A stretch of DNA of 64,000 nucleotides from Eledone cirrhosa (Eukaryota): the NCBI GenBank assembly GCA_964016885.1, contig OZ024744.1:128712001-128776000 (forward strand), read 5' to 3'. Shown here piece after piece: positions 1-64,000 of this stretch. A model generated the notes under the pieces. That model saw nothing but the letters and a program-made list of their open reading frames with translations. It did not search any database and was not told the origin of the DNA. The translations under genes and the position numbers were made by a program. Positions within the stretch are counted from its first letter, which is position 1; each line of letters starts with the position of its first letter.

Positions 1-2178
1 TATATAATCAATTTTTTTAGGTTTTTCGTAAAACCTTATATAATCAATTTTTTTAGGTTTTTCGAAAAACCTTATATAATCAATTTTTTTTAGGTTTTTC
101 GAAATACCTTATATAATTAATTTTTTTTAGGTTTTTCGAAAAATCTTATATAATTAATTTATATCTGATTTCAAATATTGATTTTTTTAGGTTTTTCGAA
201 AACCTTATATAATCAATTTTTTTTAGGTTTTTCGAAAAAGAATGAATTCATATTCGAAATATATACTTCTGCATTAATCTTTTTTGCATGTTTTGAAATT
301 TAAAAAAAACGTAAAAAATTAATGCTTTTACAAATATTTTGAAATATTTACTTTCTGGTTTCAAATTTTGCAAATTAAATTTTTTTCTAAAAAAATCAGT
401 TTTCGAAATCAGAAGTTAATATTTCGAAAAACGCAATTTAAAAAACTCATATTAATTTTTTTTCGAATGAAGTTTTTTTATGCTTTTAGAAATATTTATA
501 TCTGATTTAAAATATTGATTTTTTTAGGTTTACCTTATATAATCAAACAAATTTTTTTAGGTTTTTCGAAATATCTTATATAATCAATTTTTTTTAGGTT
601 TTTCGAAAAAGAATGAATTTGAGTTCATAGTCGAAATATATACTTCTGCATTAATCTTTGATTTTTTGCATGTTTTGAAATCTAAAAAAAACGTAAAAAA
701 TTAATGCTTTTACAAATATTTTGAAATATTTACTTTCTGGTTTCTAAGTTTGCAAATTAAATTTTTTTCGAAAAACCTAAAAAAAATCAGTTTTTGAAAT
801 CAGAAGTTAATATTTCGAAAAACGCAATTTGAAAAACTCATATTAATTTTTTTTCGAATGAAGTTTTTTATACTTTTAGAAATATTTATATCTGATTTCA
901 AATATTGATTTTTTTAGGTTTTTCGAAAAAGAATGAATTTGAGTTCATAGTCGAAATATATATTTCTGCATTAATCTTTTTACGTTTTTCTGATTTTTTG
1001 CATGTTTTGAAATTTAAAAAAAACGTAAAAAATCAATATTTCGAAAAACGCAATTTGAAAAACTCATATTCATTTTTTTTCGAATGAATTCTTTCATACT
1101 TTTAGAAATATTTATATCTGATTTTAAATATTGATTTTTTTAGGTTTACCTTATATAATCAAATTTTTTTAGGTTTTTCGAAAAAGAATGAATTTGAGTT
1201 CATAGTCGAAATATATACTTCTGCATTAATCTTTTTACGTTTTTCTGATTTTTTGCATGTTTTGAAATTTAAAAAAAAACGTAAAAAATTAATGGTTTTA
1301 CAAATATTTTGAAATATTTACTTTCTGGTTTCGAATTTTGCAAATTAAATTTTTTTCGAAAAAAACCTAAAAAAATCAGTTTTCGAAATCAGAAGTTAAT
1401 ATTTCGAAAAACGCAATTTGAAAAACTCATATTAATTTTTTTTCGAATGAAGTTTTTTTATGCTTTTAGAAATATTTATATCTGATTTCCAATATTGATT
1501 TTTTTTAGGTTTTTCGAAAAAGAATGAATTTGAGTTCATAGTCGAAATATATATTTCTGCATTGATCTTTGATTTTTTGCATGTTTTGAAATTTAAAAAA
1601 AAAGTAAAAAATTAATGATTTTACAAATATTTTGAAATATTTACTTTCTGGTTTCAAAGTTTGCAAATTAAATTTTTTTCGAAAAACCTAAAAAAAATCA
1701 GTTTTCGAAATCAGAAGTTAATATTTCGAAAAACGCAATTTAAAAAACTCATATTAATTTTTTTTCGAATGAATTCTTTTAGAAATATTTATATCTGATT
1801 TCAAATATTGATTTTTTTAGGTTTACCTTATATAATCAATTTTTTTTAGGTTTTTCAAAAACCTTATATAATCAATTTTTTTTAGGTTTTTCGAAAAACC
1901 TTACATAATCAATTTTTTTTAGGTTTTTTCGAAAAACCTTATATAATCAATTTTTTACGTTTTTAGAAAAACCTTATATAATCAATTTTTTTTATACTTT
2001 TAGAAATATTTATATCTTATTTCAAATATTGATTTTTTTTAGATTTTTCGAAATACCTTATATAATCAATTTTTTTTAGGTTTTTCGAAAGACCTTATAT
2101 AATCAATTTTTTTTAGGTTTTTCGAAAAACCTTATATAATCAATTTTTTTAGGTTTTTCGACAACCTTATATAATCAA
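1..2178. repeat. AT-rich composite island 1 (left end cut by window): 36-38 bp palindromic minisatellite at both ends, five ~255-370 bp units inside
   Basis: Tandem TTAGGTTTTTCGAAAAACCTTATATAATCAATTTTTT units at ~1-235 and ~1820-2178. The long-unit marker GAAAAAGAATGAATT has its GAATGAATT at 240, 611, 931, 1186 and 1522. Ends ...CGACAACCTTATATAATCAA|GTTGAGTTTAAG. Confidence 0.95.
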
Positions 2179-5100
2179 GTTGAGTTTAAGTTAAGTTGGG
2201 ATTAATTTAAGTTGGGGTTAAGTTAAGATGGGGTTAAGTTATGTTGAGGTTAAGTTAAGTTGGGGTTAAATTAAGTTGGGGTTAAGTTAAGTTGGGGTTA
2301 AGTTAAGTTGGGGTTAGGTTAAGTTGGGTTTAAGTTAAGTTGGGGATAAGTTAAGTTGGGGTTAAGTTAAGTTGGGTTTAAGTTAAGTTGGGGTTAAGTT
2401 AAGTTGGGGTTAAGTTAAGTTGGGGTTAAGTTAAGTTGGGGTTGAGTGAAGTTGGGGTTAAGTTAAGTTGGGGTTAAATTAAGTTGGGGTTAAGTTAAGT
2501 TGGGGTTGAGTGAAGTTGGGGTTAAGTTAAGTTGGGGTTAAATTAAGTTGGGGTTAAGTTTAGTTGGGGTTGAGTTAAGTTGGGGTTAATTTAAGTTGGG
2601 GCTAAGTTAATTTGTGGTTAAGTTAAGTTGGGGTTAAGTTAAGTTGGGGTTAAGTTAAGTTGGGGTTGAGTTAAGTTGGGGTTAAGTTAAGTTGGGTTTA
2701 AGTTAAGTTGGGGTTAAATTAAGTTGGGGTTAAATTAAGTTGGGGTTAAGTTAAGTTGGGGGTAAGTTAAGTTGGGGGCAAGTTAAGTTGGGGTTAAGTT
2801 AACTTGGGGTTAAGTTAAGTTGGGGTTAATTTAAGTTGGGGTTATGTTAAGTTGGGGTTAAGTTAAGTTGGGGTTAAGTTAAGTTGGGGCTAAGTTAAGT
2901 TGGAGCTAAGTTAAGTTGGGGCTAAGTTAAGTTGGGGTTAAGTTAAGTTGGGGTTAAGTTAAGGTGGGGTTAAGTTAAGTTGGGGTCAACTTAAGTTGGG
3001 GTTAAGTTAAGTTGGGGTTAACTTAAGTTGGGGTTAAGTTAAGTTGGGGTTAAGTTAAGTTGGAGTTAAGTTAAGTTGGGGTTACGTTAAGTTGGGGGTA
3101 AGTTAAGTTGGTGGTAAGTTAAGTTGGGGGTAAGTTAAGATGGGGTTAAGTTAGGGTTAAGTTAAGTTAGGGTTAAGTTAATTTGGGGTTGAGTTAAGTT
3201 GGGGTTAAGTTAAGTGGTGGTTATGTTAAGTTGGGGTTAAGTTAAGTTGGGGTTAATTTAAATTGGGGTTAATTTAAATTTGTTGTTAAGTTAAGTTGGG
3301 GTTAATTTAAGTTGGGGTTAAGTTAAGTTGGGGTTGAGTTAAGTTGGGGTTGAGTGAAGTTGGGGTTAAGTTAAGTTGGGGTTGAGTTAAGTTGGGGTTA
3401 ATTTAAGTTGGGGCTAAGTTCATTTGGGGTTCAGTTAAGTTGGGGTTAAATTAAGTTGGGGTTAAGTTAAGTTGGGGTTAAGTTAAGTTGGGGTTAAGTT
3501 AATTTGGGGTTAAGTGAAGTTAGGGTTAAGTTAAGTTGGGGTTGAGTTAAGTTGGGGGTAAGTTAAGTTGGGGTTATGTTAAGTTGGGGTTACGTTAAGT
3601 TGGGTTTAAGTTAAGTTGGGGTTAAGTTAAGTTGGGGTTAATTTAAGTTGGGGTTAAGTTAAGTTGGGATTAATTTAAGTTGGGGTTAAGTTAAGTTGGG
3701 GTTAAGTTAAGTTGGGGTTAAATTAAGTTGGGGTTAAGTTAAGTTGGGGTTAAGTTAAGTTGGGGTTAAGTTAATTTGGGGTTAAGTTAAGTTAGGGTAA
3801 AGTTAAGTTGGGGTTGAGTTAAGTTGGGGTAAGTTAAGTTGGGGTTAAGTTAAGTTGGGGTTAAGTTAAGTTGGGGTTAAGTTAAGTTAGGCTTAACTTA
3901 AGTTGGGGTTAAGTTAAGTTGGGGGTGAGTTAAGTTGGGGGTAAGTTAAGTTGGGGTTAAGTTGGGGTTAAGTTAAGTTAGGGTTAAGTTAATTTGGGGT
4001 TGAGTTAAGTTGGGGTTAAGTTAAGTGGTGGTTATGTTAAGTTGGGGTTAAGTTAAGTTGGGGTTAATTTAAATTGGGGTTAATTTAAATTTGTTGTTAA
4101 GTTAAGTTGGGGTTAATTTAAGTTGGGGTTAAGTTAAGTTGGGGTTGATTTAAGTTGTGGTTGAGTGAAGTTGGGGTTAAGTTAAGTTGGGGTTAAATTA
4201 AGTTGGGGTTAAGTTAAGTTGGGGTTGAGTTAAGTTGGGGTTAATTTAAGTTGGGGCTAAGTTAATTTGGGGTTAAGTTAAGTTGGGGTTAAATTAAGTT
4301 GGGGTTAAGTTAAGTTGGGGTTAAGTTAAGTTGGGGTTAAGTTAATTTGGGGTTAATTGAAGTTAGGGTTAAGTTAAGTTGGGGCTGAGTTAAATTGGGG
4401 GTAAGTTAAGTTGGGGTTATGTTAAGTTGGGGTTAAGTTAAGTTGGGGTTAAGTTAAGTTGGGGTTCAGTTAAGTTGCGGTTAAGTTAAGTTGGGGTTAA
4501 GTTAAGTTGGGGTTAAGTTAAGTTGGGGTTAATTTAAGTTGGGGTTAAGTTAAGTTGGGGTTAAGTTAAGTTGGGGTTAAATTCAGTCGGGGTTAAGTTA
4601 AGTCGGGGTTAAGTTACGTTGGGGTTAAGTTAAGTTGGGGTTAAGTTAAGTTGGGGTTGAGTTAAGTTGGGGTTAAGTTAAGTTGGGGTTAAGTTAAGTT
4701 GGGGTTAAGTTAAGTTGGGGTTAAGTTAAGTTGGGGTTAATTTAAGTTGGGGTTAAGTTAAGTTGGGGTTAAGTTAAGTTGGGGTAACGTTAAGTTGGGG
4801 GTAAGTTAAGTTGGGGTTAAGTTAAGTTGGGGTTAAGTTGGGGTTAAGTTAAGTTAGGGTTAACTTAAGTTGGGGTTGTGTTAAGTGGTGGTTATGTTAA
4901 GTGGTGGTTATGTTAAGTTGGGGTTAAGTTAAGTTGGGGTTAAGTTAAGTTGGGGTTAAGTTAATTAGGGTTAAGTTAAGTTGGGTTTAAGTTAAGTTGG
5001 GGTTAAGTTAATTTGTGGTTAAGTTAAGTTGGGGTTAAGTGAAGTTGGGGTTAAGTTAAGTTGGGGATAAGTTAAGTTGGGGATAAGTTAAGTTGGGGTT

Positions 5101-8100
5101 AATTAAGTTGGGTTTAAGTTAAGTTGGGATTAAGTTAAGTCGGGGTTAAGTTAAGTTGGGGTTAAGTTAAGTTGGTTAGTTAAGTTGAGTTTAAGTTAAG
5201 TTGGGGTTAATTTAAGTTGGGGTTAAGTTAAGTTGGGGTTAAGTTAAGTTGGGGTTAAGTTAAGTTGGGGTTCAGTTAAGTTGGGGTTAAGTTAAGTTGG
5301 GGTTAAGTTGGGGTAAAATTAAGTTGGGGTTAAGTTAAGTTGGGGTTAAGTTAAGTTGCGGTTAAGTTAAGTTGCCGTTAAGTTAAGTTGAGGTTAAGTT
5401 AAGTTGGGGTTAAGTTAAGTTGGGGTTAAGTTAAGTTGGGGCTAAGTTAAGTTGGGGCTAAGTTAAGTTGGGGTTAAGTTGGGGTTAAGTTAAGTTGCGG
5501 TTAAGTTAAGTTGATGTTAAGTTAAGTTGGGGTTAAGTTAAGTTGGGGTTAAGTTAAGTTGGGGCTAAGTTAAGTTGGAGCTGAGTTAAGTTGGGGCTAA
5601 GTTAAGTTGGGGTTAAGTTAAGTTGGGGTTAAGTTAAGGTGGGGTTAAGTTAAGTTGGGGTCAACTTAAGTTGGGGTTAAGTTAAGTTGGGGTTAACTTA
5701 AGTTGGGGTTAAGTTAAGTTGGGGTTAAGTTAAGTTGGGGTTAAGCTAAGTTGGGGTTACGTTAAGTTGGGGTTATGTTAAGTTGGGGTTACGTTAAGTT
5801 GGGTTTAAGTTAAGTTGGGGTTAAGTTAAGTTGGGGTTAAGTTAAGTTGGGGTTAATTTAAGTTGGGGTTAAGTTAAGTTGGGATTAATTTAAGTTGGGG
5901 TTAAGTTAAGTTGGGGTTAAGTTAAGTTGGGGTTAAATTAAGTTGGGGTTAAGTTAAGTTGGGGTTAAGTTAAGTTGGGGTTAAGTTAATTTGGGGTTAA
6001 GTTAAGTTAGGGTAAAGTTAAGTTGGGGTTGAGTTAAGTTGGGGTAAGTTAAGTTGGGGTTAAGTTAAGTTTGGGTTAAGTTAAGTTGGGGTTAAGTTAA
6101 GTTAGGCTTAACTTAAGTTGGGGTTAAGTTAAGTTGGGGGTGAGTTAAGTTGGGGGTAAGTTAAGTTGGGGTTAAGTTAAGTTGGGGTTAAGTTGGGGTT
6201 AAGTTAAGTTAGGGTTAAGTTAATTTGGGGTTGAGTTAAGTTGGGGTTAAGTTAAGTGGTGGTTATGTTAAGTTGGGGTTAAGTTAAGTTGGGGTTAATT
6301 TAAATTGGGGTTAATTTAAATTTGTTGTTAAGTTAAGTTGGGGTTAATTTAAGTTGGGGTTAAGTTAAGTTGGGGTTGAGTTAAGTTGTGGTTGAGTGAA
6401 GTTGGGGTTAAGTTAAGTTGGGGTTAAATTAAGTTGGGGTTAAGTTAAGTTGGGGTTGAGTTAAGTTGGGGTTAATTTAAGTTGGGGCTAAGTTAATTTG
6501 GGGTTAAGTTAAGTTGGGGTTAAATTAAGTTGGGGTTAAGTTAAGTTGGGGTTAAGTTAAGTTGGGGCTGAGTTAAGTTGGGGGTAAGTTAAGTTGGGGT
6601 TATGTTAAGTTGGGGTTAAGTTAAGTTGGGGTTAAGTTAAGTTGGGGTTCAGTTAAGTTGCGGTTAAGTTAAGTTGGGGTTAAGTTAAGTTGGGGTTAAG
6701 TTAAGTTGGGGTTAATTTAAGTTGGGGTTAAGTTAAGTTGGGGTTAAGTTAAGTTGGGGTTAAATTCAGTCGGGGTTAAGTTAAGTCGGGGTTAAGTTAC
6801 GTTGGGGTTAAGTTAAGTTGGGGTTAAGTTAAGTTGGGGTTGAGTTAAGTTGGGGTTAAGTTAAGTTGGTGTTAAGTTAAGTTGGGGTTAAGTTAAGTTG
6901 GGGTTAAGTTAAGTTGGGCTTAATTTAAGTTGGGGTTAATTTAAGTTGGGGTTAAGTTAAGTTGGGGTTAAGTTAAGTTGGGGTAACGTTAAGTTGGGGG
7001 TAAGTTAAGTTGGGGTTAAGTTAAGTTGGGGTTAAGTTGGGGTTAAGTTAAGTTAGGGTTAACTTAAGTTGGGGTTGTGTTAAGTGGTGGTTATGTTAAG
7101 TGGTGGTTATGTTAAGTTGGGGTTAAGTTAAGTTGGGGTTAAGTTAAGTTGGGGTTAAGTTAAGTTGGGGTTAAGTTAATTAGGGTTAAGTTAAGTTGGG
7201 TTTAATTTAAGTTGGGGTTAAGTTAATTTGTGGTTAAGTTAAGTTGGGGTTAAGTTAAGTTGGGGTTAAGTTAAGTTGGGGATAAGTTAAGTTGGGGATA
7301 AGTTAAGTTGGGGATAAGTTAAGTTGGGGTTAATTAAGTTGGCTTTAAGTTAAGTTGGGGTTAAGTTAAGTCGGGGTTAAGTTAAGTTGGGGTTAAGTTA
7401 AGTTGGTTAGTTAAGTTGAGTTTAAGTTAAGTTGGGGTTAATTTAAGTTGGGGTTAAGTTAAGTTGGGGTTAAGTTAAGTTGGGGTTAAGTTAAGTTGGG
7501 GTTCAGTTAAGTTGGGGTTAAGTTAAGTTGGGGTTAACTTGGGGTAAAATTAAGTTGGGGTTAAGTTAAGTTGGGGTTAAGTTAAGTTGCGGTTAAGTTA
7601 AGTTGCCGTTAAGTTAAGTTGAGGTTAAGTTAAGTTGGGGTTAAGTTAAGTTGGGGTTAAGTTAAGTTGGGGCTAAGTTAAGTTGGGGCTAAGTTAAGTT
7701 GGGGTTAAGTTAACTTTGGGTTAAGTTAAGTTGGGTTTGAGTTAAGTTGGGGTTAATTAAGTTGGGGTTAAGTTAAGTTGGGGTTAAGTTGGGGTTAAGT
7801 TAAGTTGCGGTTAAGTTAAGTTGATGTTAAGTTAAGTTGGGGTTAAGTTAAGTTGGGGTTAAGTTAAGTTGGGGCTAAGTTAAGTTGGAGCTGAGTTAAG
7901 TTGGATCTAAGTTAAGTTGGGGTTAAGTTAAGTTGGGGTTAAGTTAAGGTGGGGTTAAGTTAAGTTGGGGTCAACTTAAGTTGGGGTTAAGTTAAGTTGG
8001 GGTTAACTTAAGTTGGGGTTAAGTTAAGTTGGGGTTAAGTTAAGTTGGGGTTAAGTTAAGTTGGGGTTACGTTAAGTTGGGGGTAAGTCAAGTTGGTGTT

Positions 8101-11100
8101 AAGTTAAGTTGGCGGTAAGTTAAGATGGGGTTAAGTTAAGTTGGGGTTAATTTAATTTGGGGTTAAGTTAAGTTAGGGTTAAGTTAAGTTGGGGTTGAGT
8201 TAAGTTGGGGTTAAGTTAAGTTGGGGTTATGTTAAGTTGGGGTTAAGTTAAGTTGGGGTTAAGTTAAGTTGGGGTTCAATTAAGTTGCGGATAATTTAAG
8301 TTGGGGTTAAGTTAAGTTGGGGTTAAGTTAAGTTGGGGTTAAGTTAAGTTGGGGTTAAATTAAGTTGGGGTTAAATTAAGTTGGGGTTAAGTTAAGTTGG
8401 GGTTATGTTAAGTTGGTGTTAAGTTAAGTTGGGGTTAAGTTAAGTTGGGGTTAAGTTAGGTTGGTGTTAATTTAAGTTGGGGGTAAGTTAAGTTGGGGTA
8501 AGTTAAGTTGGTGTTAAGTTAAGTTGGGGTTAAGTTAAGTTGGGGTTAAATTAAGTTGGGGTTAAGTTAAGTTGGGGTTGAGTGAAGTTGGGGTTAAGTT
8601 AAGTTGGGGTTAAGTAAAGTTAGGGCTAAGTTAAGTTGGGGTTAAGTTAAGTTGGGGTTAATTTAAGTTGGGGTTACATTAAGTTGATGTTAAGTTAAGT
8701 TGGGGTTAAGTTAAGTTGGGGTTAAATTAAGTTGGGGTTAAATTAAGTTGGGGTTAAGTTAAGTTGGGGTTAAGTTAGGTTGGTGTTAAGTTAAGTTGGG
8801 GTTAAGTTAATTTGTGGTTAAGTTAAGTTGGGGTTAAGTTAAGTTGGGGTTAAGTTCAGTCGGGGTTAAGTTAAGTCGGGGTTAAGTTAAGTTGGGGTTA
8901 AGTTAAGTTGCGGTTAAGTTAAGTTGGGGTTAAGTTAAGTTGGGGTTAAGTTAATTAGGGTTAAGTTAAGTTGGGGTTAAGTTAAGTTGGGGTTAAGTTA
9001 AGTTGGGGTTAAGTTAAGTTGGGGTTAAGTTAAGTTGGGGTTAAGTTAAGTTGGGGTTAAGTTAATTTGGGGTTAAGTTAAGTTAGGGTAAAGTTAAGTT
9101 GGGGTTGAGTTAAGTTGGGGTAAGTTAAGTTGGGGTTAAGTTAAGTTTGGGTTAAGTTAAGTTGGGGTTAAGTTAAGTTAGGCTTAACTTAAGTTGGGGT
9201 TAAGTTAAGTTGGGGGTGAGTTAAGTTGGGGGTAAGTTAAGTTGGGGTTAAGTTAAGTTGGGGTTAAGTTGGGGTTAAGTTAAGTTAGGGTTAAGTTAAT
9301 TTGGGGTTGAGTTAAGTTGGGGTTAAGTTAAGTGGTGGTTATGTTAAGTTGGGGTTAAGTTAAGTTGGGGTTAATTTAAATTGGGGTTAATTTAAATTTG
9401 TTGTTAAGTTAAGTTGGGGTTAAGTTAAGTTGGGGTTGAGTTAAGTTGTGGTTGAGTGAAGTTGGGGTTAAGTTAAGTTGGGGTTAAATTAAGTTGGGGT
9501 TAAGTTAAGTTGGGGTTGAGTTAAGTTGGGGTTAATTTAAGTTGGGGCTAAGTTAATTTGGGGTTAAGTTAAGTTGGGGTTAAATTAAGTTGGGGTTAAG
9601 TTAAGTTGGGGTTAAGTTAAGTTGGGGTTAAGTTAATTTGGGGTTAAGTGAAGTTAGGGTTAAGTTAAGTTGGGGCTGAGTTAAGTTGGGGGTAAGTTAA
9701 GTTGGGGTTATGTTAAGTTGGGGTTAAGTTAAGTTGGGGTTAAGTTAAGTTGGGGTTCAGTTAAGTTGCGGTTAAGTTAAGTTGGGGTTAAGTTAAGTTG
9801 GGGTTAAGTTAAGTTGGGGTTAATTTAAGTTGGGGTTAAGTTAAGTTGGGGTTAAGTTAAGTTGGGGTTAAATTCAGTCGGGGTTAAGTTAAGTCGGGGT
9901 TAAGTTACGTTGGGGTTAAGTTAAGTTGGGGTTAAGTTAAGTTGGGGTTGAGTTAAGTTGGGGTTAAGTTAAGTTGGGGTTAAGTTAAGTTGGGGTTAAG
10001 TTAAGTTGGGGTTAATTTAAGTTGGGGTTAAGTTAAGTTGGGGTTAAGTTAAGTTGGGGTAACGTTAAGTTGGGGGTAAGTTAAGTTGGGGTTAAGTTAA
10101 GTTGGGGTTAAGTTGGGGTTAAGTTAAGTTAGGGTTAACTTAAGTTGGGGTTGTGTTAAGTGGTGGTTATGTTAAGTGGTGGTTATGTTAAGTTGGGGTT
10201 AAGTTAAGTTGGGGTTAAGTTAAGTTGGGGTTAAGTTAAGTTGGGGTTAAGTTAATTAGGGTTAAGTTAAGTTGGGTTTAAGTTAAGTTGGGGTTAAGTT
10301 AATTTGTGGTTAAGTTAAGTTGGGGTTAAGTTAAGTTGGGGTTAAGTTAAGTTGGGGATAAGTTAAGTTGGGGATAAGTTAAGTTGGGGTTAATTAAGTT
10401 GGGTTTAAGTTAAGTTGGGGTTAAGTTAAGTCGGGGTTAAGTTAAGTTGGGGTTAAGTTAAGTTGGTTAGTTAAGTTGAGTTTAAGTTAAGTTGGGGTTA
10501 ATTTAAGTTGGGGTTAAGTTAAGTTGGGGTTAAGTTAAGTTGGGGTTAAGTTAAGTTGGGGTTCAGTTAAGTTGGGGTTAAGTTAAGTTGGGGTTAACTT
10601 GGGGTAAAATTAAGTTGGGGTTAAGTTAAGTTGGGGTTAAGTTAAGTTGCGGTTAAGTTAAGTTGCCGTTAAGTTAAGTTGAGGTTAAGTTAAGTTGGGG
10701 TTAAGTTAAGTTGGGGTTAAGTTAAGTTGGGGCTAAGTTAAGTTGGGGCTAAGTTAAGTTGGGGTTAAGTTAACTTTGGGTTAAGTTAAGTTGGGTTTGA
10801 GTTAAGTTTGGGTTAATTAAGTTGGGGTTAAGTTAAGTTGGGGTTAAGTTGGGGTTAAGTTAAGTTGCGGTTAAGTTAAGTTGATGTTAAGTTAAGTTGG
10901 GGTTAAGTTAAGTTGGGGTTAAGTTAAGTTGGGGCTAAGTTAAGTTGGAGCTGAGTTAAGTTGGATCTAAGTTAAGTTGGGGTTAAGTTAAGTTGGGGTT
11001 AAGTTAAGGTGGGGTTAAGTTAAGTTGGGGTCAACTTAAGTTGGGGTTAAGTTAAGTTGGGGTTAACTTAAGTTGGGGTTAAGTTAAGTTGGGGTTAAGT

Positions 11101-14100
11101 TAAGTTGGGGTTAAGTTAAGTTGGGGTTACGTTAAGTTGGGGGTAAGTCAAGTTGGTGTTAAGTTAAGTTGGCGGTAAGTTAAGATGGGGTTAAGTTAAG
11201 TTGGGGTTAATTTAATTTGGGGTTAAGTTAAGTTAGGGTTAAGTTAAGTTGGGGTTGAGTTAAGTTGGGGTTAAGTTAAGTTGGGGTTATGTTAAGTTGG
11301 GGTTAAGTTAAGTTGGGGTTAAGTTAAGTTGGGGTTATGTTAAGTTGGGGTTAAGTTAAGTTGGGGTTAAGTTAAGTTGGGGTTCAATTAAGTTGGGGTT
11401 AAGTTAAGTTGGGGTTATGTTAAGTTGGTGTTAAGTTAAGTTGGGGTTAAGTTAAGTTGGGGTTAAGTTAGGTTGGTGTTAATTTAAGTTGGGGGTAGGT
11501 TAAGTTGGGGTAAGTTAAGTTGGTGTTAAGTTAAGTTGGGGTTAAGTTAAGTTGGCGTTAAGTTAAGTTGGGTTTAAGTTAAGTTGGGGCTAAGTTAAGT
11601 TAGGGCTAAGTTAAGTTGGGGTTAAGTAAAGTTAGGGCTAAGTTAAGTTGGGGTTAAGTTAAGTTGGGGTTAATTTAAGTTGGGGTTACATTAAGTTGAT
11701 GTTAAGTTAAGTTGGGGTTAAGTTAAGTTGGGGTTAAGTTAAGTTGGGGTTAAATTAAGTTGGGGTTAAATTAAGTTGGGGTTAAGTTAAGTTGGGGTTA
11801 AGTTAGGTTGGTGTTAAGTTAAGTTGGGGTTAAGTTAATTTGTGGTTAAGTTAAGTTGGGGTTAAGTTAAGTTGGGGTTAAGTTCAGTCGGGGTTAAGTT
11901 AAGTCGGGGTTAAGTTAAGTTGGGGTTAAGTTAAGTTGCGGTTAAGTTAAGTTGGGGTTAATTTAAGTTGGGGTTAAGTTAATTAGGGTTAAGTTAAGTT
12001 GGGGTTAAGTTAAGTTGGGGTTAAGTTAAGTTGGGGTTAAGTTAAGTTGGGTTTAAGTTAAGTTGGGGCTAAGTTAAGTTAGGGCTAAGTTAAGTTGGGG
12101 TTAAGTTAAGTTGGGGTTAATTTAAGTTGGGGTTACATTAAGTTGAGGTTAAGTTAAGTTGTGGTTAAGTTAAGTTAGGGTTAATTTAAGTTAGGGTTAT
12201 GTTAAGTTGGGGTTAAGTTAAGTTGGGGTTAAGTTAGGTTGGTGTTAAGTTAAGTTGGGGTTAAGTTAAGTTGGGGTTATGTTAAGTTGGGGTTAAGTTA
12301 AGTTGGGGTTAAGTTAAGTTAGGGTTGAGTTAAGTTGGGGTTGAGTTAAGTTGGGGTTGAGTGAAGTTGGGGTTAAGTTAAGTTGGGGTTAAATTAAGTT
12401 GGGGTTAAGTTAAGTTGGGGTTGAGTTAAGTTGGGGTTAATTTAAGTTGGGTTTAAGTTAAGTTGGGTTTAAGTTAAGTTGGGGTTGAATTAAGTTGGGG
12501 TTAAATTAAGTTGGGGTTAAGTTAAGTTGGGGGTAAGTTAAGTTGGGGGCAAGTTAAGTTGGGGTTAAGTTAAGTTGGGGTTAAGTTAAGTTGGGGTTAA
12601 TTTAAGTTGGGGTTATGTTAAGTTGGGGTTAAGTTAAGTTGGGGTTAAGTTAAGTTGGGGTTAAGTTAAGTTGGTGTTAAGTTAAGTTGGGGGTAAGTTA
12701 CGTTAGGGCTAAGTTACGTTGGGGTTAACTTAACCCCAACTTAACTTAACCCCAACTTAACTTAGACCCAACTTAACTGAGCCCCAACTTAACTTAACCC
12801 CAACGTAACTTAGCCCTAACGTAACTTACCCCCAACTTAACTTAACCCCAACTTAACTTAACCCCAACTTAACTTACCCCCAACTTAACTTACCCCCACC
12901 TTAACTTACCCCCAACTTAACTTAACCCCAACTTAACTTAACTTAACCCCAACTTAAGTTAAGTTTGGGTTAAGGTTGGGGTTAAATTAAGTTGGGGTTA
13001 AGTTAAGTTGGGGTTAAGTTAAGTTGGGGTTAAGTTAAGTTGGGGGTAAGTTAAGTTGGGGTTAAGTTAAGTTGGGGTTAAGTTAAGTTGGGGTTAAGTT
13101 AAGTTCGGGTTAAGTTAAGTTGGTGTTAAGTTAAGTTGGGGCTGAGTTAAGTTGGGGCTAAGTTAAGTTGGGTCTAAGTTAAGTTGGGGTTAAGTTAAGT
13201 TGAGGTTAAGTTAAGTTGGTGTTAAATTAAGTTGGGGTTAAATTAAGTTGGTGTTAAGTTAAGTTGGGGTTAAGTTAAGTTGGGGTTAATTAAGTTGGGG
13301 TTAAGTTAAGTTGGGGTTAAGTTAATTGGGGTTAAATTAAGTTAGGGTTGAGTTAAGTTGGGGTTAAGTTAAGTTGGGGTTATATTAAGTTGGGGTTAAG
13401 TTAAGTTGGGGTTAAGTAAAGTTGGGGTTCAGTTAATTTGGGGTTAAGTGAAGTTAGGGTTAAGTTAAGTTGGGGTTGAGTTAAGTTGGGGGTAAGTTAA
13501 GTTGGGGTTATGTTAAGTTGGGGTTACGTTAAGTTGGGTTTAAGTTAAGTTGGGGTTAAGTTAAGTTGGGGTTAAGTTAAGTTGGGGTTAATTTAAGTTG
13601 GGGTTAAGTTAATTTGGGCTTAATTTAAGTTGGGGTTAAGTTAAGTTGGGGTTAAGTTAAGTTGGGGTTAAATTAAGTTGGGCTTAAGTTAAGTTGGGGT
13701 TAAGTTAAGTTGGGGTTAAGTTAATTTGGGGTTAAGTTAAGTTAGGGTAAAGTTAAGTTGGGGTTGAGTTAAGTTGGGGTAAGTTAAGTTGGGGTTAAGT
13801 TAAGTTGGGGTTAAGTTAAGTTGGGGTTAAGTTAAGTTAGGCTTAACTTAAGTTGGGGTTAAGTTAAGTTGGGGGTGAGTTAAGTTGGGGGTAAGTTAAG
13901 TTGGGGTTAAGTTAAGTTGGGGTTAAGTTGGGGTTAAGTTAAGTTAGGGTTAAGTTAATTTGGGGTTGAGTTAAGTTGGGGTTAAGTTAAGTGGTGGTTA
14001 TGTTAAGTTGGGGTTAAGTTAAGTTGGGGTTAATTTAAATTGGGGTTAATTTAAATTTGTTGTTAAGTTAAGTTGGGGTTAATTTAAGTTGGGGTTAAGT

Positions 14101-17100
14101 TAAGTTGGGGTTGAGTTAAGTTGTGGTTGAGTGAAGTTGGGGTTAAGTTAAGTTGGGGTTAAATTAAGTTGGGGTTAAGTTAAGTTGGGGTTGAGTTAAG
14201 TTGGGGTTAATTTAAGTTGGGGCTAAGTTAATTTGGGGTTAAGTTAAGTTGGGGTTAAATTAAGTTGGGGTTAAGTTAAGTTGGGGTTAAGTTAAGTTGG
14301 GGTTAAGTTAATTTGGGGTTAAGTGAAGTTAGGGTTAAGTTAAGTTGGGGCTGAGTTAAGTTGGGGGTAAGTTAAGTTGGGGTTATGTTAAGTTGGGGTT
14401 AAGTTAAGTTGGGGTTAAGTTAAGTTGGGGTTCAGTTAAGTTGCGGTTAAGTTAAGTTGGGGTTAAGTTAAGTTGGGGTTAAGTTAAGTTGGGGTTAATT
14501 TAAGTTGTGGTTAAGTTAAGTTGGGGTTAAGTTAAGTTGGGGTTAAATTCAGTCGGGGTTAAGTTAAGTCGGGGTTAAGTTACGTTGGGGTTAAGTTAAG
14601 TTGGGGTTAAGTTAAGTTGGGGTTGAGTTAAGTTGGGGTTAAGTTAAGTTGGGGTTAAGTTAAGTTGGGGTTAAGTTAAGTTGGGGTTAATTTAAGTTGG
14701 GGTTAAGTTAAGTTGGGGTTAATTTAAGTTGGGGTTAATTTAAGTTGGGGTTAAGTTAAGTTGGGGTTAAGTTAAGTTGGGGTAACGTTAAGTTGGGGGT
14801 AAGTTAAGTTGGGGTTAAGTTAAGTTGGGGTTAAGTTGGGGTTAAGTTAAGTTAGGGTTAACTTAAGTTGGGGTTGTGTTAAGTGGTGGTTATGTTAAGT
14901 GGTGGTTATGTTAAGTTGGGGTTAAGTTAAGTTGGGGTTAAGTTAAGTTGGGGTTAAGTTAAGTTGGGGTTAAGTTAATTAGGGTTAAGTTAAGTTGGGT
15001 TTAAGTTAAGTTGGGGTTAAGTTAATTTGTGGTTAAGTTAAGTTGGGGTTAAGTTAAGTTGGGGATAAGTTAAGTTGGGGATAAGTTAAGTTGGGGTTAA
15101 TTAAGTTGGGTTTAAGTTAAGTTGGGGTTAAGTTAAGTCGGGGTTAAGTTAAGTTGGGGTTAAGTTAAGTTGGTTAGTTAAGTTGAGTTTAAGTTAAGTT
15201 GGGGTTAATTTAAGTTGGGGTTAAGTTAAGTTGGGGTTAAGTTAAGTTGGGGTTAAGTTGGGGTAAAATTAAGTTGGGGTTAAGTTAAGTTGGGGTTAAG
15301 TTAAGTTGCGGTTAAGTTAAGTTGCCGTTAAGTTAAGTTGGGGTTAAGTTAAGTTGGGGTTAAGTTAAGTTGGGGCTAAGTTAAGTTGGGGCTAAGTTAA
15401 GTTGGGGTTAAGTTAACTTTGGGTTAAGTTAAGTTGGGTTTGAGTTAAGTTGGGGTTAATTAAGTTGGGGTTAAGTTAAGTTGGGGTTAAGTTGGGGTTA
15501 AGTTAAGTTGCGGTTAAGTTAAGTTGATGTTAAGTTAAGTTGGGGTTAAGTTAAGTTGGGGTTAAGTTAAGTTGGGGCTAAGTTAAGTTGGAGCTGAGTT
15601 AAGTTGGGGCTAAGTTAAGTTGGGGTTAAGTTAAGTTGGGGTTAAGTTAAGGTGGGGTTAAGTTAAGTTGGGGTCAACTTAAGTTGGGGTTAAGTTAAGT
15701 TGGGGTTAACTTAAGTTGGGGTTAAGTTAAGTTGGGGTTAAGTTAAGTTGGGGTTAAGTTAAGTTGGGGTTACGTTAAGTTGGGGGTAAGTCAAGTTGGT
15801 GTTAAGTTAAGTTGGCGGTAAGTTAAGATGGGGTTAAGTTAAGTTGGGGTTAATTTAATTTGGGGTTAAGTTAAGTTAGGGTTAAGTTAAGTTGGGGTTG
15901 AGTTAAGTTGGGGTTAAGTTAAGTTGGGGTTATGTTAAGTTGGGGTTAAGTTAAGTTGGGGTTAAGTTAAGTTGGGGTTCAATTAAGTTGCGGATAATTT
16001 AAGTTGGGGTTAAGTTAAGTTGGGGTTAAGTTAAGTTGCGGTTAAGTTAAGTTGCCGTTAAGTTAAGTTGAGGTTAAGTTAAGTTGGGGTTAAGTTAAGT
16101 TGGGGTTAAGTTAAGTTGGGGCTAAGTTAAGTTGGGGCTAAGTTAAGTTGGGGTTAAGTTAACTTTGGGTTAAGTTAAGTTGGGTTTGAGTTAAGTTGGG
16201 GTTAATTAAGTTGGGGTTAAGTTAAGTTGGGGTTAAGTTGGGGTTAAGTTAAGTTGCGGTTAAGTTAAGTTGATGTTAAGTTAAGTTGGGGTTAAGTTAA
16301 GTTGGGGTTAAGTTAAGTTGGGGCTAAGTTAAGTTGGAGCTGAGTTAAGTTGGGGCTAAGTTAAGTTGGGGTTAAGTTAAGTTGGGGTTAAGTTAAGGTG
16401 GGGTTAAGTTAAGTTGGGGTCAACTTAAGTTGGGGTTAAGTTAAGTTGGGGTTAACTTAAGTTGGGGTTAAGTTAAGTTGGGGTTAAGTTAAGTTGGGGT
16501 TAAGTTAAGTTGGGGTTACGTTAAGTTGGGGGTAAGTCAAGTTGGTGTTAAGTTAAGTTGGCGGTAAGTTAAGATGGGGTTAAGTTAAGTTGGGGTTAAT
16601 TTAATTTGGGGTTAAGTTAAGTTAGGGTTAAGTTAAGTTGGGGTTGAGTTAAGTTGGGGTTAAGTTAAGTTGGGGTTATGTTAAGTTGGGGTTAAGTTAA
16701 GTTGGGGTTAAGTTAAGTTGGGGTTCAATTAAGTTGCGGATAATTTAAGTTGGGGTTAAGTTAAGTTGGGGTTAAGTTAAGTTGGGGTTAATTTAAGTTG
16801 GGGTTAAATTAAGTTGGGGTTAAATTAAGTTGGGGTTAAGTTAAGTTGGGGTTATGTTAAGTTGGTGTTAAGTTAAGTTGGGGTTAAGTTAAGTTGGGGT
16901 TAAGTTAGGTTGGTGTTAATTTAAGTTGGGGGTAAGTTAAGTTGGGGTAAGTTAAGTTGGTGTTAAGTTAAGTTGGGGTTAAGTTAAGTTGGGGTTAAGT
17001 TAAGTTGGGGTTCAATTAAGTTGCGGGTAATTTAAGTTGGGGTTAAGTTAAGTTGGGGGTACGTTAAGTTGGGGGTAAGTTAAGTTGGGGTTAAGTTAAG

Positions 17101-18344
17101 TTGGGGTTAAGTTAAGTCGGGGTTAATTTAAGTTGCGGTTAAGTTAAGTTGGGGTTAAGTTAAGTTGGGGTTAAGTTAAGTTGGGATTAAGTTAAGTTGG
17201 GGTTAAGTTAAGTTGGGGTTGAGTTAAGTTGGGGTTAAGTTAGATTATTGTTAATTTATTTTGGGGTTAAGTTAAGTTGGGGTTAAGTTAAGTTGGGGTT
17301 AATTTAAGTTGGGGTTAAGTTAAGTGGGGGTTAAGTTGAGTTGGGGTTAAGTTAAGTTGGGGTTAAGTTAAGTTGGGGTTAAGATAAGTTGGGGTTAAGT
17401 TAAGTTGGGGTTGAGTTAAGTTCGGGTTGAGTTAATTTGGGGTTAACTTAAGTTGGGGTTAACTTAAGTTGGGGTTAAGTTAAGTTGGGTTTATGTTAAG
17501 TTGGGGATAAGTTAAGTTGGGGTTAAGTTAAGTTGGGGTTCAATTAAGTTGCGGTTAATTTAAGTTGGGGTTAAGTTAAGTTGGGGTTAAGTTAAGTTGG
17601 GGTTAAGTTAAGTTGGGGTTAAATTAAGTAAGGGCTAAGTTAAGTTGAGGTTATGTTAAGTTGGTGTTAAGTTAAGTTGGGGTTAAGTTAAGTTGGGGTT
17701 AAGTTAAGTTGGGGTTTAAGTTAAGTTGGGGTTAAGTTAAGTTGGGGTTAATTTAATTTGGGGTTAAGTTAAGTTAGGGTTAAGTTAAGTTGGGGTTGAG
17801 TTAAGTTGGGGTTAAGTTAAGTTGGGGTTATGTTAAGTTGGGGATAAGTTAAGTTGGGGTTAAGTTAAGTTGGGGTTCAATTAAGTTGCGGTTAATTTAA
17901 GTTGGGGTTAAGTTAAGTTCGGGTTAAGTTAAGTTGGGGTTAAGTTAAGTTGGGGTTAACTTAAGTTAGGGCTAAGTTAAGTTGAGGTTATGTTAAGTTG
18001 GTGTTAAGTTAAGTTGGGGTTAAGTTAAGTTGGGGTTAAGTTAAGTTGGGGTTAAGTTAAGTTGGGTTTAAGTTAAGTTGGGGCTAAGTTAAGTTGGGGT
18101 TAAGTTAAGTTGGGGTTAAGTTAAGTTGGGGTTAAGTTAGGTTGGTGTTAAGTTAAGTTGGGGGTAAGTTAAGTTGGGGGTAAGTTAAGTTGGTGTTAAG
18201 TTAAGTTGGGGTTAAGTTAAGTTGGGGCTAAGTTAAGTTGGGTTTAAGTTAAGTTGGGTCTAAGTTAAGTTGGGGTTAAGTTAAGTTGGGGTTAACTTAA
18301 GTTGGGGGTAAGTTAAGTTGGGTTTGAGTTAAGTTGGGGTTAAG
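2179..18344 (+). repeat. 16-bp G-rich satellite array (TTAAGTTAAGTTGGGG)n, block 1
   Basis: Continuous 16-bp period with scattered substitutions and occasional 11-bp TTAAGTTGGGG units. G-rich on the + strand except at 12729-12955. Confidence 0.98.
12729..12955 (-). repeat. Inverted (C-rich) tract of the 16-bp satellite, copy 1 (227 bp)
   Basis: (CCCCAACTTAACTTAA)n begins at the hairpin GGGGTTAA-C-TTAACCCC and ends at the palindrome AACTT|AAGTT. Confidence 0.97.
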
Positions 18345-18790
18345 TTAGGTTTTTCGAAAACCTTATATAATCAATTTTTTTTAGGTTTTTCGAAAAATGT
18401 TATATAATCAATTTTTTTTAGGTTTTTCGAAAAACCTTATATAATCAATTTTTTTTTAGGTTTTTCGAAACACCTTATATAATCAATTTTTTTTAGGTTT
18501 TTCGAAAAACCTTATATAATCAATTTTTTTTAGGTTTTTTGAAAAACCTTATATAATCAATTTCTTTAGGTTTTTCGTAAAACCTTATATAATCAATTTT
18601 TTTAGGTTTTTCGAAAAACCTTATATAATTAATTTTTTTTAGGTTTTTCGAAATACCTTATATAATTAATTTTTTTTAGGTTTTTCGAAAAATCTTATAT
18701 AATTAATTTATATCTGATTTCAAATATTGATTTTTTTAGGTTTTTCGAAAACCTTATATAATCAATTTTTTTTAGGTTTTTCGAAAAAGA
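18345..18790. repeat. 36-38 bp palindromic minisatellite cluster (representative; present at both ends of each full island)
   Basis: About a dozen units of TTAGGTTTTTCGAAAAACCTTATATAATCAA(T)n. Length variation lies mostly in the T-run. The 18-bp core AGGTTTTTCGAAAAACCT is a perfect palindrome in consensus units. Confidence 0.93.
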
Positions 18791-20744
18791 ATGAATTCAT
18801 ATTCGAAATATATACTTCTGCATTAATCTTTTTACGTTTTTCTGATTTTTTGCATGTTTTGAAATTTAAAAAAAACGTAAAAAATTAATGCTTTTACAAA
18901 TATTTTGAAATATTTACTTTCTGGTTTCAAATTTTGCAAATTAAATTTTTTTCTAAAAAAATCAGTTTTCGAAATCAGAAGTTAATATTTCGAAAAACGC
19001 AATTTAAAAAACTCATATTAATTTTTTTTCGAATGAAGTTTTTTTATGCTTTTAGAAATATTTATATCTGATTTAAAATATTGATTTTTTTAGGTTTACC
19101 TTATATAATCAAACAAATTTTTTTAGGTTTTTCGAAATATCTTATATAATCAATTTTTTTTAGGTTTTTCGAAAAAGAATGAATTTGAGTTCATAGTCGA
19201 AATATATACTTCTGCATTAATCTTTGATTTTTTGCATGTTTTGAAATCTAAAAAAAACGTAAAAAATTAATGCTTTTACAAATATTTTGAAATATTTACT
19301 TTCTGGTTTCTAAGTTTGCAAATTAAATTTTTTTCGAAAAACCTAAAAAAAATCAGTTTTTGAAATCAGAAGTTAATATTTCGAAAAACGCAATTTGAAA
19401 AACTCATATTAATTTTTTTTCGAATGAAGTTTTTTATACTTTTAGAAATATTTATATCTGATTTCAAATATTGATTTTTTTAGGTTTTTCGAAAAAGAAT
19501 GAATTTGAGTTCATAGTCGAAATATATATTTCTGCATTAATCTTTTTACGTTTTTCTGATTTTTTGCATGTTTTGAAATTTAAAAAAAACGTAAAAAATC
19601 AATATTTCGAAAAACGCAATTTGAAAAACTCATATTCATTTTTTTTCGAATGAATTCTTTCATACTTTTAGAAATATTTATATCTGATTTTAAATATTGA
19701 TTTTTTTAGGTTTACCTTATATAATCAAATTTTTTTAGGTTTTTCGAAAAAGAATGAATTTGAGTTCATAGTCGAAATATATACTTCTGCATTAATCTTT
19801 TTACGTTTTTCTGATTTTTTGCATGTTTTGAAATTTAAAAAAAAACGTAAAAAATTAATGGTTTTACAAATATTTTGAAATATTTACTTTCTGGTTTCGA
19901 ATTTTGCAAATTAAATTTTTTTCGAAAAAAACCTAAAAAAATCAGTTTTCGAAATCAGAAGTTAATATTTCGAAAAACGCAATTTGAAAAACTCATATTA
20001 ATTTTTTTTCGAATGAAGTTTTTTTATGCTTTTAGAAATATTTATATCTGATTTCCAATATTGATTTTTTTTAGGTTTTTCGAAAAAGAATGAATTTGAG
20101 TTCATAGTCGAAATATATATTTCTGCATTGATCTTTGATTTTTTGCATGTTTTGAAATTTAAAAAAAAAGTAAAAAATTAATGATTTTACAAATATTTTG
20201 AAATATTTACTTTCTGGTTTCAAAGTTTGCAAATTAAATTTTTTTCGAAAAACCTAAAAAAAATCAGTTTTCGAAATCAGAAGTTAATATTTCGAAAAAC
20301 GCAATTTAAAAAACTCATATTAATTTTTTTTCGAATGAATTCTTTTAGAAATATTTATATCTGATTTCAAATATTGATTTTTTTAGGTTTACCTTATATA
20401 ATCAATTTTTTTTAGGTTTTTCAAAAACCTTATATAATCAATTTTTTTTAGGTTTTTCGAAAAACCTTACATAATCAATTTTTTTTAGGTTTTTTCGAAA
20501 AACCTTATATAATCAATTTTTTACGTTTTTAGAAAAACCTTATATAATCAATTTTTTTTATACTTTTAGAAATATTTATATCTTATTTCAAATATTGATT
20601 TTTTTTAGATTTTTCGAAATACCTTATATAATCAATTTTTTTTAGGTTTTTCGAAAGACCTTATATAATCAATTTTTTTTAGGTTTTTCGAAAAACCTTA
20701 TATAATCAATTTTTTTAGGTTTTTCGACAACCTTATATAATCAA
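18345..20744. repeat. AT-rich composite island 2 (2,400 bp)
   Basis: Near-identical to island 1 at offset 18,566. Left junction GGGGTTAAG|TTAGGTTTTTCGAAAA; same right junction as island 1. Confidence 0.95.
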
Positions 20745-22484
20745 GTTGAGTTTAAGTTAAGTTGGGATTAATTTAAGTTGGGGTTAAGTTAAGATGGGGT
20801 TAAGTTATGTTGAGGTTAAGTTAAGTTGGGGTTAAATTAAGTTGGGGTTAAGTTAAGTTGGGGTTAAGTTAAGTTGGGGTTAGGTTAAGTTGGGTTTAAG
20901 TTAAGTTGGGGATAAGTTAAGTTGGGGTTAAGTTAAGTTGGGTTTAAGTTAAGTTGGGGTTAAGTTAAGTTGGGGTTAAGTTAAGTTGGGGTTAAGTTAA
21001 GTTGGGGTTGAGTGAAGTTGGGGTTAAGTTAAGTTGGGGTTAAATTAAGTTGGGGTTAAGTTAAGTTGGGGTTGAGTGAAGTTGGGGTTAAGTTAAGTTG
21101 GGGTTAAATTAAGTTGGGGTTAAGTTTAGTTGGGGTTGAGTTAAGTTGGGGTTAATTTAAGTTGGGGCTAAGTTAATTTGTGGTTAAGTTAAGTTGGGGT
21201 TAAGTTAAGTTGGGGTTAAGTTAAGTTGGGGTTGAGTTAAGTTGGGGTTAAGTTAAGTTGGGTTTAAGTTAAGTTGGGGTTAAATTAAGTTGGGGTTAAA
21301 TTAAGTTGGGGTTAAGTTAAGTTGGGGGTAAGTTAAGTTGGGGGCAAGTTAAGTTGGGGTTAAGTTAACTTGGGGTTAAGTTAAGTTGGGGTTAATTTAA
21401 GTTGGGGTTATGTTAAGTTGGGGTTAAGTTAAGTTGGGGTTAAGTTAAGTTGGGGCTAAGTTAAGTTGGAGCTAAGTTAAGTTGGGGCTAAGTTAAGTTG
21501 GGGTTAAGTTAAGTTGGGGTTAAGTTAAGGTGGGGTTAAGTTAAGTTGGGGTCAACTTAAGTTGGGGTTAAGTTAAGTTGGGGTTAACTTAAGTTGGGGT
21601 TAAGTTAAGTTGGGGTTAAGTTAAGTTGGAGTTAAGTTAAGTTGGGGTTACGTTAAGTTGGGGGTAAGTTAAGTTGGTGGTAAGTTAAGTTGGGGGTAAG
21701 TTAAGATGGGGTTAAGTTAGGGTTAAGTTAAGTTAGGGTTAAGTTAATTTGGGGTTGAGTTAAGTTGGGGTTAAGTTAAGTGGTGGTTATGTTAAGTTGG
21801 GGTTAAGTTAAGTTGGGGTTAATTTAAATTGGGGTTAATTTAAATTTGTTGTTAAGTTAAGTTGGGGTTAATTTAAGTTGGGGTTAAGTTAAGTTGGGGT
21901 TGAGTTAAGTTGGGGTTGAGTGAAGTTGGGGTTAAGTTAAGTTGGGGTTGAGTTAAGTTGGGGTTAATTTAAGTTGGGGCTAAGTTCATTTGGGGTTCAG
22001 TTAAGTTGGGGTTAAATTAAGTTGGGGTTAAGTTAAGTTGGGGTTAAGTTAAGTTGGGGTTAAGTTAATTTGGGGTTAAGTGAAGTTAGGGTTAAGTTAA
22101 GTTGGGGTTGAGTTAAGTTGGGGGTAAGTTAAGTTGGGGTTATGTTAAGTTGGGGTTACGTTAAGTTGGGTTTAAGTTAAGTTGGGGTTAAGTTAAGTTG
22201 GGGTTAATTTAAGTTGGGGTTAAGTTAAGTTGGGATTAATTTAAGTTGGGGTTAAGTTAAGTTGGGGTTAAGTTAAGTTGGGGTTAAATTAAGTTGGGGT
22301 TAAGTTAAGTTGGGGTTAAGTTAAGTTGGGGTTAAGTTAATTTGGGGTTAAGTTAAGTTAGGGTAAAGTTAAGTTGGGGTTGAGTTAAGTTGGGGTAAGT
22401 TAAGTTGGGGTTAAGTTAAGTTGGGGTTAAGTTAAGTTGGGGTTAAGTTAAGTTAGGCTTAACTTAAGTTGGGGTTAAGTTAAG
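20745..22484 (+). repeat. 16-bp G-rich satellite, short block 2
   Basis: Same variant order as 2179-~3920, then cut abruptly at ...GGTTAAGTTAAG|TTTTTTTCGAAAAACC. Confidence 0.97.
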
Positions 22485-23669
22485 TTTTTTTCGAAAAACC
22501 TAAAAAAATCAGTTTTCGAAATCAGAAGTTAATATTTCGAAAAACGCAATTTTAAAAACTCATATTAATTTTTTTTCGAATGAATTCTTTCATACTTTTA
22601 GAAATATTTATATCTGATTTCAAATATTGATTTTTTTTAGGTTTTTCGAAAAATCTTATATAATCAATTTTTTTTAGGTTTTTCGAAAAAGAATGAATTT
22701 GAGTTCATAGTCGAAATATATACTTCTGCATTAATCTTTGATTTTTTGCATGTTTTGAAATTTAAAAAAAACGTAAAAAAACAATATTTCGAAAAACGCA
22801 ATTTGAAAAACTCATATTAATTTTTTTTCGAATGAATTCTTTTATACTTTTAGAAATATTTATATCTGATTTTAAATATTGATTTTTTTAGGTTTACCTT
22901 ATATAATCAAATTTTTTTAGGTTGTTCGAAAAATCTTATATAATCAAATTTTTTTAGGTTTTTCGAAAAAGAATTTGAGTTCATAGTCGAAATATATACT
23001 TCTGCATTAATCTTTTTACGTTTTTCTGATTTTTTGCATGTTTTGAAATTTAAAAAAAACGTAAAAAATTAATGCTTTTACAAATATTTTGAAATATTTA
23101 CTTTCTGGTTTCAAATTTTGTAAATTAAATTTTTTTCGAAAAACCTAAAAAAATCAGTTTTCGAAATCAGAAGTTAATATTTCGAAAAACGCAATTTAAA
23201 AAACTCATATTAATTTTTTTTCGAATGAATTCTTTTAGAAATATTTATATCTGATTTCAAATATTGATTTTTTTAGGTTTACCTTATATAATCAAATTTT
23301 TTTAGGTTTTTCAAAAACCTTATATAATCAATTTTTTTTAGGTTTTTCGAAAAACCTTACATAATCAATTTTTTTTAGGTTTTTTCGAAAAACCTTATAT
23401 AATCAATTTTTTACGTTTTTAGAAAAACCTTATATAATCAATTTTTTTATACTTTTAGAAATATTTATATCTTATTTCAAATATTGATTTTTTTTAGATT
23501 TTTCGAAATACCTTATATAATCAATTTTTCTAGGTGTTTCGAAAAACCTTATATAATCAATTTTTTTTAGGTTTTTCGAAAGACCTTATATAATCAATTT
23601 TTTTTAGGTTTTTCGAAAAACCTTATATAATCAATTTTTTTAGGTTTTTCGACAACCTTATATAATCAA
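22485..23669. repeat. AT-rich island 3: 5'-truncated, diverged copy (1,185 bp)
   Basis: Starts mid-unit at TTTTTTTCGAAAAACCTAAAAAAATCAG. Private variants GTTGTTCGAA, GAAAAAGAATTTGAG and CTAGGTGTTTCG. Ends with the usual CGACAACCTTATATAATCAA. Confidence 0.93.
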
Positions 23670-26600
23670 GTTGAGTTGGGGTTAAGTTAATTGGGGTTAA
23701 ATTAAGTTAGGGTTGAGTTAAGTTGGGGTTAAGTTAAGTTGGGGTTATATTAAGTTGGGGTTAAGTTAAGTTGAGGTTAAGTAAAGTTGGGGTTCAGTTA
23801 AGTTGGGGTTAAGTTAAGTTAGGCTTAACTTAAGTTGGGGTTAATTTAAGTTGGGGGTGAGTTAAGTTGGGGGTAAGTTAAGTTGGGGTTAAGTTAAGTT
23901 GGGGTTAAGTTGGGGTTAAGTTAATTTAGGGTTAAGTTAAGTTGGGGTTGAGTTAAGTTGGGGTTAAGTTAAGTGGTGGTTATGTTAAGTTGGGGTTAAG
24001 TTAAGTTGGGGTTAATTTAAATTGGGGTTAATTTAACTTTGTGGTTAAGTTAATTTGGGGTTAATTTAAGTTGGGGTTAAGTTAAGTTGGCGTTGAGTTA
24101 AGCTGGGGTTAAGTTAAGTTGGGGTTAAAATAAGTTGGGGTTAAGTTAAGTTGGGGTTGAGTTAAGTTGGGGTTGAGTTAATTTGGGGTTAAGTTAAGTT
24201 GGGGTTAACTTAAGTTGGGTTTAATTTAAGTTGGGGTTAAGTTAAGTTGGGGTTATAATTAAGTTGGGGTTAAGTTAAGTTGGGGGTAAGATAAGTTGGG
24301 GTTAGTTAAGTTGCGGTTAAGTTAAGTTGGGGTTAAGTTAAGTTGGGGTTAAGTTAAGTTGGGGTTAAGTTAAGTTGGGGTAAAGTTAAGTTGGGGGTAA
24401 GTTAAGTTGGGGTTAAGTTAAGTTGGGGTTAAGTTGGGGTTAAGTTAAGTTAGGGTTAACTTAAGTTGGGGTTGTGTTAAGTGGTGGTTATGTTAAGTGG
24501 TGGTTATGTTAAGTTGGGGTTAAGTTAAGTTGGGGTTAAGTTAAATTGGGGTTAAGTTAAGTTGCGGTTAAGTTAAGTTGGGGTTAAGTTAAGTTGGGGT
24601 TAAGTTAATTAGGGTTAAGTTAATTTGTGGTTAAGTTAAGTTGGGGTTAAGTTAAGTTGGGGTTAAGTTAAGTTGGGGATAAGTTAAGTTGAGGATAAGT
24701 TAAGTTGGGGTTAATTAAGTTGGGTTTAAGTTAAGTTGGGGTTAAGTTAAGTTGGGGTTAAGTTAAGTGGGGTTAAGTTAAGTTGGTTAGTTAAGTTGAG
24801 TTTAAGTTAAGTTGGGGTTAATTTAATTTGGGGTTAAGTTAAGTTGGGGTTAAGTTAATTTGGGGTTAAGTTAAGTTGGGGTTCAGTTAAGTTGGGGTTA
24901 AGTTAAGTTGGGGTTAAGTTGGGGTAAAATTAAGTTGGGGTTAAGTTAAGTTGCGGTTAAGTTAAAATGAGGTTAAGTTAAGTTGGGGTTAAGTTAAGTT
25001 GGGGTTAAGTTAAGTTGGGGCTAAGTTAAGTTGGGGCTAAGTTAAGTTGGGGCTAAGTTAAGTTGGGGTTAAGTTAACTTTGGGTTAAGTTAAGTTGGGT
25101 TTGAGTTAAGTTGGGGTTAATTAAGTTGGGGTTAAGTTAAGTTGGGGTTAAGTTAAGTTGGGGTTAAGTTAAGTTGGGGTTAAGTTAAGTTGATGTTAAG
25201 TTAAGTTGGGGTTAATTTAAGTTGGGGTTAAGTTAAGTTGGGGCTAAGTTAAGTTGGAGCTAAGTTAAGTTGGGGCTAAGTTAAGTTGGGGTTAAGTTAA
25301 GTTGGGGTTAAGTTAAGGTGGGGTTAAGTTAAGTTGGGGTCAACTTAAGTAGGGGTTAAGTTAAGTTGGGGTTAACTTAAGTTGGGGTTAAGTTAAGTTG
25401 GGGTTAAGTTAAGTTGGGGTTAAGTTAAGTTGGGGTTACGTTAAGTTGGGGGTAAGTTAAGTTGGTGGTAAGTTAAGTTGGGGGTAAGTTAAGATGGGGT
25501 TAAGTTAGGGTTAAGTTAAGTTAGGGTTAAGTTAATTTGGGGTTGAGTTAAGTTGGGGTTAAGTTAAGTGGTGGTTATGTTAAGTTGGGGTTAAGTTAAG
25601 TTGGGGTTAATTTAAATTGGGGTTAATTTAAATTTGTTGTTAAGTTAAGTTGGGGTTAATTTAAGTTGGGGTTACGTTAAGTTGGGGGTAAGTTAAGTTG
25701 GTGGTAAGTTAAGTTGGGGGTAAGTTAAGATGGGGTTAAGTTAGGGTTAAGTTAAGTTAGGGTTAAGTTAAGTTGGGGTTGAGTTAAGTTGGGGTTGAGT
25801 GAAGTTGGGGTTAAGTTAAGTTGGGGTTAAGTTAAGTTGGGGTTGAGTTAAGTTGGGGTTAATTTAAGTTGGGGCTAAGTTCATTTGGGGTTCAGTTAAG
25901 TTGGGGTTAAATTAAGTTGGGGTTAAGTTAAGTTGGGGTTAAATTAAGTTGGGGTTAAGTTAAGTTGGGGTTAAGTTAAGTTGGGATTAAGTTAATTTGG
26001 GGTTAAGTGAAGTTAGGGTTAAGTTAAGTTGGGGTTGAGTTAAGTTGGGGGTAAGTTAAGTTGGGGTTATGTTAAGTTGGGGTTACGTTAAGTTGGGTTT
26101 AAGTTAAGTTGGGGTTAAGTTAAGTTGGGGTTAAGTTAAGTTGGGGTTAATTTAAGTTGGGGTTAAGTTAAGTTGGGCTTAATTTAAGTTGGGGTTAAGT
26201 TAAGTTGGGGTTAAGTTAAGTTGGGGTTAAATTAAGTTGGGGTTAAGTTAAGTTGGGGTTAAGTTAAGTTGGGGTTAAGTTAATTTGGGGTTAAGTTAAG
26301 TTAGGGTAAAGTTAAGTTGGGGTTGAGTTAAGTTGGGGTAAGTTAAGTAGGGGTTAAGTTAAGTTGGGGTTAAGTTAAGTTGGGGTTAAGTTAATTTAGG
26401 CTTAACTTAAGTTGGGGTTAAGTTAAGTTGGGGGTGAGTTAAGTTGGGGGTAAGTTAAGTTGGGGTTAAGTTAAGTTGGGGTTAAGTTGGGGTTAAGTTA
26501 AGTTAGGGTTAAGTTAATTTGGGGTTGAGTTAAGTTGGGGTTAAGTTAAGTGGTGGTTATGTTAAGTTGGGGTTAAGTTAAGTTGGGGTTAATTTAAATT

Positions 26601-29600
26601 GGGGTTAATTTAAATTTGTTGTTAAGTTAAGTTGGGGTTAATTTAAGTTGGGGTTAAGTTAAGTTGGGGTTGAGTTACGTTGTGGTTGAGTGAAGTTGGG
26701 GTTAAGTTAAGTTGGGGTTAAATTAAGTTGGGGTTAAGTTAAGTTGGGGTTGAGTTAAGTTGGGGTTAATTTAAGTTGGGGCTAAGTTAATTTGGGGTTA
26801 AGTTAAGTTGGGGTTAAATTAAGTTGGGGTTAAGTTAAGTTGGGGTTAAGTTAAGTTGGGGTTAAGTTAATTTGGGGTTAAGTGAAGTTAGGGTTAAGTT
26901 AAGTTGGGGCTGAGTTAAGTTGGGGGTAAGTTAAGTTGGGGTTATGTTAAGTTGGGGTTAAGTTAAGTTGGGGTTAAGTTAAGTTGGGGTTCAGTTAAGT
27001 TGCGGTTAAGTTAAGTTGGGGTTAAGTTAAGTTGGGGTTAAGTTAAGTTGGGGTTAATTTAAGTTGGGGTTAAGTTAAGTTGGGGTTAAGTTAAGTTGGG
27101 GTTAAATTCAGTCGGGGTTAAGTTAAGTCGGGGTTAAGTTACGTTGGGGTTAAGTTAAGTTGGGGTTAAGTTAAGTTGGGGTTGAGTTAAGTTGGGGTTA
27201 AGTTAAGTTGGGGTTAAGTTAAGTTGGGGTTAAGTTAAGTTGGGGTTAATTTAAGTTGGGGTTAATTTAAGTTGGGGTTAAGTTAAGTTGGGGTTAAGTT
27301 AAGTTGGGGTAACGTTAAGTTGGGGGTAAGTTAAGTTGGGGTTAAGTTAAGTTGGGGTTAAGTTGGGGTTAAGTTAAGTTAGGGTTAACTTAAGTTGGGG
27401 TTGTGTTAAGTGGTGGTTATGTTAAGTGGTGGTTATGTTAAGTTGGGGTTAAGTTAAGTTGGGGTTAAGTTAAGTTGGGGTTAAGTTAAGTTGGGGTTAA
27501 GTTAATTAGGGTTAAGTTAAGTTGGGTTTAAGTTAAGTTGGGTTTAAGTTAATTTGTGGTTAAGTTAAGTTGGGGTTAAGTTAAGTTGGGGTTAAGTTAA
27601 GTTGGGGATAAGTTAAGTTGGGGATAAGTTAAGTTGGGGTTAATTAAGTTGGGTTTAAGTTAAGTTGGGGTTAAGTTAAGTCGGGGTTAAGTTAAGTTGG
27701 GGTTAAGTTAAGTTGGTTAGTTAAGTTGAGTTTAAGTTAAGTTGGGGTTAATTTAAGTTGGGGTTAAGTTAAGTTGGGGTTAAGTTAAGTTGGGGTTAAG
27801 TTAAGTTGGGGTTAAGTTAAGTTGGGGTTCAGTTAAGTTGGGGTTAAGTTAAGTTGGGGTTAAGTTGGGGTAAAATTAAGTTGGGGTTAAGTTAAGTTAG
27901 GGTTAACTTAAGTTGGGGTTGTGTTAAGTGGTGGTTATGTTAAGTGGTGGTTATGTTAAGTTGGGGTTAAGTTAAGTTGGGGTTAAGTTAAGTTGGGGTT
28001 AAGTTAAGTTGGGGTTAAGTTAATTAGGGTTAAGTTAAGTTGGGTTTAAGTTAAGTTGGGTTTAAGTTAATTTGTGGTTAAGTTAAGTTGGGGTTAAGTT
28101 AAGTTGGGGTTAAGTTAAGTTGGGGATAAGTTAAGTTGGGGATAAGTTAAGTTGGGGTTAATTAAGTTGGGTTTAAGTTAAGTTGGGGTTAAGTTAAGTC
28201 GGGGTTAAGTTAAGTTGGGGTTAAGTTAAGTTGGTTAGTTAAGTTGAGTTTAAGTTAAGTTGGGGTTAATTTAAGTTGGGGTTAAGTTAAGTTGGGGTTA
28301 AGTTAAGTTGGGGTTAAGTTAAGTTGGGGTTCAGTTAAGTTGGGGTTAAGTTAAGTTGGGGTTAAGTTGGGGTAAAATTAAGTTGGGGTTAAGTTAAGTT
28401 GGGGTTAAGTTAAGTTGCGGTTAAGTTAAGTTGCCGTTAAGTTAAGTTGAGGTTAAGTTAAGTTGGGGTTAAGTTAAGTTGGGGTTAAGTTAAGTTGGGG
28501 CTAAGTTAAGTTGGGGCTAAGTTAAGTTGGGGTTAAGTTAACTTTGGGTTAAGTTAAGTTGGGTTTGAGTTAAGTTGGGGTTAATTAAGTTGGGGTTAAG
28601 TTAAGTTGGGGTTAAGTTGGGGTTAAGTTAAGTTGCGGTTAAGTTAAGTTGATGTTAAGTTAAGTTGGGGTTAAGTTAAGTTGGGGTTAAGTTAAGTTGG
28701 GGCTAAGTTAAGTTGGAGCTGAGTTAAGTTGGGGCTAAGTTAAGTTGGGGTTAAGTTAAGTTGGGGTTAAGTTAAGGTGGGGTTAAGTTAAGTTGGGGTC
28801 AACTTAAGTTGGGGTTAAGTTAAGTTGGGGTTAACTTAAGTTGGGGTTAAGTTAAGTTGGGGTTAAGTTAAGTTGGGGTTAAGTTAAGTTGGGGTTACGT
28901 TAAGTTGGGGGTAAGTCAAGTTGGTGTTAAGTTAAGTTGGCGGTAAGTTAAGATGGGGTTAAGTTAAGTTGGGGTTAATTTAATTTGGGGTTAAGTTAAG
29001 TTAGGGTTAAGTTAAGTTGGGGTTGAGTTAAGTTGGGGTTAAGTTAAGTTGGGGTTATGTTAAGTTGGGGTTAAGTTAAGTTGGGGTTAAGTTAAGTTGG
29101 GGTTATGTTAAGTTGGGGTTAAGTTAAGTTGGGGTTAAGTTAAGTTGGGGTTCAATTAAGTTGGGGTTAAGTTAAGTTGGGGTTATGTTAAGTTGGTGTT
29201 AAGTTAAGTTGGGGTTAAGTTAAGTTGGGGTTAAGTTAGGTTGGTGTTAATTTAAGTTGGGGGTAGGTTAAGTTGGGGTAAGTTAAGTTGGTGTTAAGTT
29301 AAGTTGGGGTTAAGTTAAGTTGGGGTTAAGTTAAGTTGGGTTTAAGTTAAGTTGGGGCTAAGTTAAGTTAGGGCTAAGTTAAGTTGGGGTTAAGTAAAGT
29401 TAGGGCTAAGTTAAGTTGGGGTTAAGTTAAGTTGGGGTTAATTTAAGTTGGGGTTACATTAAGTTGATGTTAAGTTAAGTTGGGGTTAAGTTAAGTTGGG
29501 GTTAAGTTAAGTTGGGGTTAAATTAAGTTGGGGTTAAATTAAGTTGGGGTTAAGTTAAGTTGGGGTTAAGTTAGGTTGGTGTTAAGTTAAGTTGGGGTTA

Positions 29601-32600
29601 AGTTAATTTGTGGTTAAGTTAAGTTGGGGTTAAGTTAAGTTGGGGTTAAGTTCAGTCGGGGTTAAGTTAAGTCGGGGTTAAGTTAAGTTGGGGTTAAGTT
29701 AAGTTGCGGTTAAGTTAAGTTGGGGTTAATTTAAGTTGGGGTTAAGTTAATTAGGGTTAAGTTAAGTTGGGGTTAAGTTAAGTTGGGGTTAAGTTAAGTT
29801 GGGGTTAAGTTAAGTTGGGTTTAAGTTAAGTTGGGGCTAAGTTAAGTTAGGGCTAAGTTAAGTTGGGGTTAAGTTAAGTTGGGGTTAATTTAAGTTGGGG
29901 TTACATTAAGTTGAGGTTAAGTTAAGTTGTGGTTAAGTTAAGTTAGGGTTAATTTAAGTTAGGGTTATGTTAAGTTGGGGTTAAGTTAAGTTGGGGTTAA
30001 GTTAGGTTGGTGTTAAGTTAAGTTGGGGTTAAGTTAAGTTGGGGTTATGTTAAGTTGGGGTTAAGTTAAGTTGGGGTTAAGTTAAGTTAGGGTTGAGTTA
30101 AGTTGGGGTTGAGTTAAGTTGGGGTTGAGTGAAGTTGGGGTTAAGTTAAGTTGGGGTTAAATTAAGTTGGGGTTAAGTTAAGTTGGGGTTGAGTTAAGTT
30201 GGGGTTAATTTAAGTTGGGTTTAAGTTAAGTTGGGTTTAAGTTAAGTTGGGGTTGAATTAAGTTGGGGTTAAATTAAGTTGGGGTTAAGTTAAGTTGGGG
30301 GTAAGTTAAGTTGGGGGCAAGTTAAGTTGGGGTTAAGTTAAGTTGGGGTTAAGTTAAGTTGGGGTTAATTTAAGTTGGGGTTATGTTAAGTTGGGGTTAA
30401 GTTAAGTTGGGGTTAAGTTAAGTTGGGGTTAAGTTAAGTTGGTGTTAAGTTAAGTTGGGGGTAAGTTACGTTAGGGCTAAGTTACGTTGGGGTTAACTTA
30501 ACCCCAACTTAACTTAACCCCAACTTAACTTAGACCCAACTTAACTGAGCCCCAACTTAACTTAACCCCAACGTAACTTAGCCCTAACGTAACTTACCCC
30601 CAACTTAACTTAACACCAACTTAACTTAACCCCAACTTAACTTAACCCCAACTTAACTTACCCCCAACTTAACTTACCCCCACCTTAACTTACCCCCAAC
30701 TTAACTTAACCCCAACTTAACTTAACTTAACCCCAACTTAAGTTAAGTTTGGGTTAAGGTTGGGGTTAAATTAAGTTGGGGTTAAGTTAAGTTGGAGTTA
30801 AGTTAAGTTGGGGTTAAGTTAAGTTGGGGGTAAGTTAAGTTGGGGTTAAGTTAAGTTGGGGTTAAGTTAAGTTGGGGTTAAGTTAAGTTCGGGTTAAGTT
30901 AAGTTGGTGTTAAGTTAAGTTGGGGCTGAGTTAAGTTGGGGCTAAGTTAAGTTGGGTCTAAGTTAAGTTGGGGTTAAGTTAAGTTGGGGTTAAGTTAAGT
31001 TGGTGTTAAATTAAGTTGGGGTTAAATTAAGTTGGTGTTAAGTTAAGTTGGGGTTAAGTTAAGTTGGGGTTAATTAAGTTGGGGTTAAGTTAAGTTGGGG
31101 TTAAGTTAATTGGGGTTAAATTAAGTTAGGGTTGAGTTAAGTTGGGGTTAAGTTAAGTTGGGGTTATATTAAGTTGGGGTTAAGTTAAGTTGGGGTTAAG
31201 TAAAGTTGGGGTTCAGTTAATTTGGGGTTAAGTGAAGTTAGGGTTAAGTTAAGTTGGGGTTGAGTTAAGTTGGGGGTAAGTTAAGTTGGGGTTATGTTAA
31301 GTTGGGGTTACGTTAAGTTGGGTTTAAGTTAAGTTGGGGTTAAGTTAAGTTGGGGTTAAGTTAAGTTGGGGTTAATTTAAGTTGGGGTTAAGTTAATTTG
31401 GGCTTAATTTAAGTTGGGGTTAAGTTAAGTTGGGGTTAAGTTAAGTTGGGGTTAAATTAAGTTGGGCTTAAGTTAAGTTGGGGTTAAGTTAAGTTGGGGT
31501 TAAGTTAATTTGGGGTTAAGTTAAGTTAGGGTAAAGTTAAGTTGGGGTTGAGTTAAGTTGGGGTAAGTTAAGTTGGGGTTAAGTTAAGTTGGGGTTAAGT
31601 TAAGTTGGGGTTAAGTTAAGTTAGGCTTAACTTAAGTTGGGGTTAAGTTAAGTTGGGGGTGAGTTAAGTTGGGGGTAAGTTAAGTTGGGGTTAAGTTAAG
31701 TTGGGGTTAAGTTGGGGTTAAGTTAAGTTAGGGTTAAGTTAATTTGGGGTTGAGTTAAGTTGGGGTTAAGTTAAGTGGTGGTTATGTTAAGTTGGGGTTA
31801 AGTTAAGTTGGGGTTAATTTAAATTGGGGTTAATTTAAATTTGTTGTTAAGTTAAGTTGGGGTTAATTTAAGTTGGGGTTAAGTTAAGTTGGGGTTGAGT
31901 TAAGTTGTGGTTGAGTGAAGTTGGGGTTAAGTTAAGTTGGGGTTAAATTAAGTTGGGGTTAAGTTAAGTTGGGGTTGAGTTAAGTTGGGGTTAATTTAAG
32001 TTGGGGCTAAGTTAATTTGGGGTTAAGTTAAGTTGGGGTTAAATTAAGTTGGGGTTAAGTTAAGTTGGGGTTAAGTTAAGTTGGGGTTAAGTTAATTTGG
32101 GGTTAAGTGAAGTTAGGGTTAAGTTAAGTTGGGGCTGAGTTAAGTTGGGGGTAAGTTAAGTTGGGGTTATGTTAAGTTGGGGTTAAGTTAAGTTGGGGTT
32201 AAGTTAAGTTGGGGTTCAGTTAAGTTGCGGTTAAGTTAAGTTGGGGTTAAGTTAAGTTGGGGTTAAGTTAAGTTGGGGTTAATTTAAGTTGTGGTTAAGT
32301 TAAGTTGGGGTTAAGTTAAGTTGGGGTTAAATTCAGTCGGGGTTAAGTTAAGTCGGGGTTAAGTTACGTTGGGGTTAAGTTAAGTTGGGGTTAAGTTAAG
32401 TTGGGGTTGAGTTAAGTTGGGGTTAAGTTAAGTTGGGGTTAAGTTAAGTTGGGGTTAAGTTAAGTTGGGGTTAATTTAAGTTGGGGTTAAGTTAAGTTGG
32501 GGTTAATTTAAGTTGGGGTTAATTTAAGTTGGGGTTAAGTTAAGTTGGGGTTAAGTTAAGTTGGGGTAACGTTAAGTTGGGGGTAAGTTAAGTTGGGGTT

Positions 32601-35600
32601 AAGTTAAGTTGGGGTTAAGTTGGGGTTAAGTTAAGTTAGGGTTAACTTAAGTTGGGGTTGTGTTAAGTGGTGGTTATGTTAAGTGGTGGTTATGTTAAGT
32701 TGGGGTTAAGTTAAGTTGGGGTTAAGTTAAGTTGGGGTTAAGTTAAGTTGGGGTTAAGTTAATTAGGGTTAAGTTAAGTTGGGTTTAAGTTAAGTTGGGG
32801 TTAAGTTAATTTGTGGTTAAGTTAAGTTGGGGTTAAGTTAAGTTGGGGATAAGTTAAGTTGGGGATAAGTTAAGTTGGGGTTAATTAAGTTGGGTTTAAG
32901 TTAAGTTGGGGTTAAGTTAAGTCGGGGTTAAGTTAAGTTGGGGTTAAGTTAAGTTGGTTAGTTAAGTTGAGTTTAAGTTAAGTTGGGGTTAATTTAAGTT
33001 GGGGTTAAGTTAAGTTGGGGTTAAGTTAAGTTGGGGTTAAGTTGGGGTAAAATTAAGTTGGGGTTAAGTTAAGTTGGGGTTAAGTTAAGTTGCGGTTAAG
33101 TTAAGTTGCCGTTAAGTTAAGTTGAGGTTAAGTTAAGTTGGGGTTAAGTTAAGTTGGGGTTAAGTTAAGTTGGGGCTAAGTTAAGTTGGGGCTAAGTTAA
33201 GTTGGGGTTAAGTTAACTTTGGGTTAAGTTAAGTTGGGTTTGAGTTAAGTTGGGGTTAATTAAGTTGGGGTTAAGTTAAGTTGGGGTTAAGTTGGGGTTA
33301 AGTTAAGTTGCGGTTAAGTTAAGTTGATGTTAAGTTAAGTTGGGGTTAAGTTAAGTTGGGGTTAAGTTAAGTTGGGGCTAAGTTAAGTTGGAGCTGAGTT
33401 AAGTTGGGGCTAAGTTAAGTTGGGGTTAAGTTAAGTTGGGGTTAAGTTAAGGTGGGGTTAAGTTAAGTTGGGGTCAACTTAAGTTGGGGTTAAGTTAAGT
33501 TGGGGTTAACTTAAGTTGGGGTTAAGTTAAGTTGGGGTTAAGTTAAGTTGGGGTTAAGTTAAGTTGGGGTTACGTTAAGTTGGGGGTAAGTCAAGTTGGT
33601 GTTAAGTTAAGTTGGCGGTAAGTTAAGATGGGGTTAAGTTAAGTTGGGGTTAATTTAATTTGGGGTTAAGTTAAGTTAGGGTTAAGTTAAGTTGGGGTTG
33701 AGTTAAGTTGGGGTTAAGTTAAGTTGGGGTTATGTTAAGTTGGGGTTAAGTTAAGTTGGGGTTAAGTTAAGTTGGGGTTCAATTAAGTTGCGGATAATTT
33801 AAGTTGGGGTTAAGTTAAGTTGGGGTTAAGTTAAGTTGCGGTTAAGTTAAGTTGCCGTTAAGTTAAGTTGAGGTTAAGTTAAGTTGGGGTTAAGTTAAGT
33901 TGGGGTTAAGTTAAGTTGGGGCTAAGTTAAGTTGGGGCTAAGTTAAGTTGGGGTTAAGTTAACTTTGGGTTAAGTTAAGTTGGGTTTGAGTTAAGTTGGG
34001 GTTAATTAAGTTGGGGTTAAGTTAAGTTGGGGTTAAGTTGGGGTTAAGTTAAGTTGCGGTTAAGTTAAGTTGATGTTAAGTTAAGTTGGGGTTAAGTTAA
34101 GTTGGGGTTAAGTTAAGTTGGGGCTAAGTTAAGTTGGAGCTGAGTTAAGTTGGGGCTAAGTTAAGTTGGGGTTAAGTTAAGTTGGGGTTAAGTTAAGGTG
34201 GGGTTAAGTTAAGTTGGGGTCAACTTAAGTTGGGGTTAAGTTAAGTTGGGGTTAACTTAAGTTGGGGTTAAGTTAAGTTGGGGTTAAGTTAAGTTGGGGT
34301 TAAGTTAAGTTGGGGTTACGTTAAGTTGGGGGTAAGTCAAGTTGGTGTTAAGTTAAGTTGGCGGTAAGTTAAGATGGGGTTAAGTTAAGTTGGGGTTAAT
34401 TTAATTTGGGGTTAAGTTAAGTTAGGGTTAAGTTAAGTTGGGGTTGAGTTAAGTTGGGGTTAAGTTAAGTTGGGGTTATGTTAAGTTGGGGTTAAGTTAA
34501 GTTGGGGTTAAGTTAAGTTGGGGTTCAATTAAGTTGCGGATAATTTAAGTTGGGGTTAAGTTAAGTTGGGGTTAAGTTAAGTTGGGGTTAATTTAAGTTG
34601 GGGTTAAATTAAGTTGGGGTTAAATTAAGTTGGGGTTAAGTTAAGTTGGGGTTATGTTAAGTTGGTGTTAAGTTAAGTTGGGGTTAAGTTAAGTTGGGGT
34701 TAAGTTAGGTTGGTGTTAATTTAAGTTGGGGGTAAGTTAAGTTGGGGTAAGTTAAGTTGGTGTTAAGTTAAGTTGGGGTTAAGTTAAGTTGGGGTTAAGT
34801 TAAGTTGGGGTTCAATTAAGTTGCGGGTAATTTAAGTTGGGGTTAAGTTAAGTTGGGGGTACGTTAAGTTGGGGGTAAGTTAAGTTGGGGTTAAGTTAAG
34901 TTGGGGTTAAGTTAAGTCGGGGTTAATTTAAGTTGCGGTTAAGTTAAGTTGGGGTTAAGTTAAGTTGGGGTTAAGTTAAGTTGGGATTAAGTTAAGTTGG
35001 GGTTAAGTTAAGTTGGGGTTGAGTTAAGTTGGGGTTAAGTTAGATTATTGTTAATTTATTTTGGGGTTAAGTTAAGTTGGGGTTAAGTTAAGTTGGGGTT
35101 AATTTAAGTTGGGGTTAAGTTAAGTGGGGGTTAAGTTGAGTTGGGGTTAAGTTAAGTTGGGGTTAAGTTAAGTTGGGGTTAAGATAAGTTGGGGTTAAGT
35201 TAAGTTGGGGTTGAGTTAAGTTCGGGTTGAGTTAATTTGGGGTTAACTTAAGTTGGGGTTAACTTAAGTTGGGGTTAAGTTAAGTTGGGTTTATGTTAAG
35301 TTGGGGATAAGTTAAGTTGGGGTTAAGTTAAGTTGGGGTTCAATTAAGTTGCGGTTAATTTAAGTTGGGGTTAAGTTAAGTTGGGGTTAAGTTAAGTTGA
35401 GGTTAAGTTAAGTTGGGGTTAAATTAAGTAAGGGCTAAGTTAAGTTGAGGTTATGTTAAGTTGGTGTTAAGTTAAGTTGGGGTTAAGTTAAGTTGGGGTT
35501 AAGTTAAGTTGGGGTTTAAGTTAAGTTGGGGTTAAGTTAAGTTGGGGTTAATTTAATTTGGGGTTAAGTTAAGTTAGGGTTAAGTTAAGTTGGGGTTGAG

Positions 35601-36160
35601 TTAAGTTGGGGTTAAGTTAAGTTGGGGTTATGTTAAGTTGGGGATAAGTTAAGTTGGGGTTAAGTTAAGTTGGGGTTCAATTAAGTTGCGGTTAATTTAA
35701 GTTGGGGTTAAGTTAAGTTCGGGTTAAGTTAAGTTGGGGTTAAGTTAAGTTGGGGTTAAATTAAGTTAGGGCTAAGTTAAGTTGAGGTTATGTTAAGTTG
35801 GTGTTAAGTTAAGTTGGGGTTAAGTTAAGTTGGGGTTAAGTTAAGTTGGGGTTAAGTTAAGTTGGGTTTAAGTTAAGTTGGGGCTAAGTTAAGTTGGGGT
35901 TAAGTTAAGTTGGGGTTAAGTTAAGTTGGGGTTAAGTTAGGTTGGTGTTAAGTTAAGTTGGGGGTAAGTTAAGTTGGGGGTAAGTTAAGTTGGTGTTAAG
36001 TTAAGTTGGGGTTAAGTTAAGTTGGGGCTAAGTTAAGTTGGGGCTAAGTTAAGTTGGGGTTAAGTTAAGTTGGGTCTAAGTTAAGTTGGGGTTAAGTTAA
36101 GTTGGGGTTAACTTAAGTTGGGGGTAAGTTAAGTTGGGTTTGAGTTAAGTTGGGGTTAAG
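23670..36160 (+). repeat. 16-bp G-rich satellite, block 3
   Basis: 16-bp period. The right part (~28.4-36.1 kb) parallels ~10.6-18.3 kb at an offset of ~17.8 kb. Confidence 0.98.
30497..30739 (-). repeat. Inverted (C-rich) satellite tract, copy 2 (243 bp)
   Basis: Same boundaries and variants as copy 1, plus one extra monomer (TTAACACCAAC variant). Confidence 0.97.
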
Positions 36161-38696
36161 TTAGGTTTTTCGAAAACCTTATATAATCATTTTTTTTTAG
36201 GTTTTTCGAAACACCTTATATAATCAATTTTTTTATGTTTTTCGAAAAACCTTATATAATCATTTTTTTTATACTTTTAGAAATATTTATATCTGATTTC
36301 AAATATTTATTTTTCTAGGTTTTTCGAAAACCTTATATAATCAATTTTTTTTAGGTTTTTCGAAAAATGTTATATAATCAATTTTTTTTAGGTTTTTCGA
36401 AAAACCTTATATAATCAATTTTTTTTTAGGTTTTTCGAAACACCTTATATAATCAATTTTTTTTAGGTTTTTCGAAAAACCTTATATAATCAATTTTTTT
36501 TAGGTTTTTCGAAAAACCTTATATAATCAATTTTTTTAGGTTTTTCGTAAAACCTTATATAATCAATTTTTTTAGGTTTTTCGAAAAACCTTATATAATC
36601 AATTTTTTTTAGGTTTTTCGAAATACCTTATATAATTAATTTTTTTTAGGTTTTTCGAAAAATCTTATATAATTAATTTATATCTGATTTCAAATATTGA
36701 TTTTTTTAGGTTTTTCGAAAACCTTATATAATCAATTTTTTTTAGGTTTTTCGAAAAAGAATGAATTCATATTCGAAATATATACTTCTGCATTAATCTT
36801 TTTTGCATGTTTTGAAATTTAAAAAAAACGTAAAAAATTAATGCTTTTACAAATATTTTGAAATATTTACTTTCTGGTTTCAAATTTTGCAAATTAAATT
36901 TTTTTCTAAAAAAATCAGTTTTCGAAATCAGAAGTTAATATTTCGAAAAACGCAATTTAAAAAACTCATATTAATTTTTTTTCGAATGAAGTTTTTTTAT
37001 GCTTTTAGAAATATTTATATCTGATTTAAAATATTGATTTTTTTAGGTTTACCTTATATAATCAAACAAATTTTTTTAGGTTTTTCGAAATATCTTATAT
37101 AATCAATTTTTTTTAGGTTTTTCGAAAAAGAATGAATTTGAGTTCATAGTCGAAATATATACTTCTGCATTAATCTTTGATTTTTTGCATGTTTTGAAAT
37201 CTAAAAAAAACGTAAAAAATTAATGCTTTTACAAATATTTTGAAATATTTACTTTCTGGTTTCTAAGTTTGCAAATTAAATTTTTTTCGAAAAACCTAAA
37301 AAAAATCAGTTTTTGAAATCAGAAGTTAATATTTCGAAAAACGCAATTTGAAAAACTCATATTAATTTTTTTTCGAATGAAGTTTTTTATACTTTTAGAA
37401 ATATTTATATCTGATTTCAAATATTGATTTTTTTAGGTTTTTCGAAAAAGAATGAATTTGAGTTCATAGTCGAAATATATATTTCTGCATTAATCTTTTT
37501 ACGTTTTTCTGATTTTTTGCATGTTTTGAAATTTAAAAAAAACGTAAAAAATCAATATTTCGAAAAACGCAATTTGAAAAACTCATATTCATTTTTTTTC
37601 GAATGAATTCTTTCATACTTTTAGAAATATTTATATCTGATTTTAAATATTGATTTTTTTAGGTTTACCTTATATAATCAAATTTTTTTAGGTTTTTCGA
37701 AAAAGAATGAATTTGAGTTCATAGTCGAAATATATACTTCTGCATTAATCTTTTTACGTTTTTCTGATTTTTTGCATGTTTTGAAATTTAAAAAAAAACG
37801 TAAAAAATTAATGGTTTTACAAATATTTTGAAATATTTACTTTCTGGTTTCGAATTTTGCAAATTAAATTTTTTTCGAAAAAAACCTAAAAAAATCAGTT
37901 TTCGAAATCAGAAGTTAATATTTCGAAAAACGCAATTTGAAAAACTCATATTAATTTTTTTTCGAATGAAGTTTTTTTATGCTTTTAGAAATATTTATAT
38001 CTGATTTCCAATATTGATTTTTTTTAGGTTTTTCGAAAAAGAATGAATTTGAGTTCATAGTCGAAATATATATTTCTGCATTGATCTTTGATTTTTTGCA
38101 TGTTTTGAAATTTAAAAAAAAAGTAAAAAATTAATGATTTTACAAATATTTTGAAATATTTACTTTCTGGTTTCAAAGTTTGCAAATTAAATTTTTTTCG
38201 AAAAACCTAAAAAAATCAGTTTTCGAAATCAGAAGTTAATATTTCGAAAAACGCAATTTAAAAAACTCATATTAATTTTTTTTCGAATGAATTCTTTTAG
38301 AAATATTTATATCTGATTTCAAATATTGATTTTTTTAGGTTTACCTTATATAATCAATTTTTTTTAGGTTTTTCAAAAACCTTATATAATCAATTTTTTT
38401 TAGGTTTTTCGAAAAACCTTACATAATCAATTTTTTTTAGGTTTTTTCGAAAAACCTTATATAATCAATTTTTTACGTTTTTAGAAAAACCTTATATAAT
38501 CAATTTTTTTTATACTTTTAGAAATATTTATATCTTATTTCAAATATTGATTTTTTTTAGATTTTTCGAAATACCTTATATAATCAATTTTTTTTAGGTT
38601 TTTCGAAAGACCTTATATAATCAATTTTTTTTAGGTTTTTCGAAAAACCTTATATAATCAATTTTTTTAGGTTTTTCGACAACCTTATATAATCAA
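36161..38696. repeat. AT-rich composite island 4 (2,536 bp)
   Basis: Matches island 1 at offset ~36,519. Longer 5' minisatellite section containing ATAATCATTTTTTTT variants. Confidence 0.95.
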
Positions 38697-41600
38697 GTTG
38701 AGTTTAAGTTAAGTTGGGATTAATTTAAGTTGGGGTTAAGTTAAGATGGGGTTAAGTTATGTTGAGGTTAAGTTAAGTTGGGGTTAAATTAAGTTGGGGT
38801 TAAGTTAAGTTGGGGTTAAGTTAAGTTGGGGTTAGGTTAAGTTGGGTTTAAGTTAAGTTGGGGATAAGTTAAGTTGGGGTTAAGTTAAGTTGGGTTTAAG
38901 TTAAGTTGGGGTTAAGTTAAGTTGGGGTTAAGTTAAGTTGGGGTTAAGTTAAGTTGGGGTTGAGTGAAGTTGGGGTTAAGTTAAGTTGGGGTTAAATTAA
39001 GTTGGGGTTAAGTTAAGTTGGGGTTGAGTGAAGTTGGGGTTAAGTTAAGTTGGGGTTAAATTAAGTTGGGGTTAAGTTTAGTTGGGGTTGAGTTAAGTTG
39101 GGGTTAATTTAAGTTGGGGCTAAGTTAATTTGTGGTTAAGTTAAGTTGGGGTTAAGTTAAGTTGGGGTTAAGTTAAGTTGGGGTTGAGTTAAGTTGGGGT
39201 TAAGTTAAGTTGGGTTTAAGTTAAGTTGGGGTTAAATTAAGTTGGGGTTAAATTAAGTTGGGGTTAAGTTAAGTTGGGGGTAAGTTAAGTTGGGGGCAAG
39301 TTAAGTTGGGGTTAAGTTAACTTGGGGTTAAGTTAAGTTGGGGTTAATTTAAGTTGGGGTTATGTTAAGTTGGGGTTAAGTTAAGTTGGGGTTAAGTTAA
39401 GTTGGGGCTAAGTTAAGTTGGAGCTAAGTTAAGTTGGGGCTAAGTTAAGTTGGGGTTAAGTTAAGTTGGGGTTAAGTTAAGGTGGGGTTAAGTTAAGTTG
39501 GGGTCAACTTAAGTTGGGGTTAAGTTAAGTTGGGGTTAACTTAAGTTGGGGTTAAGTTAAGTTGGGGTTAAGTTAAGTTGGAGTTAAGTTAAGTTGGGGT
39601 TACGTTAAGTTGGGGGTAAGTTAAGTTGGTGGTAAGTTAAGTTGGGGGTAAGTTAAGATGGGGTTAAGTTAGGGTTAAGTTAAGTTAGGGTTAAGTTAAT
39701 TTGGGGTTGAGTTAAGTTGGGGTTAAGTTAAGTGGTGGTTATGTTAAGTTGGGGTTAAGTTAAGTTGGGGTTAATTTAAATTGGGGTTAATTTAAATTTG
39801 TTGTTAAGTTAAGTTGGGGTTAATTTAAGTTGGGGTTAAGTTAAGTTGGGGTTGAGTTAAGTTGGGGTTGAGTGAAGTTGGGGTTAAGTTAAGTTGGGGT
39901 TGAGTTAAGTTGGGGTTAATTTAAGTTGGGGCTAAGTTCATTTGGGGTTCAGTTAAGTTGGGGTTAAATTAAGTTGGGGTTAAGTTAAGTTGGGGTTAAG
40001 TTAAGTTGGGGTTAAGTTAATTTGGGGTTAAGTGAAGTTAGGGTTAAGTTAAGTTGGGGTTGAGTTAAGTTGGGGGTAAGTTAAGTTGGGGTTATGTTAA
40101 GTTGGGGTTACGTTAAGTTGGGTTTAAGTTAAGTTGGGGTTAAGTTAAGTTGGGGTTAATTTAAGTTGGGGTTAAGTTAAGTTGGGATTAATTTAAGTTG
40201 GGGTTAAGTTAAGTTGGGGTTAAGTTAAGTTGGGGTTAAATTAAGTTGGGGTTAAGTTAAGTTGGGGTTAAGTTAAGTTGGGGTTAAGTTAATTTGGGGT
40301 TAAGTTAAGTTAGGGTAAAGTTAAGTTGGGGTTGAGTTAAGTTGGGGTAAGTTAAGTTGGGGTTAAGTTAAGTTGGGGTTAAGTTAAGTTGGGGTTAAGT
40401 TAAGTTAGGCTTAACTTAAGTTGGGGTTAAGTTAAGTTGGGGGTGAGTTAAGTTGGGGGTAAGTTAAGTTGGGGTTAAGTTAAGTTGGGGTTAAGTTGGG
40501 GTTAAGTTAAGTTAGGGTTAAGTTAATTTGGGGTTGAGTTAAGTTGGGGTTAAGTTAAGTGGTGGTTATGTTAAGTTGGGGTTAAGTTAAGTTGGGGTTA
40601 ATTTAAATTGGGGTTAATTTAAATTTGTTGTTAAGTTAAGTTGGGGTTAATTTAAGTTGGGGTTAAGTTAAGTTGGGGTTGATTTAAGTTGTGGTTGAGT
40701 GAAGTTGGGGTTAAGTTAAGTTGGGGTTAAATTAAGTTGGGGTTAAGTTAAGTTGGGGTTGAGTTAAGTTGGGGTTAATTTAAGTTGGGGCTAAGTTAAT
40801 TTGGGGTTAAGTTAAGTTGGGGTTAAATTAAGTTGGGGTTAAGTTAAGTTGGGGTTAAGTTAAGTTGGGGTTAAGTTAATTTGGGGTTAATTGAAGTTAG
40901 GGTTAAGTTAAGTTGGGGCTGAGTTAAATTGGGGGTAAGTTAAGTTGGGGTTATGTTAAGTTGGGGTTAAGTTAAGTTGGGGTTAAGTTAAGTTGGGGTT
41001 CAGTTAAGTTGCGGTTAAGTTAAGTTGGGGTTAAGTTAAGTTGGGGTTAAGTTAAGTTGGGGTTAATTTAAGTTGGGGTTAAGTTAAGTTGGGGTTAAGT
41101 TAAGTTGGGGTTAAATTCAGTCGGGGTTAAGTTAAGTCGGGGTTAAGTTACGTTGGGGTTAAGTTAAGTTGGGGTTAAGTTAAGTTGGGGTTGAGTTAAG
41201 TTGGGGTTAAGTTAAGTTGGGGTTAAGTTAAGTTGGGGTTAAGTTAAGTTGGGGTTAAGTTAAGTTGGGGTTAATTTAAGTTGGGGTTAAGTTAAGTTGG
41301 GGTTAAGTTAAGTTGGGGTAACGTTAAGTTGGGGGTAAGTTAAGTTGGGGTTAAGTTAAGTTGGGGTTAAGTTGGGGTTAAGTTAAGTTAGGGTTAACTT
41401 AAGTTGGGGTTGTGTTAAGTGGTGGTTATGTTAAGTGGTGGTTATGTTAAGTTGGGGTTAAGTTAAGTTGGGGTTAAGTTAAGTTGGGGTTAAGTTAATT
41501 AGGGTTAAGTTAAGTTGGGTTTAAGTTAAGTTGGGGTTAAGTTAATTTGTGGTTAAGTTAAGTTGGGGTTAAGTGAAGTTGGGGTTAAGTTAAGTTGGGG

Positions 41601-43570
41601 ATAAGTTAAGTTGGGGATAAGTTAAGTTGGGGTTAATTAAGTTGGGTTTAAGTTAAGTTGGGATTAAGTTAAGTCGGGGTTAAGTTAAGTTGGGGTTAAG
41701 TTAAGTTGGTTAGTTAAGTTGAGTTTAAGTTAAGTTGGGGTTAATTTAAGTTGGGGTTAAGTTAAGTTGGGGTTAAGTTAAGTTGGGGTTAAGTTAAGTT
41801 GGGGTTCAGTTAAGTTGGGGTTAAGTTAAGTTGGGGTTAAGTTGGGGTAAAATTAAGTTGGGGTTAAGTTAAGTTGGGGTTAAGTTAAGTTGCGGTTAAG
41901 TTAAGTTGCCGTTAAGTTAAGTTGAGGTTAAGTTAAGTTGGGGTTAAGTTAAGTTGGGGTTAAGTTAAGTTGGGGCTAAGTTAAGTTGGGGCTAAGTTAA
42001 GTTGGGGTTAAGTTGGGGTTAAGTTAAGTTGCGGTTAAGTTAAGTTGATGTTAAGTTAAGTTGGGGTTAAGTTAAGTTGGGGTTAAGTTAAGTTGGGGCT
42101 AAGTTAAGTTGGAGCTGAGTTAAGTTGGGGCTAAGTTAAGTTGGGGTTAAGTTAAGTTGGGGTTAAGTTAAGGTGGGGTTAAGTTAAGTTGGGGTCAACT
42201 TAAGTTGGGGTTAAGTTAAGTTGGGGTTAACTTAAGTTGGGGTTAAGTTAAGTTGGGGTTAAGTTAAGTTGGGGTTAAGCTAAGTTGGGGTTACGTTAAG
42301 TTGGGGTTATGTTAAGTTGGGGTTACGTTAAGTTGGGTTTAAGTTAAGTTGGGGTTAAGTTAAGTTGGGGTTAAGTTAAGTTGGGGTTAATTTAAGTTGG
42401 GGTTAAGTTAAGTTGGGATTAATTTAAGTTGGGGTTAAGTTAAGTTGGGGTTAAGTTAAGTTGGGGTTAAATTAAGTTGGGGTTAAGTTAAGTTGGGGTT
42501 AAGTTAAGTTGGGGTTAAGTTAATTTGGGGTTAAGTTAAGTTAGGGTAAAGTTAAGTTGGGGTTGAGTTAAGTTGGGGTAAGTTAAGTTGGGGTTAAGTT
42601 AAGTTTGGGTTAAGTTAAGTTGGGGTTAAGTTAAGTTAGGCTTAACTTAAGTTGGGGTTAAGTTAAGTTGGGGGTGAGTTAAGTTGGGGGTAAGTTAAGT
42701 TGGGGTTAAGTTAAGTTGGGGTTAAGTTGGGGTTAAGTTAAGTTAGGGTTAAGTTAATTTGGGGTTGAGTTAAGTTGGGGTTAAGTTAAGTGGTGGTTAT
42801 GTTAAGTTGGGGTTAAGTTAAGTTGGGGTTAATTTAAATTGGGGTTAATTTAAATTTGTTGTTAAGTTAAGTTGGGGTTAATTTAAGTTGGGGTTAAGTT
42901 AAGTTGGGGTTGAGTTAAGTTGTGGTTCAGTGAAGTTGGGGTTAAGTTAAGTTGGGGTTAAATTAAGTTGGGGTTAAGTTAAGTTGGGGTTGAGTTAAGT
43001 TGGGGTTAATTTAAGTTGGGGCTAAGTTAATTTGGGGTTAAGTTAAGTTGGGGTTAAATTAAGTTGGGGTTAAGTTAAGTTGGGGTTCAATTAAGTTGCG
43101 GTTAATTTAAGTTGGGGTTAAGTTAAGTTCGGGTTAAGTTAAGTTGGGGTTAAGTTAAGTTGGGGTTAAATTAAGTTAGGGCTAAGTTAAGTTGAGGTTA
43201 TGTTAAGTTGGTGTTAAGTTAAGTTGGGGTTAAGTTAAGTTGGGGTTAAGTTAAGTTGGGGTTAAGTTAAGTTGGGTTTAAGTTAAGTTGGGGCTAAGTT
43301 AAGTTGGGGTTAAGTTAAGTTGGGGTTAAGTTAAGTTGGGGTTAAGTTAGGTTGGTGTTAAGTTAAGTTGGGGGTAAGTTAAGTTGGGGGTAAGTTAAGT
43401 TGGTGTTAAGTTAAGTTGGGGTTAAGTTAAGTTGGGGCTAAGTTAAGTTGGGGCTAAGTTAAGTTGGGGTTAAGTTAAGTTGGGTCTAAGTTAAGTTGGG
43501 GTTAAGTTAAGTTGGGGTTAACTTAAGTTGGGGGTAAGTTAAGTTGGGTTTGAGTTAAGTTGGGGTTAAG
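38697..43570 (+). repeat. 16-bp G-rich satellite, block 4 (no inversion)
   Basis: Follows the post-island variant order to ~43,085, then jumps to the pre-island variant order. Confidence 0.97.
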
Positions 43571-46106
43571 TTAGGTTTTTCGAAAACCTTATATAATCAT
43601 TTTTTTTTAGGTTTTTCGAAACACCTTATATAATCAATTTTTTTATGTTTTTCGAAAAACCTTATATAATCATTTTTTTTATACTTTTAGAAATATTTAT
43701 ATCTGATTTCAAATATTTATTTTTCTAGGTTTTTCGAAAACCTTATATAATCAATTTTTTTTAGGTTTTTCGAAAAATGTTATATAATCAATTTTTTTTA
43801 GGTTTTTCGAAAAACCTTATATAATCAATTTTTTTTTAGGTTTTTCGAAACACCTTATATAATCAATTTTTTTTAGGTTTTTCGAAAAACCTTATATAAT
43901 CAATTTTTTTTAGGTTTTTCGAAAAACCTTATATAATCAATTTTTTTAGGTTTTTCGTAAAACCTTATATAATCAATTTTTTTAGGTTTTTCGAAAAACC
44001 TTATATAATCAATTTTTTTTAGGTTTTTCGAAATACCTTATATAATTAATTTTTTTTAGGTTTTTCGAAAAATCTTATATAATTAATTTATATCTGATTT
44101 CAAATATTGATTTTTTTAGGTTTTTCGAAAACCTTATATAATCAATTTTTTTTAGGTTTTTCGAAAAAGAATGAATTCATATTCGAAATATATACTTCTG
44201 CATTAATCTTTTTTGCATGTTTTGAAATTTAAAAAAAACGTAAAAAATTAATGCTTTTACAAATATTTTGAAATATTTACTTTCTGGTTTCAAATTTTGC
44301 AAATTAAATTTTTTTCTAAAAAAATCAGTTTTCGAAATCAGAAGTTAATATTTCGAAAAACGCAATTTAAAAAACTCATATTAATTTTTTTTCGAATGAA
44401 GTTTTTTTATGCTTTTAGAAATATTTATATCTGATTTAAAATATTGATTTTTTTAGGTTTACCTTATATAATCAAACAAATTTTTTTAGGTTTTTCGAAA
44501 TATCTTATATAATCAATTTTTTTTAGGTTTTTCGAAAAAGAATGAATTTGAGTTCATAGTCGAAATATATACTTCTGCATTAATCTTTGATTTTTTGCAT
44601 GTTTTGAAATCTAAAAAAAACGTAAAAAATTAATGCTTTTACAAATATTTTGAAATATTTACTTTCTGGTTTCTAAGTTTGCAAATTAAATTTTTTTCGA
44701 AAAACCTAAAAAAAATCAGTTTTTGAAATCAGAAGTTAATATTTCGAAAAACGCAATTTGAAAAACTCATATTAATTTTTTTTCGAATGAAGTTTTTTAT
44801 ACTTTTAGAAATATTTATATCTGATTTCAAATATTGATTTTTTTAGGTTTTTCGAAAAAGAATGAATTTGAGTTCATAGTCGAAATATATATTTCTGCAT
44901 TAATCTTTTTACGTTTTTCTGATTTTTTGCATGTTTTGAAATTTAAAAAAAACGTAAAAAATCAATATTTCGAAAAACGCAATTTGAAAAACTCATATTC
45001 ATTTTTTTTCGAATGAATTCTTTCATACTTTTAGAAATATTTATATCTGATTTTAAATATTGATTTTTTTAGGTTTACCTTATATAATCAAATTTTTTTA
45101 GGTTTTTCGAAAAAGAATGAATTTGAGTTCATAGTCGAAATATATACTTCTGCATTAATCTTTTTACGTTTTTCTGATTTTTTGCATGTTTTGAAATTTA
45201 AAAAAAAACGTAAAAAATTAATGGTTTTACAAATATTTTGAAATATTTACTTTCTGGTTTCGAATTTTGCAAATTAAATTTTTTTCGAAAAAAACCTAAA
45301 AAAATCAGTTTTCGAAATCAGAAGTTAATATTTCGAAAAACGCAATTTGAAAAACTCATATTAATTTTTTTTCGAATGAAGTTTTTTTATGCTTTTAGAA
45401 ATATTTATATCTGATTTCCAATATTGATTTTTTTTAGGTTTTTCGAAAAAGAATGAATTTGAGTTCATAGTCGAAATATATATTTCTGCATTGATCTTTG
45501 ATTTTTTGCATGTTTTGAAATTTAAAAAAAAAGTAAAAAATTAATGATTTTACAAATATTTTGAAATATTTACTTTCTGGTTTCAAAGTTTGCAAATTAA
45601 ATTTTTTTCGAAAAACCTAAAAAAATCAGTTTTCGAAATCAGAAGTTAATATTTCGAAAAACGCAATTTAAAAAACTCATATTAATTTTTTTTCGAATGA
45701 ATTCTTTTAGAAATATTTATATCTGATTTCAAATATTGATTTTTTTAGGTTTACCTTATATAATCAATTTTTTTTAGGTTTTTCAAAAACCTTATATAAT
45801 CAATTTTTTTTAGGTTTTTCGAAAAACCTTACATAATCAATTTTTTTTAGGTTTTTTCGAAAAACCTTATATAATCAATTTTTTACGTTTTTAGAAAAAC
45901 CTTATATAATCAATTTTTTTTATACTTTTAGAAATATTTATATCTTATTTCAAATATTGATTTTTTTTAGATTTTTCGAAATACCTTATATAATCAATTT
46001 TTTTTAGGTTTTTCGAAAGACCTTATATAATCAATTTTTTTTAGGTTTTTCGAAAAACCTTATATAATCAATTTTTTTAGGTTTTTCGACAACCTTATAT
46101 AATCAA
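43571..46106. repeat. AT-rich composite island 5 (2,536 bp)
   Basis: Appears identical to island 4 by eye at offset 7,410. Confidence 0.95.
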
Positions 46107-49100
46107 GTTGAGTTTAAGTTAAGTTGGGATTAATTTAAGTTGGGGTTAAGTTAAGATGGGGTTAAGTTATGTTGAGGTTAAGTTAAGTTGGGGTTAAATT
46201 AAGTTGGGGTTAAGTTAAGTTGGGGTTAAGTTAAGTTGGGGTTAGGTTAAGTTGGGTTTAAGTTAAGTTGGGGATAAGTTAAGTTGGGGTTAAGTTAAGT
46301 TGGGTTTAAGTTAAGTTGGGGTTAAGTTAAGTTGGGGTTAAGTTAAGTTGGGGTTAAGTTAAGTTGGGGTTGAGTGAAGTTGGGGTTAAGTTAAGTTGGG
46401 GTTAAATTAAGTTGGGGTTAAGTTAAGTTGGGGTTGAGTGAAGTTGGGGTTAAGTTAAGTTGGGGTTAAATTAAGTTGGGGTTAAGTTTAGTTGGGGTTG
46501 AGTTAAGTTGGGGTTAATTTAAGTTGGGGCTAAGTTAATTTGTGGTTAAGTTAAGTTGGGGTTAAGTTAAGTTGGGGTTAAGTTAAGTTGGGGTTGAGTT
46601 AAGTTGGGGTTAAGTTAAGTTGGGTTTAAGTTAAGTTGGGGTTAAATTAAGTTGGGGTTAAATTAAGTTGGGGTTAAGTTAAGTTGGGGGTAAGTTAAGT
46701 TGGGGGCAAGTTAAGTTGGGGTTAAGTTAACTTGGGGTTAAGTTAAGTTGGGGTTAATTTAAGTTGGGGTTATGTTAAGTTGGGGTTAAGTTAAGTTGGG
46801 GTTAAGTTAAGTTGGGGCTAAGTTAAGTTGGAGCTAAGTTAAGTTGGGGCTAAGTTAAGTTGGGGTTAAGTTAAGTTGGGGTTAAGTTAAGGTGGGGTTA
46901 AGTTAAGTTGGGGTCAACTTAAGTTGGGGTTAAGTTAAGTTGGGGTTAACTTAAGTTGGGGTTAAGTTAAGTTGGGGTTAAGTTAAGTTGGAGTTAAGTT
47001 AAGTTGGGGTTACGTTAAGTTGGGGGTAAGTTAAGTTGGTGGTAAGTTAAGTTGGGGGTAAGTTAAGATGGGGTTAAGTTAGGGTTAAGTTAAGTTAGGG
47101 TTAAGTTAATTTGGGGTTGAGTTAAGTTGGGGTTAAGTTAAGTGGTGGTTATGTTAAGTTGGGGTTAAGTTAAGTTGGGGTTAATTTAAATTGGGGTTAA
47201 TTTAAATTTGTTGTTAAGTTAAGTTGGGGTTAATTTAAGTTGGGGTTAAGTTAAGTTGGGGTTGAGTTAAGTTGGGGTTGAGTGAAGTTGGGGTTAAGTT
47301 AAGTTGGGGTTGAGTTAAGTTGGGGTTAATTTAAGTTGGGGCTAAGTTCATTTGGGGTTCAGTTAAGTTGGGGTTAAATTAAGTTGGGGTTAAGTTAAGT
47401 TGGGGTTAAGTTAAGTTGGGGTTAAGTTAATTTGGGGTTAAGTGAAGTTAGGGTTAAGTTAAGTTGGGGTTGAGTTAAGTTGGGGGTAAGTTAAGTTGGG
47501 GTTATGTTAAGTTGGGGTTACGTTAAGTTGGGTTTAAGTTAAGTTGGGGTTAAGTTAAGTTGGGGTTAATTTAAGTTGGGGTTAAGTTAAGTTGGGATTA
47601 ATTTAAGTTGGGGTTAAGTTAAGTTGGGGTTAAGTTAAGTTGGGGTTAAATTAAGTTGGGGTTAAGTTAAGTTGGGGTTAAGTTAAGTTGGGGTTAAGTT
47701 AATTTGGGGTTAAGTTAAGTTAGGGTAAAGTTAAGTTGGGGTTGAGTTAAGTTGGGGTAAGTTAAGTTGGGGTTAAGTTAAGTTGGGGTTAAGTTAAGTT
47801 GGGGTTAAGTTAAGTTAGGCTTAACTTAAGTTGGGGTTAAGTTAAGTTGGGGGTGAGTTAAGTTGGGGGTAAGTTAAGTTGGGGTTAAGTTAAGTTGGGG
47901 TTAAGTTGGGGTTAAGTTAAGTTAGGGTTAAGTTAATTTGGGGTTGAGTTAAGTTGGGGTTAAGTTAAGTGGTGGTTATGTTAAGTTGGGGTTAAGTTAA
48001 GTTGGGGTTAATTTAAATTGGGGTTAATTTAAATTTGTTGTTAAGTTAAGTTGGGGTTAATTTAAGTTGGGGTTAAGTTAAGTTGGGGTTGATTTAAGTT
48101 GTGGTTGAGTGAAGTTGGGGTTAAGTTAAGTTGGGGTTAAATTAAGTTGGGGTTAAGTTAAGTTGGGGTTGAGTTAAGTTGGGGTTAATTTAAGTTGGGG
48201 CTAAGTTAATTTGGGGTTAAGTTAAGTTGGGGTTAAATTAAGTTGGGGTTAAGTTAAGTTGGGGTTAAGTTAAGTTGGGGTTAAGTTAATTTGGGGTTAA
48301 TTGAAGTTAGGGTTAAGTTAAGTTGGGGCTGAGTTAAATTGGGGGTAAGTTAAGTTGGGGTTATGTTAAGTTGGGGTTAAGTTAAGTTGGGGTTAAGTTA
48401 AGTTGGGGTTCAGTTAAGTTGCGGTTAAGTTAAGTTGGGGTTAAGTTAAGTTGGGGTTAAGTTAAGTTGGGGTTAATTTAAGTTGGGGTTAAGTTAAGTT
48501 GGGGTTAAGTTAAGTTGGGGTTAAATTCAGTCGGGGTTAAGTTAAGTCGGGGTTAAGTTACGTTGGGGTTAAGTTAAGTTGGGGTTAAGTTAAGTTGGGG
48601 TTGAGTTAAGTTGGGGTTAAGTTAAGTTGGGGTTAAGTTAAGTTGGGGTTAAGTTAAGTTGGGGTTAAGTTAAGTTGGGGTTAATTTAAGTTGGGGTTAA
48701 GTTAAGTTGGGGTTAAGTTAAGTTGGGGTAACGTTAAGTTGGGGGTAAGTTAAGTTGGGGTTAAGTTAAGTTGGGGTTAAGTTGGGGTTAAGTTAAGTTA
48801 GGGTTAACTTAAGTTGGGGTTGTGTTAAGTGGTGGTTATGTTAAGTGGTGGTTATGTTAAGTTGGGGTTAAGTTAAGTTGGGGTTAAGTTAAGTTGGGGT
48901 TAAGTTAATTAGGGTTAAGTTAAGTTGGGTTTAAGTTAAGTTGGGGTTAAGTTAATTTGTGGTTAAGTTAAGTTGGGGTTAAGTGAAGTTGGGGTTAAGT
49001 TAAGTTGGGGATAAGTTAAGTTGGGGATAAGTTAAGTTGGGGTTAATTAAGTTGGGTTTAAGTTAAGTTGGGATTAAGTTAAGTCGGGGTTAAGTTAAGT

Positions 49101-52100
49101 TGGGGTTAAGTTAAGTTGGTTAGTTAAGTTGAGTTTAAGTTAAGTTGGGGTTAATTTAAGTTGGGGTTAAGTTAAGTTGGGGTTAAGTTAAGTTGGGGTT
49201 AAGTTAAGTTGGGGTTCAGTTAAGTTGGGGTTAAGTTAAGTTGGGGTTAAGTTGGGGTAAAATTAAGTTGGGGTTAAGTTAAGTTGGGGTTAAGTTAAGT
49301 TGCGGTTAAGTTAAGTTGCCGTTAAGTTAAGTTGAGGTTAAGTTAAGTTGGGGTTAAGTTAAGTTGGGGTTAAGTTAAGTTGGGGCTAAGTTAAGTTGGG
49401 GCTAAGTTAAGTTGGGGTTAAGTTGGGGTTAAGTTAAGTTGCGGTTAAGTTAAGTTGATGTTAAGTTAAGTTGGGGTTAAGTTAAGTTGGGGTTAAGTTA
49501 AGTTGGGGCTAAGTTAAGTTGGAGCTGAGTTAAGTTGGGGCTAAGTTAAGTTGGGGTTAAGTTAAGTTGGGGTTAAGTTAAGGTGGGGTTAAGTTAAGTT
49601 GGGGTCAACTTAAGTTGGGGTTAAGTTAAGTTGGGGTTAACTTAAGTTGGGGTTAAGTTAAGTTGGGGTTAAGTTAAGTTGGGGTTAAGCTAAGTTGGGG
49701 TTACGTTAAGTTGGGGTTATGTTAAGTTGGGGTTACGTTAAGTTGGGTTTAAGTTAAGTTGGGGTTAAGTTAAGTTGGGGTTAAGTTAAGTTGGGGTTAA
49801 TTTAAGTTGGGGTTAAGTTAAGTTGGGATTAATTTAAGTTGGGGTTAAGTTAAGTTGGGGTTAAGTTAAGTTGGGGTTAAATTAAGTTGGGGTTAAGTTA
49901 AGTTGGGGTTAAGTTAAGTTGGGGTTAAGTTAATTTGGGGTTAAGTTAAGTTAGGGTAAAGTTAAGTTGGGGTTGAGTTAAGTTGGGGTAAGTTAAGTTG
50001 GGGTTAAGTTAAGTTTGGGTTAAGTTAAGTTGGGGTTAAGTTAAGTTAGGCTTAACTTAAGTTGGGGTTAAGTTAAGTTGGGGGTGAGTTAAGTTGGGGG
50101 TAAGTTAAGTTGGGGTTAAGTTAAGTTGGGGTTAAGTTGGGGTTAAGTTAAGTTAGGGTTAAGTTAATTTGGGGTTGAGTTAAGTTGGGGTTAAGTTAAG
50201 TGGTGGTTATGTTAAGTTGGGGTTAAGTTAAGTTGGGGTTAATTTAAATTGGGGTTAATTTAAATTTGTTGTTAAGTTAAGTTGGGGTTAATTTAAGTTG
50301 GGGTTAAGTTAAGTTGGGGTTGAGTTAAGTTGTGGTTCAGTGAAGTTGGGGTTAAGTTAAGTTGGGGTTAAATTAAGTTGGGGTTAAGTTAAGTTGGGGT
50401 TGAGTTAAGTTGGGGTTAATTTAAGTTGGGGCTAAGTTAATTTGGGGTTAAGTTAAGTTGGGGTTAAATTAAGTTGGGGTTAAGTTAAGTTGGGGTTAAG
50501 TTAAGTTGGGGCTGAGTTAAGTTGGGGGTAAGTTAAGTTGGGGTTATGTTAAGTTGGGGTTAAGTTAAGTTGGGGTTAAGTTAAGTTGGGGTTCAGTTAA
50601 GTTGCGGTTAAGTTAAGTTGGGGTTAAGTTAAGTTGGGGTTAAGTTAAGTTGGGGTTAATTTAAGTTGGGGTTAAGTTAAGTTGGGGTTAAGTTAAGTTG
50701 GGGTTAAATTCAGTCGGGGTTAAGTTAAGTCGGGGTTAAGTTACGTTGGGGTTAAGTTAAGTTGGGGTTAAGTTAAGTTGGGGTTGAGTTAAGTTGGGGT
50801 TAAGTTAAGTTGGGGTTAAGTTAAGTTGGGGTTAAGTTAAGTTGGGGTTAAGTTAAGTTGGGCTTAATTTAAGTTGGGGTTAATTTAAGTTGGGGTTAAG
50901 TTAAGTTGGGGTTAAGTTAAGTTGGGGTAACGTTAAGTTGGGGGTAAGTTAAGTTGGGGTTAAGTTAAGTTGGGGTTAAGTTGGGGTTAAGTTAAGTTAG
51001 GGTTAACTTAAGTTGGGGTTGTGTTAAGTGGTGGTTATGTTAAGTGGTGGTTATGTTAAGTTGGGGTTAAGTTAAGTTGGGGTTAAGTTAAGTTGGGGTT
51101 AAGTTAAGTTGGGGTTAAGTTAATTAGGGTTAAGTTAAGTTGGGTTTAAGTTAAGTTGGGGTTAAGTTAATTTGTGGTTAAGTTAAGTTGGGGTTAAGTT
51201 AAGTTGGGGTTAAGTTAAGTTGGGGATAAGTTAAGTTGGGGATAAGTTAAGTTGGGGATAAGTTAAGTTGGGGTTAATTAAGTTGGCTTTAAGTTAAGTT
51301 GGGGTTAAGTTAAGTCGGGGTTAAGTTAAGTTGGGGTTAAGTTAAGTTGGTTAGTTAAGTTGAGTTTAAGTTAAGTTGGGGTTAATTTAAGTTGGGGTTA
51401 AGTTAAGTTGGGGTTAAGTTAAGTTGGGGTTAAGTTAAGTTGGGGTTCAATTAAGTTGGGGTTAAGTTAAGTTGCGGTTAAGTTAAGTTGCCGTTAAGTT
51501 AAGTTGAGGTTAAGTTAAGTTGGGGTTAAGTTAAGTTGGGGTTAAGTTAAGTTGGGGCTAAGTTAAGTTGGGGCTAAGTTAAGTTGGGGTTAAGTTAACT
51601 TTGGGTTAAGTTAAGTTGGGTTTGAGTTAAGTTGGGGTTAATTAAGTTGGGGTTAAGTTAAGTTGGGGTTAAGTTGGGGTTAAGTTAAGTTGCGGTTAAG
51701 TTAAGTTGATGTTAAGTTAAGTTGGGGTTAAGTTAAGTTGGGGTTAAGTTAAGTTGGGTCTAAGTTAAGTTGGAGCTGAGTTAAGTTGGATCTAAGTTAA
51801 GTTGGGGTTAAGTTAAGTTGGGGTTAAGTTAAGGTGGGGTTAAGTTAAGTTGGGGTCAACTTAAGTTGGGGTTAAGTTAAGTTGGGGTTAACTTAAGTTG
51901 GGGTTAAGTTAAGTTGGGGTTAAGTTAAGTTGGGGTTAAGTTAAGTTGGGGTTACGTTAAGTTGGGGGTAAGTCAAGTTGGTGTTAAGTTAAGTTGGCGG
52001 TAAGTTAAGATGGGGTTAAGTTAAGTTGGGGTTAATTTAATTTGGGGTTAAGTTAAGTTAGGGTTAAGTTAAGTTGGGGTTGAGTTAAGTTGGGGTTAAG

Positions 52101-55100
52101 TTAAGTTGGGGTTATGTTAAGTTGGGGTTAAGTTAAGTTGGGGTTAAGTTAAGTTGGGGTTCAATTAAGTTGCGGATAATTTAAGTTGGGGTTAAGTTAA
52201 GTTGGGGTTAAGTTAAGTTGGGGTTAAGTTAAGTTGGGGTTAAATTAAGTTGGGGTTAAATTAAGTTGGGGTTAAGTTAAGTTGGGGTTATGTTAAGTTG
52301 GTGTTAAGTTAAGTTGGGGTTAAGTTAAGTTGGGGTTAAGTTAGGTTGATGTTAATTTAAGTTGGGGGTAAGTTAAGTTGGGGTAAGTTAAGTTGGTGTT
52401 AAGTTAAGTTGGGGTTAAGTTAAGTTGGGGTTAAATTAAGTTGGGGTTAAGTTAAGTTGGGGTTGAGTGAAGTTGGGGTTAAGTTAAGTTGGGGTTAAGT
52501 AAAGTTAGGGCTAAGTTAAGTTGGGGTTAAGTTAAGTTGGGGTTAATTTAAGTTGGGGTTACATTAAGTTGATGTTAAGTTAAGTTGGGGTTAAGTTAAG
52601 TTGGGGTTAAATTAAGTTGGGGTTAAATTAAGTTGGGGTTAAGTTAAGTTGGGGTTAAGTTAGGTTGGTGTTAAGTTAAGTTGGGGTTAAGTTAATTTGT
52701 GGTTAAGTTAAGTTGGGGTTAAGTTAAGTTGGGGTTAAGTTCAGTCGGGGTTAAGTTAAGTCGGGGTTAAGTTAAGTTGGGGTTAAGTTAAGTTGCGGTT
52801 AAGTTAAGTTGGGGTTAAGTTAAGTTGGGGTTAAGTTAATTAGGGTTAAGTTAAGTTGGGGTTAAGTTAAGTTGGGGTTAAGTTAAGTTGGGGTTAAGTT
52901 AAGTTGGGGTTAAGTTAAGTTGGGGTTAAGTTAAGTTGGGGTTAAGTTAATTTGGGGTTAAGTTAAGTTAGGGTAAAGTTAAGTTGGGGTTGAGTTAAGT
53001 TGGGGTAAGTTAAGTTGGGGTTAAGTTAAGTTTGGGTTAAGTTAAGTTGGGGTTAAGTTAAGTTAGGCTTAACTTAAGTTGGGGTTAAGTTAAGTTGGGG
53101 GTGAGTTAAGTTGGGGGTAAGTTAAGTTGGGGTTAAGTTAAGTTGGGGTTAAGTTGGGGTTAAGTTAAGTTAGGGTTAAGTTAATTTGGGGTTGAGTTAA
53201 GTTGGGGTTAAGTTAAGTGGTGGTTATGTTAAGTTGGGGTTAAGTTAAGTTGGGGTTAATTTAAATTGGGGTTAATTTAAATTTGTTGTTAAGTTAAGTT
53301 GGGGTTAAGTTAAGTTGGGGTTGAGTTAAGTTGTGGTTGAGTGAAGTTGGGGTTAAGTTAAGTTGGGGTTAAATTAAGTTGGGGTTAAGTTAAGTTGGGG
53401 TTGAGTTAAGTTGGGGTTAATTTAAGTTGGGGCTAAGTTAATTTGGGGTTAAGTTAAGTTGGGGTTAAATTAAGTTGGGGTTAAGTTAAGTTGGGGTTAA
53501 GTTAAGTTGGGGTTAAGTTAATTTGGGGTTAAGTGAAGTTAGGGTTAAGTTAAGTTGGGGCTGAGTTAAGTTGGGGGTAAGTTAAGTTGGGGTTATGTTA
53601 AGTTGGGGTTAAGTTAAGTTGGGGTTAAGTTAAGTTGGGGTTCAGTTAAGTTGCGGTTAAGTTAAGTTGGGGTTAAGTTAAGTTGGGGTTAAGTTAAGTT
53701 GGGGTTAATTTAAGTTGGGGTTAAGTTAAGTTGGGGTTAAGTTAAGTTGGGGTTAAATTCAGTCGGGGTTAAGTTAAGTCGGGGTTAAGTTACGTTGGGG
53801 TTAAGTTAAGTTGGGGTTAAGTTAAGTTGGGGTTGAGTTAAGTTGGGGTTAAGTTAAGTTGGGGTTAAGTTAAGTTGGGGTTAAGTTAAGTTGGGGTTAA
53901 GTTAAGTTGGGGTTAATTTAAGTTGGGGTTAAGTTAAGTTGGGGTTAAGTTAAGTTGGGGTAACGTTAAGTTGGGGGTAAGTTAAGTTGGGGTTAAGTTA
54001 AGTTGGGGTTAAGTTGGGGTTAAGTTAAGTTAGGGTTAACTTAAGTTGGGGTTGTGTTAAGTGGTGGTTATGTTAAGTGGTGGTTATGTTAAGTTGGGGT
54101 TAAGTTAAGTTGGGGTTAAGTTAAGTTGGGGTTAAGTTAAGTTGGGGTTAAGTTAATTAGGGTTAAGTTAAGTTGGGTTTAAGTTAAGTTGGGGTTAAGT
54201 TAATTTGTGGTTAAGTTAAGTTGGGGTTAAGGTAAGTTGGGGTTAAGTTAAGTTGGGGATAAGTTAAGTTGGGGATAAGTTAAGTTGGGGTTAATTAAGT
54301 TGGGTTTAAGTTAAGTTGGGGTTAAGTTAAGTCGGGGTTAAGTTAAGTTGGGGTTAAGTTAAGTTGGTTAGTTAAGTTGAGTTTAAGTTAAGTTGGGGTT
54401 AATTTAAGTTGGGGTTAAGTTAAGTTGGGGTTAAGTTAAGTTGGGGTTAAGTTAAGTTGGGGTTCAGTTAAGTTGGGGTTAAGTTAAGTTGGGGTTAACT
54501 TGGGGTAAAATTAAGTTGGGGTTAAGTTAAGTTGGGGTTAAGTTAAGTTGCGGTTAAGTTAAGTTGCCGTTAAGTTAAGTTGAGGTTAAGTTAAGTTGGG
54601 GTTAAGTTAAGTTGGGGTTAAGTTAAGTTGGGGCTAAGTTAAGTTGGGGCTAAGTTAAGTTGGGGTTAAGTTAACTTTGGGTTAAGTTAAGTTGGGTTTG
54701 AGTTAAGTTGGGGTTAATTAAGTTGGGGTTAAGTTAAGTTGGGGTTAAGTTGGGGTTAAGTTAAGTTGCGGTTAAGTTAAGTTGATGTTAAGTTAAGTTG
54801 GGGTTAAGTTAAGTTGGGGTTAAGTTAAGTTGGGGCTAAGTTAAGTTGGAGCTGAGTTAAGTTGGATCTAAGTTAAGTTGGGGTTAAGTTAAGTTGGGGT
54901 TAAGTTAAGGTGGGGTTAAGTTAAGTTGGGGTCAACTTAAGTTGGGGTTAAGTTAAGTTGGGGTTAACTTAAGTTGGGGTTAAGTTAAGTTGGGGTTAAG
55001 TTAAGTTGGGGTTAAGTTAAGTTGGGGTTACGTTAAGTTGGGGGTAAGTCAAGTTGGTGTTAAGTTAAGTTGGCGGTAAGTTAAGATGGGGTTAAGTTAA

Positions 55101-58100
55101 GTTGGGGTTAATTTAATTTGGGGTTAAGTTAAGTTAGGGTTAAGTTAAGTTGGGGTTGAGTTAAGTTGGGGTTAAGTTAAGTTGGGGTTAAATTAAGTTG
55201 GGGTTAAGTTAAGTTGGGGTTGAGTGAAGTTGGGGTTAAGTTAAGTTGGGGTTAAATTAAGTTGGGGTTAAGTTTAGTTGGGGTTGAGTTAAGTTGGGGT
55301 TAATTTAAGTTGGGGCTAAGTTAATTTGTGGTTAAGTTAAGTTGGGGTTAAGTTAAGTTGGGGTTAAGTTAAGTTGGGGTTGAGTTAAGTTGGGGTTAAG
55401 TTAAGTTGGGTTTAAGTTAAGTTGGGGTTAAATTAAGTTGGGGTTAAATTAAGTTGGGGTTAAGTTAAGTTGGGGGTAAGTTAAGTTGGGGGCAAGTTAA
55501 GTTGGGGTTAAGTTAAGTTGGTGTTAAGTTAAGTTGGGGTTAATTTAAGTTGGGGTTATGTTAAGTTGGGGTTAAGTTAAGTTGGGGTTAAGTTAAGTTG
55601 GGGGTAAGTTACGTTAGGGCTAAGTTAAGTTGGGGTTAAGTTAAGTTGGTGTTAAGTTAAGTTGGGGGTAAGTTACGTTAGGGCTAAGTTACGTTGGGGT
55701 TAACTTAACCCCAACTTAACTTAACCCCAACTTAACTTAGACCCAACTTAACTGAGCCCCAACTTAACTTAACCCCAACGTAACTTAGCCCTAACGTAAC
55801 TTACCCCCAACTTAACTTAACACCAACTTAACTTAACCCCAACTTAACTTACCCCCAACTTAACTTACCCCCAACTTAACTTACCCCCAACTTAACTTAA
55901 CCCCAACTTAACTTAACTTAACCCCAACTTAAGTTAAGTTTGGGTTAAGGTTGGGGTTAAATTAAGTTGGGGTTAAGTTAAGTTGGGGTTAAGTTAAGTT
56001 GGGGTTAAGTTAAGTTGGGGTTAGGTTAAGTTGGGTTTAAGTTAAGTTGGGGATAAGTTAAGTTGGGGTTAAGTTAAGTTGGGTTTAAGTTAAGTTGGGG
56101 TTAAGTTAAGTTGGGGTTAAGTTAAGTTGGGGGTAAGTTAAGTTGGGGTTAAGTTAAGTTCGGGTTAAGTTAAGTTGGTGTTAAGTTAAGTTGGGGCTGA
56201 GTTAAGTTGGGGCTAAGTTAAGTTGGGTCTAAGTTAAGTTGGGGTTAAGTTAAGTTGGGGTTAAGTTAAGTTGGTTTTAAATTAAGTTGGGGTTAAATTA
56301 AGTTGGTGTTAAGTTAAGTTGGGGTTAAGTTAAGTTGGGGTTAATTAAGTTGGGGTTAAGTTAAGTTGGGGTTAAGTTAATTGGGGTTAAATTAAGTTAG
56401 GGTTGAGTTAAGTTGGGGTTAAGTTAAGTTGGGGTTATATTAAGTTGGGGTTAAGTTAAGTTGGGGTTAAGTAAAGTTGGGGTTCAGTTAAGTTGGGGTT
56501 AAGTTAAGTTAGGCTTAACTTAAGTTGGGGTTAAGTTAAGTTGGGGGTGAGTTAAGTTGGGGGTAAGTTAAGTTGGGGTTAAGTTAAGTTGGGGTTAAGT
56601 GGGGTTAAGTTAATTTAGGGTTAAGTTAAGTTGGGGTTGAGTTAAGTTGGGGTTAAGTTAAGTGGTGGTTATGTTAAGTTGGGGTTAAGTTAAGTTGGGG
56701 TTAATTTAAATTGGGGTTAATTTAACTTTGTGGTTAAGTTAATTTGGGGTTAATTTAAGTTGGGGTTAAGTTAAGTTGGGGTTAATTTAATTTGTGGTTA
56801 AGTTAAGTTGGGGTTAAGTTAAGTTGGCGTTGAGTTAAGCTGGGGTTAAGTTAAGTTGGGGTTAAAATAAGTTGGGGTTAAGTTAAGTTGGGGTTGAGTT
56901 AAGTTGGGGTTGAGTTAATTTGGGGTTAAGTTGGGGTTAACTTAAGTTGGGTTTAATTTAAGTTGGGGTTAAGTTAAGTTGGGGTTATAATTAAGTTGGG
57001 GTTAAGTTAAGTTGGGGGTAAGATAAGTTGGGGTTAAGTTAAGCTGGGGCTAAGTTAAGTTGGGGCTAAGTTAAGTTGGGGCTAAGTTAAGTTGGGGTTA
57101 AGTTAACTTTGGGTTAAGTTAATTTGGGTTTGAGTTAAGTTGGGGTTAATTAAGTTGGGGTTAAGTTAAGTTGGGGTTAAGTTAAGTTGGGGTTAAGTTA
57201 AGTTGCGGTTAAGTTAAGTTGATGTTAAGTTAATTTGGGGTTAAGTTAAGTTGGGGTTAAGTTAAGTTGGGGTTAAGTTAAGGTGGGGTTAAGTTAAGTT
57301 GGGGTCAACTTAAGTTGGGGTTAAGTTAAGTTGGGGTTAACTTAAGTTGGGGTTAAGTTAAGTTGGGGTTAATTTAAGTTGAGGTTAAGTTAAGTTGGTG
57401 TTAAGTTAAGTTGGGGCTAAGTTAAGTTGGGGCTGAGTTAAGTTGGGGCTGAGTTAAGTTGGAGTTAAGTTAAGTTGGGGTTGAGTTAAGTTGCGGTTAA
57501 ATTAAGTTGGGGTTAAGTTAAGTTGGGGTTAAGTTAAGTTGGGGTTTATTTAAGTTGGGGTTCAGTTAATTTGGGGTTAAGTTAAGTTTGGGTTAAGTTG
57601 GGGTTAAATTAAGTTGGGGTTAAATTAAGTTGGGGTTAAGCTAATTTGGGGTTAAGTTAAGTTGGGGTTAATTTAAGTTGGGGTTAAGTTAAGTTGCGGG
57701 TAATTTAAGTCGGGGTTAAGTTAAGTTGGGGTTAAGTTAAGTTGGGGTTAAGTTAAGGTGGGGTTTAGTTAAGTTGGGGTTAAGTTAAGTTGGGGGTAAG
57801 TTAAGTTGGGGGTAAGTTAAGTTGGGGGTAAGTTAAGTTGGGGTTAAGTTAAGTCGGGGTTAAGTTAAGTTGGGGTTAAGTTAAGTTGGGGTTAATTTAA
57901 GTTGGGGTTAAGTTAAGTTGGGGGTAAGTTAAGTTGGGGGTAAGTTAAGTTAGGGTTAAGTTAAGTTGGGGTTGAGTTAAGTTGGGGGTAAGTTAAGTTG
58001 GGGTTAAGTTAAGTTGGGGTTGAGTTAAGTTGGGGTTGAGTTAATTTGGGGTTAAGTTGGGGTTAACTTAAGTTGGGTTTAATTTAAGTTGGGGTTAAGT

Positions 58101-60004
58101 TAAGTTGGGGTTATAATTAAGTTGGGGTTAAGTTAAGTTGGGGGTAAGATAAGTTGGGGTTAAGTTAAGCTGGGGCTAAGTTAAGTTGGGGCTAAGTTAA
58201 GTTGGGGTTAATTTAAGTTGGGGTTAAGTTAAGTTGCGGTTAAGTTAAGTTGGGGTTAAATTAAGTTGGGGTTAAGTTAAGTTGGGATTAAGTTAAGTTG
58301 GGGTTAAGTTAAGTTGGGGTTAAGTTAGATTGTTGTTAAGTTAAGTTGGGGTTAAGTTAAGTTGGGGTTAATTTAAGTTGGGGTTAATTTAAGTTGGGTC
58401 TAATTAAGTTGGGGTTAAGTTAAGTTGGGGTTAAGTTACGTTGGGGTTAAGTTAAGTTGCGTTTACGTTAAGTTGGGGGTAAGTTAAGTTGGTGGTAAGT
58501 TAAGTTGGGGGTAAGTTAAGATGGGGTTAAGTTAAGTTGGGGTTAATTTAATTTGGGGTTAAGTTAAGTTAGGGTTAAGTTAAGTTGGGGTTGAGTTAAG
58601 TCGGGGTTCAGTTAAGTTGGGGTTATGTTAAGTTGGGGTTAAGTTAAGTTGGGGTTAAGTTAAGTTGGGGTTCAATTAAGTTGCGGGTAATTTAAGTTGG
58701 GGTTAAGTTAAGTTGGGGGTACGTTAAGTTGGGGGTAAGTTAAGTTGGGGTTAAGTTAAGTTGGGGTTAAGTTAAGTCGGGGTTAATTTAAGTTGCGGTT
58801 AAGTTAAGTTGGGGTTAAGTTAAGTTGGGGTTAAGTTAAGTTGGGATTAAGTTAAGTTGGGGTTAAGTTAAGTTGGGGTTGAGTTAAGTTGGGGTTAAGT
58901 TAGATTATTGTTAATTTATTTTGGGGTTAAGTTAAGTTGGGGTTAAGTTAAGTTGGGGTTAATTTAAGTTGGGGTTAAGTTAAGTGGGGGTTAAGTTGAG
59001 TTGGGGTTAAGTTAAGTTGGGGTTAAGTTAAGTTGGGGTTAAGATAAGTTGGGGTTAAGTTAAGTTGGGGTTGAGTTAAGTTCGGGTTGAGTTAATTTGG
59101 GGTTAACTTAAGTTGGGGTTAACTTAAGTTGGGGTTAAGTTAAGTTGGGTTTATGTTAAGTTGGGGATAAGTTAAGTTGGGGTTAAGTTAAGTTGGGGTT
59201 CAATTAAGTTGCGGTTAATTTAAGTTGGGGTTAAGTTAAGTTGGGGTTAAGTTAAGTTGGGGTTAAGTTAAGTTGGGGTTAAATTAAGTAAGGGCTAAGT
59301 TAAGTTGAGGTTATGTTAAGTTGGTGTTAAGTTAAGTTGGGGTTAAGTTAAGTTGGGGTTAAGTTAAGTTGGGGTTTAAGTTAAGTTGGGGTTAAGTTAA
59401 GTTGGGGTTAATTTAATTTGGGGTTAAGTTAAGTTAGGGTTAAGTTAAGTTGGGGTTGAGTTAAGTTGGGGTTAAGTTAAGTTGGGGTTATGTTAAGTTG
59501 GGGATAAGTTAAGTTGGGGTTAAGTTAAGTTGGGGTTCAATTAAGTTGCGGTTAATTTAAGTTGGGGTTAAGTTAAGTTCGGGTTAAGTTAAGTTGGGGT
59601 TAAGTTAAGTTGGGGTTAAATTAAGTTAGGGCTAAGTTAAGTTGAGGTTATGTTAAGTTGGTGTTAAGTTAAGTTGGGGTTAAGTTAAGTTGGGGTTAAG
59701 TTAAGTTGGGGTTAAGTTAAGTTGGGTTTAAGTTAAGTTGGGGCTAAGTTAAGTTGGGGTTAAGTTAAGTTGGGGTTAAGTTAAGTTGGGGTTAAGTTAG
59801 GTTGGTGTTAAGTTAAGTTGGGGGTAAGTTAAGTTGGGGGTAAGTTAAGTTGGTGTTAAGTTAAGTTGGGGTTAAGTTAAGTTGGGGCTAAGTTAAGTTG
59901 GGTTTAAGTTAAGTTGGGTCTAAGTTAAGTTGGGGTTAAGTTAAGTTGGGGTTAACTTAAGTTGGGGGTAAGTTAAGTTGGGTTTGAGTTAAGTTGGGGT
60001 TAAG
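46107..60004 (+). repeat. 16-bp G-rich satellite, block 5
   Basis: 16-bp period. The first ~9 kb parallel 2179-~11,270; ~56.4-58.6 kb carries a more divergent variant set. Confidence 0.98.
55704..55930 (-). repeat. Inverted (C-rich) satellite tract, copy 3 (227 bp)
   Basis: Same entry hairpin, same exit palindrome and same diagnostic CGTAAC/AGACCC/GAGCCCC variants as copies 1 and 2. Confidence 0.97.
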
Positions 60005-62291
60005 TTAGGTTTTTCGAAAACCTTATATAATCAATTTTTTTTAGGTTTTTCGAAAAACCTTATATAATCAATTTTTTTTAGGTTTTTCGAAAAACCTTAT
60101 ATAATCAATTTCTTTAGGTTTTTCGTAAAACCTTATATAATCAATTTTTTTAGGTTTTTCGAAAAACCTTATATAATCAATTTTTTTTAGGTTTTTCGAA
60201 ATACCTTATATAATTAATTTTTTTTAGGTTTTTCGAAAAATCTTATATAATTAATTTATATCTGATTTCAAATATTGATTTTTTTAGGTTTTTCGAAAAC
60301 CTTATATAATCAATTTTTTTTAGGTTTTTCGAAAAAGAATGAATTCATATTCGAAATATATACTTCTGCATTAATCTTTTTACGTTTTTCTGATTTTTTG
60401 CATGTTTTGAAATTTAAAAAAAACGTAAAAAATTAATGCTTTTACAAATATTTTGAAATATTTACTTTCTGGTTTCAAATTTTGCAAATTAAATTTTTTT
60501 CTAAAAAAATCAGTTTTCGAAATCAGAAGTTAATATTTCGAAAAACGCAATTTAAAAAACTCATATTAATTTTTTTTCGAATGAAGTTTTTTTATGCTTT
60601 TAGAAATATTTATATCTGATTTAAAATATTGATTTTTTTAGGTTTACCTTATATAATCAAACAAATTTTTTTAGGTTTTTCGAAATATCTTATATAATCA
60701 ATTTTTTTTAGGTTTTTCGAAAAAGAATGAATTTGAGTTCATAGTCGAAATATATACTTCTGCATTAATCTTTGATTTTTTGCATGTTTTGAAATCTAAA
60801 AAAAACGTAAAAAATTAATGCTTTTACAAATATTTTGAAATATTTACTTTCTGGTTTCTAAGTTTGCAAATTAAATTTTTTTCGAAAAACCTAAAAAAAA
60901 TCAGTTTTTGAAATCAGAAGTTAATATTTCGAAAAACGCAATTTGAAAAACTCATATTAATTTTTTTTCGAATGAAGTTTTTTATACTTTTAGAAATATT
61001 TATATCTGATTTCAAATATTGATTTTTTTAGGTTTTTCGAAAAAGAATGAATTTGAGTTCATAGTCGAAATATATATTTCTGCATTAATCTTTTTACGTT
61101 TTTCTGATTTTTTGCATGTTTTGAAATTTAAAAAAAACGTAAAAAATCAATATTTCGAAAAACGCAATTTGAAAAACTCATATTCATTTTTTTTCGAATG
61201 AATTCTTTCATACTTTTAGAAATATTTATATCTGATTTTAAATATTGATTTTTTTAGGTTTACCTTATATAATCAAATTTTTTTAGGTTTTTCGAAAAAG
61301 AATGAATTTGAGTTCATAGTCGAAATATATACTTCTGCATTAATCTTTTTACGTTTTTCTGATTTTTTGCATGTTTTGAAATTTAAAAAAAAACGTAAAA
61401 AATTAATGCTTTTACAAATATTTTGAAATATTTACTTTCTGGTTTCGAATTTTGCAAATTAAATTTTTTTCGAAAAAAACCTAAAAAAATCAGTTTTCGA
61501 AATCAGAAGTTAATATTTCGAAAAACGCAATTTGAAAAACTCATATTAATTTTTTTTCGAATGAAGTTTTTTTATGCTTTTAGAAATATTTATATCTGAT
61601 TTCCAATATTGATTTTTTTTAGGTTTTTCGAAAAAGAATGAATTTGAGTTCATAGTCGAAATATATATTTCTGCATTGATCTTTGATTTTTTGCATGTTT
61701 TGAAATTTAAAAAAAAAGTAAAAAATTAATGATTTTACAAATATTTTGAAATATTTACTTTCTGGTTTCAAAGTTTGCAAATTAAATTTTTTTCGAAAAA
61801 CCTAAAAAAATCAGTTTTCGAAATCAGAAGTTAATATTTCGAAAAACGCAATTTAAAAAACTCATATTAATTTTTTTTCGAATGAATTCTTTTAGAAATA
61901 TTTATATCTGATTTCAAATATTGATTTTTTTAGGTTTACCTTATATAATCAATTTTTTTTAGGTTTTTCAAAAACCTTATATAATCAATTTTTTTTAGGT
62001 TTTTCGAAAAACCTTACATAATCAATTTTTTTTAGGTTTTTTCGAAAAACCTTATATAATCAATTTTTTACGTTTTTAGAAAAACCTTATATAATCAATT
62101 TTTTTTATACTTTTAGAAATATTTATATCTTATTTCAAATATTGATTTTTTTTAGATTTTTCGAAATACCTTATATAATCAATTTTTTTTAGGTTTTTCG
62201 AAAGACCTTATATAATCAATTTTTTTTAGGTTTTTCGAAAAACCTTATATAATCAATTTTTTTAGGTTTTTCGACAACCTTATATAATCAA
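60005..62291. repeat. AT-rich composite island 6 (2,287 bp)
   Basis: Same junctions as the other full islands, with fewer 5' minisatellite units. Shares the TTTCTTTAGG variant with island 2. Confidence 0.95.
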
Positions 62292-64000
62292 GTTGAGTTT
62301 AAGTTAAGTTGGGATTAAGTTAAGTTGGGGTTAAGTTAAGATGGGGTTAAGTTATGTTGAGGTTAAGTTAAGTTGGGGTTAAATTAAGTTGGGGTTAAGT
62401 TAAGTTGGGGTTAAGTTAAGTTGGGGTTAGGTTAAGTTGGGTTTAAGTTAAGTTGGGGATAAGTTAAGTTGGGGTTAAGTTAAGTTGGGTTTAAGTTAAG
62501 TTGGGGTTAAGTTAAGTTGGGGTTAAGTTAAGTTGGGGTTAAGTTAAGTTGGGGTTGAGTGAAGTTGGGGTTAAGTTAAGTTGGGGTTAAATTAAGTTGG
62601 GGTTAAGTTAAGTTGGGGTTGAGTGAAGTTGGGGTTAAGTTAAGTTGGGGTTAAATTAAGTTGGGGTTAAGTTTAGTTGGGGTTGAGTTAAGTTGGGGTT
62701 AATTTAAGTTGGGGCTAAGTTAATTTGTGGTTAAGTTAAGTTGGGGTTAAGTTAAGTTGGGGTTAAGTTAAGTTGGGGTTGAGTTAAGTTGGGGTTAAGT
62801 TAAGTTGGGTTTAAGTTAAGTTGGGGTTAAATTAAGTTGGGGTTAAATTAAGTTGGGGTTAAGTTAAGTTGGGGGTAAGTTAAGTTGGGGGCAAGTTAAG
62901 TTGGGGTTAAGTTAACTTGGGGTTAAGTTAAGTTGGGGTTAATTTAAGTTGGGGTTATGTTAAGTTGGGGTTAAGTTAAGTTGGGGTTAAGTTAAGTTGG
63001 GGCTAAGTTAAGTTGGAGCTAAGTTAAGTTGGGGCTAAGTTAAGTTGGGGTTAAGTTAAGTTGGGGTTAAGTTAAGGTGGGGTTAAGTTAAGTTGGGGTC
63101 AACTTAAGTTGGGGTTAAGTTAAGTTGGGGTTAACTTAAGTTGGGGTTAAGTTAAGTTGGGGTTAAGTTAAGTTGGGGTTAAGTTAAGTTGGGGTTACGT
63201 TAAGTTGGGGGTAAGTTAAGTTGGTGGTAAGTTAAGTTGGGGGTAAGTTAAGATGGGGTTAAATTAGGGTTAAGTTAAGTTAGGGTTAAGTTAATTTGGG
63301 GTTGAGTTAAGTTGGGGTTAAGTTAAGTGGTGGTTATGTTAAGTTGGGGTTAAGTTAAGTTGGGGTTAATTTAAATTGGGGTTAATTTAAATTTGTTGTT
63401 AAGTTAAGTTGGGGTTAATTTAAGTTGGGGTTAAGTTAAGTTGGGGTTGAGTTAAGTTGGGGTTGAGTGAAGTTGGGGTTAAGTTAAGTTGGGGTTGAGT
63501 TAAGTTGGGGTTAATTTAAGTTGGGGCTAAGTTCATTTGGGGTTCAGTTAAGTTGGGGTTAAATTAAGTTGGGGTTAAGTTAAGTTGGGGTTAAGTTAAG
63601 TTGGGGTTAAGTTAATTTGGGGTTAAGTGAAGTTAGGGTTAAGTTAAGTTGGGGTTGAGTTAAGTTGGGGGTAAGTTAAGTTGGGGTTATGTTAAGTTGG
63701 GGTTACGTTAAGTTGGGTTTAAGTTAAGTTGGGGTTAAGTTAAGTTGGGGTTAATTTAAGTTGGGGTTAAGTTAAGTTGGGATTAATTTAAGTTGGGGTT
63801 AAGTTAAGTTGGGGTTAAGTTAAGTTGGGGTTAAATTAAGTTGGGGTTAAGTTAAGTTGGGGTTAAGTTAAGTTGGGGTTAAGTTAATTTGGGGTTAAGT
63901 TAAGTTAGGGTAAAGTTAAGTTGGGGTTGAGTTAAGTTGGGGTAAGTTAAGTTGGGGTTAAGTTAAGTTGGGGTTAAGTTAAGTTGGGGTTAAGTTAAGT
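62292..64000 (+). repeat. 16-bp G-rich satellite, block 6 (runs off window)
   Basis: Same post-island variant order as 2179-~3880. Confidence 0.97.

Follow-up and report, generated by a model that had tools for sequence, protein, structure and literature searches.

Within a satellite array of Eledone cirrhosa we describe a micro-inversion that has the form of an inverted repeat with an inverted spacer and is present in 30 copies; we consider it an even call that this structure arose by one inter-strand replication template switch, likely carried to its present copy number by amplification of the array. The structure exemplifies clearly a type of mutation that is already known and involves no new mechanism; it is a mutation scar without sign of function which can nevertheless serve as homology for further inversions.

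The inverted tract and its setting in the satellite

The window, by which we mean the whole stretch of 64,000 nucleotides that was analysed (C28:128,712,001-128,776,000, C28 being contig OZ024744.1), belongs to a genome of 3.0 Gb and is formed by a 16-bp satellite with the unit GTTGGGGTTAAGTTAA, interrupted by AT-rich blocks of approximately 2.2-2.5 kb with 37-bp subrepeats. Approximately 1.06 Mb of sequence was read in the genome, comprising the window and 100 stretches, and the satellite was present in the loci sampled at C28 126.97-134.0 Mb, at C28 124.6 Mb and on contig C3. Monomers are coded by the base and position at which they depart from the unit, the unit itself being written '.'. 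The features of the window are the following.

2179-18348, plus strand: satellite block holding copy 1, unit GTTGGGGTTAAGTTAA, part of a multi-megabase array
1-2178, 18349-20744, 22501-23674, 36165-38696, 43575-46106 and 60009-62291: AT-rich blocks
12676-12728, plus strand: forward arm of copy 1, 53 bp exact, with the diagnostic 40-mer at 12689-12728
12725-12728, no strand: left junction, a self-complementary TTAA common to both orientations, read from the sequence
12729-12793, minus strand: spacer of copy 1, 65 nt, four monomers inverted
12794-12846, minus strand: inverted arm of copy 1, exact reverse complement of 12676-12728
12847-12953, minus strand: distal inverted tract of copy 1, unmatched by today's upstream flank, its final 21-nt monomer at 12933-12953
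12954-12957, no strand: right junction, TTAA, read from the sequence
12963-12974, plus strand: 12-nt monomer that has lost its TTAA, adjoining the right junction; of 31 matches across the genome, 30 follow the inversion directly and 1 stands without it
13135-13198, plus strand: downstream block similar to the spacer, belonging to an older related motif that is found without the inversion too
30398-30741, no strand: copy 2, with forward arm 30398-30496, spacer 30497-30561, inverted arm 30562-30660 (99 bp exact) and distal part to 30737
55621-55932, no strand: copy 3, with forward arm 55621-55703, spacer 55704-55768, inverted arm 55769-55851 (83 bp exact) and distal part to 55928

The 37-bp subrepeats of the AT-rich blocks contain a 16-bp palindrome, and the blocks are co-amplified with the satellite. 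The single block that was tested (18300-20800) gave no Rfam match and held only 5 stop-to-stop frames, of 60-68 aa. At C28 ~124.598 Mb the 16-bp satellite adjoins a related repeat that has diverged further and abounds in the words CTTAGA and CCCAAG. The same 16-bp satellite is also carried by contig C3 at 184.77-185.22 Mb, where two 10-kb samples contained no inverted tracts.

The preliminary description had reported an upstream flank whose exact reverse complement reappears inside the tract, and this observation is borne out by the 40-mer at 12689-12728, which has its reverse complement at 12794-12833 after 65 nt, the pair recurring at 30457/30562 and 55664/55769; the GGTG/CACC variant to which the match was said to extend does lie inside the exact arms of copies 2 and 3 (99 bp and 83 bp). 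Read on the minus strand, the tract of copy 2 runs 21-nt monomer, '.', G7, G1G7, G7, '.', '.', T5, G7C15, A3C7C15, '.', C7C9, T6C7, '.', '.', and its upstream flank ends T11, T10, '.', '.', '.', T5, G7C15, A3C7C15 plus 11 nt. The order forward arm, inverted spacer, inverted arm is found in the 30 copies. Arms and spacers were measured in 29 of them, one copy having been missed by the search pattern. The spacer is 65 nt long in 28 of these 29 and 49 nt in the other; in 20 the exact arms span 83 or 99 bp and include 6 variant sites, in seven they span 39-53 bp, and in two, where a mutation adjoins the junction, they are shorter than 10 bp. The spacer between the arms is itself inverted, with four monomers that are not those of the flank coming first after the left junction.

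The whole tract measures 210-243 bp, equivalent to 13-15 inverted monomers. The claim that it is a copy of its own flank does not stand at this length, the match being limited to 83-99 bp. The distal 62-79 nt (107 nt in copy 1) are unmatched by the upstream flank in the 29 copies measured, and this part reads G7 G7 G7 as against G7 G7C8 '.' '.' T11 T10 in today's flank. The 21-nt monomer occurs 3 times in the forward array versus 28 times inverted (864 kb), and both it and the 12-nt monomer at the right junction probably arose in the event.

Copy number, reads and topology

Across the genome the string at the left junction is matched exactly at 29 places, all of them at C28 128.56-129.60 Mb, and the count of 30 copies adds to these 2 mutated junctions and subtracts 1 match that lies inside a secondary duplication. 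Over 1.04 Mb the 30 copies fall into 18 variant patterns with nested, lineage-like changes; judging by the sequences, copies that share both junctions likely represent one event, later amplified, and because the shared junctions belong to one amplified family the three copies of the window are not independent events. Chance adjacency of arm and flank is excluded by the diagnostic 28-mer core, all of whose 59 matches in the 3.0 Gb genome are at inversion loci, with at most one forward and at most one reversed match per locus. The most divergent copy of the inversion (C28:129,591,640-129,591,930) has a different upstream flank, with a 21-nt monomer; this monomer was considered as the remnant of a longer arm, and it is not counted as support since its sequence differs.

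The left junction is unconfirmed in the independent public reads that were used, 7 of the 8 runs listed, depth being zero over 12702-12718 in four out of four runs and over 12684-12723 in four out of four runs at 100% likeness (7 runs in total). Two contig pieces, of 48 and 70 nt and at depth 100 and 78, do cross the right junction with no differences, and they fall short of bridging it, since pieces lacking 31 letters on one side are not counted as bridging; both come from one sample, which may or may not be the source of the assembly. It is scarcely credible that the inversion is an artefact of assembly or reads: the left junction unseen in 7 runs speaks in favour of this, but holes in read depth prove nothing, the 18 variant patterns show nested changes such as a lineage would produce, and the two pieces that cross the right junction are free of errors.

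That the structure is an inverted duplication and not a simple flip, as had been stated from the outset, is supported by arms of 83-99 bp with 6 variant sites, which a plain flip produces at fewer than 0.1% of breakpoints. In the simulation breakpoints were placed in the forward array, and the 250 nt that followed had to contain an exact direct copy of the flank ending there; at least 6 shared variant sites were reached at 19 of 24,254 breakpoints and at least 5 at 45. A second null, built at the level of monomers, gave at least 6 sites in 11 of 24,722 cases and at least 5 in 83, or 9 and 45 of 12,133 when only distinct contexts are considered. A plain flip of a segment that already held a direct duplication of the variant block is very improbable. 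Local monomer duplications are common in the array, the forward flank of some copies included, and would make such a segment available; against it stand the null of 0.04-0.08% and the fact that un-flipping at both TTAA sites leaves out-of-phase monomers of 11 nt and 21 nt exactly at the breakpoints.

The proposal that a 3' end folded back and primed itself, taken as a single event, fails on the inverted orientation of the 65-nt spacer, an outcome beyond a single fold-back, which would leave the loop forward and have the variant monomers copied at the junction itself. A mirror snap-back, with replication running the other way, fails as well because the downstream flank has no template. An intra-strand snap-back is suggested by the inverted flank copy adjoining the flank and by the self-complementary TTAA; with the spacer inverted and the first four copied monomers differing from those of the flank, we regard it as next to impossible. 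In the four-point model for template switches a fold-back is possible only with point 2 ahead of point 1 and is unable to invert a spacer (PMC5453318); this intra-strand rule is kept in PMC7954356, where the claim that all events are inter-strand is overturned. The other reading offered in the preliminary description, that a fork switched strands, does fit the topology with an inverted spacer.

Small inverted triplications (DUP/IN/DUP), described in PMC13334657 with a similar size of 148/160/148 bp and 6-bp junctions, were also considered; a palindromic 3' end that invades the opposite strand is proposed there as their origin. This class was rejected, as the inverted arm is not followed by another direct copy and the 28-mer occurs at most once per orientation at each locus.

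Origin of the tract

An inverted repeat with inverted spacer corresponds to type 3-1-2-4 of the four-point model, which requires an inter-strand switch (PMC5453318). In the switch that we propose for the present tract the nascent 3' end would halt at ...GGGG-TTAA (12728) and pair via TTAA with the opposite template approximately 65 nt ahead, leading to the backward copying of some 210-245 nt that run through the spacer, past the departure point and along the upstream flank. Synthesis would return at another TTAA near the landing site, with the switch order 3-1-2-4, or 3-1-4-2 with an overlap of a few bases, and the odd 21-nt and 12-nt monomers beside the return point may represent slips of the switched synthesis. 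Before amplification the upstream flank would have gained or exchanged about four monomers, shrinking the visible arm to its 83-99 bp. This later change must be assumed because of the distal nucleotides that no measured copy matches; it is plausible since monomer-level indels are frequent among the copies.

The proposed switch is favoured by the forward arm ending at the junction, which would be the first switch point, by the TTAA overlap at both junctions, and by a 1,265-bp event of the same topology in which the parent is preserved (see below). Counting against it are the distal mismatch, the zero depth at the left junction, the failure to find a pre-event allele in this genome, a spacer that is nearer to the downstream flank than to the un-inverted relatives, a second family of micro-inversions without an upstream arm in 19 of 20 copies examined, and the length of the tract, 211-243 bp as compared with a maximum of 128 bp in apes (PMC7954356). 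The same inverted repeat with inverted spacer characterises types 3-1-2-4 and 1-3-4-2 (PMC5453318; PMC7954356), to which the tract can be likened in the way it would work, 3-1-2-4 being the type that its sequence resembles. The copied piece in the ape gold-standard set has a median of 12 and the said maximum of 128, in a survey that filtered out repeat-masked templates (PMC7954356), whereas the tract of E. cirrhosa sits in satellite DNA. Unlike the four-point switches described, it has been amplified to 30 copies, and no ancestral allele that would give its polarity was found.

At the junctions, the preliminary description had placed both switch points in TTAA-based palindromes. The strings are as written there and both junctions are TTAA; the longer palindromes are not causes. 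A repeat joined to its own reverse complement yields such palindromes as by-products: when the unit was joined forward to reverse at arbitrary points, 246 of 256 products had a stem of at least 11 bp, and the palindromes were accordingly rejected as a cause. When distinct joins are considered, a 4-nt TTAA overlap is seen in only 4 of 208, and 176 of 208 have no overlap, so that two junctions of this kind suggest microhomology. The 4-nt overlap is thus the only informative feature of the junctions.

The long cruciform that had been envisaged is not upheld: the perfect arms are 65 nt apart, and perfect stems with loops of up to 10 nt reach 11-12 bp. Single strands are predicted to fold strongly, the full stem having -195 kcal/mol in the 1-nt register versus -165 kcal/mol in the register with the 65-nt loop. 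In two copies, on both strands, the top minimum-energy registers omit the one that pairs the exact arms, from which it follows that the hairpin potential is generic to any inverted tract in the array. A 52-bp spacer abolished the frequent stalling of forks at inverted Alu repeats in eukaryotic cells, according to a review (PMC7999016), and the persistence of the tract in 30 copies fits a tolerated structure.

A somewhat improbable origin, and one that would leave an identical product, is that of staggered breaks in one chromatid or two sisters, followed by fill-in and microhomology-mediated end joining, by which the piece between the breaks is inverted and the stretch between the left-hand breaks is duplicated. 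Breaks of this type are reported to yield inversions with inverted duplication of the breakpoint sequence, the same product as that of a switch, in Drosophila (PMC1885836), although the cases there are chromosome-scale and duplicate genes or non-repetitive DNA and the present one is of 0.23 kb within a satellite. The TTAA overlaps and the small indels beside the junction suit end joining equally well. However, three or four breaks would be needed within approximately 250 bp, the arm is predicted at full length so that the distal mismatch is unexplained there too, and the 23 bp of homology in the secondary event suit a switch better.

The likeness of the spacer to the sequence at 13,140-13,200, pointed out earlier, is real, with 2 mismatches between its reverse complement and the downstream flank at 13146 in copy 1 and 1 in copies 2 and 3, and the downstream flank is closer (1 mismatch) than the un-inverted relatives, which differ at 2 sites. 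As to where the spacer comes from, these relatives suggest that it was the arm's own original continuation. A genome search for arm end plus spacer, with at most 3 mismatches, gave 168 matches; among the 100 listed, 75 are found elsewhere than at copies of the inversion, and in the 36 that were viewed in context arm end and spacer are contiguous and in the local orientation of the array. In a gapless alignment with relatives at 132.0-132.7 Mb, thirteen tract monomers differ at 12 of 208 nt and agree at 7 of 13 variant sites, although 5 of these 7 sites were selected by the search, the relatives having been chosen on a 60-nt core. Three features are shared outside that selection: two G7 at the distal end of the tract, in register, in many relatives at 132 and 124.6 Mb; the run A11 A11 x G7 G7C8, common to relatives and forward flank; and the A11 after the relatives' motif, which also opens the downstream flank. 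We infer that flank, spacer and downstream start may once have formed one forward motif, of which the tract would be the contiguous reverse copy.

Genome searches for a pre-event allele, using the variant block with one free position and the start of the downstream flank, gave copies of the inversion and one flank; the latter, at C28 129,601,434, is a downstream flank without inversion and with unrelated sequence upstream, and is read as a recombinant. The rarest monomer of the spacer has 222 forward matches in the genome, the 100 listed being all on contig C3.

Two alternatives account for the unmatched distal part without the later flank change that the template switch demands. One of them invokes two steps, a flip and then a fold-back or gene conversion between tract and flank that made 83-99 bp identical, so that a snap-back would have come only after the inversion. 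This explains the inverted spacer as well, and we hold it to be unlikely: it would have to pick the register with the 65-nt loop in spite of the greater stability of the 1-nt register, it requires two adjacent paralogues of the same motif beforehand, and any change in the core of the arms affects just one arm in the 30 copies, which gives no sign of ongoing conversion. The other, which appears quite unlikely, is a single event with multiple switches that took approximately 65 nt from the downstream block (13,135-13,198), then the upstream flank, then a third source, before an in-phase return. The single mismatch between spacer and downstream block in copies 2 and 3 is in line with it, and so is the in-phase joining of forward and downstream flanks at TTAA; yet four switches are needed, and the tract keeps, free of gaps, the spacing of an older forward motif that is frequent in the array, for which independent jumps give no reason.

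Larger inverted duplications and orientation switches

At C28:128,584,615-128,587,180 an AT-rich block has at its centre a perfect inverted repeat of 1,265 bp, present in single copy and with the assembly as its only source, whose 36-nt spacer is inverted. Left arm plus spacer show 0 mismatches in 1,301 positions against two neighbouring parent copies; at the entry point, 23 bp are homologous to the inner arm of the micro-inversion. On this comparison of sequences the inverted duplication is of the mirror type 1-3-4-2, with the parent intact, and appears to have been seeded by one copy of the micro-inversion.

A second head-to-head TTAA junction was represented by 774 matches of a 22-mer, the 100 listed being all on C28, which may belong to one family or more. 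Of 8 loci sampled at 130.2-131.8 Mb, 6 contain it at a density of 3-7 per 10 kb, and the domain dense in junctions spans 130.2-132.7 Mb. In 19 of the 20 copies that were examined, no more than 2 variant sites are common to tract and upstream flank, and the exception has a 24-nt match that resembles a phase artefact. Tracts of this second micro-inversion family, of approximately 150-420 bp, are observed at C28:124.6-124.7 Mb and 130.2-133.0 Mb.

As a tentative possibility, TTAA-primed strand switches could make micro-inversions that become fixed in the higher-order unit and then provide homology for larger inverted duplications, perhaps as marks of the working centromere domain; the scale cited for this reading is that of 30 copies here and up to 774 for the second junction, one every 1.5-3 kb over part of the array. 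If true, it would amount to a route, taken in steps and resolved to the monomer, along which satellite arrays acquire dyads at regular spacing as well as orientation switches. The gain of inverted segments in satellites can rarely be read because monomers look alike. In the present case rare variants fix the topology, with plain flip and single fold-back ruled out, a neighbouring copy shows the next step in the form of a larger inverted duplication with its parent intact, and the junctions are lineage markers with which the expansion of the array can be traced. The value is that of a worked example, since the class of mechanism is already known, only one event is involved and nothing points to a function. 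A literature search for template switching or micro-inversions in satellite arrays found none, which is weak evidence of novelty and does not establish absence from print.

The macro-dyads of Tribolium (PMC13081366) share with the present case the orientation switches in satellite arrays and one inversion site repeated many times. As described there they are multi-kilobase inverted subarrays at thousands of sites, ascribed to ectopic recombination, whereas the tract of E. cirrhosa comprises 13-15 inverted monomers (210-243 bp) at 30 sites of one contig. At C28:133,000,001-133,010,000 and at 124.6 Mb entire satellite blocks are reversed, so that large-scale orientation switches occur in this array too.
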